Part shown: positions 1 to 55,512 of the stretch, piece after piece
Layout of the letters: every line of letters begins with the position of its first letter
Position numbering within the stretch: the first letter of the stretch is position 1
Assembly: GCA_003427395.1 (NCBI GenBank)
Contig: BFEA01000039.1
Coordinates: 3,081,152-3,136,663 of the forward strand
Reading direction: 5' to 3'
DNA: 55,512 bases
From: Chara braunii
Lineage: Eukaryota; Plantae; Charophyceae
Notes under the pieces: model-generated
Seen by the model: the letters and a program-made list of their open reading frames with translations, nothing else
Database searches by the model: none
Told to the model about the DNA's origin: nothing
Made by a program: the position numbers and the translations under genes

Positions 1-735
1 GGGGGGAAGGAAGACGGGAAGGAAGAGGGGAAGACGAGGGGCGGGGGATTCGGGAAAGAAGAGCCCTAGGGGGAATAAGCCGGGGACGAAGATGGGATGA
101 AACGCGAGACGGAAGGGAGGGAGAAGGCGCGGGGAATGTGGGAAGGAGGAGAAAATGGCAGGGAGAACAAGATGGCAAGTAGGAGGAGGGGGAGAAGATG
201 GCAGGAGGAGGAACTTCAAGATGGTAAGGAGCTGGAGTAATGGGGGAAGGATGAAGGAAATGACATGGCAAGGTTGTGTGTAAATGTGTGAGGAGGAGGA
301 AGGAAGAACATGGCAAGGAGCAAGAGGAGGCATGGAGGAATGCGGGGGGAACCTGGGGGGGAAGGAACAGGGGAAGGCGAGGGGTGGGGGATTCGGGGAA
401 GAAGAACCTCAGGGGAAAGAAGGCGGGGTCGAATATGGGGTGAAACGCATGACGGAAAGGAGGGAGAAGGTGTGGACGCGGATGGGATGGAACGCGGGAC
501 GGAAGGGAGGGAGAAGGCGCGGGGAATGTGCGAAGGAGGAGAAGATGGCAGGAAGAAGAAGATGACAAATAGGAGAAGGAAAGGGGAGGGAGGAGTAAGA
601 TGGTAAGCAGCTGTACTAGTAGCAGAAGGAGAGGGGAAGAGGAGGAGAAAGAAGATAACATGGCAAGGTTGTGTGTGTATGTGTGAGGAGGAGGAAGGAA
701 GAACATGGCAATGAGGAAGACGAGGCATGGAGGAG
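1..735. repeat. Purine-rich degenerate tandem duplication, period ~390-395 bp
   Basis: gatgggatg.aacgcg.gacggaagggagggagaaggcgcggggaatgtg at 91 and 481; acatggcaaggttgtgtg..tgtgtgaggaggaggaaggaagaacatggcaa at ~263 and ~658. Confidence 0.8.
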
Positions 736-1475
736 CCGGAGGATACAGGCAAAACATTCCTCATAGAAAACGATTAAATAAAACGTATCAGGCAGATTAC
801 AAACACAGTCCTCAATCCCTACATCCACGCAAGGAAGAGGACCTTTTTGTTGTCGTTCTTGCCTGGACTCAAGATTCTAGGGCTCTGTTTGTAACCTTGG
901 CTGAGGAGGAGGACAATACAAAGAAGATGGACGATATAGGCCTACATTAGCCTTTGCAAATTACACGAACGAGACAAGTCAGCCAGGTTACAAATACAGT
1001 CCCACATCCCTAGATCCAGGTAAGCAACAAGAAGAAATGAGAAAGACACGTCCTTCAAGTGTTTCTGTTCTCAGACAGAAATTCCACCTCGAGCACTACA
1101 TGTTTTTCTCCCCCGACCACTACAAGTTCTTCTCATACCTTTAAAAAACTGTATTTTTCATTTCGTTGTCCTTGTTCTTTGAATCGGAAATATAGGGCTA
1201 TATCTTTAACCTTGGTTGTGGAGCAAGAACATGGAAAGATGGGTAAGGATACAGGCCTACATCTTTCTAAAACAATGACAGAATTACAAGAAATCTGGCA
1301 ACTTATTAATAAAACCATAAATATGTCCTGCTTCGGTCCTTGAAGGAGTGTATTTCTTATTTATTTGTAATCCAAGTTTATAGCACTATACTTTTAAAAA
1401 TAGCAGTTTAATATTTCGAAAAACATGCAAATCATAAGAGTTATTCTTACAGCGAAATTATCAAAGACAATTTTT

Positions 1476-1482
<7 letters not shown>

Positions 1483-1565
<83 letters not shown>
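1483..1565. repeat. (CT)n microsatellite
   Basis: Direct read of the sequence. Confidence 0.98.
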
Positions 1566-1569
<4 letters not shown>

Positions 1570-2298
1570 TTTGTAAATCTGTTTATTCGATACTCCTGAC
1601 GATCTACACTGGAACCACGGTCATTAAGCAACTACGACGCTGCTCGACGCTGCTTTCTCTCTCTCTCTGTTTGTATTTGTATGTTTGCTCTCTGAGCTAC
1701 GACGACGCTCAACGATGCTCGTCCTCTTTGAAATTCTTTTTTGTCGCTCCCGACCTTGCGGAGTCTTTCTCACAATTCAGAAATCTTGTAGCGGGGTCGT
1801 CCAAATTTTCCTGGTTTGGTCTCCAAGAAGTAAAATTCCGTATTCAACCCGTAAGCGGGCGCTTGGCGTTCAATATTGTTTGTTTTACTGGGTCGTGGCT
1901 CTCCGAAATTTGGTCGCTAGCTCTCTAAAATTTCAATTTTCGAGACGACCGTTGGCGGAAAATCTAAATTTTAACGATGTTCTTGACGACGATACCAGTG
2001 GCTGGACGGTCGGAATTATTTGTTTTGGCGGGAGTCCGGGCTCTCCGAATTTTTATCGCTAACGGTCCGAAAATTACACTTTTGCAAAAACCTTGATGAC
2101 TCTTCCTTCGCGTTCTAGATTTATGACCATTTCGAGGGTTTACTGCCCGAAAGTTCTTATTCCTGCATTGAAGAGGTTCTCGGTCTGTTCCACATGTCCG
2201 AAATTCAAGACAGGCCGTTCACAGACAACAAGTGCGTTCGAACGAGGTAATGACATAACCTCAGTGCTTATATTCTTTCCCCCTGTCTTCGTGACCCT

Positions 2299-2302
<4 letters not shown>

Positions 2303-2361
<59 letters not shown>
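2303..2361. repeat. (CT)n microsatellite
   Basis: Direct read of the sequence. Confidence 0.98.
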
Positions 2362-2364
<3 letters not shown>

Positions 2365-2644
2365 GTTCATTCTTCGATGTTTGCCACAATGCGACTGATT
2401 GTTTGGAATTATATCCCTTTAAGTTGTTTTTGCAGAAGGTAGAGGCTGTGACTTGCACATTTACGGAAGGATTCTCATGGAACTCTTCTTCGTCTCTCCT
2501 ACTTCTTCTTCTTCTTCCTCTCTCTCTCGCTCTCTCTAAATGTTCTTCGTGTAGAAAGAAAAATGAATCTTGTGTCGACGCATACTGGAAAGGATTCTTA
2601 TGAAAGTAGTAAGTTTGGTAAAGAAATAGTTAAACGTCTTCTCT

Positions 2645-3055
2645 TTGTCTCAGTTATAGTCCTATAACACTTTGTCTCTTATTCGTCTTCGACTTTTCAG
2701 AGTTAAAGCCCTTTACCACTTTATCTAATAATCGTCTTCATGACGCCTGTGTTGCCTTCCCCGAACTCGTTGAGTCAATCAAAATAAAATTTTTGGGGAA
2801 GAATGAATTGGAGATTCTACGATGTTTGTGGACTCACTTTTCTGAGTTATAGCCCTATAACACTTTGTCTAATAATCGTCTTCGACTTCTCAGAGCAAAA
2901 GCCCTTTAACACTTTATCTCTTAGTCGTCTTCGATTTTAAAGCCCTTGTTATTAGTGACGTCTGCATTGCCTTGCCCAAACTTCGAATGTTATGATGCAC
3001 GACACTTGTGGACTGACTTTCCTGAGTTATAGCCCTATAACACTTTGTCTAATCA
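2645..3055. repeat. Array of near-palindromic GTTATAGnnCTATAAC motifs upstream of the transposase
   Basis: agttatagtcctataacac (~2652), gagttatagccctataacac (~2844, ~3024), degenerate aaagcccttta versions (~2705, ~2898), each followed by actttrtct. Confidence 0.8.
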
Positions 3056-3148
3056 TTGCTTTCGATTTTAAGGCCCTTCATCGTGCTTTGTCTCTTTTCT
3101 TTAACATGTTTTGACAAAGTAACCGCTTGTTTTGTTATTTGCGCAAAA

Positions 3149-4771
3149 ATGTTTGGCAAGGCACTAGAGAAGCACCGGTTAATGCAAGCAGAAGAGAGAC
3201 AAAAACTCAGTAAGCATCGCCACAAGGCTTCAAGTCATCCGTTAGAGTATGTCGCAATAATCATTGATGGGATGAATCAGAGCAAGACTATACTGTCACA
3301 CTTCACTAGGGTTCCAAAGGATTCAAATTAAAAGAAGAGAACTTTGTGAAAGTTCACGTGGTTGGGGCTAAGGTGCTAGGACTCTCATCGAACGTCTCTG
3401 CAACTGTTTTCTTTGACAATTTCAAATCAGATTCTAATTGCATGCTAACTGTTCTCATCGTCAGATTTCTCAACTTTCTCTACCATTTCCGAGAGTCCTG
3501 TATCTTACACTTGATAGCACTTCGAAAGAGAACAAGAACAAATTAGTGTTGTCATATCTCGTGTTCTTGGTGAAAATGAGAGTGTTTAGTAAAGTTAAGT
3601 TAAACTTTGTTCTTGTAGGTAACACACACGAGGACATCGACCAGATGTTCAACTGTTTTTTTATAAAGCTTGCTGCACATGGTGCGTTCGATCGTCCTGA
3701 GTTGCAACATGTGATTAGGGAGTCGTACAAGGTAGAACAAGATCATGGCGTGCACGTTGAGGAGATGACAGAAACAATGGACTGGAAGTTGTACGTTCAG
3801 GATCATCTACATAATGTCAATGATGTTAGCTTCAACCAACATTTCTGAATCAAGCGCAACGACAATGGGGAGGTGCACATTTGGAGCAAGCAATATCATA
3901 ACTCACAGTGGCAGCCGAACGACAGAGAAGGTATGGACATCTTCAAGTCAGAGTCAACATGACAAGTTCAAGCTTCGCCAAAGCATGCAATCCGATCTTT
4001 GGAAGCAAGATATCAACTTACTTGTCGGGGTGAGGACGAGAGGCGTGATAAGTTCGTCAGCAGTGAAGGTCATGTCCGTAATCGAAAAGCAGGAGGATCT
4101 TCTGAATTCAAGGTGACGATGATGTACTCTCCATCGTCGCCTTGAAAGTCAACGTACATGCCCTGTCGCATTACGCTCAACCCCAGAACATTGAATGCTG
4201 GAATAAGTTTATAGCAACGCAGGAAACTCTCAACCTTGAGGACACAAACCTCAAAGAGCCTTTCGCGTGGCCCTCTGTAACAACTGATGTCAGCAGAGCA
4301 GGTGAAGAAGTTCCACAAACCGCTAACGGCTTTGACCAACGCTGGGATGAACTTTTCCCTCCTGAGAGACCCATCTACATCGGCGCACGAAAGAGCAGAT
4401 AGTTTCGAGAGGACAGAGACGGAAAGTACGACGATCTTGAGGTCAACACTTTCATCGCATTACGAGCTTGTTCGAGGCAGGAAGAGAGAGGCAAACCTTA
4501 CCAAATTAACAAGGTTGTCGAACTGCTAGCAGGTAAACGATTCAAAGTTGCTTGGTTTGCACAACGTGAGAAAGGAGAGGGTTATTATCCTCAGTTCAAA
4601 ACAAATCCTCAAGGAAAGACTATGAGAGAGCCTTCCGAGGACGTCTATGACTGGAGCTGCGGCGTGCTTTGTTACAACTTCCAACTGAAGACAGACAGGA
4701 CCCTCTTCTCGCAGACCAGACAAAAGATCTCTGAGATGTTGAATTTCATGGCAACGGAGGATGTCGACTAG
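3149..4771 (+). pseudogene. Decayed DDD-type DNA transposase (Sola-like / DUF7869-like), with frameshifts and stops
   Basis: Joining ORFs 3056-3331, 3346-3546 and 3438-3848 gives IIDGMNQSKT ... LYLTLDSTSKENKNK ... FVLVGNTHEDIDQMF, matching the IDGMxQ / LDxxxxENKN / VGHTHEDIDQxF motif set. Coding-like sequence continues through PPERPIYIG and DLEVNTFIAL..KPYQINKV..FKVAWF to TAG at 4769-4771. Family assignment is from remembered motifs. Confidence 0.72.
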
Positions 4772-4978
4772 GAAGACCTTCTAGGAACCGATTGCTTCGG
4801 AGGTTGGCAGAGTGTCATCGAGATCGAGGTCATTTCTGCTTCCGCATTAGATCAGGTTTCTTTTTGTCGCTGTNTTCTAGGAACCGATTGCTTCGGAGGT
4901 TGGCAGAGTGTCATCGAGATCGAGGTCATTTCTGCTTCCGCATTAGATCAGGTTTCTTTTTGTCGCTGTTCAACAGAT

Positions 4979-5173
4979 TATCTGAGTTTAGTCGTTAGCG
5001 GCTTGTAAAGTCTTGTAAATATGTACAACAGTAGGTTGCAGTTCGCAGCCAGGCACGTGTGGCCAACCTTTTTGTTATCTGAGTCTAGTCGTTAGCGACT
5101 TGTAAATTCTTGTAAACTTGTATAACAGTAGGTCGCAGTTTGCAGCCAGGCACGTGTGGCCAACCTTTTTGTT
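4979..5173. repeat. ~98 bp tandem duplication
   Basis: atctgagt.tagtcgttagcg.cttgtaaa...gcagccaggcacgtgtggccaacctttttgtt occurs twice with a few substitutions. Confidence 0.9.
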
Positions 5174-5379
5174 TTCACGATCTTTTCCAAATGTACTTTG
5201 CGGTTTTTCACTTTACAATTTTGAGATTTTGGAAATTGACTCACGATTTGCCGTTTTGGTTCCGGCTTTTCGATTTGCGGTTTGTCATTCATTTTTTGAC
5301 CAAAACATTTGTTACATGAACAATTATCGATTTGCAGTTTGTCATTCAAACTCTCACGACATTATGCTCTTTTCTACTT

Positions 5380-6100
5380 CCAACAAAGTCGTGTTAGAAA
5401 CCTACAAGGTCGTGTTCGAATTTCATTGAATTTTTACGACGTTCAACATTGCGTTTACAGCGTTTCAAACACCTCACCGATTACGGATTAAAATTTTTAC
5501 GCCCGCCAAGCTTCATGTCAAATTCTAGCGAAATTATGTTATTTTTTTACTTCCCTAAAATTCGCGTTATAGGCCTATAAGGTCGTGTTCGAATTTCGTG
5601 GAATTTTCACGAATTTTAACACTGTGTTTTTAGGGCTTTAAATACTCGACTGATTGCGGACTAAAATATTGTACCCGTGTTTCGTTTTCAAACAGTCGTT
5701 ATAGGCCTATAAGGTCGTGTTCGAATTTCGTGGAATTTTCACGAATTTTAACACTGTGTTTTTAGGGCTTTAAATACTCGACTGATAATTGACTAAAATT
5801 ATGCTCTTTTTTTACTTTCCCAAAATTCGCGTTATAGGCCTATAAGGTCGTGTTTGAATTTCGCTCAATTTTCGTGATGTTGAACATTGCGTTTATAGGG
5901 CTATAAACACTTGACCGATTGCGGACTAAAATATTGTACCCGTGTTTCGTTTTCAAACAGTCGTTATAGGCCTATAATTCGAAAAGTGCGGTTTTCGAAT
6001 TTCGAGAGAATTTCCCAGGGTCTCTTTCAAATCTCGTGAGATTCGGCTCTTTTCTGCATTTGCGCAAATTCGAGTTATAGGCCTATAAGATCGTGTTTGG
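5380..6100. repeat. Subterminal-type tandem repeats (~130 bp) carrying the TTATAGGCCTATAA palindrome, downstream of the transposase
   Basis: gttataggcctataa at ~5566, ~5698, ~5831, ~5963, ~6074; tttatagggctataaa at ~5892; most are followed by ggtcgtgttcgaatttcg. Confidence 0.85.
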
Positions 6101-7031
6101 AAGTCGTTGAATTTCCGTGACGATCGAATATGGTCAATTTGGTTGTCCACAACTTTTGGAGATTTGAAATCAGTTGTCGTTGGCTGTTTTTTGCTTTCCT
6201 CTGCATCCCGTTTTTTTATTAACTTCGTTTTCAAGCTTCTATTTCCTTAGTATTATGAGTGCAAAGAAAGAGGCTCTGTTCGCCTTGCCAGGTTTTCGGT
6301 TAGTTTTTACGTCCTTGGATTAGGTTCCGGAAAAGACTCTCTGTTTTGAAACAAAATACTACTTCCAATGTACAGTACTGACTGGTCGTTTCGTTATGCA
6401 CTCAAATCTCCATAAATTGGAGATCTTTTCGTCGGCCATGAGTAGGAGTCGCCTGTTCGTCTCCAAAATGGGCTCTTTTTTCCACGTTGTAGTCGGCCTC
6501 ATATATTGACTGATTTTTAGGGGGGGGTTCGATGACATTTGCGCATGAAACGGTGCAAAATTCACCTTTACTTCTAAAAAAATGCTATGTTCCATTGACG
6601 TTTTTCTGTCTATAGGATTTCTCTGGTTTTGGTTTGTTTCTCTGGTTTTCACGAATCTATTGTTCCTTGCCTTATTCACATAAGCTCCAGTCTTTGTCCA
6701 ACCTTCCGAAAAGAAACACTCAGTCATTTTTTAAATGGTCATTTAACAAAAGTCTGGGTAAAAACGTAAAAAAAAAATTCAACCCACAAGGGTGAAGGCC
6801 TTTAGGTTGAGTAGCGAGAATGAGTTGGAGTTTGACTGGAAACCGACCTGTTATTAAAAGACAATAAAAGATGACTCTCATAGGTCAGCTTGAACCTAGT
6901 CAAGCCACGGGATAATATAAAATGATAATGACCTGCAACACAACATAAGCAAGTACCAAGACTATGTTGAGTGAATATGAAATAGTCCTACTTTTCTACC
7001 TCACCTCTAATACCTATTTCAAAATGTCAAG

Positions 7032-7610
7032 AATTTTGGCAATATGTTCCCTACGTGGGAGCAGGCTGTCAAATTTTAAATGTTCCCAAATATCATGACT
7101 TCTCTAGATCTCAATAAATTTTGGCAGCGCTTCTCATATGGTAAGTACCTTTGCATAATTTATATAAGACTGAATATAGAGTCTGGAAGTGATCTTCTAA
7201 CTTTAAAAATTAAATTTTGTCTAACTCTTTGAATTATTAAGAATTTGTGCATCTCCTTTACAGAGGTAAGCTTGAACTCAAGATAAATTTGAATTATGTC
7301 ATAAGACTCATAATAAAATTTAACTAACTCTTTAGTTTTGTAGAAATTTGGACAACACTTCCCACGTGAAAAATGTTTTTTCAAAAGTTATCTGAAGCTA
7401 AATACGGAATCTAAAAAATAACTTTGACTTTACAAAGCCAAATTTTGTCTTACTTTTTAAATTAGCAAAAAATTAGGTAGCATCTTCTTTAAAGTAGTAA
7501 GCTAACATCAATTCACATATAAACTCGGACAAAATTTAAGTTTCGTAAAGATAAAATTTAACTAAGTCCTTAGATTTGCATAAATTTGGGCAACACTTCC
7601 ATTAGTGAGA
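7032..7610 (+). repeat. Degenerate ~85-125 bp repeats with core AAATTT(T/G)GGCAGCACTTCC
   Basis: Cores at ~7032, 7116, 7240, 7344, 7470, 7581; reverse-complement cores at ~22670, 22790, 22915, 23016, 23138. Confidence 0.75.
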
Positions 7611-7960
7611 GTGCATCTCCAAAGTTTATACAAAGTCAAGTATGCAAAAATAAATCTATATTAGAAAATGCTTAAATTTGAACTAAGTAATAAAAAATAA
7701 ACTCATCTTATAAAATGCAGGATATGAATTAACTCCTATAGCTTTAGCACGTGGCAAACATTTAGAGCAGATAACTATCGAAACTAAGGTTCATAATTAA
7801 GTTGATTTCTCATTCAACCACATGCAAGTCCATACCACAGTGGGTAAGTACTCTCACCAAAATCTCAAGTTATTTTCACATAAGTAGTTCACCATTTATC
7901 GATTAGATAAAAATTCATGAAACCCCAATACCCCAGCTTACATATGTCATAAGAAGGTCA

Positions 7961-8298
7961 AGTCAAACTGAAGCCATATTGCTTATCCTTTCCCCTTTGT
8001 ATACAAAAAATAGAGGTTACAACTAATTCTTTCAAGTTCTTCATGAGGCAGTTAACGAGACCAAACCGAATCCACATTGTCTAGTTTTGTCAAGTGCTTA
8101 ATTTCTAAGTTATAGTAACTCTCTGAACCTTTTAATCTTTTGAAGACTAAGACTGAGTCAAACCGAAGTCACGTTGCTCTGTCCATCTTTGATTACACTC
8201 ATTATATTCTTAATTAAGTATTCTTTTTCTTTTTGTGATATGCTATAGTGAGACGAAATTGAAACCACATTGTTTGACTAGTTTGTTCAAAAGGTACT

Positions 8299-8335
<37 letters not shown>

Positions 8336-8790
8336 TTTATATTTTTAGGTTTTTTGTTATGTGCGTGACTTCGGACTAAACCAAACTGAAGCCACATTGC
8401 TTAGTTTTCAGTCCAAACCTCCCTCAGAAAAAACAAGTAGTTGGATTTGACCGAAGTCACATTACCCAACTCTTAAACTCTTTTCAACAAGCAACCCACC
8501 ACAAGAACGACAATCATACCTGACCGAAGCCACATTGTCTAGTTTGAGTAGGGAATATAACAACATAGCATAGTCGCATAGACCAAATCGAAACCATATT
8601 GCCTAGCTGCTTAGATAACAACTTACAGAGGTATGTCAATCAAACCTGACCTAAAACACAGTGTCTGATTGCCAAGGAAACAAACAATGCAACAGTCAAG
8701 CCTGACCTAAGCCACATTGCTTGGCTGTAAAGAAGACGAATCACCAATACAACAACAATGTAGACCTAACCAAAACCGCATTGTTAAGTT
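7961..8790 (+). repeat. Array of ~11 dispersed ~28 nt repeats (consensus AGACCWRACCGAAGCCACATTGYYTAGT) with largely unique spacers
   Basis: Copies at ~7961, 8058, 8156, 8250, 8378, 8445, 8516, 8580, 8642, 8698, 8762; period ~57-125 bp. Confidence 0.85.
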
Positions 8791-9059
8791 GCAGAGGAAA
8801 CAAAAATAAACAAAGGAGGCCCAATCAACACAAACAAAACCACCTTTCTCCCACATTTTCCCAATTCATCCCTCTTAGTCTGAATTTCAAGCAACAATGC
8901 AAGGTAAGATTCACACAACCCTTTCCTTCACCTTATCTGATTAAATTTCAGAAAGAACTAGTAAAACAAAAGATTACATGCATGTATTTCAATTAAAGTA
9001 TAGAGATGTACTTATAGAGGATTAGTTGGATCACACAAAGCAGAAAGATGGTATATCTG

Positions 9060-9320
9060 ACTGTTCCCTGCCTCCATAACTCCTCATGAGCTCCGACAAA
9101 GCTCCCACAATCGGTGGGTGGATCTTCCACAAGGCCTTACTGCAGTCTTGTGGGTTGCAATCCTACCTGTTGCCTTCCTCTCGTAGCCACAAATTAGACC
9201 TCGATTAAGAAGGGCAGAAGGAGGGGTTTCAAACTCTCGAGATACAAGTATGGGACAACTCAACTCGTGGGAGAGCACCTTGATGTCTGGATGCGCTTCG
9301 GGACCCCGAAATGGCAGTAA
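9060..9320 (+). pseudogene. Small unknown ORF remnant in copy L
   Basis: FPASITPHELRQSSHNRWVDLPQGLTAVLWVAILPVAFLS* ... FKLSRYKYGTTQLVGEHLDVWMRFGTPKWQ*. Several differences from the copy at 21120-21381 are synonymous in this frame. Confidence 0.6.
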
Positions 9321-11711
9321 AAAACGTAGTTAAAGATGATCAAATTATGGTCAAAGTGCAGTGTAACGGCTTTCTGGCGAGCCTCCATGTCGCAGAAATT
9401 GCCCCCTTGTAAAAAATTGGTCACTCACTTGGTCCTCCACGCTCCAATCACTGCGCAGAAAGCAGCTACATAGCTCCAAAATGCTCTGTTTAAATCGAGC
9501 ATATCCTTATGCTCTTGGAAGTTGCGCGCACGACAAGTATGCCCAACAACAAGTCATTTCATCAATATGCAATGCTACACAGCAACCGTAGTGCCACACA
9601 GTAACAACACCACGATACCCAATGCACCGCACAACAAACACACAACAATTAAACAACATTACACAATTCGGGCCTTGCTGTAAAACATAGGCCAGGTTTG
9701 CCACAAATACACATGTTATAACGAAAATAGGAAAAAAAAAAAAAACTGACTCGGAACACGTAGACTGAGTCTCGCTACGAAGTACAGGCCAGCCCGCTAC
9801 GAGAACACAGAGCAAGGATGACTGACAGGGGGCCTGAATTCATCACCACATTGTAAACCACATAGTCGTGCACCAAGCAGAAAACAACAAGCACCGAAAC
9901 ATGTGTCGGATGAACGCAAATACTATGCACTCAGGTGTTGTGAACGACCCTTCCCGCTGTCATCAACAAAAGGGCAACGTCGCCCTCCTCATATAGCACC
10001 TAGAGCCCCACCTGCTAACCCTAGACACCTACCTAGCCTACAACTACAATGACATCTGAGTCCACCTTGCAACTAAAGACTGAAATGCGAGACTTTGACG
10101 CTCATGTAGTCTGTCAACTAACAAGTACGTCTCGCTACTCTCTCTCACGAGCGCACACGTGAGCTTGCTTCCCTCGGGCTTCAATTGGATCACGATAAGC
10201 GGCAGAAGTAACACGGTCTACTGCAACTCCCGCCGACCGACATGCACCTGGCCTTAGCCTTTGGCCAGGTTCCAATTCATCACAACCCATAGCAAGAGTC
10301 GCGATCCCGATGATGACAACACTAGTAACGGATGTGATGGTGGACAACACTATGACGAACCGTGAGAATGAGAAACACGATGGCGAAACTGGATGGTAAG
10401 TAGGACCTCGTTACTCACCAAATGCGCAACATGAAAATAAAATTTTGGTTAAAACATGCGGAGATACATATGATGCGAGGTTACCTACCAGGTGTGCAAA
10501 ACCAGAATGAATCTCCTACTCTCGTTGTATGTAACGCGCTCTCCCGTTTATATCCATACAACTCCTTATCCCCTGCGTTATTCCATCTTCAACCACCTTA
10601 CTGCAATCCGTTCAATAAATTGGTGGACATGCTTGCGATTATCACCCACAAATGCAGTTTATGTTCGCCGTGCCACCCAAACTAGGGGCTCAACCCAAAG
10701 TCTCTTTCCATAAATCAACTCGTTAGGTCCAAAAAACCCCAGAGTCGAATCTTAGTTTGCCCGATTCTATTAAGGATCGGGGGAACTTATTCACTTCTGC
10801 TCGCTCCTCTACGACGCACGCTAATCGCTTCATCCTTTCTTCAAGTTAAAGTACCTGGCTCGTAATTCCGACCAGGTTCTTCTTGATCCAACAATAATTA
10901 ACGGTGTTTGGCCAGGAAGGCAATCACTCATGTAATGGGGAGTTCAACTTCAAGTGAGGCGACAACAGCGAGTTGAAGAAGGATGCCGCTACTTCGGTGA
11001 AGAGGTTCGTCGTGGCTATGTCATGCGCATAATGACCAAGGAGAACCCTGCGCACAGTACTCAGGCAAGGATCACAAGTGTAATTCCCATAACGAATACG
11101 TACATTGTCAACATGCAGCCATCCAAGCATAGTACACCAGGATCGCGGCCGCTATCAAGCGCATGGGCGTCCGAGACTAGGAGCACCGCCAGACGCAGCA
11201 CAAGCTCAAAGATGAGCCAAGGTGTGATCGAAGAAAAGACAAACATGAACTCTCGGTCTCGATACGCCCATCTAAATGGGCAAACAAATCGTCCTTTCCT
11301 GTGCGTGCTCAACCCGATCTCCCACATCCGACCTTTCAGAGCAAACTTTTCGAAAGTATTAGTGGCGGACCACGCTGCTCTTCCCTGTATCGTTCCAATT
11401 TTAACAAATGTCCCGAAGAACTGATTGTTGGGGCCGTGGCCTCAAGATATCATCATTGAACAAACCCGCCGCTAGGAAATTAAGAAAACGTAGTATTTCA
11501 CTCATCTGCTCCCATCAAAATTTTAACTTGGGACTGTGTTTCGAGAGCTCCGAGGTGTACCAATCCGAGGCAAGCCAGCAAGTTCCAGGACCGGCCACGG
11601 TACCCGTATCGGAACAGTGTCTCGAAAGTGTGACTTTTGAGGGGGGGAAAATAGAAAGTTAAAAATAAATAAAAATAAAAATAAAAAATGACGAGGTTGT
11701 ACCAAGGGGGA

Positions 11712-13195
11712 TGTATAGTAAATATTACTTACTATCTCACTATGCGCCCTTATTATTTGTTATGATGTTATTTTTAATTGTTTTGTGATGTATTGAAATA
11801 TTCTATTTTTTATGACTATCAATGAAAAGTTTCTCTTATCTTGAAATGTTATTTTTTTTAACATATCTCTCATTATGCTTACTTCTATTTAAATATAAAA
11901 GTAATGATAGATTTAAATTTTTACTATCAGTTTTAAATAAATACATAAATTAAAAATTCATAGCGCACTTAGAGGTAAGGTATTACCTACAAAAATAGAT
12001 GCATCCATGCTAGAGATTACCGTATCTCCTATTGTAATTCCACGAGGGTATAATATATATCTTTTTTCTCCATCTTCGTAATTTACTAAACATATATGGG
12101 AATTTCTATTAGGATCATATTCGATACTTAGAATCAATATATGATATTTATGATTATTGATCAGAATTATAATAGCAAATAATAATAAATAGCTACTTAA
12201 TTATTTACTTCTTTGACACCCCTTTATCCCTCCAGTCGGTCCCAGGGTCGGGACCCGACAACAAAACCAAAAGGGATAATCCTACCAATCCCTCAACCTC
12301 TTGGTGCTCCATTGTCGTTGGTTGCTGGTCTCGATCCTCGAACCTGTTGCATAGTAGTGAAATATCGTAACCAATAGTGGTATGCCCAAGGCTGGTGCGG
12401 GCATTAGCAAAAACCCATATAAACAGGTCCCCGTTACTGCGCAGCCTTACCGAGATGCCCCTATACCACACCCTGGCCTACTGGTCGGGCCACCGACCAC
12501 CAAGGCTAACGTCATTGTCGTGCGGGAGTCCGGTACTACCTACGGCTTGTTACTATATATGGCGAAATATTTTAGTCAAATTCATAACTTTTTAATCATG
12601 GATTCTAAGTTTTTTTAACCATCAGTACGCAATAAAGAATCACTCGCGCCTTAAACTCGTGCATCTACACACTCCCTACTCTCACCTCGTGTGCCCCCGC
12701 TGTCTGACTACAAGGAGTTGGCCGCTAGCCGTGCGACACTTACGTAAATATCCACCTCTTATTCCACGTCAAGTGCAACGTATGTGAGGTGCAAATATAC
12801 CCGTGTAAAGGTATTCACGTCGGCAATGTCTATGGGCAGAGAAGTGGATTCGTCCAAGAAGAAAATCATGACTGCGGGTTAGGCAGGTACTATGGGTCCT
12901 CTGACTTCCAATAGGTACATCAAACAAACCAGTTGGATCTCGCCGGTATCACCTATAGGCTTTAACGTTGTAAGTTGTTGTTTAGTCACCTGTCCCCCAA
13001 TCAATATCAATAGATGGGTAATCAACTCCCATACGGTCAGTATCCGCCGATTTGGACCTTACCACTTAGCGTGCTCACTGAGTCACTCCGACTGGATTCG
13101 ATAAACATCGGGGTTAATAACTACTCTAACATACTCATCGGTCGTTTCAATCGTGTTTGGAGCGAGATCCTTGGTAGAACTCTGTCAATGTAACA
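11712..13195 (+). mobile_element. Candidate LTR (3' or solo)
   Basis: Short purine tract aaggggga (11704-11711) directly followed by TG; abrupt AT-rich shift; ctatatat (~12553) then aataaa (~12631); possible CA ends at 13187 or 13195. No second copy in the window. Confidence 0.3.
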
Positions 13196-13217
13196 CTTAA
13201 AAAAAACTCACGTAGGA

Positions 13218-13243
<26 letters not shown>
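13218..13243. repeat. Poly-T tract (possible minus-strand retroposon poly-A tail)
   Basis: T26, followed by a small stem-loop ttgctcc...ggagcaa. Confidence 0.6.
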
Positions 13244-13248
<5 letters not shown>

Positions 13249-14956
13249 TTGCTCCAATCTATTAGTGGGGAGCAACATGTGCTGGGAACCGGGCCTAGCG
13301 TCCTTTACAATTGGAATACATTGATGATTAATAAAAATTTGGGATGATTCATGAATAATTTAGGATGATTGAGATAATAAGCTAGAGATTGATGCTGACT
13401 ACTCGGAATGCTTATCTACTCAGATCTCACATAATACCCTAACCCTAATCCCAGATCTTCATACTAACCGGCCAGCCTTTACCAAGTCAATATTGTATAC
13501 TAACCAAGCCTACCTGGTCTCACACCCCAATCTAGTTAGGTTACCGGGCAGCGCCACCCACCCTAGCGCTGACCCTCGTCGGCCAGATTGTTGTCTTTGG
13601 TCAAGTATTGTATTTGCCTTTCACCCTCAACAATCCCCAGATCTTTATCCAAGGCCTCAAGCTCCTTATGAAGGTTACAGGGCGATGCCCCAACGTCGGC
13701 CAGTGTCGTTCTGGTTTCTACTCAACTGGGGCAGGAACACAATAAGAACTCAATTAGGAAACCAGCTAAACTAGAATATAACCTAAGAATTCGGATCTGA
13801 TAATAGTGGGATCCTGAGCAGACAACCAATCTGATGATGATGATAATGATGATGTTGATGATGATGATACTTGATGTTGATTGACCCTCCCCTGTCCACC
13901 CCTCCTCTTTTCCCCTCTTACCACCCCTCCTCTCCCTCGCTGCCTCTGCTAATCAGAACCACTTTGTTGTTGAGCGGTTACTCACAGCCCCATCAATAGG
14001 AAAGTTTCCCTCTACCCTACTCCCCACAAAGAAGGTTGTTCCCCCAAAAAAACAACCTCAATCTATCTTTGTCCTACTCTGTCACCGCTAGTACGTGATG
14101 CTTCGCCTTCCATCTCTCCCAGCTCCAGGGTTAGACATTCTTCCTTGTCCACCCTTATTCCCTGTAGGCAAACGTTTCCCACCTTGTGTTTCCCCTGCAG
14201 AAAAGAGCTCTCCCCACTCAATCCTCTTTGTCCTCCACGTCAACAACCTTGTGGGGAGGATTTTCATAACCTCAAGTATAGAAAAAAACAGGGAAATAAG
14301 AATAGAGAAGTTGATGATGATGATGATGATGAAGTTAATGAGAATGAAGACTTTTCCTTCCCCCCCCCCTCCCTCCCCTCCCCTCCCCTCCTACTTTTCA
14401 CGTTGACACTTCACTGAACAGAAGTGCCCTGATCAAGAGCAGTCCTCATCAGCCCCAACTAGGGTCATACCCACTCCTCCCATTCTCCCTACAAGGCATA
14501 CAACTCCCCCAAAAGTATGCCTCGATCAAACGTTTGCCCCAATCTGTTACTGTTGGGATATAATCCCATCCCCACATTAGTACAATCCCCAAAATTTGCC
14601 CTCACTCCCTACAGGATAATCACCTCCCGCCTTGTGATGCCCCTGCAGAGAAAGGCTCTCCCCCAACTTACCATCTCACCAGAACCAAATCATTAGTTCA
14701 CGAAGGGACAATTAGAAAAGAGAAAATAAAACTCCATGAAGATGACAAGTGATGATGGCGGTGAGAAGTGCCCTAGGATGAAGAACATAACGAATTGGTT
14801 AATGAGAAGAAGCAACGCACTGATAAGGAAGACCCACCTCACCCTGATGATGTCAACAATCAACGTGAAGATGGCGAGAAGTGTCATGCAGAATGATTGA
14901 TTTTACAACGCCCTAGAAGAGCGTGATGATGACGGTAGCGCACTCTGCAATTAAGG

Positions 14957-14957
<1 letters not shown>

Positions 14958-15004
<47 letters not shown>
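14958..15004. repeat. Poly-T tract (~47 nt)
   Basis: Direct read of the sequence. Confidence 0.9.
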
Positions 15005-15007
<3 letters not shown>

Positions 15008-15734
15008 TACTAGTATTTCCACCAGTGTTGGAAAATTACGAGCTTTTGCCAGTTCCCGAAGAAATCGGGGGTGGAACAAGGGTCAGCAATGTCCCATAAA
15101 CTGTAGTTTTCATTTAATACTCGTGCACGAAAGGAAAAGGGGAAAAAAAAACCTTTGTACTGCAATGATGTCGGGCAGGGTAGTATAGGAGGCCGTGCTC
15201 ACAGTCTTGAATGCATCTTACAACAAAGACGGTCACATTCATAAACTTTTTGATTTCTTTTTTTATTTCTTTTTCGTTTGTTACGAGTCACCTGCCAACG
15301 AGGCAGGGAGGAATCCGTGATCTGCTCTAGCTGTGTTTCCTCAGAGGATTGTAAGTTGTAACCCTGATGTATCCATCCATTTTCAACACCGAATCCATGT
15401 TTCCGTTTTCTTTTTTTCTTGTTTTATTTTTCTGGAATCTGACAATCTGATCTGCTCGAGCAGTGTTTTTTCAGAGGATTGTAACCCAGATCACACTTGC
15501 ACTTAGAGGAATGTATCTTGCCATTTTCACGCTCGAATATGTGTTTCTGTCTTTTTTTTGGGGGGGGAGTTGTTGGAATCTAACTTGGCCACGGGGCTGA
15601 GATGCCCTCACTTAGGGAACACTCACACTACCACTTCCAAGAATGTATACAACTGCAATCACGGTCATAGCTTTGTTTCCTTTTCTTGTTTTGTGAGTTT
15701 CATGACCACAACTTTCTTCTTTTTTTCTTCCTGT

Positions 15735-16030
15735 AATTGACATTTCGTTAAAACTGACATTTTTTTCTAAATTCACGAAAGTGGACTTAGTCAAAATTTC
15801 ATTGCTCATCGGGTGAGAAACTGGTTATCTCACTTTGTCCATCTGATGTACCTCAACGTAAAGTAACGTTAACATACATCCGATAGTTAGATCATCGACA
15901 GTCTCCACGAAACCTGATGATGTGATCATCCGACGTCATGAGGACAAAAAAACACTAAAAAATGTTGTTTTTTTGTATGCTCGATTTCGTGAATTTAGAA
16001 AAAAATGTTAGTTTTAACGAAATGTCAGTT
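15735..16030. mobile_element. MITE-like element with ~43 bp terminal inverted repeats
   Basis: tgacatttcgttaaaactgacatttttttctaaattcacgaaa (15738-15780) is the reverse complement of 15985-16027 with one mismatch. Tentative 4 bp TSD ctgt at 15731-15734 and 16031-16034. Confidence 0.75.
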
Positions 16031-16712
16031 CTGTGAGAGTACCATAAAGAAATGGAGTGGGACCCATGTTCGGTAAACTCGGAGCACAGTGAAAATCAGA
16101 GTCGGCAAAAACATGCTCGAAGGTACTAATGGTTAAATGTCATTGTGCTATTGAGCGCACAACAACATGATGAAGATGATGCTGATGATGACTACATTCA
16201 TTGACCAGTGATGCCGATGGCATCGTAGGGGAAAAAAATGTTGATAAAGAAAATAACCGCCCAATAGCAATACTGAGTGATGATAACCTGCAAGAGAAAG
16301 AACAAACAATAAAACAAGGAAACAGTCGGATGAAGAATAACTCTCCTAATGATGACCTCCCTGATGAAGAGCATCACCCCTAATGATGATCTTCCTCATG
16401 AAGAGCAACTCCCCTAATGATAAACTCGTTGATGAAGAACAAGTGCATTCCTGATGACTCGGATGATCTCCCTGTTGATAATGATGTCCAGCTTTGTGAT
16501 GATGCTGATGAATAACTCCCTGATGATCTCACTCCACAAACTTCAATCGTATGATAATCCTCGTACTTTAGTTAACCAAGGGCTAACTCCAGCCTACTTC
16601 ACCGACGTCAACATAGCCAACAATGCCAAGGCTCTACGCCAAGTACAAGAACGCAGTTGTGGCAATGAAGCTTCAATGTGAAACTCATATAAATCCCACA
16701 AGCCAGATCGTC

Positions 16713-16737
16713 TGCCACGTCAGCTTGCGACGTGGCA
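16713..16737. promoter_or_regulatory. Inverted pair of G-box/ABRE-like ACGTGGC motifs
   Basis: TGCCACGTC-agcttgc-GACGTGGCA, perfect 9 bp arms. Confidence 0.35.
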
Positions 16738-18116
16738 TGATCAAGCACCTCTGGTCCCCACGCGTACGCTAAGCGTTGGAATGTAGGAAGATAACCACCA
16801 TATCCGCCTCACACCATCTCACTCAACAATACCCACAGTAGCTCAGCGCTCGCACCAAGTCAGCGCTCACACTTGTGCATGTTCCAATCGCAGCGCCCGC
16901 CTTCGCATGGTGCTATCGCAGTGCTCGCGGCAGCAGCCCATGCGACATTCGCTCACACCAGCAGTGCAGCAACGCCGCCGCCCTGCGCTCCATCGTGTTG
17001 CAACCTGAGTGCAATCAATTTTCTTGGGCGCCTTGCCTCTGGTTCCCCAACTCATGAATGATTTCTGACGAGGGGTTATTGCTTTTGGGAAAGCAGGACC
17101 AATGGAAGACCCTCTCTTCCAAGTCACCACTGGCGTAGGATTTTTGACGTAGGATTGTTGAACTAGAGCACACAAAACATTTGATAAATTGGGTCCTAGC
17201 GGGGCGGTGGTCGAAGTGCATTGCATCTGAAAAGATGGGAGAGAGGCGACTGGGTTCAGGTTGACCAGCTCAAGATCACTTTGAGACGCCTATCATTGGT
17301 AAGTAAGAGGCTGAGGAAATTCTCTGCAACAATCCCAACACATTGGCTAGATCTCCTCCGCTGTCGGTGCGAATACCCTTACAAGGGTATCCGCCCAAGT
17401 TTTTTTCAAGTGTCAGAAAATAAGTTTTGTTTGAAATTTGATAATACCGCGCAAGGCGCGGCTGCGTGTTGTGTACGCTGATTGATTGATCGACCAAAAG
17501 TAGAGAGTGTGTGGGCTCGTAAACTTAAGGCGCTCGTGATCTCGTTTCCCTTTAATGATTGTGAAATCGACGTTGGTTGCCGACAAAATTTTTATTTCTG
17601 ATTAAGTTAGGATTAAAAAGATTTTGTTTCTGGACTGACACACTTGCCTGTGACTTGTGCGTACGTGTGGAGGACGACATCAACAACAATGTGATTTTGA
17701 AACATTTCGGTAGATCGGCACGTTGTGCAGTATCCGCTTATTTAGATGTTCATCAATACTAGACTTAGCCCTGGGCCTAGTACTATTGGTTGCGGTGTCT
17801 GACTTTCATTTGAGAGATTGGGGAATCGAAGCTAGCGAGCGATGGTACAGGAGCATGGGAGCGACAAGAGGGAAACCAACGGGTTGAGGGTCCGACGAGG
17901 CTATCCCAGTGTAACGCTGGTCCACAACGTTACACACCGAGACCGAGAAGGTATTAGTAAACCCCATTTTTCCCTTCCCCTCGCCGTGCGGTTTTGCTTT
18001 AATTTTGTGGTGATTATTTTATTCCTATTTAATGGTTACTAGGCCAGATGTCAGACCGAGTCGTCCGGGACCTGGTACGTTAGGGATGATTGGAGAAACT
18101 CCTTTATCCTACTCAT

Positions 18117-18420
18117 CTTGAATCACGAACGGTCATTTCGTCAAAAATGACATATTATATTTTTTGAAAGAAATTGAAATTGAGTTTTTGGGCCGAAATC
18201 CGGTCCAAATTTTTGGCTCTGGGGGGTAGAACGTCGGACCCCCTAGATGTATCTGACCTCAAGCAGAGACCAAATACATCTAAGGGGTCCGGCGTTCTAA
18301 GAACGACGGACCCCAAGGAGTCAAAAATTTGGACCGGATTTTGGCCCTAAAACTCAATTTCAATTTTGTTTAAAAAATATAATGTGTCCGTTTTGACGAA
18401 ATGGTTGTTCACGGGTCGAG
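18117..18420. mobile_element. Foldback/MITE-like element forming a ~135 bp hairpin
   Basis: gaacggtcatttcgtcaaaa...ccggtccaaatttttg...agaacgtcggacccc.tagatgtat pairs with atacatcta.ggggtccggcgttct...caaaaatttggaccgg...ttttgacgaaatggttgttc. Confidence 0.8.
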
Positions 18421-18828
18421 GAGCTCAACGTGCATGCAAGCCGGGGTGGGTTTAGCCCATGAGGATGAAGGGGCCTGAGCGGCAGGGGCCTGAGCGGCAG
18501 GGGCCTGCTGCCGGCCTACTATCCGCTGACTGGCGGTCTGCTGTGTGAGGTTCGTGTGTGAGTATGTTTGCGGAGGCCGACAGGTTACAGGTTGACCCTG
18601 AGCGAAGGTCGTAGCAGCACCCGGGCGGAGTCCTGGCAGCTATTTTCATGGGACCCCCTCTGCCTTGGCCTTCGTGTCCCCTCTGAAGGTCGTTACAACC
18701 ACCGAAATTTGTATTGAGGACTCGCCTCACCTAGGCTCACTTCACAAGCTCTGTGGTAAGCCCTGCGCCTCCACTCGTTACCCACAAGCGGTTATCGGGT
18801 AGCTGAAAATTCAGGAATGAAAATTCAG

Positions 18829-19100
18829 AAGTGAGAGTTTTGGGCAGTCTGAAAATCTTGAATGGTCCTGAAGTGGTGAAAGGTCCGAAGACCTTGAAAA
18901 CCACCTGTTTAGGCAGACTGCATCCTCAAGTAGTGAAGGGTGGTTTTCATGGTCTTCGGACCTTTCACCACTTCATGACCATTCAGGATTTTCAGACTGC
19001 CCAAAACTCTCACTTGACCTGAATGGTCCTGAAGTGGTGAAAGGTCCGAAGACCCTGAAAACCACCTGTTTAGGCAGACTGCATCCTGAAGTGGTGAAGG
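18829..19100. repeat. Inverted triplication (A, inverted A, partial A)
   Basis: 18829-18906 is the near-perfect reverse complement of 18939-19016, and 19018-19100 directly repeats ~18858-18940. Confidence 0.9.
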
Positions 19101-21119
19101 GTGTCCTGAAGTGGTGATGAAAAATACGACTGTTATTAACCTTCTCTCTCGTTACCGTGTTGAAGCTCATTGCGACGGATGGATGTAGGCTGCGTGAGTC
19201 GACACTTTTTTCCAAGGCTGACTGCTTCGACAGAGGAGTAATAGCTCACATGAGCTTTAATCTTTTGTGAACGGTGTTCTGCTCGCTGAACTGATTGTCG
19301 CCTCTTGCGGGGTATGGATTAACGCACCGTAACGCAAAACGGGAGCAGAGGAAAGTGTGGGAAGGGTGAAGGCAGGCGGAAGGAAGGTGTACAGAGGAAG
19401 AAAAAAGAAGTCAGAGAAACTCGCAGACACCAAGACCAAATCCGGGTGGAAGTCGGGGCAGGTGCATTCGGCAATAAGGAAGGCGGAATGGAGTGAGGGT
19501 GAGTTATGGTAGAGATTGAAAGTGTATACCTTGCTCCTTTCTTGATGAAAATGAGCGGAGGAAGATAGTAGGTAAGGGATTTGGGCCTAGGCGAACACAG
19601 ATATGAAGTTAGTTTTCGAAGAAAATTAATAAAATCGGAGGTTAAAAGAAGAAAGTCTGAGTTGAGTTATGACGGGAATAGAGATAGAGGAAGGAGAGAA
19701 ATCGGGAACACTACTCGATTTTCGGTATAATCGATCGAAAATGAGGTTTTAAATTAAAGGTTTTAAAGGTAGGCGATCTCGAATTTGGAGTCGGATCGGT
19801 CAGACAGTTCGTAGAATAGCAGGTAGTAAGAAAATGAGGTGCGCAAGGTTATCGAGAGTGTGGATATGGCGGGAGTGAGGAGTATAAATTTCAGTCGATT
19901 TTTGGTAGAATTGGGTGAAATAAAGTGTTAAGCAATGATTTTGCATTCCTACGAAGCGAATGACGGGGTCAGTTTTGGCAGAGAGATGTTAGTTTAGCGT
20001 GGCAAAGAGTAAAGGGCTGCGTGATGGACCTACGAGAAAAGGGACAGGAATAGGCACGAATCTCTCCACATATTAGCGAAAGATTCATTTTGATTTCGCT
20101 CATTTAAACAACGGAAATGGTATGAGTCTAGCCTCGGGGTTACAGACTTACATATTGCCCTGCTCATTGATCGTCCTTTCGATGGGAATAGGGTCTCTCT
20201 ATCTCTTTGTACACGCGGCAAGGATAGCGGCGTACTCTTCCGCCTTTATGCAAAAGATCCGTACGCATCAACGAATGGGTAACCAGCGACATCGTACTAC
20301 GTAGTGTCGACGATACCTCTTCGAAGACGTGGTGGCTCTCCGCACCATAGTAATATGGACTGCATCCCTCTCGGTTGTAGTGCCCGCCAGCACGATCACC
20401 TCCGCTGTACAGACCGACTTTTTGACATTATCGGTCACAGCGGGGAATGATGCATCCTCGACTTTACCTTCCTACATGCGGCTTGGGGCGAATGAACTTA
20501 TCGAATAACTAGCCTGGTGCACATAAAACAAGGGGACAAGTAAGGAGGAGGGTCGTGGGTACGCACTTGGTTTAGCAACGGACTACAAAGACAATATCCT
20601 CATGCACTCCGGTTGCTGCTATTAACGCTAACAAGAAGCACTGTCGATTCGTAGACTACTGGTAGTTGGCCAGTGAGCGCTAAGTAGGGAGGGTATGCAT
20701 TGCCCGAGTACAATCATTCGAGACTGAATAGTTGAGGCTTAGCCAGAGGGGGGGGCACCGCGGATGTTGTGGGAGGAGCCTAGATTCTGCTATGGGACAA
20801 TGAGAGTCTGAGAAACGACCATTACTGCAATTTGGAGGGTTGGTCAGTGGGTTGTTACAGTGTGCTTGGGCTATTACAATGTAAATTGTGCTCCGTGGTG
20901 CGTTTACACCGCGCTAGCTATGCATTCTGCTGAGCTACGGAGCGCATTATTAGGCCTATGGAGTGCAACTCCATAGTCTTAAGGTTTGAATAGGGCACAA
21001 GGGGGGTCATGTTCTACTCAAAGACAGTCCTCCCAGATTGTACGAAGAGGGTTATTTCAACGATTTGGAAGATCGTAAGGAGAGTCAACGTCAGTTGACT
21101 AAGCGGTTGTGCATTTTGG

Positions 21120-21381
21120 TCACCATTGCGGGACCCTCAGGCGCATGAAGGTATCAAGGTCCGCTCCTGCGAGTTGAGTTAGTCTATCTCCTGTATCTCG
21201 AGAGTTTGAAACCCCTCAGAGTCCTTCTGCCCTTCTTAATTTCGGTATAATCCTGTTCAGAGAGGAAGGCATCAGGCGGGATTGCAACATGTAGGACCGC
21301 ATCAAGACTGTGTGGGGAGTCTGCCCACCGATTGTGGGAGCTCTGCCGAAACTCGGGAGGAGTTTTAGAGGCAGGAAACAA
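21120..21381 (-). pseudogene. Small unknown ORF remnant in copy R
   Basis: FPASKTPPEFRQSSHNRWADSPHSLDAVLHVAIPPDAFLSE..IKKGRR..GFKLSRY, then after a frameshift TQLAGADLDTFMRLRVPQW*; homolog of 9060-9320. Confidence 0.6.
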
Positions 21382-21660
21382 AGAGGTAAAAGTTTCATCC
21401 TCCTTCTATAAACCCCGTTATAACCCCTATTTGTACATCCTTCTACAGTTTCACTGAGTGTATTGGATGCATCCCATTATTGTTTTTTTGAGTTTAACTT
21501 TCATAATATAACTCAAATTTAAGTAAAAGAAAACATGCACAACCTCACTTTTAATTTTATTGTTTGACTGAAAGTAGATTGTAAAAAGAGTTTGCATATT
21601 GGGGAAGGATGGGAGGAAGATGGTCTTGCCTGTGTCTGACTGAGTCAACCAAAGGGTGGG

Positions 21661-22365
21661 AGAGTCTCCATAAGTTTGGAGGGTTCAATTCTATGTGTAT
21701 TTTTTATTGCATGGAGGACCAGACAAGTTTCCATAAGATTGCATGGTCTAGTTGCTCTGACTTGTGATTGAATTTTTCAGAGACCAAGCAGACTTCCAGA
21801 AGTTTGAATGACTTGATTGCCTTGCTTCCTTCGGGTTTTTCATGTTTTAGTGGTTTCTGAAAAAAAGTTGAGCATGTTCAATAAGATTGGATGACTCCAA
21901 CTCTTCTTATTTTATTCTGGGGGGAATTCAGGCTAAGGACTGGACATGTTTCCATAAGATTGGATGGTCTGGTCTAGAGCCACGCACATGCTGGAACCAC
22001 ACTGATAAGTTTATTTATATTTTTATATTATTTTACTTATGAACAAGTTAGTCAGACATGTTCCCATAAAATTGGATGGTCTTACTATAGCTTATCACCA
22101 GCTGAAGAGAGTAGCAACTAAGAGTAAACTTATGGTAAGAAGGGGCTTGCTGAACGTTGATTTCAGTTCAACGGTTTAGTCATATGTTACCTTAAAAGAC
22201 TAAGTGCAAACAAATATATATAACTTGGATACTTTAAACAGTTCGTGGCGACTAGGTTGGACAACCTAGTCATATGCCAAAGGAAGAGAAGAATTGTAGT
22301 GCCTTGTGTTTGTGTATATCCAATGGCTGAGTTAAAAAGTCTTCCATAAGATTGGATGGTCTAAC
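21661..22365 (-). repeat. Array of ~7 dispersed repeats (plus-strand consensus AGACATGTTTCCATAAGATTGGATGGTCT) with unique spacers
   Basis: Copies at ~21661, 21721, 21789, 21871, 21942, 22054, 22337. Confidence 0.85.
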
Positions 22366-25300
22366 TTTACGCCTTATGTAAATTAGATATAAGAGACAAA
22401 TCATTGAAAGACTACGAACTATTGTTTGATAAGAGTACTTATTATTGTGGTTTGACATTGCGTATGGCTGAGTGGGATCATTACCTAGTCTAAGTTTCAG
22501 TTTGATAGGTAGTTGCTTTAGAGGTTCGCCACGTGCTAAAGTTATAAGAGTTAGTTCAATTTATGTATTTTTTTAGTTAATTTTTCTTACTCAGGTTAAT
22601 CCTCACATTTTTAAGGATTATTTGTTATGCTTAGCTTCGTATAAATCTAAGTTAGTTACTTTTCCTACGGGAAGTGATGCCAAAGTTTCTACGAATCCAA
22701 AGAGTTAGTCAAATATGGTTTTTCAAAGTTCAACTTTTGTCTAAGTTTTATAACTGGCTTAGTAAGAATCTGAAAATTTTTCTTTTCTAGGGGAAGTGCT
22801 GCCCAACGTTTTACTAAATCAGGGAGTTAAACAAAATTTAACTCTGCAAAGTCAAGATTATTTAAAGTTTTCAATTTGACTTTGTATAAATTTTAGAAAA
22901 CTATTTTCTTTACAAGAAGCGTTCTCAAAATTTTTACTTGTCCTGGCAGGAATTCAAGTCTCAATTCGAGTTCTTATCTAACTTGGTATAAATCTGGAAA
23001 GTCTACTTCTCTAAAGGAGATGCTGCCCAAATTTTTAATAATTTACGGAATTAAATACAAATGACTTTCTAGAGTTAAAATTATTTCAATTCCCATATTG
23101 GAGCGAGTATAAATTTCGAAAAGACACTTTTCCTACGGGGAGCTCTGTTGAATTTTTTTTAGTTTAAAGGAGATATATTATATTTTGAAAGGTGGCGATT
23201 CTGACAATTCACTTTGTATGGGGGAGATTCTGTCATAAGTCTACCTTTCTTTGAACACTGACTTAGAGGTAGATTTAGACTTAGTTCGCAGAAGAATATT
23301 AAGTGAGAATATGCTATGGAGGTTCATTCCCCATACACTGATAGTTTGTTTTGGGAATTTGTTTGTCTTGTGTTACATGTCCTGTTTGATTGATTCGATT
23401 AAGGATTTGGACTAAATTCAATTCGATCCACGATGATCATCTTTTGTTATCACTTACTCGGATAACAGGTCGGTTTACGATTCAACTCCAACTCACTATC
23501 GCCAAACCAACCTAAAGGTTTTAACCTTGTGGTTTGAATTGTTTCATTTGGGTTTCCATCTAGACTTTATTAAATGGTCATTTAACAAAGATACTAAGCG
23601 CTTTTATTTATGGAAGGTTTGACGAAGGTTGGGGCTTATATGGCTAAAGCAAGGGGTATCATGATGAGCGCTGAAATGGTTGAAGTTGACCCCGTGTAGT
23701 GCGTGGACTTCTGGTTGAATCTTTGATATAATTGCAGGTATGTTTGTGGTTGGGCTTTGGATTTGAGTGCCTGCGATTACATACATATATATCGCTAAGA
23801 AAAGTCTCACTATGATTATGAGAAGTGATCCTTACATATTTATACCCTTATATATATGTACGTACATTTGTTTTGAATACTCATGCGACCTACTGTGACT
23901 GTGCGTAAGGATGAAACATAATTATGCTTTGCGAGAAAAGGGAGAACCCCTTTTACTCTTATGTTTTTTATAATTATTATAGTTGGACGTTATAGTTCGT
24001 GGCAACCGTCAAAGTCAAACCCCTTGAGTTCTCTCGAGGCCCTGGATGATGGAGTTCGTCTCCAGGGCAATAAGAAACGATTGGTACCACACATATGAAC
24101 TTGTGTACCACCCACTCTCCGCAGGGTGCAGAAGAGGGTGTGGTCCTCAACCGCACTTGGCAGTTGTCTAGCGTCGAGAGATTAATCCCTCAAACCGCGT
24201 GTCAGTCGACACTTGAGTGTCGTAAGCGATTCTCGGATCCACGAGGGACTGCATGATTATGGACGTTACATAGTACGCCATCATTGCGTCTGCTTGCATA
24301 TTTATGCATTGCTAGTCGATATGAGAAGGCCCTGCGTCTGCACAGTTTTATACTAAGTCTCACTCGCGACACCTATTCAATTTCCGCATCAAGAGGTTAT
24401 GGGATGGCTACTAAAGAGACTAGGGGTGTTGTTGTGTTGTTTGTTTTTTTTGTGTGTGTGTGTTTTAATTTTATGTTTTTTTTGTTCTTAGCATGGTTGT
24501 AACGCGTGGTGCGTGATATGCGTCCTAGTCGACCGACGACGAGTCGCGCTTGGGACTTCAGCCCCCCAAGGCGTCGATTCGCGTGCGGGTCCGATAGAGG
24601 CGTAGGACCGCGAATACCCCCTATGCTTCCATCTCTGCGATTGCAACTGATTAACTTTCGTATTGCCAGTGTGGACTGATAGTTCAGCGGGGATACGCCC
24701 ACCGAAAGGAGGTGACAACTCCCACAAGGTGGAGGTAAGTTGTACCTCGTGTAGGCCCTATCCTGTCGTAGGGGCTAGCAAGAGGTATGGCTGGTGCACT
24801 CGGCCGGAGCTGATGCAAAAGCTCCATTTAAGTATCGCGATTACAACCAACTCTTGCGTGACGTGGCCGGGAGGGTCCCGCCCTGTGAGGGACCGATGCG
24901 CTCGATACCACTCCCCCAAACCTGTTGAGGGTGAATGGTACTCCATCACAGAGGAGCGACTGTAGTATTCGGATCTTTGAAGAACTCGAAGATAACCTCT
25001 GACACGAATACAAATGGGAAGTACAGAGAAGCAATAAGCTCGCAGCCCAGCTCACACCCACAGCCGACGTGGCTATCTCCACGGCCTCCTCACTTCAGCC
25101 TGTGCAGGTGTACAGAACCACTATAAGGACTATAAAACCCTAACACAAAAAACATTATCGGAGTTAAAATGAAGCGTCCAACGAATTCAACGAAATGCCA
25201 TCTTTTTTATTATTTATCCAAGCATGTAAAAACTGGGCATATGACGTACCCTAAAACACGTATATATCACATAGAAAGAAAAACAAGAAAAAAAACAAAA

Positions 25301-25589
25301 AATCAGAACAATGTGACAGTTTCGGTGCAATTCGGTGCAAAATTCGCCGAAAATAACACCCCTGGTTAACCATATGTGACCATAGGAGGACGAACGACCC
25401 ACCACCTGCAGGTCAACCCCTCCAAAGTTGCAGAATAGACCCAATGAGCCACTATTGACAAACTTCAGCAGGAAAGACCATGTACCTCTTTCAATACACA
25501 TCCGACGAAGCGAGGGCCGACCTCTCCAAGCCTGCCAATGTGGTTCAAGAGGCCGCAAATGCTCTCCACAACGTAGCCACTACCCAACC

Positions 25590-25920
25590 ATAGATTACCG
25601 AGCACAACCTAACAGACCTCTGGAAACAACTTCCCTTACTCCCCTCTCGTAAATTTGCAAGTTTGCTCTGGGTGCTCTTTCACACAATCATACCTAATGC
25701 AACCCAGTTATTTCACATGGGAATGGACCTAGAGACAAAATGCAGACACTACGGTGGTCAAGCTGAAGAGACTCGACATTACCTCATTTGGCCCTGTCCT
25801 GCCTCCTACCGCATCTGGTGTCGGCCCTTTCCTCTCTACCTTGTCGGGCTTTTTCGGCCCACACCTAACCAGCCCCTCGGAAGTTGGAGCAGCTCCCTCT
25901 TTTAGGGGGGGGGGGGGCGC
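25590..25920 (+). pseudogene. Non-LTR (L1-type) retrotransposon ORF2 C-terminal zf-RVT fragment
   Basis: DLWKQLPLLPSRKFASLLWVLFHTIIPNATQLFHMGMDLETKCRHYGGQAEETRHYLIWPCPASYRIW fits LW..P.K...LW...H..IP....L...G....C..C...ET..HL.W.CP....IW. Confidence 0.78.
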
Positions 25921-26610
25921 CCTTGGGGTCCCGGGCCACCCAGCCTAAACCGCTCAGAGTTCCGGGATGCACGCCGACGACTTAACAAAACCCCTTTCGT
26001 TCTCGTTAATTCAAACTGAAACGACAAACACAAGACACTTGTGCTTTTGCGAAAACCCACTACCGTTCCCAGAACCTTAGAAACCCAACTTTGTTCCCAC
26101 CAATACAAGCCCCACAGTATTCAGAAAACAAGGCTGGATATTGACACTTTTACAGACACCCGATACTATTATCAGAACTCGAAGAAATCACTTCTGACTA
26201 CCGCGAGCCCGGACCTCACCAAACTCATAAATGACACTTTTACAGAAAACCTGACACAATTCTCAGGACTACAAGAAGTTTTTTTTGGTTCCCGCTAGCC
26301 CGGTCCGTACCAAACTCAGAAATGACGCTTTTACGAAAACCCGACTCTGCTAGAAGAAGCCACATTTAGTTCTCATGCACCGAACTCAGAAAACAAGGCG
26401 GAGCTTTTGCTTTTCTCCCGGATCTCTTCTCCCCCCTTCTCTCTTTCGCTCTCTCTCTCTCATGCACGTGTACATTCGCTGGCGCGAGGCGCTGTCCCGA
26501 TCGTTCTCAGTCGGCCGAACACTTCTTTCTCCCCAAGTGACACCCGTTGGATGGCTCGCGCGACACTCTATTCTGCTCGCACACCTCCACACGCGAGTCC
26601 CCGTAAGTTC

Positions 26611-26614
<4 letters not shown>

Positions 26615-26686
<72 letters not shown>
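26615..26686. repeat. (CT)n microsatellite
   Basis: Direct read; further (CT)n tracts at 27941-28005 and 30608-30694. Confidence 0.98.
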
Positions 26687-26689
<3 letters not shown>

Positions 26690-27938
26690 CGAGTGGCACC
26701 TTGGTTCAGACCGAGCAAGTAGCATGGCACTCTTGGCCTAGCGTGCAAGAACAACTGGGCATGAAGCCAAAGGCGAGTAGAGGGGTGGAACCCTCTCTCT
26801 CTCCCTCCTCTCTCTTACTCCCTCGACCCCCTTTCTCCCAATGCCCGACCAGGCCTAAGCAACTCGCGCGAGTGCGGCCTGAAGTTCAATCGTGCAGCAG
26901 GAAATTAGCCATGGGGCGAAAAACTTGAGGCAGGGGGCTCGCAACTCGGGAGCGTGGCTAGCCTCGCAGCGAAAAAGCCTGTCGGGGTGCCGCTCCCAAT
27001 CCCCGAGATGTTTGTTGGGAGGGGCGTGTTAGTGAGAAGCTCATAACCAGAGAGTACGGATAGCAACTCATAGCCAGAGAGCGCTGTGAGAAGCTCGCTA
27101 TAAGAGAGTGTCACGAGAAGAGAGCAATACCCTCAGCAGCTCGAAAAAGAGGAGCTCGGAAAGTACGTGAGGTGCTCGTAATCGGAGAACGCAGTGAACA
27201 ACTCGTCACTTTAAAAGATCGTCACCCGGAAGCATCTTGAGTAGTTCATAATCCAGGAGCTCGTGATCAGAAAGTGCTGTCGAAAAACAGTCCGTCGGCT
27301 GAAAACTTCGTGGGATGCCCGTCGCCCGAAAATATCTTGAGCAGCTCGGAGTCGAGGAACTCGTGATCGGAAAGCGCTGCAACTAACTTGTACCCAGGAG
27401 ACGTAGGAGGAAACTCTCACCGAACGGCCGGGTCGGCGCAAGTACTCTGAAAGCCGACCCGAGCTGGGGCTCGAACACAGGCGCGAGGCCACAACCAGAG
27501 AAGCGACGACCTTCGCTCCTTCCTCCCCGCTTTCTCGACGTACTTGACCCGAGCGCCGACTTCTCTCGAGCCCACTACGGTTCGTGTGGCAAATCCCCTC
27601 CCACGATCGCAGGTTCTGAGCGCTCCCTGCCCCTCTCCCGCTTCCTGCCCCTCTCCCGCTTCCCACGTGCGTGTTCAGTGGAGGCCGACTGCCGTCGTGC
27701 CGAGCCAGTACTCTGTCTCTCTTTCTCTCTCACCCTTTCCTGCTCTGTCTCCCTCTCTCTTCCTCTCCCTCCCTTCTTTCGTGCGGCCTGGGCTATACAG
27801 CGATGGCGGTCGTTAGTACGTTCTGAGCGTTTCTCCGCACATCTTCGCCTCTTTCTCTCTCTCGTTTCTTGTGCGCAGCCTGCGATATCGAGCGCCGGCG
27901 GCCGTTGGTGCCTTCCGTGCGTTTCTCCGCATACCTTC

Positions 27939-28007
<69 letters not shown>

Positions 28008-28641
28008 TCGAGCGCCGGCCGCTAGCCGGTGTTCAGCTCTCCGAACTCTGAACCCCCGAGCGTCGTTGAGCTCGCCTTTGACGGCGTGAAGGCGTGCCAA
28101 CTCCTGTGAGCTAGCGATCGGATTGCGTGGACCCCCCCGTGCGTTGAATCTCCGATAGTGAGTCAGCTCGCTGGGACCTTCTCCACTTACGTGCGCCTCC
28201 CTTTTTTCTCACCCTCGTCCTTCCTTTATACTCCTTTTCTTTTCCCTAGCCTCTTCTAGATCAATCCTTCCTCTGCATTCCCCCTCCAATCACAGCGCCC
28301 GCAGGTTACTATCTGATTTTTGCTGAAAATTTCACCAAGCTCTGACCTTTTCCGCCTCCTTTCCCAATACATTGGCCTCTTCCCACTTTCCCGCCGAGCG
28401 AGTTCCTCCTCGATTCCTTCCCCCTCCGATTGATTTTTCTGCTTCGACCTCCCACCACGTTCAACTCTTTTCAAGAAACAGTTAGGTCCTCCTTTTCACA
28501 GCGCGGTTTCCAGTCTATCAACGTCCTACTGTGGCTTCGATCACTCTTCGCCTTGCTCTCCCCACCACCCCATCTTCGCTTTGCGGAAACGCTTGGACTC
28601 CGTCCGCGCAGCCTCTCGACCGATCTTTCTTCGAATCCCCC

Positions 28642-29198
28642 CCTCACCCCCATTAGATCCTTTCCGGATCCTCTGATCCCGACTCTTCCCCCATCGTGAT
28701 CTCCCCTCCTCACCTTGATCCTGCGGGTAACGGTTGGCCTTCTTGGCAGACCTCCCTTCCTCAAACGGTTGGCTTTCTTGGGCGGTGGTTCTTCAAAAAA
28801 AATGGTTGTAGCTCAGGCTTATCCCGCCGCACGTTCTTTGACCTTCAGCCGCCCTGCTCGTTGCAGCGCGCACCCTCCTCCTTGCTTGGTTTCCATTTCT
28901 CAATGCCGACACCGTCTCTCTCGTGTTACCGTCCATAGGATAGCTTCCAAAGGCGTTGGTCGATCTCCCCCACCGTGCGGCCTGTCGGCCGATCCTTCTT
29001 CGACTCCGCCCCCTCACCCCCATTAGATCGTTTCCAGATCCTTTGATCCCGACTCTTCCCCCATCGTGATCTCCCCTCCTCACCTTGATCCCGCGGGAAA
29101 CGGTTGGCCTTCTTGGCAGACCTCCCTTCCTCAAACGTTTGGCTTTCTTGGCCGATGGCTCTTCAAAAAACGGTTGTAGCTCAGGCTTATCCTGCCGC
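28642..29198. repeat. ~190 bp direct repeat (28642-28830 and 29011-29198)
   Basis: ccctcacccccattagatc...gtagctcaggcttatcc.gccgc occurs twice; the minus strand encodes DKPELQPFF..KKAxRLRKGGLPRRPTV. Confidence 0.9.
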
Positions 29199-29470
29199 GC
29201 GCCCGCCCGGTGCTCCATTGCACCCACCCGTCGTGGTTGGTGTCGCAGACCTCCCGATTTGTCCAGCCTCCCCAAGCCCCAACGACCAGCCCTGATGCCG
29301 GCCCAATGAGATCCATTCCCAGTAGATCACAGGCCCCGAGCCTGCCCACCGCCCTGGTTCAACCCCACCGCCCATGCGGTGATGACATCATTATTCTGGG
29401 CCCTGTTGCTCTGATCGGAGCAATCAGATAAGGCGGCGCCGCACCCTCGAGTCAGCCACAGGAAACGTCG

Positions 29471-29484
29471 CCCCTTTTATAGCC
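29471..29484 (-). promoter_or_regulatory. Candidate TATA box GGCTATAAAAGGGG
   Basis: Canonical TATAAAAG in a GC-rich context, upstream of the minus-strand ORFs at 28.5-29.4 kb. Confidence 0.35.
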
Positions 29485-30607
29485 AAGGATGATAGCCTCT
29501 AGGTCTGTGGTCCGATCATTCCGTCGAAGCGAAGAACTGACCTCTCTCTCCGGGCACACGCCCCCGAATCGCGTACCCCCGCACACAGTGGTTCCTTGGC
29601 CGCACTCATTCCCCCTCTGTTTCTATTGGGACCAACCCTGCGGCCGCCGTCTGCTGAGGATCACCCCTTTCCCCGGGCCTCGTCTCTTTCCGGCTTCTTC
29701 CCATAGTCCTAAGGTTAGCTGCGGTCAAAACAAAAACATGCGCCCTCGATACCCGACTTCCCGAGGAACTCCGCCTTCAGCCCCAAAGTCAGCCACTTTC
29801 TCGCTGCCCTCCATGAGCGGTGTCAAAATCTCAGATTTTTGGTCCGCTCGCGGCCCGCTCATGCCCTCGAGTCGACTGCCCTGTCCCTGCTTGTTCAAAC
29901 GTTAGTACAGATCAAGAAACCCTCGGACTCCCCCAGCAATCCCTCAGATCTCACACACCCAGGCATCAAAACATGCAAAGAAAGAAAACGTGGCAGAAAA
30001 AAAACCCGGTTCGTTGATTCAAGCGCCGCGGCTGGTAGACAGCCGCCTGACAATGTCTCCATTGCTGATATACTCATTGATCTGGGGCTGTTCGATTCCA
30101 GAATGACGCTGGCTGGTGCTGGGGTGTTGCCCTGTAACCTGCTGATGCAGGAGTGTGAGGCCTGATAGAGAGATCAGGGGATGATTTGGGATGGACATTC
30201 CAAGGGACAACCAAGGGTTGTTGCCAGGACGACGTTGGCCGGAGCTGGGGCGAGTCATGTTGCCCTGTAACGCAACAGGGTGGGGGTGTGAGGCCTGGAA
30301 GAGCTCGGCACGGAGTAAGACAGTGCTGGAGAGCTTTAGAAGGGTTGCTAGGGATCCACAGGGTTTTGAGCATTTGTAGGACCTCTGTGGTGGCATGCTT
30401 TTTTTGTGGGCATACTTTTTTTCTGTAGTTTGTCGTAGTAATTTTCTAAGTAGCTCAAAATTCTCTCAAAGTTCTCTCAGTCAAAGCCAGGCGGCCCTGG
30501 TATCTTAAACTTTCAAAATTTGATGTAAATTTCCATATGGGACGCTGGGCCCGGTTCCCAGCACATGCTGCTCCCCACAAACAGATTGGAGCCTTGTCCC
30601 CCGTCCN

Positions 30608-30695
<88 letters not shown>

Positions 30696-30802
30696 GCGCC
30701 GGCCGCTAGCTGGTATCGAGCTCTTCGAACTCCGAACTCCCGAGCGTCGTTGAGCTCGCCTCTGACGGCGCGAAGGCGTGCCAACTCCAGTGAGCTATCG
30801 AT

Positions 30803-32150
30803 CTGTTTTTTTTCCCGTTTTGATCCTTTTGCGACAGAAGCCCCCCCACGGAACTAGGTCCAGCGTCCGTAGCAACTATGAATGGTCGATTCTCCTCATC
30901 CTCGAAGAACGGAACCCCTAAGATCTGCCCTCCTTCACGAAATTCTTCTTTAAGAACCTCCATGGCCGCGGCCTGCTCGTCTCTTCAAATCCATCCCTTC
31001 AATTTTTTAAGCAGTCGTCTAAGAGGCTCCGTTTTCTCATTGTACGCTCTTATAAAGATCCTCCCATAGCCAACCACCCCTAGGAATTGCCTAACCTCCG
31101 TTATTGACTTTAGCGACGACGGCCAGGTCATCAATTTTTTCAATTTCCCGGGGTCGGGCCTCCGCCCATCCTTATCGCAGATGAAACTTAATATCTTGAT
31201 TAACGACACGCCCCAGCGACTCTTAGTTCCGCTCACCGTAAGGTTGGCGTCGTCTAATTTCACAAGGACATCCCTGACATCTCTCATGTGGTCTACTACA
31301 AACTTTCTTACCCCGGGGAAGACCTCTGTCTCATCCCGTTCAACCGGCCCCTTTATCGGGAAGTCATCTAGGAAGACCTCCACCTTCTCATGTATGAACT
31401 CTTAAGGACCGCAATCATGGCCCTTTGGAACACTCCCACGCTGTTCGTCCACCCCATTGGTACCACCATCATCTGGACCAGCCCTACAGGCGTATGCATG
31501 GCGGTCATGTGCCTATCTTGGTAGCCCAAGAGGATTTCATCATACCTCGAGAAAAGATCGCAAATCGAGTTGATTGAGCGACCTGTTGATCCTTCCGTGA
31601 GTAGATCTGCGTCAGGTATGGAACCTACATCCCTTATGGTGACAGCGTTGGTTCTATGGTGATTCTGAATCCACCTCAACTTGTTGTTACCACCCTTCCT
31701 CAGAAAGAACCATTTGTTGGAGTAGGCACTCTCACAGGGCTCTGCGACGAACGTTCTGATATTTTCCTTGATAAAGGTCACTATCTCCTCCTTTTCCTTT
31801 TGAGCGTACTTCTATTGGGGTCTATCTTTCCAGGGCACATGCGGAATCGTATGGATCCGGACAGGCTTAGCATACCTTGGGTCGATCCTCCCTCTTTCCG
31901 AGTCATCGACGGCAATGGCCTTATCGCAGCCCCTTAGGGTCATTGCTACGTACTCCTTCTCCTTCTCCATAAGGTTTCCATCCCCTATATCCATCGTGGC
32001 CAACCTATCGGCCGAAATTCTTTGCTCCTCGTTTTTTTTCCTTTTTCGGATGATATCGGCGATCTCCTCCTCCGATATCGAAGTTTCCCCCGTTCTATCC
32101 CGGCTGACCACAGCTGGTTTCACTTTTTTCGTCACGGTTTAATGCTTCTT
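30803..32150 (-). pseudogene. pol: E1 reverse transcriptase and start of RNase H
   Basis: YSNKWFFLRK..KLRWIQN, DLFSRYD, VPMGWTNSVGVFQRAM, catalytic VFLDD, EVRQFLGVVGY, RNase H start FIVATDAG; carries frameshifts and stops. Confidence 0.93.
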
Positions 32151-32161
32151 AATTCCGTCGG

Positions 32162-32940
32162 CTAGGGGGATTCCTCCAAAAAAGACAGTCTCACACATCC
32201 ACCAAACTCCTCTTCCTCGTCCTCCTTCTCGTACCCTATCCCGTTGATCACGACCCTGCCCCCGACATCCTCGATCTCTAACCGGTCCCCCGGGGGTTCC
32301 TCATTCGAAAAAGGTGTTTCTTCCAGACGGACTTGGCATACCCTCGACTGGGCCCTCTTCCGTCTAGGAATGTGGGTCCGGTTCTGCTCATCTTGCGCGT
32401 CCACGATCTTTAGGACCACCTGGATTTCATCCAGACTTTGGATTGAGATGGTCTGACTTCCATCAGGTAGGTCAACCGTGGTAGCGTGAACCGCGTTCAG
32501 CCAGGTCTTACCGAGGATCAAGTCGGAGGAACAATTTTTACCGAAAATATTGGGACCGATGCCTCGACGCCTGCGACCTCGATCACGGGGTTGTGACACA
32601 CTCCCTCTGCCGGTTGTAGCTTGTTATCTGCTACGACCATTGACATTGACACCCCCCTATCTATTTCCAATCCTAACTCCCGGGCAATGGAGTCCCTACA
32701 TACCGTGGATTCGGACCCATTGTCCACCAGAGCCTTCATCTTCTTCACGCTCACCACCGCTTGGAGCTAGCCGCTCCCTAATACGTAGAACTTTTTGACC
32801 TTCTCTCCTGAGAAGAAGTTTACCAGCAGCTCCTCCATGGTGATTCAGGAGGACTGCACTTCTTCCTTGGCTGGACCATCCCCCGGTACCGTGGGTCCTC
32901 CGACGGGCGGGATTCTCACTTTTTTCGTGATGCTTAAGAG
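32162..32940 (-). pseudogene. pol: E1 aspartic protease region
   Basis: KALVDNGSESTV (DxGS active-site motif) and, after a frameshift, DLILGKTWL. Confidence 0.88.
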
Positions 32941-35191
32941 TTATTTCCTAGCGCTTTTGCTGGCCGCCAAGTATTCCAGAAGCGTGCACTGCATAGGCTG
33001 CATCAGGGTCCTCCGTAGAGGAGCTACCGTGTCTATCTCATCCAAAGTGTATTTCATTTCGAACTTTTTCGCCCCCCTCTTCCTAGGCGATTTGGGTGAA
33101 GTGGGTTCCTCCTTCCTTTCCTCCGCACCTTTGGCATCGGTCATCGAATGGTCCGCCGCTTCTTCTTCCTCCATCTTCCGCCACGCTCTTTTTGCCTTTA
33201 GACATTTCGGCCCCAACCTGTGTTTTTACCCTTAGGCAAGGCCCCTCCTCTTCGGGTCGGGTCTCAACGAACTTGATGCTGGACACCTGGGGTTCCCTAA
33301 TGGACACACCTCCTGATGATTCTGTCATTTGGACATGGGAAAAGTTGGAGGTACCCCCAATCTCAGGCTTCTTCCCCAACCTCGCCTCCTCGAGGGCTAT
33401 CCTCTTGTCCACATTCACCTTCATTGAGGGATAGAAGGAGACTGTTTCCCCATCATCCCCCCAAACTACCAACTTATTTTCGTTTAATTTCACCACCCCT
33501 AATCTCAAGGCTTCCGTAAGGTAAGGGCATTCTCGTTTGAAATGACCCTCCTCATTACAGTAGACACACCCGCTTCGAGGCAGCGGGTTGTTAGGGCGGG
33601 GCGCGACTTGAGGTGGCGTTCCCATCGCCGCGGGAGGCTCAGGAGGCGGTGGCGTTCTAGCCTGACTCACCTCCGGCCGAGCACCCATGGCCCTAGGTTG
33701 GGGAGGGTCTCCCCACGTTCCATCCCTTGCATCTTTCCACCAGGAATTTCCCCATTCCGAGGCCTGATTACCTCCGGCCTCTCTATCGGCCCTCCAACTC
33801 ACTTGATTGTCGGGCTCGTTCCGCCAACCCGGGGGTCCTCCTCCCCAGCGCTGGGCGGGAGGCCCCGGAGGCTGCCTCTCGCTACTGCGAGGTCCGTCGC
33901 TCTTTTGGGAGCGCATACTCCGGAGTGCCATGTCTAGACTCTCCTTCATATATTCCCTTACGTCCACACCTCCCCCGGTGCAGACTACTTCGGCGACCCT
34001 TTCAAAATTTGCGGAATCCCTAGGGGCTTTTTCGAGGACCTCCCTCCTCTTTTCCTCGGGCAGGTGCAGCATGAACATTATGCACTTGTCGACCTCCGAA
34101 AGCATCCCTCTATCCACTAAGGTCTGGGACAAGCGTTTGAGCCGTCGGGTAAAGGCCACCAGGCTCTCTTGCTCTCCTCTCGTCACCCGACGTAGCCCCT
34201 CTATCATGGGGACCATATCGTCACACACAAAGATCCTAAGCAGGTTGCTTTTGAACATCTTCCCCCTTCCATCAGACCGGTACACGGCCCTAATGGCCTG
34301 GTCCAACTCCGGGTCCGAATGTTGAATGAAGTGATCGATCCACTCTTTCTCCGAAAACTTCTTACGGTAGGCATAACTCTCTCATTTCTCCACGAATCCA
34401 GTCACATCCCTTCCGTTAACGAAGAGCGACTCTAGCCCCAAGTTTACATCGTAGTAAGGGACTCGGCGATCGTCATATCGACGGAAGTAAGGTTCGTCTG
34501 CCGGCCCGTCTAGCACTGGATCGTAAGGTTTGTACCAGGACGGGTCCAAATCCTCCATTCGGGGTCGATATCCCGGAGGTCCACACGGTTCCTCCTCCCT
34601 GCGACCCCCATAATCCGGTTCCTCTCGTTCCCAGTACATGGACTCCGGGCCCCTTGCCCCTCTCTAGACATCTCCGGGTCCTCTCATATTTTTGCCTACT
34701 GCCTCTTCTCGTACCCAAGCGGGACCGACCTCCCTGCTCACCCATCTTCGCGGTCCTCCCCCAACTTCGGTTGGCCGTCCGTCCCCAAGTTCCCTCTTCC
34801 TCGGGCCACCCTCCTCGCTCCTCCTTGGTGCCCAGCACCCAGCCCTGTCATGAGGGCACTCTTGCCCCTCGCCAATTCTCTCTTCCATGTGGTCCGCCCA
34901 TCGGGTTTCGACGGGGAAGCCCCTTGTGGCTTCGGCCACCCTTTCTCTCACAGGGATACGCGATTCCATCTCCCGGTGCAAACGCTCATCCGAGCTTGCG
35001 CGTGGTTCCGTAGCTTTCTCCTCGATAGGTTCTTTCTGGCCTCTCAGGGCCCTGCCCATAGCCTCTAACCCTTCGGTCACCCCATCGGCCGTCTTGCTCA
35101 ACCTCGCCCCTAATTCGGCGTCTTCCTCGGCTCGCCCCATAGCGACGGTCTTTGGAGATTGGGCTACCCCGTGTTCCAGCACACTTTCCAT
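32941..35191 (-). pseudogene. gag: E1 Gag with CCHC zinc knuckle
   Basis: ORFs 34664-35296, 34382-34639 and 33083-34306 share one frame, broken by TAG and TGA; CVYCNEEGHFKREC knuckle; likely start MESVLEH (ATG 35191); frameshift near 33200 into the SPRKRGAKKF frame. Confidence 0.85.
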
Positions 35192-35199
35192 GCACCAGT

Positions 35200-36540
35200 T
35201 TTCAGTCGCTCTCCTCACTAGAGTCACTCCCTTGGCTGGTCGTTCCACTACTCTCCTCCGAGCCTCTTCCTTCTTCACTCTATCCTTGGGTTTCAATATC
35301 CCCTTCGAACTCCTCGCTAGTCATCGTCCACCAAGAGTCCCGCAATTTCTTCTCCTCGCTAGCGGCCAACGCAAGATTGGCAATCTCCAGGTCCGAGAAA
35401 CCCCTAATCCCTTCTTGCGCGCATCACCTAATAGGTCCCTATCTACTTTGCCGGGTTGTCCTGAGAACAGGGGTTTGATGAAAGCGCCTACCAAAGCCCA
35501 CCACTCAAAATCGGTGAGCTCTAGGGACTCCCAACACAGGGTGAATAGCTCGTGCCCCTTTTCTTCCCCCAAGGGAAATTTTTCAATTACTGGTTCTCTA
35601 ACTTGGACTTTCCTCACTGCGGCGATGTCGGGGTAAAGCAATCGGTAGACCCAAGCAGGGATCTCCCAGGTCCAGCCGTGGGCCGCCCGCGGGATCTCTA
35701 ACCACCCTCGGTATTCAATTTTTTCTCTCTCTCGTCTTCCTGCCTCTCCCCCTCTCAACCTTCTAAGTCGGTCTTGGGTTTTATCCGCTATACTTAGAGG
35801 ATCCTTCCCTTCCGCCAATTCCGTAGCAAAGAACTGTCTGTCGTCGGGAGACAAATAGATCTCCGCTCTTCGCGTGCGGGTACCGTCCTGCGAGACTATC
35901 GAGAAACGGACCAGTGTTTCTTGCCCGTATATTTCGAAGAATTATGTGGAGATCTACCCTTCTTCCTCAATTCTAGGGAGAGTCACTCCATACCTAGATC
36001 CCATTTTTCAGGCCCGTTGCAAGGTTCCTATAGGGTCCCCCCTTTCGTATGTAATGATTGGTCGGCTTACCCTACCCGAGCCAATATTTCCGCTCCCTCC
36101 ACGAGCAAGCTCTCGCACCTCCCTCGAGAGCCTTCGTCTTGCTCCCGTATCGTTCGACGTAACGCTTGTTCGTATTAACCTGTCCTATCCCAAAAACGCG
36201 CCTCCACTAGGTGCACCCTGGCCTCGAGTGGGTTCCCAAGCCACCTAGAGTCCTTCTTGAACCTTCCCTCGACTTCTGACAGCTCTCTCAACGTTCTAGA
36301 GAACCGTACTCCTCTTGCCCCCCTAATAGTGATCGAAAACCTCGCTAAGGTAGTCTCGGACCTCCTTTTCCACAGGGCCAGTCGCCGGACCTCGACGAGG
36401 AAGATCCTCTCGGCCCTAATCTCTTGGTCCTCTCCAAGGCCTCGACCGAGATCGGCTATCCCTACTACCTCGACTTTCGGGCCGTCGTCCCTTGTCTCCA
36501 ACTCCCAATCTATCGAGCTCGAGGTATAGGTAGCTCTCAT
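35200..36540 (-). pseudogene. E1 accessory ORF ('DGP' protein, unknown function)
   Basis: Made of ORFs 36175-36540 and 35321-35854 plus an acidic tail in another frame. DDGPKVEVV..RFSITIRGARGVRF resembles E2 GDGPLVLVI..KLWIGIEGGRRIKY. Confidence 0.55.
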
Positions 36541-36737
36541 GCCTCTCCTCCCCAGGAGAGTAACTCTTCTTTTAAGTCATCTAGTTCCTTGATCACGACA
36601 GCCTCTAACAACTTGATCCTCCGTAAGGCTCCTGGGCGCGCCCTTCTTTCCTCTTCCCATCAAAGGGCCAATATCCGATATAACTCTGCCCTAACCCTTT
36701 CTAAACCCACTAGTTCACCGATGTCGGGTTCACTCAT
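36537..36737 (-). pseudogene. E1 small helical accessory ORF (66 codons, one internal stop)
   Basis: MSEPDIGELVGLERVRAELYRILAL*WEEERRARPGALRRIKLLEAVVIKELDDLKEELLSWGGEA*; its TGA overlaps the next ATG (ATGA at 36537-36540). Confidence 0.55.
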
Positions 36738-36771
36738 GCCTCAAATTCCTCCGTCGGCACGCTATAGCTAT

Positions 36772-37476
36772 TCATATGAGATCCGACGGGTTTAACCCTT
36801 CTAACCCCGCCTCATAGATTTTGCCCAGGTATCGCAAGATGACGGTCGAGACCCTTACGTGTTGGCCCCAACCCTCAAAGGCGTAGCCCAGTCCCTCTAG
36901 CGAGGACCAATTACCCTCGTACGGACTTTGAAGGCACCAGGTCAATAGGGGATGCAGGTCCGACCTTGTGAACCGAAATTGGCGCAGGATCGCGATCCTA
37001 CGCTCTACCGCCTTCTGAACCGCTTCCGATGGATAAACTCGCTCAAGAATAAATCGAGAGACTCCGATGGGGTCACTATCGAAAAACCTAGGTATCTTTT
37101 CCTAACCTGCGTAGGTCACTCGGTAGACCCTAAGGTATTCTTCTCGAGGGCTAGCCTCTTCCACAAGCCTTTCTAAACGTTCTTGGACTGCCGGCACGTC
37201 CACAAGCGGGTCCTCCCTTAATTTTAAATTGCGGACTACCTCCAGAAAGCCTTCCTTAGAAAGGAACACTGTGGCTTCTCCAACTACCAACCCCTGTCTG
37301 CTGCTCACCGTCGCCCGGACAAATGTTCTCCCTCGGAGTATCTCCGCCACCTCCTTCCGAATGGACCTTGTCGGATCGCTCCGACTTTCCTTGGGCAAGG
37401 AGACTTGGACAACTTCCCCTTCCTTACTCACAGGTTCTATCGAGGCCCAAAGAGTCCCGGGAACCCCCCTTATCAT
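36772..37476 (-). pseudogene. E1 accessory family A copy 4 (one internal TAG at 37102)
   Basis: GRTFVRA..EATVFLSKEGF..RVTYAG*EKIPR..LHPLLTWCLQ; the frame continues to TGA at 36772. Confidence 0.7.
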
Positions 37477-37553
37477 CGGGCTTCGTAACCCCGCCGGTTA
37501 GCAACCTGCTCTTCCCCGAAGAGGCGGGCGTACGGGACGTCCGCGGCGTGAGC

Positions 37554-38198
37554 TCAGATCCTCCCAAACTCTCTCAATCTCCAGAATATAGTGGATAACT
37601 CCCCTCTTGGGGGAACCCCAGCATCCACGCACCACGTGTAGAGCCAGAACAATCCCCTAATCCGCACCCCGGATTCCCGAGCTGCTCTAAGTACTGCCAC
37701 TACTCTTTCCTCCGGGTCTCTTAAGAAGGAGTTTGTCAAGAATTGGGGTAAGCTCGCGTGGAGGATTCCGGACGCACGAGGGACCTCGCCGGGTTCGACG
37801 AAGGACACTTGTGACCACGACTCGAAAGTCCCTTCTTCGTAATCAACTAGCACCAGGTTCGTCGCTAACAGCCTCGCGGACTCACGGTACTCCGTATGGG
37901 TCTCTTGGGCTGTTACCAATCCTCTCCACACTTCAGCCCACGTTTCCTCGTTGAGGAAGATCGTAGCCTGAATCTCTGGGAATCGACCGAGGTCCGACGA
38001 ACCTCCTCTTTGCACTCCCTCCTTCCAAGTGAGCCTGCGAGCTCGAACCCACACGTAGGCCCCTTCTTGGATGACTCCGCCTTTCTCAACGCACATCCAG
38101 CAAGGAGTCACGCGAGGGTCTTCCGGAATCAAGACTTTACCCGCGTCACTAGCCTCTATTGCATCTACCGCCCCGTTTTCACTGAGCACAAATCTCAC
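37554..38198 (-). CDS. E1 accessory family A copy 3 (214 aa, start uncertain)
   Basis: EGAYVWVRA..QATIFLNEETW..EVPRASGILHASLPQF..GLFWLYTWCVDAGVPP. Confidence 0.72.
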   Translation of the reverse strand: MRFVLSENGAVDAIEASDAGKVLIPEDPRVTPCWMCVEKGGVIQEGAYVWVRARRLTWKEGVQRGGSSDLGRFPEIQATIFLNEETWAEVWRGLVTAQETHTEYRESARLLATNLVLVDYEEGTFESWSQVSFVEPGEVPRASGILHASLPQFLTNSFLRDPEERVVAVLRAARESGVRIRGLFWLYTWCVDAGVPPRGELSTIFWRLREFGRI

Positions 38199-38264
38199 AA
38201 TCTACCAACGTCATTTTGAAAACCCACCGGCGGTATCTTTCTGGTAAGAGAGTAAAGGGTTTTT

Positions 38265-38864
38265 CTAGGGCCCCCAATCTCCTAAAAATACCCAAAGCTT
38301 CCTACATGGAGGGATACCCTGATCGATGCAATGCGTGTACAGCGTCCACAGGGCTCCAAAGGCCAATCCCAAACTCCTTCCCCTCTCTAGGAGTCTCACC
38401 ACTCTTCCCTCACTCTCTCTCCAGAACACAAAGCTTGGGACCCACGTGGTCACAGGGTAACTTGCCCTCGGGATTTCGTCCGTCCTAGCGAATCTCTCCA
38501 CCTCTACCGCCAGAAATTCGAAGTCCTCTCGAACCCTATCTATCCATCTTCTTCGGACCCCTCTAGCTTCTCTTATCAACGAGTCCAGCCCACCCCCTTA
38601 ACCTAAGACCAGGGGTACGATAACCCTCGACCAAGATTCCGGCTTAACGAAGATGATCGAGGAGACGTTAAAACGCACCTCACCCGTTCTCTCCTCCTCT
38701 TCCTCCGACTCTATCCACACGAAATTTCCTTCTGTCGTAATTTTCCCTCCTTCTAATCTTCTTTAGTCGAGGATTCTCCCGTTGCTCGGGACCAAGCTAC
38801 ACACCCCTCGCTCGTCTAGAGAGGACTCAACAAAACCACGGACGCCCCGGTCAAATCGAACCAT
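38265..38864 (-). pseudogene. E1 accessory family A copy 2 (two internal TAA)
   Basis: ATG 38864 MVRFD..EGNFVWIE..SSIIFVKPESW..EIPRASYPVTTWVPSFVF..ALWTLYTHCIDQGIPP; in-frame TAA at 38763 and 38598. Confidence 0.72.
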
Positions 38865-38869
38865 TCATT

Positions 38870-39613
38870 CTAACCCACCTTTTGGTGGACTCCAAACACC
38901 CTTTGGTACCGGTAGTCTCGCCCTCCTTCACGGTCCCTCTCAGACTCCAGCGATATCCTCTCCCGGATCCATTCCGCTCTAACCCCGTGCAACACCGGGT
39001 TGTCCACGCAATAGGAGTAAAACCAGTGTAGTGAACGAAAGGACAAGCCTCTCCTTCTCTCCCGCCTTACAGATCTCACGACCTTTTCGTACGCGGTCCC
39101 TTCTCCACACACCCTCCTAAATACATAAGAAGGGAAGATCGCCTGGACGCAACCTGTAGCTCGAGGATATTCCTCGTCCCTGGTGCAAGTTACCCTCAGG
39201 CGGAAAGGCAGGCTATGCCAAAGGGGGACTTCTTCGAAGATCCACCTCAGGATAGGTCCCGCGCGCAACTCCCAGTGGTCTTCCTGATACCACCCTAAGG
39301 CCCAGTGAGTGACGAACTCGACCCACGCCTCCCGGCTTAGATAGACCGTGCCCTCGGCACGAACCGCTGCTCGTCGGGCCTTCCCCCCGCTCCTAGGTCT
39401 ATTCCTAGCCCACTGATCTCCTTCCCAAATACCCACTGCGAACCGTGCCCAGAGGAAGACCCCCTTTTCAAGTTTCACTCCTCTCTCGCGCCCCGCAAGG
39501 TATCTCTCTGTACGATGATCCAGAGGGACGCTAAAGCATTCGCGATCTTTGAGAAGGTCTGCCTTCTTGATTTTTACTCTGTCGTCCTCTCCCGCTTCCA
39601 CAATCCTAACCAT
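38870..39613 (-). CDS. E1 accessory family A copy 1 (intact 247 aa, unknown function)
   Basis: MVRIVE..EKGVFLWAR..EGTVYLSREAW..EYPRATGCVQAIFPSYVF..SLHWFYSYCVD. Confidence 0.75.
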   Translation of the reverse strand: MVRIVEAGEDDRVKIKKADLLKDRECFSVPLDHRTERYLAGRERGVKLEKGVFLWARFAVGIWEGDQWARNRPRSGGKARRAAVRAEGTVYLSREAWVEFVTHWALGWYQEDHWELRAGPILRWIFEEVPLWHSLPFRLRVTCTRDEEYPRATGCVQAIFPSYVFRRVCGEGTAYEKVVRSVRRERRRGLSFRSLHWFYSYCVDNPVLHGVRAEWIRERISLESERDREGGRDYRYQRVFGVHQKVG

Positions 39614-39662
39614 GCCCCCCCTGGCTTCGTACCACCTTCTTAACGATCTCTATCAATACCTT

Positions 39663-39980
39663 TCACCCGTCGGACCCGTTGAGGTAGGGTTCCGGTATGA
39701 TCGAGGCCGGTCGCTCACCTCTTCGGTAGGTATGGTAACCTAGAGTATAGAAATACTGGGTCTCGTAGGCCCCCAGAAGTTCCTTCTCCAATTGCGCGAC
39801 GCCAACAGCCTCCTCCCAACTACTAAGAAAGCCTTGTCCTCGATCCGTTCCCTCTTCAACGTAGAGGGCGATGTCCCAATCCCCGGTCCACAGGAAGAAC
39901 CTGTAGCACAACACGTCTACTCCCCCACAGTCACCCATGTTGATGCCCCATGGCTCAAACTCAAAAACCCCTAAGCTCAT
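39663..39980 (-). CDS. E1 accessory family B copy 1
   Basis: MSLGVFEFEP..GGVDVLCYRFFLWTGDWDIALYVEEG..YFYTLGYHTYRRGERPASIIPEPYLNG; the TGA at 39663 is probably premature (W in the paralogs). Confidence 0.72.
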   Translation of the reverse strand: MSLGVFEFEPWGINMGDCGGVDVLCYRFFLWTGDWDIALYVEEGTDRGQGFLSSWEEAVGVAQLEKELLGAYETQYFYTLGYHTYRRGERPASIIPEPYLNGSDG

Positions 39981-40337
39981 ATGTTCTCCACTATCTTCTC
40001 TATGACCGACAAACACTCTCCACCCATCTCACCCATCCAGATAAGCTTCCGGTATAACCGGGGCGGGTCGCTCCCCTCGTCGAAAGGTGCGGCACCCCAG
40101 AGTATAGAAATACCGGATCCCGTACCCTCATAAAAGCTCCCTCTCTAGTTGTGCTTGGCCAACCGCTTCTTCCCAACTATTCAGGAAGGCTTCCCCTCGG
40201 TCAGTCCCTTCTTCCACGTAAAGTGTTATATCGAAATCTCATGTCCATAGGTAAAAGTTGTAGCACCACACGTTTACACCACCACGGTTCCCCACGCTAA
40301 TGCCTGCAGGTTCAAACTCTAGAATCCCCAAGCTCAT
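39977..40337 (-). pseudogene. E1 accessory family B copy 2
   Basis: MSLGILEFEP..GGVNVWCYNFYLWT*DFDITLYVEEG..YFYTLGCRTFRRGERPAPVIPEAYLDG; has stops and frameshifts. Confidence 0.75.
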
Positions 40338-40670
40338 AGGCACCCCACTATTTCTTCTATAATTGCTACTAATACTCTCCAGTCGTCTGACCCGTCGAGA
40401 TAGGCATCCGGAATCACCGGCGCAGGTCGGCCGCCCCTAGGGTAAGTTCGGTACCCTAAGGAGTAGAAGTAACTGAATCCGTACCCTCGCAGCTCACCTC
40501 TAGCCCCACGGGAGTCGTTGACCGTCGCCCCCCAATCCGCGGAGGAAATTCTCTCACTGGTCTTGCCCCTTTTCTACATAGAGGGCCACATCAAAGTCTC
40601 CCGTCCAGAGGCGGAAGGTATAGCACCACACGTCGACCCCACCGTAGCTTCTTACACGAATCCATTCCAG
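40334..40670 (-). pseudogene. E1 accessory family B copy 3, 5'-truncated by the E2 insertion
   Basis: GGVDVWCYTFRLWTGDFDVALYVEKG..YFYSLGYRTYPRGGRPAPVIPDAYLDGSDDWRVLVAIIEEIVGCL*. Confidence 0.75.
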
Positions 40671-41218
40671 TGTGGGGAAACCCAGGGAGGGGTACCTGCT
40701 GTTCGCTGAATCCAGGGGGTACAAGGCCTGTCACTTCATTGCCCCCACTTCAGAGGTCCTCAGTGGCCAGCTGGAACTTTTAGAAGTAGCAGACTCCCTA
40801 CAGAGCTTAGTTTGCTGCCCCGGTCATGATCGAGAATTTCAGAGGGTTCTAATAGCAAAATTTGGATACCTCTAAGTTCAAAGCCCACAACGAGGAAAAC
40901 CATGAACATGCGTTAGTACATTAATCATGCTTTGTTCTTGCATTCGATCTCTCTGTCTCCTCTCACGATACCATGTTCGTGAGCAGCCCTCCACCAATAG
41001 TCCTTCAGCATGTAGTAAGGTAGATATCTTTTTACTTCGTACGTTACCCGAATTCAACTTGACGATTCTTCTCTCGACTCAACTTACAAAGGCAGGGGGG
41101 GTTGATAGAAAAAGAAATGTATGTTCACTCTCAGTCCTTCGTTTGCCCGGACTCCAGCCTATACAGGGAGCGAGGGGATGTAATGCAGAATGCCGCTCAG
41201 GTCTGGTTTCGGGCTCAC
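40671..41218 (-). repeat. E2 3' LTR (verifiable part; the LTR continues rightward, end not determined)
   Basis: Begins TG on the plus strand; matches 54965-55512 with about 15 substitutions in 548 bp. Confidence 0.93.
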
Positions 41219-43409
41219 ATCAAGAATGATGCGAGGTTCATGTCTTCTCAAAACGGACAATGAATTTAACCGAGATGGGCTTACCGCTCTAGCGTGCGCG
41301 ATCTGAAGGGAAAACTGTTCACAATGAAAGGTAAGCCTCTCGACTATCCGTCCCTGAAATGTCGCACAACACTCCCTTCTCCCACAGTCAAATAAAAGCA
41401 GGACACAAGAACAGACTGGAGAACGTTACTCCTTCACTCCTTCTAGAGTTTGCAGGACACACACAGAGAGACAGGCAAGTAACTGCCAATCAAGAGTTGA
41501 ATTCAACTGTATTCAAGAATTCATCCGACATGTATGCGCAAAAGCTGAACGTTGCAGTTCACACAAAGAGAGGAAAGGAACGAGTAAACGCCGAACACAA
41601 AATAGCAGTGAACACAGTCCGAACGAGCAACGCTCTCCCTCTCGCTGTCCTCCTATCCCCTTGTTTCTCTTTTTTCCTCTACATCTCCCTCTTGCGGTTT
41701 TCACTTACCCTTAGTCTAATTAATGCAGGACACAAAAAAAAACAGTCGGGTACTGTCTGCTCACCCCCCCTTTTGTCCTCGTCCCTTCTCTCGTGCTCGC
41801 TGCCTCACGTACACGGCGATCGCATAGAGTATTCCCTTTGAAGCTTCTAACTCACTCTCCCTGTGCCGGGAGGTCCAGAAGAGACCAGGCGAAGAGTCGA
41901 TCCAGCAAGAAGCAAGCTCGACATTTCCCGCCCTCGAGCTTAGCGAAATAAACAATGATATCTTCAACGAGACTCCCCATCAGCGGACCCAGTCAGCATT
42001 TGAGGGGTCAGTCCCTTGCTACAAGTTTACAGGATAGACAGCGGATCAGTTCCACCTAGTTACTCTCTCCATCTCGATGTCACTCAGTTGCGTGACTTCC
42101 GAACGGAAGGTCTAAGCGAAGGTTCTAATTCGGTTGAAAGAGCGATACCCACGAAAGCCCAGCCCTTCTTATCTCGGCGGGTTATAGGATACCACAAATA
42201 CCTCTAATCGTGCTTTCTCCAGCCCGATGTCGTTCGTACCTGAGATGAAATGAGAAACTCTTCACCTCGCGGGACCCGTGATCCCTCAGTAGCGAGATNG
42301 ACNTAACAAGCAGTCAAGAAAAACGGAAGCCTGAGCACCCTTCGACGANGGTGAAGGTTCACTGNGACTGTTCAAGGGCTGCCGGCGTCAACGGACTCGC
42401 TTAGCTCGTGCCTTCTCTTCTCTTCTCTATGGAGCATGTTCTTACAGCGGCTCTAATTCACACAGAGGTCTTCGGAGGCTTACCNCCCACACGTGTCGCG
42501 CTCTCCGACTTTCCCCCTCCCTCTCTTTCACTCCCTCTCCTTCTCCCTTTTCGCTCGCCTGCATCCCACCGCAGGATACCGCTGGCACACTCTCCTTCGA
42601 GCACGCCCGGACGCACATGAAGGCTCACGCATACTCGAATGCTCGGGATCGCGGCACAGGGGCGCTTGTTCACAAGCACGCTTATCACAAGTCTGCAGAG
42701 TGTGTGCGGTGTTCGCCTAGCTCGATTCACAACCGCGTGGACCCAGACGCATCCCCTTCCGAAGGCCTGGCACACCGTGCTCGTCTCCCCTTCTCTCCGC
42801 CTGCATTCCGCTACGAAGTGCGCTGGGTACACCGTGCATGCTCCCCTCTGCAACCGTCCGTATCCCCTATGTAGCCTTCGGTACGCCCGGCTCATGCTGT
42901 TCTCCGGACATGTACGACGTGGCTGAGTGTTCTCCCCCGTCTGCCCCAATCGCCTGGCGACCCAGTAGGCTATGCACTCGCGATATTAACCGAGCCCGTA
43001 TCTCACAGCGATTCCGGCCCGGTACATGGGGACTCAGTCTCCTGATAATTGTATCCTTGGCCTCTGTGTCAACATTCTCCCTCCTGGTACCTCCACACGG
43101 CCCCGCAACGTACGACTGCGGATCGTGGGCTGAATTCAGTCCCGTTCCAAAATGTCCACTTCCGACTGGGTCAGGGGCCTGTACCTGTGTCCCAAAAAAA
43201 AGAAATTCTGCGGTCAACCACGACCTCAGTTCTTCACCAGACTTGACATAACCATTTCAAAATTTCCCAGTCGTCGGCGTTGTCAATAGCCGGACCAAAG
43301 CTAGAGTGATACTTGTTGACACCGCGGCAATTTCTGGCCTGAGACCACGCAGATGCTTGTGACATTTCAACGTCGTACCAATGCAGGGTCTGGAGCGTGC
43401 CGATGCAGA

Positions 43410-44070
43410 CCCAAGACCGAGCCTGAAAATGATGCCGCGGNGTGTACCACGCCAATGNCAAACCAANACCGTACCTGAAACATGTCGAACACNGNAAGAT
43501 GCAGCGGCNCGGTAATAGTACCGACCCTGAAGTAAATCGCCNCAATGATCCCGGACCTGAGAATAAGCTNCCACAATGGTACCGAACCTGGAATAAACTG
43601 CCGCCAAGGTCTCGAATCTGAAATGAANTACCNCAGTCGTCCCAGACCTNAAAATAAATCACTGTAGAGGTTCCGAACCTGAAATAAATCGTCANNGTGG
43701 TCCCGGACCTGAAAATAAGTCACCCCAGAGGTTNCGAACCTGAAATAATTCGCCGTGAGGGCGTCGAACATGAAACGAAACACCGCGATACCACCGAACC
43801 CGACCAAACCCGAAATCCAATACCGGGCTGCTGTGCCACGCAGATGCCGAACCCATACAACCGTGCCATGATAATTTCGTACCTGTCCCGAACCTGATAT
43901 ACAGTGCCGCAACGTTTCCGGGCCTGAAACAAGCTGTCGCCAAGGTTCCAAACCTGGAACAATTGTCGTAGTGGCCCCGGCCCTGAAAATAAATCACCGC
44001 AGCTGTCCCAAACCTGACAATAAGTCACCGTAGTGAAACAACTGTCACCGGGCCCATACCGAACCTGGAG
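43410..44070. repeat. ~30 bp minisatellite with core CCGRACCTGAAATAA
   Basis: Cores at ~43521, 43551, 43582, 43612, 43642, 43673, 43702, 43734, 43888, 43918, 43948, 43977, 44008; many N bases. Confidence 0.85.
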
Positions 44071-45084
44071 CACGTTAGACACCACAGGACGTATCCACTC
44101 CGTAACAATCCTCGTATCCGTACCGAACCAAACACCATACTGTCGACCCAAGGTAGCACCACGCCAGGCTGTCCATGCGACTCCCGCTCTCAGAACATCC
44201 CGACTGTGGTAATGTTAGTAATCAAGCAAACCAGAGAAAGCGACGCAGGGAACCTCGACCATTGGAAGTAGTGAAAACTGTTAAAATCCGGGGAAAATGA
44301 TCAATCTGGGGTCAGAGCTGAAGGCGGGTAATCGAGGTGAAATTAGACCAATCTCCCAATAGTCATGGGTTCTTGTCCCTTTCATCGTTTTTAATCATTC
44401 TCCCCTTTTCTTAATTCTATTGTCGGAAATAGTAAAGTAACCGTAAGTTCCCCAATATTAAGTTCCGAGAAGGCTTAAATGAATGGTCAAATTCCTTTTG
44501 TTTCTTTTCTCTTTCACCATTTTAAAACTTTTTCTATGTTTTTAATTCCATTGCCAGGAACATAAAATAACAAGGGTATTCCCCCTATAATTAAATGCCA
44601 TGAAAAATAAAGACATTAAGGGATATTATGTTTTTTCCTTCTCCCCTACTGGTCTTAATCCCTTTTCCCCATCTTTAATTATGGTACTAAAATAGACAAA
44701 AATTTGAGGCCTCATTTCGGCCCTGGTCGTATGCTGCAAAAACGTTACGGCGAGGTCTGTTCCCACGATGCCTCTCCGCGGCAGACCGATCCGGGTCCAA
44801 CCCTCTAAACGGCCGGAAATGACGGTCTCCTGATAAGCCGAGTGCGCCCACCCATCTCGCTATCTTTGAGGGCTACTCGTAAGGTTCAGTGCGCTCAAAA
44901 TCTGGGGTGTCCTGAGTTCCCCATATCTTTGTTGCTTGGTCAACCCGGAGTACCGTCAAAACGCGGACTTGTCCTTGAGCCTAAGACCCAAAACCGCAGA
45001 TTTCAGGCGGCGCACTGCTTGTGGCCGCCTGACAGTTAGCCCGGACCACTTCTCGACGCCCCCATCGAGCCCTACCCACTTACG

Positions 45085-48000
45085 TCAGACGAAGCGGACA
45101 AGCTTCAGGGTGATGGCCCGTAAAGGTCGCCCACGTCGGCGTTCAATTGTCTTATGTTTCAGTTTGTGATGAGTCATGAGGCTAAGAAGATTCTTCTTGA
45201 CTTTCCTGTTCCTGCTGGTTTTTGGCCTCGGCACGATCCTCTTTTTCTTCTGTCTTTGCCCTGAGGAGGGTGCCGACCCGCCAGTACGTCTAACGCGAAC
45301 TCTCTGTCTAGCCCTCTTGAGCACGAATAACCATTTCTTCTCTCTTCCTAAAGCTAACCCTTTGACCTTTCTTTTCTCTATTATTTTTCTCTTCTTGGAA
45401 TTCTCCCCTGCCTCGAATCGTCTCAAGGGGGCTCCATCCTCCATTTTGGCTTTTCCTTTCCCTTTCGGGATTGTCAGCGATAAGGTGGGTCCAGGTCTGG
45501 GTTTAAACAACTTTAATCTTGCACCCGCCACAGGGTCCTTCCACTTGGATCCGTCTAATTCTGCTATCATATATGCACCACAGTCGAGCGCCTCAACCAC
45601 TCTGTAAGGTCCCATCCATCTATTGGCGAGTTTTCCGGTCCAGGTCCTCTCCAGTGTTGCGCCGTAGAGAAGGACCATATCTCCTACGCTCACCCTCTCT
45701 CTCCTGATCCGCACGCTCTTATCCCATCTCTCTTTACCTTTGTCTCTTTCCACTGTCAGACGATCTGCCGCTGTCATAAGGTTGTCTTCCAAACCGTAGG
45801 CTATTTGTCTTGTTCGGGCAGCTATGAGTTCCTCCCTGGACATCTCCTCCGCCCAGTCGACATTTGTCCAGCTGTTGACGTGAAACTCTATGGGGAGCGC
45901 CCGCTTCCGCGGCGAAAGAATAACCTCCTCTTCATCGATCCGTTGTCCGTCCTTCTCCGCCATCACGTAATCCGTGTCAGTCTTCTTCGATGTAGATCCT
46001 CTCGCCAACTTGGTGGCTGCCACCCTTATGGGTGTGGTCGCCATATCCCCCTCAAAAGTTATCTTGATGCTCTGGCTCCTGACCGACTCCTTTCCTTTAC
46101 TCGGCTTTACTCTCCTTGCTTCGACATTCTCCTTCATCGAAGGGGACATCCATACATCTCTCAGATCATCTGCCCACTTGACGTACTTGCGGTCGTCAAG
46201 CACGACAAGTCCCTCATCTATTGCCCGTTGGAGGTCCGGGCAATCTCTCTTGATATGATCATCTCCTCTACAGTAGACGCAAGAGTTTCTGGGAGTGGGT
46301 GGCCTGTCGTCTGTGCCTCTGAAGGTCGAACCTCTCGCTGCTCTGGGGTCAGGGGACTTCGGATACGGATCAGACGACGCGCCATATCCCCCTCTCTCAT
46401 TCCTGCCGCGTGAATCATTGCGGTGGTCTCCGTGTTCGTATCGCCCGCGTGAATCATCGCGTCGGTTTCCTCGGTCGTATCGCCCGCGTGAATCATCACG
46501 TCGGTCTCCTCGGTCGTACCGCCCGTGTGAATCATCACGTCGGTCTCCTCAGTCGTATTGCCCACGTGAATCATCACGTCGGTCTGCTCGGTCGTACCGC
46601 CCGTGTGAATCATCACGTCGGTCTCCTCGGTCGTATCACCCTCGTGAATCATCGGGTCGATCTCCTCTCTCATATCTATCGCCCCTGTATCCGTCTCGAT
46701 CCGACCTGTCATATCTGTCGTCTCTATGTCCATCGTGGTCCGATCTCTTATATCTGCCGTCCCTATGTCCATCTCGGTCCGATCTCGCATATCTACCATC
46801 CCTGTATCCGTCTCGCCGGCCCTGATCCGACTCCCATCGGCCTCGAGAGTCGCCTCTACCCCCGTCAGGCTCATAGCGAGGGCTACGCGAAAAATCATCC
46901 AGCCTCCTGGCTCGCCCATACGTCTCGCGAGCTCTGCGGTCCTGGTCTATCTCATCATCCCTACGTCGCCATGGCTCGTCGTCTCTCTCCCTCTCCGTCG
47001 CACGATAATCAGTCAGCGTTCGAGGATTTCTATCCTCGACACTCCTCCAGGAATCAGTGTTCCTCTGGTCCCAGCGAAGTGAATAGGGTCCTCCGGGCTT
47101 GTCCCGGTATGTCGTGGCTCTTGTGGTGGTCACAATCTTTGTAACTTGTCTTGTCAATCCCTTTACCATGTCCCTTATCTCCTTCACTTCCTCGGCGACG
47201 GCTTCATTTTTCTCCGACCAGGGATAGTCCTTGAAATCAGGACATCTATCAGTGGCATACTTCTTGTAGAAAGAGAAGTCAAGTCTCCTCATCCCTCTCT
47301 ACACCAAGTCCTTGTAGTCGTCTGCCTCTGCCTTTATTGCAAGCTTTAGGACTTCTGGGAAGTCAAGCTTGTCGCGCGAAAGATTTCTAAGTATACTTTT
47401 TTGTCTTCCCTTGGACAGGTGTCCGATGAAGATAGTACAGCGCTTGGCCTCTGAGATCTTCCCCTTTTTCATCAGCACATCGGAGATCTTCTGGAAACGC
47501 ATCCCAAATGCCCGTACGCTCTCATCTTCATCTTGAGTAATTGTCTCAAGGTCCTTGATGGAGTACTTGTTATCCTCCAATTTGTAAAGCTCAACGAGAT
47601 TCTTTTTATACGTAGTCCATTTTTCATCCTTCGGTCGAGCTTCCTTAACTTCCTTACCGAGACTTGGGTCCATATTAAATACGAAGTTCTCTATAATCTC
47701 TTCCTCCGACCACTGACTCCGGCTAGCGTGAAGCTCTCACTTCTCCAGATATTCTGTAATGCCATAGCCCCTGAAAGTAGGAGGCTCTGAGGCCTTATGC
47801 GTAATAATATAGCGATCCTTGCTCTCGTAAGGGAGTGGGTGTGATTCCCCCGTTTGGGGGTTGAAGACACGCCGCGGCGGTGCTCTATCTCTATCTTTGT
47901 CCCTCCAATAGGAGTCCCTCGAACTCTTTCGCCAGTCGTCCCTGTGCTTATCCGCCATGGTTTCCCTCCGCTCATACTCGGGGGAGCGTCGTCTCGTCGC

Positions 48001-48255
48001 TTCTCGTCGGCCGCTCGAGGTTGCTGTCTTCAGAGCCTCCTGCGGTTCTGTCACGACCGGCTCGCCCATTACGTCGGGCTCTCTGTCGTTGGTTTGGTCA
48101 GCCCATCTCAACGGTGCTTCCCGCCTAATTCGTTCCTTCAGATCCCTCAGAGCTCTGTCGGGCGATGTCATGTACTCCTCCCCCACTTCACCCGTGGTTG
48201 GTTGTGGCCCCATCGCGTCTGGTTCCATAGGACACTTGAAGACGGAGTTGGGCAC
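45085..48255 (-). pseudogene. gag: E2 Gag fused in frame to integrase C-terminus (PR, RT, RH and INT core deleted)
   Basis: ORFs 47737-48255, 47299-47673, 46636-47292 and 45085-46203 share one frame with about four internal stops. CVYCRGDDHIKRDC at ~46240-46281; SPRKR|ALPIEF junction at ~45900; KLANRWMGPYRVVE GPY motif. Confidence 0.87.
46410..46810 (-). repeat. Coding tandem repeats in E2 gag (39 bp units RYDRGDRRDDSRG, then 30 bp units DRYDRSDRDG)
   Basis: cgcccgygtgaatcatcacgtcggtctcctcggtcgta is repeated about six times. Confidence 0.92.
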
Positions 48256-48341
48256 TCTCGCCAGGTGTTACAGCCCGGACCTATGACAGTTGCTGCAGCC
48301 CGGACCAGTTTCCTTGTCACGGTTCACCTTCATCACCAACC

Positions 48342-49260
48342 CTAGCTCTCGGCTGCCCTGATCACCACCACCAGTACTCGGTTCCGGTCGCGGATCTCGT
48401 GCTCTCCTTCTACCCCAAGAATCCCTGTGTCTAGGTAAACCTCTCTTTTGGGATCGGTCAACAAGGCCGCGCCTCTCCGGATCTGCAGTACACCCGTGAT
48501 AGGATCTCTACTCCTGTGGCAGATCGCGGTCCCAAGCCTAATCAGTGTCTCCTGATCAGCACCCCTCAAGAGCCTCCGAGCGTCTATCTCTGTCCTCCTT
48601 GCTAGGTCTCCCAGCCCGTCCTGAATCGGGCAGCTCTCTAAAGGAGGAAGCTCCCCTCCTACTGCCATCCAAAATCGTTCATCGACCTTTCTAGCTTCCA
48701 CTATCCTTCCAAGAGCTTTCAATCTCTATTTCATCTCTTTTAACTCCCAGACGGCTATGAGGTCATATGTCTAGCACCTAAGGTAAGTCGGTGCTATAAC
48801 CACTCGTAACCTCATCGCCGACAGCTCGAATATGTCATAGAATGTCTCAAAATCCTCCTCATCTCCACTATCCTCTATGGCATCTAAAGTCTTTATCGAT
48901 TCCCTCCAGTACCGATCGTGAGCGGCTAGCACCCTGAGTATCGCACCGTCTGTTACAACTCTCCCTAACTCTCCAGCTTTCTTGGCTTCGCTTATCTTCA
49001 ACCTCTCAGCCTCTCTGGTCGTCTTGTACCATGCCCTTATCCGAGACTGCCCTTCGAAAGATGTCACTCGGAGTACATATTTTATCCTTCGTCCTCCTTC
49101 TATTCCAATCCAAAGTTTTGTCCCCCTTGCCTCACGCAGCGCACGGCGGACACACTCTGCCTCCTCAACTATGCACAGTCTGGTATGGAGCTGGAGCTCT
49201 ACGATCACTAACACCAACGGTCCGTCCCCCTCATGTCCTATCGCTACCTCCCTGCGTTAC
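48342..49260 (-). pseudogene. E2 accessory ORF ('DGP' protein)
   Basis: 48771-49217 and 48342-48722 share a frame across premature stops; GDGPLVLVIV motif; same position before gag as E1 35200-36540. Confidence 0.6.
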
Positions 49261-49290
49261 CTTGTCCTCCGTTGTCTCGCCCTCTGCAGA

Positions 49291-49551
49291 TCACTCCCTA
49301 GTTCCTTCACGTGATACACTTCTAGCCTTTACCCTCTCCAGAAAGTCTGATCTCCACGCCTGGATAATCTCTCTTTCATCCCTAAACAGACTCTCTAGCT
49401 TTCTCGTCACGAGCTCAGCCCTACGCAACTTGCCCTCATCCTGGCACGACCAGATCTCCCTTAACTTGTTCCCCAACTCCTTTACCCGGTTCAAGAGTGA
49501 CTCTTTAATGCGCTCTCTCACTCTTTCGACTGCCTCACTCTCCTCTTCCAT
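49291..49551 (-). CDS. E2 small coiled-coil-like accessory ORF (86 aa)
   Basis: E/R/K-rich helical sequence; ATG lies 2 nt after an upstream TGA; same position as E1 36537-36737. Confidence 0.55.
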   Translation of the reverse strand: MEEESEAVERVRERIKESLLNRVKELGNKLREIWSCQDEGKLRRAELVTRKLESLFRDEREIIQAWRSDFLERVKARSVSREGTRE

Positions 49552-49553
49552 AC

Positions 49554-50613
49554 TCAGTCCTCATCTCTTTCCAGTTCATCCTCTCACCCTCGCTCTAGCC
49601 TCCGCTATCGTCTCGTCGTGGAAGTGCTCCGCGTGCATATAACCATGTGACCATATCATCACCTCATAGGAAATCGAGGTCTGGAAGGTCACTCGCGCCA
49701 GTACATCAGCTTTATGCTCGTGGATCAATTTCTGGCTCGTTGTCTGCACTCCCTCGCTGTCAAATCCTCATCTATGTATGCTCGAAGGAGTACTGTCACA
49801 GTGTACCCTGTGCTTACCAGTTGCTCTCCTACGCGCATCTTTGTGGTAGTCCTCCCCGGCATTCCCTACGCTTCGACCTCGAAGAGAGACCTCACGTCCT
49901 CTAGCCCCACGTAATCGATCGCCGTGCAGTACCTAATCAGATCGACTGGCCTCAGACAGTCCACCTAGCTAGTAACGACTATGATGTCGTCAAGCGTCTC
50001 TCTACTGGGCGGTCCCCACCTCACACAAATGGCGTAGTATACTTCCCTGAAACGGGGCGCTGAGCCCTCCCAGAGCGCGTAAAGTGTGTGGTCCACTGCT
50101 CTACTCAAACGTTCTACACTCCTATAGGTCTGCCCTATCACGAAGGCAGGAAGTCCGAATCGCCAATCCTCTCTCGGGTGGAGGGTCGGATGCGGGGGAC
50201 CGTATACCAAGCGGCTCCAACACGTCCTCCCTCCAGAGAGTCTCGCCAGTTGTTGATTAGCGATCACCTCTGGCCAACGACTCGCTTCTCCACCAAGCCC
50301 TGCTTGCCCCTGCGAGCGTCAGTCCTACCTCTAAATCATGTGCTCTATCCGCTATTAGATGTCCGACCCCTTCTAGGTCATGAGTCCTCTCGGGTCGTTC
50401 ATCTCTCAGTATCACTGTCCAAAGGAAGAGTCCCTCTGCGAGCCACGTTCCCAGGTATCGTATCGGAACACGCCCTGTCCCCTCTAACGCCACAGGAAGA
50501 GGAATGTCGTATCCAACCGCCGCCTCTCTGGGTCTCATAAGCTTCCTCACACTATAGGATTCGGACTCTCGGGAGAAAACATAAGCTAACCAGGCTACTA
50601 AGTCACTCCTCAT
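49554..50613 (-). pseudogene. E2 accessory family A copy 3 (frameshifted)
   Basis: AEGLFLWTV..EGVGHLI (50257-50613) and HPREDWRFGLPAFVI..EVYYAIC (49965-50267); acidic end EDELERDED*. Confidence 0.6.
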
Positions 50614-50685
50614 CTCCCCTCCGACTCTCGATCAGCATCACTCTACTCCCTCCGACGCACCCTATTTCTCGACGTTGCTAACTCC

Positions 50686-50978
50686 TCAGACAACTCTCCC
50701 ACTCAGGTCCAGTATGGTCGAGTAGGTGCTGTGCGCTCTCCCGTCTGCTCCATGGAAGTAGATAGTAAACTCGACGTACCTCTGGCTCCTCCGTATCTCC
50801 AGGGCATGTTTCGTCATGAGTCTGATCTGTCGCTCAACAATGTCCAACGCCTCTCCTTCCCGGCCTCCCGTCCTATCTCGTCTTAGGGAAAGAGTCACCC
50901 TCAGTATATCCCGGTCTGCAATCCTCTCCAGTACGCTCTTCTCTAAACCTCACTCGGATATGTCCTGCCTCTAGTCAT
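50686..50978 (-). pseudogene. E2 small accessory ORF, unknown function
   Basis: ORF 50686-50898 plus an ATG at 50978, 2 nt after the upstream TGA; joining them requires a frameshift. Confidence 0.4.
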
Positions 50979-50980
50979 CT

Positions 50981-52099
50981 TCATGCATCTGGCATATCCT
51001 CGTATGTGTCCTCATCTACCCTCAGGCCCCACGGGATATCCTCCTGTCCCTCGGCCTGAAGTAAATGTTCCCAGCCGTCCTCCTGCAGCGCCCCTCCACC
51101 TACCTGCTCCTGTCCCTCGGCCTGCGCCAGATCTCCCCAGCCCTCGTCCTGGTCGCCCCAAGGGTCTATGTCATCGAAGTCCTCCCAATCCTGATCCTCA
51201 GCGTACCACGCAAGATCGTCTGCCTCTGGATATATCTCCCGGTAATACTCCTCAATCTCCCCGGTCAAGACGAGATGGTCCGGCCTCTCCTCACGAGTCT
51301 CGGCTAACAGCTGTCCTACTCTAGCTAAATGATTTGTAGGCCTCTGAGCCTCTCTCTCTAGTGCCGTCCAGAAGGCTAGGGGCTGGTACAGAGAGTATAG
51401 GTCAGGGCTCCCGATAGGTACAATGACCCGCAGGAACTCAATCAGCTGGAGTCCTCGCTCGCCTACAAGCGGCCCTGCTACAAACTGAGCATACAACACC
51501 CAATCCCTGTCAGTGTACCCTCGGCAGAGGCCGTCCAAGTCAAGAGCCGCAAAGTAGATCTCACCCAGACGCCTAAGTCCCCAAAGCTCCTCTGCCACGA
51601 AGCATGGAAGTGTCACACGCAGTCAACTGCTAGGATATGGGAAGTGTCCTTCAATCCTGAAGGTCGTCGTCACTCTCCGAACACCCCCGTGCAGCCGCTC
51701 TACCTCACCCCGCGCGGAGTCCGTTCGAGTCAGTAAGATCCTCCTCGCGGTCTGCTCCTCTCGCCAATGATCGTGCACGATGCCGTGAAAATAGACCTTG
51801 CCTAGCACCTCTTGCGAGTAGTAAATGTGGCCCACCACCTCTATGCTAGTCGTGCCTGGTCGTCGCCACCTCTGACTGTCTAGCTCAAACGTCTCGATGA
51901 CATACGTCCACAAGTGTACGTCTGGACCCAACTCCGTCGATGACCATCGACTCTCTATCGCATCGGTGGAAACCCCTCTGGCCGGCAGATCCAGCGCCAC
52001 CCTGCCTGGCGCTACTGTCTGTGGAGGTCTAGAACATTTAGCGTCGTCAATCTGAAGCTCCACTCCACTGACATGCTCTACCATCGATCTGCTCTCCAC
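50981..52099 (-). pseudogene. E2 accessory family A copy 2 with acidic W/D/E tail (one internal TGA at 51623)
   Basis: GPDVHLWTY..VVGHIYY..GHFPYPSS*LRVTLPCFVAE..EIYFAA..LQLIEFLR..EYYREI. Confidence 0.75.
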
Positions 52100-52160
52100 T
52101 ATCGGCCGATATCATCAGCTAAGCTCACTCAACCGCCGCCCTAATGTGCTCCTCTGCCTC

Positions 52161-53177
52161 CTACGCCTGGAGTGCTACTCCTATCCTGGGGAAGTGGGCG
52201 TCCATAACGTCGATCTCCTCCTCGTCAACCTCACTCTCTGGGTCGACCCAGTCTGGCTCCCAGGCGTCCTCGTCGTCCTCTCGCTCCCAACCCTCGTCGT
52301 CAAACTCGTCCTCGACGCGGTATGGCGCCTGTCCTATAGCCTGGTAGTANTCCGCCAACTGATGGCCGTATATCAGAGGTCGCCCGACGTCCTCACTCCA
52401 CCAGCTCCCCCAGTCGTCTGAGAAGAGCCGCCCGATGCAGGTCACGTACTCGGGGTCTGCTCGGAGCTCGCGGTCTAGCCAATCCCAAACGCACGGAGAC
52501 TGGGGCCACTTGTCGTCTATCGAACGGATCAGCTCTATAAGTTGAACCCTCTCGTCACCCCAACGAGATCCACCGGTCGCGAGCGCATAATAGATGTAGT
52601 CGAGGTCGTCAGGTCTTCTCGCCAGGATCTTGAGATCCTGATAGGCTAGGTATACCTCGACCACTCCACCAATACCTCCAAAGACGCTCTCTACTACGAA
52701 CGTCGGAAATTTCGCCCGCAGACTCCTAGCACTCTACGGAAAAAAACCGTCCCATGCTACCACCAGCTCGCCCGTGATATCAAGAGGAGGGCGTCCGTGA
52801 AATAGGGTCAACGGGTCGCTCGAGTCCTCCGCTCGGAAGGCAGCTACCTCGTCCCTCAGGTAGCGTAACGCCCTGCTAATCGCGCCACTAGTCCCTGTTG
52901 TCGCGAGGCCCACCACGGCCTCCCTGACCGCGCCCGGTCCTAAGTACAAGTAGGCTCTCACTACGCCCACTCCTTGCCCAGGCCGGTGCTCTCTGTGCGT
53001 CCAAAGCCACACGTCCTCGGACAAGATTATGGACCTCCACGCAAACTAGCCGTCAACATATCGAACGCTGCGCCCGGGGATCGTGAGCTCCACCAGATCC
53101 CCTTCTATGAGTTCAAGGGGCTCCGAGTCCCAGTCGATGGTGGCCTCATAGACCTCTACTTGCGCTCGCGGCCACAT
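52161..53177 (-). pseudogene. E2 accessory family A copy 1 with acidic tail (two internal TAG)
   Basis: ORFs 53046-53243, 52734-53024 and 52161-52664 share a frame: SEDVWLWTH..VVRAYLYL..GFFP*SARSLRAKFPTFVVE..EVYLAY..VQLIELIR..YYQAI. Confidence 0.75.
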
Positions 53178-54266
53178 CCAACTGGCGACTAGAGAGAACG
53201 CAACAAGAGGGATAGGTAGAGATAGTAGAAGAAGGTTTGTCAATTGTAAGGAAATTTCGGCAGCGCTTCGCCTCCCTTCGTAAGGAGCCCCGATATCACG
53301 CTGTCGATCTATCTCCTAACTATTCAAAGGTCCCCTATGGTGCTACGGGGCGAAGTCCCAGCTCTAAACAAGGCAACATGCCCTATAGCCGAGTTCCCTC
53401 GAATAGAAGGCGTGTGCTCTGTTCGAGGGAACACCGCCTCCGACTGCTCCGGTCACCCCTCAGGAGTACAAACGTCCTCCCCTATCTAAGAAACAGAATT
53501 AAAAGGTTGTGACCTTCTTTTCTCTATTTTTTTTTTTAAGCTATTTTAATATTTTAAGGGAATTTTAATGAATTTAAATAAATAAAAATTATTTTTATCT
53601 TATAGAAACCCACTGGCCCTCGACTACTGCCTAGAGGCATGCAAAGCTCCCCTAGAGAGTAGTGCGGCAAATGCGTTTCTCTTTCCACCAATATATATTT
53701 TTTTAAATTCTAATTAATTTACAATAATTACATTTACATAAGATACGACCCCTTTCTTATTTTACATACACTTTTATCCCTTGTGCATGTCTTTGCCCGA
53801 CCTCAAGGGGTCCCCGAAAATTTTGGCAGCACTTCGCCTCCCCCGGTGGGGATGGGGTGTGGCCGAAGGCCTCAAAATAGTCGCCGAAGGAGTATAGGAT
53901 AAGGGGAAAAAAATATCAGAAGAAAATTTTAATTTTTAATCAATTTTTTAGTATTTTTTTTAATTATTTCCTAATTAATTTGAAATATTTTATAAATTTT
54001 CTCAAAAATTGGGCAGCATTTTCCCTCCCCCCGTGGGGATGGGGTTCGGGGCTTCCGCCCCTAGCTCAACAACCCGAAAGGAAAAACATCATAATTTAAA
54101 AATAAAACAAAATTTAATTAATCCTTTTTCGTTATTTTTAATATTTTCTTTAATTTAATTTTTCAAAAAGGAAAAGACCGAAGAATTAAAAAGGCAAAAT
54201 ATTCCCCGTATATTATCCTTCCTCTTCGAGGTTGTTATCCGCCCCAAAACCCTGGATAAGACTTCC

Positions 54267-54310
54267 CCTAATTAGGGTTTTCCCTAATTAGGGTTTATCT
54301 ACTAGGGTTT
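54267..54310 (-). promoter_or_regulatory. Cluster of three telo-box motifs (AAACCCTA) in the E2 leader
   Basis: ccctaattagggttt twice, then tagggttt. Confidence 0.5.
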
Positions 54311-54942
54311 TGGGGGCTTCGCACGCAACTGCACGCTATCTTCCAAAACTCGTTCAGTCCCAAAATTTTCCCGTCAACTTTACTCAAAATTTGCAAAAAC
54401 TTAGACGGAACATTTTTTATTAATCCCTTTTATGGTATTTTACACACAAATTTTTAAAAACTAAATATTTAATTTTTGTTTTACTTTTTTTTTCTTTGCT
54501 GTTACTTACTGTTCTTGCCTCTAACCACCTCCGTTTGCTCCGTCCAAGGTATCAAAACGACGGGAAAAATAAACTGAGCAGATTTGGTACAAGGAGTTAT
54601 CTCAAGAAAATGTACCAATTTCCCGCAAAAAATAAAAAACAAAAATTGGAAATTTCGAATTAATAATTTGATTTTCAAAAAAAAAAATCGTTATCTCGAA
54701 GTCTGACCGTTAGATTTCAGCAAGAAACGTCTCATAACGTTCCCCTCGTCAAGACGTCAAACTTTAGCCTGTGCGTTCTTCGCGAGAAAATGCGCGGATT
54801 ATGAGATATCTAAAAAACACTAATTCAAAAAATAATCAAAAACAGAACTAATCAAGAAAACGAACTAATTAGTGCATGGACCAATCAACCCAGGCACCCC
54901 CGTTATTTGGGGAAGGCCGCGGCCTTGGGGGTGTTGCTCCCC

Positions 54943-54960
54943 TCCCTAACAACGACGCCA
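54943..54960 (-). promoter_or_regulatory. E2 primer binding site, tRNA-Asp-like
   Basis: Minus strand TGGCGTCGTTGTTAGGGA, 4 nt inside the 5' LTR; 14/18 match (all differences transitions) to TGGCGCCGTTGCCGGGGA, the complement of the plant tRNA-Asp 3' end used by Athila-type elements. Confidence 0.8.
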
Positions 54961-54964
54961 AAGT

Positions 54965-55512
54965 TGTGAGGAAACCCGGGGAGGGGTACCTGCTGTTCGC
55001 TGAAGCCAGGAGGTACAAGGCCTGTCACTTCATTGCCCCCACTTCAGAGATCCTCAGTGGCCAGCAGGAACTTTTAGAAGCAGCAGACTCCCTACAGAGC
55101 TTAGTTTGCTGCCCTGGTCATGATCGAGAATTTCAGAGAGTTCTAATAGCAAAATTTGGATACCTCTCAGTTCAAAGCCCACAACGAGGAAAACCATGAA
55201 CATGCGTTAGTACATTAATCATGCTCTGTTCTTGCATTCGATCTCTCTGTCTCCTCTCACGATACCATGTTCGTGAGCAGCCCTCCACCAATAGTCCTTC
55301 AGCATGTAGTAAGGTAGAGATCTTTTTACTTCGTACGTTACCCGAATTCAACTTGACGATTCTCCTCTCGACTCAACTTACAAAGGCAGGGGGGGTTGAT
55401 AGAAAAAGAAATGTACATTCACTCTCAGTCCTTCGTTTGCCCGGACTCCAGCCTATACAGGGAGCGAGGGGATGTAATGCAGAATGCCGCTCAGGTCTGG
55501 TTTCGGGCTCAC
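54965..55512 (-). repeat. E2 5' LTR (3' portion; continues past the window)
   Basis: ~97% identical to 40671-41218 and adjacent to the PBS. Confidence 0.93.

Follow-up and report, generated by a model that had tools for sequence, protein, structure and literature searches.

The units of the repeat-spacer array at 7956-8792 of the window analyzed here (55,512 nt of Chara braunii DNA; contig BFEA01000039.1, positions 3,081,152 to 3,136,663) are strongly supported as hairpins. This array (L) differs from its syntenic homologue (R) in the hairpin tip, which is a UUCG-type tetraloop in L and a UAAG(A/U)U hexaloop in R. We tentatively propose that the array may be a multivalent, subfamily-specific RNA-binding site, resembling a packaging or export signal, of a retroelement-like family. 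In this model, the row of hairpins would likely be a subfamily-specific docking strip for a candidate RNA-binding protein. The two arrays are laid out as follows.

7956 to 8792, minus strand: array L, 11 hairpin units, with cores starting at 7966, 8064, 8161, 8257, 8384, 8449, 8522, 8586, 8648, 8704 and 8768.
21666 to 22365, plus strand: array R, 7 hairpin units, with cores at 22357, 22077, 21965, 21892, 21809, 21744 and 21681, plus two degenerate units near 22260 and 22165.

The original prediction had described repeats in both arrays, with cores distinct between them, at syntenic positions and in opposite orientation. All of this was borne out. We found 11 matches to the L core in 7950-8800 (at most 4 mismatches of 16; mean of 0.03 and maximum of 1 in 300 shuffles) and 7 matches to the R core in 21650-22380 (shuffle mean 0.05, maximum 2), and cross-checking detected neither L cores in R nor R cores in L. 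The arrays are syntenic inverted homologues, with 6665-8325 aligned to 23654-22005 at 61% identity and 8822-9314 to 21642-21123 at 66%. Conservation edges are sharp at unit boundaries. The constant AGAC...GTCT ends ascribed to the repeats did not survive inspection: both are exact in only one of the 11 L units and two of the 7 R units, and pairing rather than sequence is kept. A conserved-block scan yielded two further family members, L001 and L002, giving a comparison set of four blocks (L, R, L001 and L002) and three arrays (L, R and L001). At the position of L unit B, the tip is lost both in R (22249-22270), leaving a perfect 10-bp palindrome, and in L001 (24-41), leaving a 7-bp one. We considered and discarded an L-type relic core at ~22165 of R, since L001 bears a hexaloop at this position and the L model does not match the site.

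Read on the minus strand of the window, an L unit has a position-specific outer stem of ~8 bp, separated by a 5x2 internal loop from an inner stem of 3 bp, which is capped by a tetraloop (UUCG in five units, UUCA in three, UUAG in two and UUUG in one). UUCG is a stable RNA tetraloop. Outer stem and internal loop recur in R units, whose inner stem measures 4 bp and whose hexaloop follows the UAAG(A/U)U type, matching it exactly in 5 of 7 units. The core had been thought to be swapped wholesale; the apical stem-loop does differ, but the outer stem and asymmetric internal loop are common to L and R. When the 11 L units were aligned, 83.5% of 121 cells were paired and 22 two-sided changes were spread over 9 of 11 pairs, counts that are inflated by relatedness among units and by drawing the structure from the same sequences. 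None of 500 shuffles scored as high, and slid structures reached 13-46%. Own arms of L units paired better than permuted arms (p 5e-5 and 3e-4 in two runs), and none of 20,000 permutations matched the cognate pairing of L001; the cognate signal of R was weak (p 0.02-0.16 in one run, 0.03 in another). The R-type tips comprise 14 distinct sequences; the closing pair is intact in all of them (AU 10, GC 3, CG 1) and the next pair in 13 (CG 6, UA 6, AU 1), with 12 two-sided changes. Only 6 nt are fixed in R-type units, and the bases on either side change in pairs. The hairpin model predates the retrieval of L001, and in L001, whose array has the same spacers, 10 of 10 units carry the hexaloop, set on five types of inner stem. 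By eye, one family contig carries a further L-type tip on a stem absent from the window (7 pairs). A conserved loop on covarying stems, as defines multi-hairpin RNA arrays, is therefore present here.

Spacers are unalike within an array: pairs above z>3 amount to 0 of 45 in L, 0 of 21 in R and 1 of 36 in L001. Their predicted uniqueness holds to this extent and fails between arrays, where spacers are homologous by position. The z values are 3.2, 4.9, 4.4 and 3.6 for L against R (four spacers, B-C to E-F), 11.1, 8.0, 3.1, 5.7 and 4.9 for R against L001, and 6.9, 2.2 and 2.1 for L against L001. Spacer A-B and the distal L spacers have no match in R (diagonal z<=1.1), and the distal L spacers match nothing in the R or L001 arrays compared. 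Different cores thus stand between homologous spacers at at least 3-4 positions, supporting the proposed lineage specificity of the core, which changed in concert at these positions. Since spacers do not align within arrays, the array is also, as had been proposed, something other than a neutrally decaying minisatellite. An old neutral minisatellite with decayed spacers, whose hairpins persist by mutational bias alone, is largely refuted and in our view highly improbable. The imperfect units of L and R, both decayed copies, and the local unit duplications in L001 are what this explanation would expect. Yet it does not fit the sharp conservation edges at the units, spacers that are unrelated within arrays and homologous between them, a loop fixed across five stem types, or flanks 5' of the conserved block (below) that lack detectable homology whereas the module behind them keeps it.

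The repeat-spacer layout and palindromic repeats also recall a small-RNA precursor or a CRISPR-like array in which hairpins are cut to release spacer RNAs. We give this hardly any credence, as the spacers are inherited by position instead of being acquired and range from 7 to 91 nt in length. The suggested comparison of spacers with viruses produced a best phage match of only E 0.07, and the Rfam search returned no family over the arrays. Acquired, regularly sized spacers matching foreign DNA, together with identical repeats, were not found. The stems span only ~12-18 bp, which is short for Dicer-like precursors. Scans of viral sequences gave no matches, and the R motif matched three times in bacteria, each time as an isolated hit of 21-22 nt. 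The literature search did not find a description of the array, the C. braunii genome paper and repeat library, which possibly name the family, being outside its scope.

The arrays lie in a larger conserved module, whose parts are listed below.

21115 to 23800, plus strand: module R, containing block, array, G-box region, minisatellite and a distal conserved end; the distal boundary is approximate.
6665 to 9322, minus strand: module L, truncated at ~6665; its last ~130 bp have no match elsewhere in the window.
9055 to 9322, minus strand: conserved block L (~265 nt), apparently non-coding, the 'small ORF' of the original prediction.
21115 to 21391, plus strand: conserved block R, with a putative splice donor at ~21388.
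7085 to 7600, no strand assigned: degenerate minisatellite of 103-125 bp, shared with R at ~22630-23150.
7748 to 7755, plus strand: octamer that we take to be G-box-like, kept in L and R (22528-22535).
12305 to 12680 with 17499 to 17855, no strand assigned: weak collinear homology, 58% over 166 bp and 66% over 68 bp.

The module is ~2.7 kb long, present in roughly 10^4 copies, and apparently non-coding. Its DNA depth, which is not a copy number, is 319-73,987 per bin inside module R, with a peak near 110,000 at 21271, compared with 7 in 20950-21048 and 345 in 23821-23900. Depth therefore agrees with the expectation that a high-copy repeat hosts the arrays. Summed over the arrays, it is 286-1,040 for the L type, 749-12,845 for the R type and 7-10 for unique sequence, a contrast indicating that L-type arrays are in the minority but did amplify. 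Two more spots in the module are very conserved (22435-22533 and 23623-23730; depth 57,000-74,000), and the one at 22435 has a donor-like consensus on the strand of the original prediction, opposite to the one proposed here (hereafter the opposite strand). The weak homology between 12305-12680 and 17499-17855, which has no codon periodicity, suggests that the L and R elements extend several kb beyond the block. The truncation of module L near 6665 may be due to an element at 3056-6120, in which a broken DUF7869 transposase (E 4.5e-31 at 3438-3848) precedes subterminal-type repeats (5342-6120).

The 'same small ORF' beside both arrays turned out to be a shared block in which every frame is interrupted by a stop or frameshift in either L or R, with 1-nt indels between subfamilies. 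Despite a codon-position bias of 17/7/8 in 9060-9183, we rejected a coding reading on the basis of these frame breaks, the indels and the protein searches. The longer-protein search retained none of 49 candidates. In the representative protein search, the sole match to the block among 1.84 billion was a chimeric-looking C. braunii gene model, and further searches retained 0 of 962 and 0 of 1 candidates (weak evidence, with 'near' lengths outside their scope). The donor-bearing block enters at least one annotated gene model. Its consensus folds at -50 kcal/mol on the proposed strand and -37 on the other, with 4 two-sided pairs each; single block copies show no excess stability over shuffles (z -1.1 to 0.7). 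An element-encoded factor, part of the original prediction, was likewise not found in domain and protein searches.

Stranded poly(A) reads reversed the predicted order of array and ORF, by which the array lay upstream: they place the block on the strand proposed here, not on that of the prediction, and upstream of the array. At the R block (21247-21345), coverage by runs X5 and X7 is confined to a single strand (16.5 vs 0 and 41.6 vs 0), and at L, X5 is biased in the mirrored sense (6.1 vs 0.8), library orientation being assumed on a basis that includes a few plastid reads. In both runs, RNA depth falls to 0 at 21445-21543 and is 0-3, of mixed strands, over the array. Run X6, with both strands and a profile like that of the DNA run, was left out of the strand evidence. 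As none of the X5 and X7 reads is 99% alike to R, they speak for the family, and R itself is not among the transcribed copies demonstrated. A G|GTA donor-like site occupies the same place in R, L001, the read consensus and the L family; it is mutated at the block end of L itself, where 9056 differs in 43 family contigs. By eye, 3 reads in X5 and 4 in X7 depart at 21379 into other sequence without GT, in a spliced-like manner. The array would then lie ~270 nt behind a putative donor, downstream of a transcribed block. Being just behind the donor, it would occur only in unspliced RNA. Among the joints listed (15, with 271 and 327 beyond these), none crosses the array, and a predicted last exon behind an acceptor at ~6852/23468 was discarded, having no RNA support among them. 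The opposite strand carries signals as well, namely an ATG whose place is shared by all 4 copies, the donor-like consensus near 22435 and the G-box, and the block could be an antisense-exonised piece.

Three lines of evidence give moderate support to a folding strand that is window minus for L and plus for R: 1) pairing in the L inner stem reaches 93.9% of cells on this strand versus 42.4% on the other; 2) L001:315-850 folds into 8 of 8 such hairpins, at z -7.8 for the proposed strand against -4.0 for its complement; and 3) the RNA reads described above. Folding of the arrays as RNA, which had been suggested for examination, is hence pronounced in L001 but weak for L and R as wholes (z -1.2 to -2.5); the R array scores -2.5 on the opposite strand versus -1.2 on the proposed strand. 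Single 35-nt units show no excess stability over shuffles (8 of 8 with z above -1.4). An excess of G-U over A-C pairs (35:11) was rejected as strand evidence, because arm pairs that are not cognate show it equally (L001 146:36, L 102:35), and it so reflects composition.

The outer stems of L pair about equally on both strands (79.5% vs 81.8%). This equality would suit hairpins acting in single-stranded DNA, such as minus-strand cDNA or a rolling-circle or recombinase intermediate, with the array marking the element for its own transposition machinery. Folded single-stranded DNA sites are known, attC- and REP-like sites being examples. Family contigs that gain and lose whole units, the collapse of unit B to a perfect palindrome in R and L001, and the scarcity of RNA over the array point the same way. 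We nevertheless regard this explanation as unlikely, since the L inner stem needs G-U type pairs and a UUCG loop, and searches near the module revealed neither an HUH nor a recombinase domain.

The hairpins could instead be RNA sites for a host protein (in splicing, stability, retention or methylation), the loop change being an escape from, or a switch of, host control. The covarying stems, fixed loops and L001 fold serve this explanation as well as ours, as does the position behind the putative donor. Multi-hairpin arrays are also found in transferrin-receptor mRNA, as IREs, and in CsrB/RsmZ. Arrays read by host proteins occur in MAT2A mRNA, where METTL16 reads 3' UTR hairpins (PMC7229813, as far as its accessible text goes), and, according to the excerpts available, in Nfkbid mRNA, with six Roquin-bound stem-loops. 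The METTL16 nonamer, however, is absent from the loops, and a hexaloop-to-tetraloop change within one genome would fit a co-evolving element protein better, making host control an improbable account. Judged from the same partial texts, these mRNA arrays resemble ours in having several hairpins, a conserved loop, a freer stem, unrelated spacers and multivalent binding (here predicted). They differ in belonging to single-copy host genes with stable loops, whereas here the loop is replaced between subfamilies and there is neither a motif match nor an Rfam match.

A further alternative is a double-stranded DNA motif array, made of VANC-like anti-silencing sites or Tnt1-like LTR enhancer boxes, whose stems are a by-product of palindrome-correcting template switches. 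According to the accessible portion of PMC5735166, VANC of Arabidopsis VANDAL elements recognises double-stranded DNA at a motif of 8-9 bp, which has spread through tandem duplication of the whole unit. Its target arrays, as described there, are like ours in their family-specific motif, in many one-orientation copies in non-coding transposon parts and in units that change together; the lineage-specific cores, single orientation and high density match this pattern. The G-box, donor-like site and shared ATG on the opposite strand would fit a promoter or 5' LTR, and Tnt1 has differently regulated subfamilies and BII boxes (PMC3316501, in the text available). By contrast, the stems here covary, the tip alone is fixed and the spacers are position-specific, and the word hairpin does not occur in the available text of PMC5735166. 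These covarying stems and the fixed loop tell against the VANC-type reading of the original prediction. Six fixed nucleotides with paired flanking changes in R-type units are too little for a lineage-specific DNA site. Amplification of the motif with a whole tandem unit was not observed (no L or R spacer pair at z>3), and the spacers are not homogenised with the motif, unlike VANDAL repeats as presented in that text. CpG is scarce in the arrays (o/e 0.28-0.53), with no sign of protection, and no protein was found. A DNA motif array thus seems doubtful to us.

Under the RNA-binding reading, the array in element RNA would bind a protein that the family encodes or recruits. Its history can be partly traced in the blocks, where 22 informative sites group L+R against L001+L002 (3 and 1 for the alternatives), though R shares its loop type with L001. 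From this discordance, the tetraloop is likely derived in the L lineage and the hexaloop ancestral. Recombination could also explain the loop distribution, because the 5' array region of R is nearer to L001 (70%) than to L (57%). At homologous positions, R and L001 have different inner stems, which are all alike in R but fall into local groups in L001, and whole units are skipped or repeated in family contigs. Conversion or template switching between hairpins would fit this pattern. We suppose that template switching or gene conversion, with stem and internal loop serving as homology, exchanged the hexaloop tip of the L lineage at several homologous positions, and that this lineage then amplified; conversion between hairpins would keep the array uniform. 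A more specific version is an RNA address code: template switching by reverse transcriptase would rewrite the apical loops of a fixed, position-specific hairpin scaffold together, enabling a subfamily to change all its protein-docking tips at once and to co-evolve with its own RNA-binding protein. We consider this version rather unlikely; if true, it would be an RNA-level counterpart of the VANC system.

The host of the array is presumed to be a retroelement. Pfam searches in six frames of 8900-13100 and 16800-21600 returned nothing but plastid rpl2 (decayed copies), and gag/pol domains were absent from the 4.2 and 4.8 kb adjoining the block. The longest stop-free frames are 112 aa in L001 and 136 aa in L002, and non-autonomous or decayed LTR copies are possible. 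CA followed by A-TGG, resembling an LTR end and PBS on the opposite strand, occurs in 2 of 4 copies, the following bases not being conserved, and family sequence runs on past the TG-like far end. The window contains one module per element and no second LTR was found in it; it also holds no tRNA genes. Terminal inverted repeats, searched without defined element ends, did not exceed chance-length pairs. With no RT, gag or other protein linked to the module, no second LTR and no terminal inverted repeat, the name retroelement is one we infer.

Known mobile-element signals offer partial parallels. The packaging signal near the major splice donor of retroviruses and the MusD transport element, in the available text of PMC3362945 and PMC11499389, likewise are stem-loops in non-coding mobile-element RNA near a splice donor with proposed protein docking. 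Those are single composite folds, whereas here 7-11 like hairpins undergo a lineage-wide tip change, and packaging or export is proposed only. Family-specific repeats in non-coding parts of plant retroelements are also described for Retand/Tat arrays and Tnt1 subfamily promoters (accessible parts of PMC11963269 and PMC3316501). Retand/Tat arrays are family-specific and tandem, with Retand reported only in flowering plants; the repeats run head-to-tail, unlike ours, and neither hairpin nor stem-loop occurs in the text available from PMC11963269. Chlamys Penelope-like elements attain very high copy number in the same alga, and the Chlamydomonas example has a transcription start and an intron in its terminal module (PMC8557442, in part). 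The module differs from them in lacking a match to the published consensus in exact words, an RT or GIY-YIG Pfam match and an Rfam match to the hammerhead, which two of their subclades carry. When 9 short module motifs were compared with the Chlamys consensus supplement as exact words, in which line breaks and divergence can hide matches, 8 were absent and 1 matched once in unlike sequence.

How plant retroelement subfamilies in one genome distinguish their own RNA from that of relatives is poorly known. Here, concerted change is confined to the hairpin tips while spacers keep their positional identity, and natural variants of the family, in which one scaffold bears either of two loop types, number in the thousands and are directly suited to tree-based covariation and loop-swap binding tests. 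At ~10^4 copies of ~2.7 kb, the module would be a sizeable, unclassified part of the C. braunii genome.

Other sequences were noted in the window. A plastid rpl2 fragment (11700-12210, minus strand; Pfam E 2.8e-16) is inserted inside the L element. A decayed U6 snRNA copy lies at 11334-11421 (minus strand, the same as block RNA; 32.4 bits against a gathering score of 44); for one 40-nt piece, DNA depth sums to about 350,000, and U6-derived copies may be very numerous in the genome. The intervals 10397-10806 and 11211-11623 are both matched by a single contig at ~80%, and 12868-13098 is a high-copy piece (depth ~15,900) with RNA reads. Palindromic MITE-like pieces occur at 18127-18410, 18829-19103 and 15735-16030, two of them within the upstream region of the R element. 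Ty3/gypsy remains (gag, zinc knuckle, RT and SH3) occupy 30700-53100; ahead of them, on the same strand, lie several ORFs (150-250 aa), and the 7 tested gave no Pfam match. Within the gypsy region, tandem repeats of 30-31 bp and 39 bp are found at 43500-44150 and 46406-46815, respectively.

Follow-up and report, generated by a model that had tools for sequence, protein, structure and literature searches.

How a single retrotransposon could express a long row of separate genes ahead of gag is the question raised by the window considered here, the whole stretch of 55,512 nucleotides that was analysed. An earlier, sequence-only reading had proposed an operon-like, translationally coupled accessory cassette upstream of gag in two gypsy elements, and it was borne out that a high-copy gypsy clade carries separate, co-oriented accessory genes, kept under selection and packed between its primer site and gag. 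As regards their expression, the reading favoured here, at a probability of roughly 0.55, is that the clade carries eight to ten or more separate selected pre-gag genes and that, as we infer, leaky scanning along a single long mRNA is their likely mode of translation.

Two nested elements and their pre-gag cassettes

The window holds two decayed Ty3/gypsy LTR retrotransposons, E1 and E2, both on the minus strand (Table 1). Pfam matches within it comprise gag, zf-CCHC, protease, RT, and RNase H, while integrase comes after RNase H in close relatives and its C-terminus is present in E2 (tblastn), giving the Ty3/gypsy order of a gag with CCHC followed by PR-RT-RH-INT. E2 also possesses two LTRs ending in CA and a primer site after the 5' LTR, as such elements do, the LTR pair being a 548-nt direct repeat identical at 533 of 548 positions (97%) between the 54963..55512 region and 40671-41218, and the primer-site motif presumably resembling those of Athila type; no LTRs of E1 were found within the window. 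Membership of the Caulimoviridae, which have neither integrase nor an LTR pair, was rejected on account of the integrase and LTRs present. No relative of the RT was found in the viral contigs searched, and 50 of its 51 relatives are Chara braunii proteins, the remaining one coming from outside that species; E1 and E2 are members of a high-copy Ty3/gypsy clade whose host is likely C. braunii. The additional aRH domain that defines the Tat/Ogre clade (PMC6317226), a second RNase H family, was detected by Pfam in none of seven pol relatives, nor was a chromodomain in the seven relatives scanned, whose gene models may be cut short.

E2 is nested within the E1 cassette and cuts its first visible ORF, so the E1 cassette is probably longer than what is visible. 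In E2, gag runs directly into the integrase C-terminus at about 45909-45496 (tblastn); E2 is therefore a non-autonomous copy from which pol has been deleted.

Table 1. Features of E1 and E2 in the window
Feature	Position	Strand	Remarks
E2 5' LTR, 3' end	54963..55512	-	ends CA; extends past window; direct repeat with 40671-41218
E2 primer-binding-site-like motif	54945..54960	-	directly after LTR; from sequence
E2 leader, predicted 5' intron	53190..54944	-	AT-rich, GC 0.37 vs 0.55; poorly conserved among copies
E2 polypyrimidine tract and two YAG sites, predicted splice acceptor	53182..53221	-	YAGs 12 and 5 nt upstream of first ORF
E2 ORF D1	52161..53177	-	338 codons with acidic tail; this copy has two stops; P0057, P0058, P0060 match start, open frame, end
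E2 ORF D2	50981..52084	-	D1 paralogue (31%); one stop in this copy; P0056
E2 ORF E	50686..50984	-	start region broken in this copy
E2 ORF F	49866..50613	-	two frames; one stop, absent from other copies
E2 ORF K	49576..49862	-	frameshift near 49731
E2 small helical-looking ORF	49291..49551	-	from sequence
E2 ORF G2 (DGP ORF of the sequence-only reading)	48771..49256	-	start uncertain
E2 ORF J	48342..48725	-	open frame
E2 gag, broken	45835..48333	-	Pfam Retrotrans_gag
E2 3' LTR, 3' end	40671..41218	-	abuts and truncates E1 ORF A1
E1 ORF A1, 5'-truncated	40334..40670	-	one stop, frameshift near 40534; P0011
E1 ORF A2	39977..40337	-	three stops; 1-nt indel near end
E1 ORF A3	39606..39980	-	one stop, near end
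E1 ORF B1	38870..39613	-	247 aa; intact
E1 ORF B2	38179..38864	-	two stops, frameshift near 38290; L001 has the same terminal stop
E1 ORF B3	37473..38201	-	initial ATG absent in both copies; GTG at 38198 common to both
E1 ORF C1 (B/C superfamily)	36730..37476	-	two stops
E1 small helical-looking ORF	36537..36737	-	one stop
E1 ORF G1 (DGP ORF of the sequence-only reading)	36067..36540	-	one stop; P0010, P0053
E1 ORF C2	35202..36058	-	acidic tail; start codon lost, several stops, frameshift near 35432; P0003, P0009
E1 gag with CCHC knuckle	33083..35191	-	two stops
E1 pol (protease, RT, RNase H), broken	30808..33225	-	integrase outside window

The packed row of co-oriented ORFs in E1, put earlier at no fewer than nine, is real and numbers ten: three A paralogues, five B/C paralogues (B against C, hhalign E 2.6e-6), and two others. 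In E2 about eight were found instead of about six, and the description of almost no intergenic space proved wrong there, D1 and D2 being 76 nt apart (the D1 stop bounding this gap is confirmed in two other copies) and E and F 72 nt apart. ORF D2 is absent from most copies, and ORF F is possibly, on weak likeness, a third D paralogue. A shared set and order of families between E1 and E2 is borderline at best and not significant (hhalign E 0.24 and 0.68; best 10, 16, and 162 of 2000 in shuffle tests of similarity), and the DGP motif is missing from a second copy of G1 (P0010), whose annotation also places the start codon 8 codons further downstream.

All six junction motifs quoted previously are present. 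ATGA overlaps occur in E1 at 40337-40334, 36540-36537, and 39980-39977 (the upstream frame of the last requiring the 1-nt indel correction already noted), as does TAG-5nt-ATG at 38872-38862, and three further E1 overlaps had been missed, namely ATGA at 37476-37473 and the 8-nt ATGnnTRR at 39613-39606 and 36737-36730. The account of the two TGA-2nt-ATG motifs of E2 needs correction: in the one at 49556-49549, the TGA at 49556 is out of frame with the long upstream ORF, whose stop lies at 49578-49576, and in the one at 50983-50976 the frame begun at 50978 ends after 11 codons in this copy. Overall, nine of the ten E1 junctions fall within 10 nt and four are ATGA overlaps, seven of the ten resting on reading through lesions of this copy.

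Separate genes under purifying selection

Copies full of stops and indels might be expected if a single polyprotein or a spliced gene had decayed, or if the ORFs were chance frames in a purine-rich strand. Against this, the cassette is not one polyprotein because frames change at the junctions, and the stops that end B2 and D1 are conserved in other copies, as are the gene order and several starts; the A junction recurs in register across the tandem A repeats. Four in-ORF frameshifts (40534, 38290, 35432, and 49731) match indels relative to other copies in place and direction, and the stop at 37556 in B3 is absent from L001, the one DNA copy (1,261 nt) which, together with protein gene models, formed the comparison material. 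The dN/dS check put forward by the sequence-only reading ruled out neutral evolution, all testable ORFs being under purifying selection (0.12 for A2/A3, 0.22 for B2, and 0.13 for B3, with shifted-frame controls at 1.4 and 1.8); the distant pairs (B1/B2/B3, C1/C2, and D1/D2) were not counted, their alignments being protein-guided and their dS saturated. Selection is seen even in the first 35 codons of B3, which precede any ATG (0.23, CI 0.05-0.60), and B3 likely uses a non-AUG start. For A, B, C, D, and G1, a decayed polyprotein, spliced gene, or chance frames are accordingly refuted; overall such readings are highly improbable.

In the best 80 of about 2,640 rows of differences to other copies (62 of them scored, the other 18 falling in LTR or leader), an excess at third codon positions was expected and the reverse was found (8/46). 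This fits conserved first and second positions; the explanation is post hoc and was not counted as evidence.

The cassette proteins are, as far as sequence searches reach, without relatives outside these elements. The best Pfam match among 20 pieces was no better than E 0.03, with none for five read-through genes; PHROGs gave no match for 14 queries and phage genomes none, 1.84 billion representatives yielded only four copies of these same elements, and a search with B1 at similar lengths returned none of 653 candidates. AlphaFold models were unusable (pLDDT 38.8 for B3 and 43.7 for A3), one fold search gave no match at E 0.001, and the ESM Atlas no usable match for D1. An env-like transmembrane segment was not seen, the highest 19-residue hydropathy among 21 segments being 1.59. 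It is a tentative suggestion, more doubtful than not, that the products help the element to counter host control, for example silencing. Ab initio gene models fuse cassette pieces with gag-pol, and some annotated Chara 'genes' are chimeras of cassette ORFs.

Purge of internal AUG and the mode of translation

What is new here is a purge of internal AUG codons in the cassette, together with one strong splice acceptor just before the first ORF of E2. Internal methionine accounts for 11 codons among the 3,139 of the cassette, compared with 51 among 1,868 in gag-pol (P 6e-13), and is the most depleted of the 20 residues (0.12x, with Ile at 1.23x); other copies gave 5/1,423 versus 91/3,836 and 3/1,225 versus 52/2,554, counts which are not independent because the copies are related. 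The depletion extends to out-of-frame ATG, which in the E1 cassette stands at about half of codon-shuffle expectation (23 versus 44.2 +/- 5.5), more weakly so in E2 (31 versus 40.5 +/- 4.9), against 69 versus 55.0 expected in gag-pol. In E1, E2, and L001 alike, ATG comes second among the 64 triplets in order of depletion, only two of six ATGs in the B2-B3 blocks being common to L001, and it is the most enriched triplet in E1 gag-pol; the antisense strands exhibit no ATG depletion, and the purge stops at the gag start. Leaky scanning expects upstream ORFs devoid of internal AUG, and the cassette ORFs are almost free of it. A pyrimidine occupies -3 in six of ten E1 starts, with B1 and the E2 helical ORF having strong-context upstream starts. 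The gag start of E1 is among the six, with T at -3, whereas the model expects a strong last start.

The two YAG sites of the E2 leader rank first and second of 253 YAGs in E2 and exceed all 154 in the E1 cassette. The leader is predicted, from the sequence of one element, to be removed as a 5' intron; no spliced read was among those listed for it. RNA reads at 80% likeness numbered 1,888 over E2 in one run, on both strands (277 versus 332) and tracking DNA depth (rho 0.88), and 43 in another run; over E1 they numbered 237 in one run, with a 3:1 strand bias at unrecorded library strandedness and about five times E2's RNA/DNA ratio, and two in another. Such reads are no evidence of expression.

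Alternatively, each ORF may have its own subgenomic mRNA, made through alternative splicing, in the manner of complex retroviruses, or from internal promoters, with the packing being mere compaction. The leader acceptor in E2 means that splicing is probably used, and the gene models, themselves predictions, join cassette pieces to gag-pol. However, no other start has an acceptor-like tract within 60 nt (the best reaches 0.60 pyrimidine, versus 0.83), the sole RNA joint listed in E2 also occurs in DNA contigs, and the AUG purge is left unexplained, which makes separate messages improbable.

A weightier alternative, still unlikely, is the mechanism first proposed, namely termination-reinitiation at an overlapping AUG aided by a cis element (calicivirus TURBS, SART1) or a TAV-like activator (CaMV). 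The tight E1 junctions speak for it, and gag would escape the losses of ten leaky starts, which under leaky scanning would leave it a small share of ribosomes. Yet reinitiation does not need AUG-free ORF bodies, and TGGGA, which we take to be the TURBS core motif pairing with 18S, occurs within 90 nt upstream of one of ten E1 and two of eight E2 starts, not above the background of 0.21, although this is an animal-virus motif of which a plant variant could be missed. The E2 gaps also weigh against it, as does the sole junction compared in a second copy when conservation of the overlaps was checked, B2/B3, which has no AUG. AUGA-type overlaps and 1-10 nt spacers recall calicivirus, SART1, and CaMV reinitiation, of which such overlaps are typical in the parts of the sources consulted (PMC5902531; PMC10275272); unlike in those systems, the TURBS core is not enriched and no TAV-like protein was recognised.

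The overlaps, of ATGA and 8-nt type, might also be relics of prokaryotic coupling in a captured bacterial or phage operon, an origin suggested by slightly better anti-Shine-Dalgarno pairing before E1 starts (mean -7.3 versus -5.7 kcal/mol, P 0.03). This is largely refuted and very remote: E2 starts carry no such signal (P 0.57), the searches above match no phage or wider sequence, the A1-A3 junctions arose through tandem duplication within the element, and a methionine purge is not an operon trait. Shine-Dalgarno and TURBS signals were both rejected, neither being convincingly enriched.

Of the idea of a polycistronic module joined by stop-start coupling, the separate packed genes are supported. 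For their translation, leaky scanning is favoured over coupling, since the ORFs are depleted of AUG along their whole length, something that coupling at overlaps would not require, and since neither signal is convincingly enriched; stop-start overlaps are not required by leaky scanning. In the proposed scheme, an LTR-driven transcript would lose its AUG-containing leader as a 5' intron, which would put scanning 40S subunits down just upstream of the first ORF. The mostly weak starts, one of them non-AUG, would each take a share of ribosomes, and the remaining subunits would scan AUG-free coding sequence to the next gene and at last gag. The overlaps would reflect tight packing and perhaps some local reinitiation, and the products would be soluble proteins whose genes multiply by tandem duplication and come and go as modules.

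Relation to known systems and significance

The purge and acceptor together form the signature of leaky scanning as found in RTBV and in green-algal bicistrons. In the portions of the source consulted, the pregenomic RNA of RTBV and badnaviruses likewise has small ORFs before the capsid/RT gene, short overlaps, AUG-free ORF bodies, and one non-AUG start, these ORFs being reached by leaky scanning (PMC5902531); there, two ORFs span about 900 nt, as opposed to at least ten over 5.5 kb in E1 and about eight over 4.8 kb in E2, and here the element is an integrating LTR element in which the predicted leader intron replaces the shunt. Green-algal bicistronic mRNAs, as far as the excerpts go, share AUG depletion before the downstream ORF and a weak first start, with leaky scanning demonstrated by mutation (10.1101/2024.07.24.605010), but these are chlorophyte host genes of mostly two ORFs and not a mobile element in a streptophyte alga.

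Among retrotransposons, the plant Ty3/gypsy non-chromoviruses of the Ogre/Tat/Athila (OTA) group likewise have long internal regions and carry extra ORFs 5' of gag, according to the sections seen (PMC6317226). No aRH-type domain was seen in the seven relatives scanned here, and neither tandem paralogue arrays nor an AUG purge is mentioned for OTA in those sections; Ogre has one or two extra ORFs, as stated in the part consulted (PMC6431247). Drosophila 412/mdg1 carries sORF1 and sORF2, short ORFs between the 5' LTR and gag that are missing from some copies, in the text available (10.1101/2020.09.24.311225), although these are two compared with eight to ten of 66-367 codons, and the likeness drawn is one of layout. 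A literature search, exclusive of the Chara genome paper, returned no published description of such a cassette.

Few eukaryotic mRNAs have more than two or three ORFs that are translated, and LTR elements are generally credited with one or two extra genes. If leaky scanning is true here, the number of genes that it serves on one message would greatly exceed the two or three known for it. A message of ten genes would extend the limit of what scanning-based translation can achieve and provide natural components for expressing several genes together in plants and algae. At odds a little short of even, the family, with thousands of copies in the Chara genome, may run the longest leaky-scanning polycistron yet seen: a single mRNA of at least ten cistrons, cleared of AUG over more than 5 kb, that supplies a modular set of new accessory proteins, growing by duplication, and then gag-pol. 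It would amount to a virus-like operon that arose within an LTR retrotransposon. Several protein families without known relatives have been kept and multiplied under selection by this very abundant element.

Two nested elements and their cassettes

Six-frame translation and Pfam searches reveal two decayed minus-strand Ty3/gypsy elements, E1 and E2, in the window. For the RT piece, 51 relatives score at or below E 1e-10; 50 of them are named Chara braunii proteins, with identity of up to 88%, which makes C. braunii the likely source of the window. A direct repeat of 548 nt (533 positions identical, K2P 0.028, ending in CA) is followed at its first copy by a primer-site-like motif and adjoins, at its second, the middle of an E1 ORF. 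Because of these LTR-like repeat positions, the motif and the cut ORF, E2 is most simply read as a complete element with pol deleted that would have inserted into the E1 cassette, the row of ORFs ahead of gag. Both cassettes are multi-copy by the rough measure of summed contig depth (~280-1,200 over E1 and 9,000-88,000 over most of E2, single contigs being at ~10). Since depth falls within the E2 LTR region and loose ends gather there, the majority of family copies bear another LTR than that of E2.

Ten ORFs precede gag in E1, in the order A1 (cut), A2, A3, B1, B2, B3, C1, a 66-codon ORF, G1 and C2; the sequence-only reading had correctly seen a co-oriented row, put at nine or more. A1-A3 are tandem copies spaced by 357-360 nt, and B1-B3 with C1-C2 form a single superfamily (hhalign probability 89%, E 2.6e-6). 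The tight, overlapping packing proposed for E1 is upheld, the stop-to-start distances from A1/A2 through C2/gag being -4, -4, -8, +5, -20, -4, -8, -4, +8 and +10 nt in this copy, all ten between -20 and +10 nt, most of them with lesions to be passed. Only A1/A2, B1/B2 and B2/B3 are lesion-free close upstream of the junction, the other E1 junctions needing stops or an indel to be read through. Lesions near junctions lie opposite open codons in other copies (B2, B3, G1, C2) or in paralogues (A2, A3), a comparison that covers these six ORFs, with the last stop of C1 and the 66-codon ORF outside it. In P0053, a gene model from another copy, B2, G, C2, gag and protease follow one another as they do here, and gene-model starts coincide with those of B2, C2, gag and family A, the G start lying 8 codons further downstream.

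The E2 cassette is likewise present, with about eight ORFs (D1, D2, E, F, K, a helical-looking ORF, G2, J) rather than the six or so first counted. D1 and D2 are paralogues (31%); the starts of both, and the end of D1, agree with other copies. Junctions are looser than in E1, several starts being broken and two gaps of 76 and 72 nt contradicting the supposed near-absence of intergenic space. Because D2 depth is far below that of its neighbours and DNA joints omit D2, the E2 cassette is modular; the D2-omitting and D1-F joints are the pattern expected from recombination between paralogues. Families and order common to E1 and E2 survive as a borderline likeness only: profile comparisons give E 0.24 and 0.68, and the best two cross-element pairs among 120 pairwise tests, D1-B1 and G1-G2, are equalled in 10 and 16 cases among 2000 shuffles and fail correction for the number of pairs.

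Table. Features in and around the two elements
Position	Feature	Reading
54965-55512; 40671-41218	Direct repeat, first and second copy	
40671	E2 3' LTR against middle of E1 ORF A1; E1 5' part outside window	Nested insertion
45909-45835	E2 gag end fused to integrase C-terminus; whole cassette retained	Protease, RT, RNase H deleted
54728-55512	Depth ~13,000 near primer site, ~60 deeper in LTR; many loose ends at 55008	
50726-52123	Joints in other copies omit D2 (and part of E); another links D1 to F	
52161-52330; 50981-51220; 35202-35320	Long acidic tails ending D1, D2, C2	
46391-46815	39-nt tandem repeat in E2 gag, coding R/G/D/Y-rich stretch	
43367-44200	Tandem region of low quality, containing Ns, between E2 coding end and 3' LTR	
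27940-28119; 30624-30803	180-nt repeat with (GA)n tract; one copy interrupts E1 RNase H	Probably another small element
9062-9314 / 21123-21380; 6665-7861 / 22425-23654	Inverted repeats, one pair inside the other, separated by 12-17 kb	Would fit a large DNA transposon elsewhere in window

Selection on separate genes

Selection was assessed by ungapped DNA comparison of A2 with A3, and of B2 and B3 with L001, a second copy of that part of E1. Differences between A2 and A3 at codon positions 1/2/3 number 18/18/51 (dN/dS 0.12), and comparison with L001 gives dN/dS of 0.22 for B2 and 0.13 for B3, the shifted-frame controls giving 1.4 and 1.8. Neutrality is not borne out for these ORFs, and wherever such comparison is possible the cassette ORFs are genes under purifying selection. 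A single polyprotein is excluded because the reading frame shifts from ORF to ORF at junctions and the B2 stop falls at the same site in L001.

AUG depletion and the mode of translation

Internal methionines occupy 11 of 3,139 cassette codons vs 51 of 1,868 in gag-pol (P 6e-13). No residue of the cassette is more depleted than Met, which is also low in other copies; Ile shows no depletion. Out-of-frame ATGs number 23 in E1 (expected 44.2 +/- 5.5), 31 in E2 (40.5 +/- 4.9) and 69 in gag-pol (55.0); the depletion is absent from the antisense strands, and ATG density climbs at the gag start. The ATGs remaining in B2-B3 are mostly private to either the window or L001, and B3 starts without ATG in both copies, yet selection acts on its opening 35 codons.

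In green-algal bicistrons, AUG depletion is a hallmark of leaky scanning (10.1101/2024.07.24.605010), and RTBV employs such scanning through AUG-free ORFs over 900 nt, with a non-AUG start, a mode also predicted for badnaviruses (PMC5902531). The cassette resembles the former in its depletion and the latter in its nearly AUG-free ORF bodies and one ORF (B3) lacking an ATG start. We therefore lean, at slightly better than even odds (about 0.55), towards leaky scanning, whereby ribosomes would scan through these bodies to successive starts, one of them non-AUG (B3). Counting against this reading are strong contexts at some upstream starts and a gag start in E1 that is not strong. Reinitiation from stop to start at the junctions is rated clearly less likely; a mixture of both is possible. 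Of 253 sites scored in E2, the two most acceptor-like fall 12 and 5 nt upstream of the D1 ATG, after a poorly conserved, AT-rich leader; none was found near the other starts.

Products and known relatives

The cassette proteins have no match in Pfam, PHROGs or phage genomes and no transmembrane segment, and their predicted folds were unusable. When 1.84 billion representatives were scanned in full with HMMER, four B-family proteins emerged, of which three carry the name C. braunii and the fourth is encoded by L001; the D search matched five, all from C. braunii. Public Chara gene models P0002, P0003, P0010, P0052 and P0059 join cassette ORFs and pol pieces to host-like domains (lipase, helicase, others) and are likely annotation chimeras. 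From the repeated rounds of duplication, the optional modules and a divergence that runs deep despite purifying selection, one may at most infer that the proteins act against host control.

No description of such a multi-ORF cassette was found in the literature searched; the supplements of the Chara genome paper may bear on novelty. That 2018 paper reportedly names a large Chara-specific gypsy family, which may be the same clade as E1 and E2. Known plant elements carry one or two extra ORFs (PMC6431247, PMC6317226) and fly 412/mdg1 two short ones (10.1101/2020.09.24.311225), whereas ten precede gag in E1 and about eight in E2. It is by this scale that the Chara cassette stands out.

Follow-up and report, generated by a model that had tools for sequence, protein, structure and literature searches.

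What are the crowded, same-strand open reading frames (ORFs) that stand ahead of gag in two large retrotransposons of the alga Chara braunii, and what might they do for the elements that carry them? Extra ORFs are common in plant long terminal repeat (LTR) retrotransposons, Gypsy elements among them; an element typically has just one or two, and the cited passages portray them as heterogeneous and mostly unexplained (PMC6317226, PMC7264820). We analysed a window of 55,512 nucleotides from contig BFEA01000039.1 and, with a probability of roughly 95%, take one of its ORF families, family A, to be a set of tandem accessory genes placed ahead of gag in large Chara Ty3/Gypsy elements. Position, homology, open frames in other copies, separate duplication, retention under purifying selection and the gain or loss of a single gene (B2) are established below. 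On function we are more tentative: a putative counter-silencing role is the likeliest reading of the sequences, ahead of all its rivals, though it falls short of even odds.

By its sequence organization, the window from about 30700 to its end is made up of two minus-strand Ty3/Gypsy elements, with E2 nested in E1, because the downstream LTR of E2 interrupts an ORF of the E1 leader. Profile matches place the E1 core at 30709–35320 (minus strand), comprising pre-gag/gag with a zinc knuckle, a protease-like region, reverse transcriptase and the start of RNase H, within which the element is truncated near 30710; a Pfam scan recovered zf-CCHC, RVT_1 and RT_RNaseH in Gypsy order. For E2, the Pfam scan gave Retrotrans_gag and an SH3_Tf2-1-like tail, and the stretch at 45088–48267 (minus strand) fuses gag, near 45900, with what remains of the integrase C terminus (SH3-like); the window copy has lost pol at this point, where reads of other copies run on. 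Most of these Pfam scores lie slightly below the curated cut-offs because the frames are broken, and the integrase core was found, among the sequences scanned, in related gene models only. An LTR pair, a primer binding site (PBS)-like sequence and a purine tract are all present around E2. One LTR sits in the family C array of E1 (40671–41764, minus strand), its outer end placed by the purine tract just upstream; the other (54965–55512, minus strand; 97% identical over 548 bp) runs past the window edge. The PBS-like sequence (54950–54960, minus strand), presumably of the tRNA-Asp type, begins with TGG and is separated from the LTR end by 4 nt. No E1 LTRs were found in the window.

Repeats of other kinds also occur in the window. 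A 39-bp tandem repeat in E2 gag (46391–46702, minus strand) encodes an RDD/RGR-rich stretch, and the E2 3′ region holds an array of imperfect 61–91-bp repeats with many N (43400–44200). TC-microsatellite-bearing repeats at 27940–28119 and 30624–30803, 92% identical, lie where E1 pol is cut (region 27757–30803). Long degenerate inverted repeats with subterminal repeats, at 6665–9314 and 21123–23654 and thus about 12–17 kb apart, are probably a large DNA transposon. Gypsy-like repeats of 20–30 kb are reportedly mentioned in the C. braunii genome paper.

All eight family A copies are minus-strand and stand 5′ of gag, in gag sense, five in E1 (A1–A5) and three in E2 (B1–B3), and seven of them are broken. 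The open copy, A1 (38870–39613), encodes a basic protein of 247 aa with a pI of 9.7. Beginning 5 nt past its stop, A2 (38265–38864) contains two in-frame TAA stops and has relatives at 57–59% (P0017 and P0019); A3 (37554–38201), with a relative at 70% (P0027), keeps a 215-aa frame free of stops and lacks a start ATG; A4 (36772–37476) has one in-frame TAG; and A5 (about 35430–36058) is interrupted by stops close to its start and by a frameshift towards its end. In E2, B1 (52161–53177) carries two TAG stops and an acidic tail, B2 (50981–52084) one TGA stop and an acidic tail with five GW/WG dipeptides, and B3 (49866–50613), the most divergent copy, is frameshifted and has no acidic tail. The initial annotation had counted seven copies, four in E1 and three in E2; all of these exist, and A5, which resembles A4 at z 17.6 (0 of 300 shuffles as high), had been missed. 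The ordered motif blocks that it described hold loosely, as A4 lacks the W of block 1 and B1, B2 and B3 the final W of block 2. Its view that a QLIE-type block and acidic tails are additions of the E2 copies fails for B3, which has neither, and for the relatives of A5, which do end in an acidic tail.

Family A shares the leaders with other ORFs. A second tandem family, family C (39663–40670, minus strand), consists of three 357-bp units of 119 aa, the third cut by the E2 LTR; C1 and C2 are 69% identical in amino acids, and family C has no Pfam or PHROG match and is unrelated to family A. Two further unrelated ORFs lie between A4 and A5 (36175–36743, minus strand), one of which, of 121 aa, shares 60% identity with a portion of gene model P0019. 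More minus-strand leader ORFs are present in E2 at 48345–49860 and 50717–50986. Those scanned had no Pfam match, and none scores with the family A hidden Markov model (HMM).

About ten same-strand ORFs precede gag in E1 (35300–40670, minus strand), a polycistron-like layout that is unusual in a eukaryote. With gag behind so many ORFs, which share one orientation and are spaced by only 5–80 nt, its expression would have to rely on splicing, internal promoters or re-initiation, and family A might regulate the element's own expression, for example by exporting the long unspliced RNA or by promoting translation re-initiation along the leader. The caulimovirus transactivator offers a precedent, as does CERV, which acts in RNA export according to the cited excerpt (PMC10309623). 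One factor would do for such a task, however, leaving three to five old paralogues and a second duplicated family unexplained, and net charge is not conserved across family A; we consider this role possible, yet improbable.

Do the copies form one family? Pairwise comparison is clear for A1–A2, A1–A3, A2–A3, A4–A5 and B1–B2 (z 9.9–22.3, 0 of 300 shuffles). Between E1 and E2 copies, window sequences taken alone give a weak signal (pairwise z ≤2.9; profile–profile probability 8.4%, E 0.004). In a leave-one-paralogue-out profile test, all eight copies nevertheless pass at 22.0–60.3 bits against shuffle maxima of 4.9–10.5, and none of eight other leader ORFs exceeds 1.6 in the same scoring. The link becomes firm because a third Gypsy lineage, T, bridges both: an HMM built from T sequences alone, whose rows were originally found with a mixed E1 and E2 profile, recovers all eight window copies at 11.0–31.8 bits (best of 987 decoys, 7.2), and hhalign joins E1 to T and E2 to T at 97% each. 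Compared directly, E1 and E2 copies do not reach significance.

The HMM search suggested earlier, here a ten-row profile run against 1.84 billion representative proteins, returned 25 matches. Eighteen are named gene models, all of C. braunii, as are the further named relatives from other searches; the remainder are nameless (P0002, P0027 and P0030) or entries whose names were not looked up (P0015, P0016, P0018 and P0031). Seven of the 25 are spliced gene models of the T lineage, with four paralogue types, and in the longer of these the paralogues stand ahead of gag-pol; two more form a fourth group, Q. Open B1-type (338 aa) and B2-type (367 aa) genes are annotated elsewhere in the C. braunii genome (ten C. 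braunii matches in one search). Family A has no match in Pfam, PHROG, NCBIfam or PDB sequences, in agreement with the original description of an unrecognized family borne by transposable elements (TEs), and no account of it was among the papers listed by literature searches. It is apparently undescribed and, so far, limited to Chara, where three Gypsy lineages at the least, and probably a fourth, have retained it; their gag genes are only about 22–30% alike.

Several observations bear on how the arrays arose. First, in two trees the five E1 copies form one clade (99/96; 98/95), as do B1 and B2 (100/98; 100/99); support for the T clade is lower (90/83; 55/89), and B3 has no firm placement. Second, approximately unbiased (AU) tests reject groupings of A1 with B1, B2 or T2 (p 0.0003–0.003); a single clade uniting the E2 copies is not rejected (p 0.26). 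These results bear out the earlier suggestion of separate expansions in the E1 and E2 lineages, as support and not proof, given that long branches meet. Third, the paralogues are 26–43% identical, and all six paralogue pairs have saturated dS, dN of 0.57–0.89 (E1 versus E2 gag, 0.72) and best-kept second codon positions. Saturated dS together with surviving frames and motifs indicates that the copies are old and held by purifying selection.

The broken state of seven window copies, and the lack of B2 from some E2 copies, would suit non-functional passengers that were duplicated by template switching and are drifting. This explanation is largely refuted and now very improbable: ordered motifs and full-length frames persist at saturated dS, the C1–C2 pair of family C combines a dN of 0.17 with a dS of 1.68, open family A versions occur elsewhere in the genome, and in this copy gag and pol are disrupted as well, as decay after insertion predicts. 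Nor do the data bear out the rapid diversification and arms race originally proposed. Against one gene model, which may join different copies, A2 is 57% identical, compared with 76% for the capsid and 72% for the protease, and family A evolves about twice as fast as gag; relaxed selection explains this as well as an arms race does, and the dN/dS analysis of paralogue pairs did not show positive selection.

Sequencing reads reveal how the genes vary among copies. Contigs that match the window exactly have a depth of 10–14 in DNA run X1, whereas summed depth reaches 281–894 over the E1 array and 14,000–88,000 over most of E2, which is not a copy number but shows that both are repeats, E2 by far the larger. 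Over B2, depth in X1 drops to 1,224–1,723, a few percent of its neighbours, and read joints in run X2 skip the gene (50726–52117 and 50934–52123). Some E2 copies lack B2 outright, and in the rest it may be missing too or be less than 85% alike; those E2 subfamilies that are most abundant do well without B2 or with such a diverged copy. The LTR and adjacent 3′ region (40671–42200) have a summed depth of only 47–119 in X1, against tens of thousands in the E2 interior (44300–52300), and may reflect an uncommon kind of LTR joined to a highly repeated interior, or else one more nested element.

RNA reads do not establish that family A is expressed. Of the 315 reads that RNA run X6 places on E1, 220 are less than 90% alike. 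First mates on the plus strand outnumber those on the minus strand in 22 of the 26 interior bins, a bias that would match the ORF sense provided that the library was made by the usual stranded protocol. The 2,387 RNA reads on E2 fall about equally on both strands and track DNA depth, as DNA carry-over would.

What kind of protein does family A encode? A structure model of one relative (pLDDT 80) has an alpha/beta domain followed by a helical domain, its C-terminal part (162–246) being all helix. A search of a structure library with the model returned no significant match; the best-ranked entry, below noise level, was the N-terminal domain of phage chimallin, and the matches listed include neither a MAIN-like nor a PC4/Whirly/PUR fold. 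Most conserved positions hold prolines, glycines or aromatics; neither Cys nor His is conserved, and a single acidic position is broadly kept. A basic nuclear localization signal-like pattern is absent from all 13 paralogue types, and no conserved transmembrane segment was found (peak 19-residue hydropathy ≤1.24 in 11 types and 1.89 in two). We rejected an env-like identity for family A, as the copies lie 5′ of gag and not between pol and the 3′ LTR and have no such segment.

These features weigh on what the proteins might bind. Three consecutive strands and then a helix, present in both models, make an arrangement that we take to resemble the PC4 motif, and A1 and one T-lineage type are strongly basic, as a single-stranded nucleic-acid binder of the PC4/Whirly/PUR kind could be. 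Net charge across the 13 types ranges from +13 to −15, however, with net negative cores in nine, and the conserved basic residues amount to two partly kept arginines; such a spread is more readily explained by protein partners than by a single surface for nucleic acids, and we judge a PC4-like role unlikely. Somewhat less unlikely is self-assembly, as homo- or hetero-oligomers, into a scaffold, inclusion or shell around element RNA or DNA. One version of this, a chimallin counterpart whose shell or lattice of paralogues hides element RNA or cDNA from small-RNA silencing, with an Argonaute decoy tail on one subunit, we hold to be highly improbable. Chimallin has a GNAT-like C-terminal domain of about 350 residues in the cited passage (PMC9365700), whereas the corresponding part of the family A model is helical, family A proteins are about a third to half as long, and the match is below significance.

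One feature of the sequences points at silencing, the GW/WG tail of B2, in one of the eight paralogues. B2-type tails carry an excess of these dipeptides in all eight copies compared (3–7 per tail, p 0.0008–0.023), although the p-values are not independent, as the relatives are near-identical and the tail has an internal repeat; none of six B1-type tails is enriched. From its composition, the B2 tail is probably a disordered, Argonaute-hook-like region. In the cited passages, a Pol V-like subunit with AGO hooks exists in C. braunii (PMC11194755), viral suppressors use WG/GW motifs against AGO1 (PMC6563293), and in Arabidopsis TE accessory proteins show faster evolution and a larger number of predicted host partners (PMC13547354). 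Under a counter-silencing role, family A proteins would be made from the element as soluble, non-enzymatic, protein-binding molecules with two predicted domains (alpha/beta and helical), acting in trans. They would bind host chromatin or small-RNA factors and blunt host silencing of the element, each paralogue covering a different partner, with the acidic tail of B2 serving as a putative Argonaute decoy. Weighing against this role are the confinement of the GW/WG signal to a single paralogue, the low read depth over B2, the missing nuclear localization signal-like pattern, the lack of a positive-selection signal and the broken state of seven window copies.

The extra ORF of Ogre elements has a 5′ position, between the 5′ LTR and gag. 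Similar to that of Ogre/Tat (REXdb class eORF-5′F), family A provides an extra sense ORF kept across copies of a large, non-chromovirus-like Gypsy element (PMC6317226, PMC6431247), sharing the PBS-to-gag position, the gag strand and retention in many copies. By contrast, Ogre has one or two extra ORFs in the cited account (PMC6431247) and the Chara leader about ten, three to five of them paralogous; and where Ogre ORF1, Athila ORF1 and the Retand aORF carry a PF10536 (plant mobile domain), PF03078 or PF04195 domain, none of these was detected at E 0.1 in the window pieces or at E 0.01 in 24 relatives. VANC of VANDAL/MuDR elements is likewise a TE-encoded, lineage-specific and fast-evolving accessory protein (PMC13547354), a functional analogy only: VANC is MAIN-like, dicot-specific and carried by a DNA transposon, and family A has neither sequence similarity to it nor a shown target motif. 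B2 shares a repeated-GW/WG tail with the ipomovirus and WSMV P1 suppressors and the NRPE1 platform (PMC6563293, PMC11194755); its folded core is unrelated to theirs, any AGO binding by it is putative, and it is the one Chara paralogue so equipped. Burro, a planarian giant Gypsy element, and Cer1, with CERV, are also Gypsy-type elements enlarged by accessory coding (PMC6431247, PMC10309623); Burro has recognizable host-like domains mostly within one polyprotein (PMC6431247) and CERV is a single spliced gene (PMC10309623), and neither is described in those passages as a tandem paralogue array.

Accessory ORFs of this general kind are known, and it is the tandem paralogue layout that is unusual, with one family repeatedly re-expanded into arrays that resemble those of accessory genes in large viruses. 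A confident model without a significant structural match makes the predicted protein a candidate new fold. One of the carrier families is very abundant in the genome, and the existence of open copies alongside subfamilies missing one gene makes it possible to test directly, in an alga closely related to land plants, how accessory genes contribute to the success of retrotransposons.
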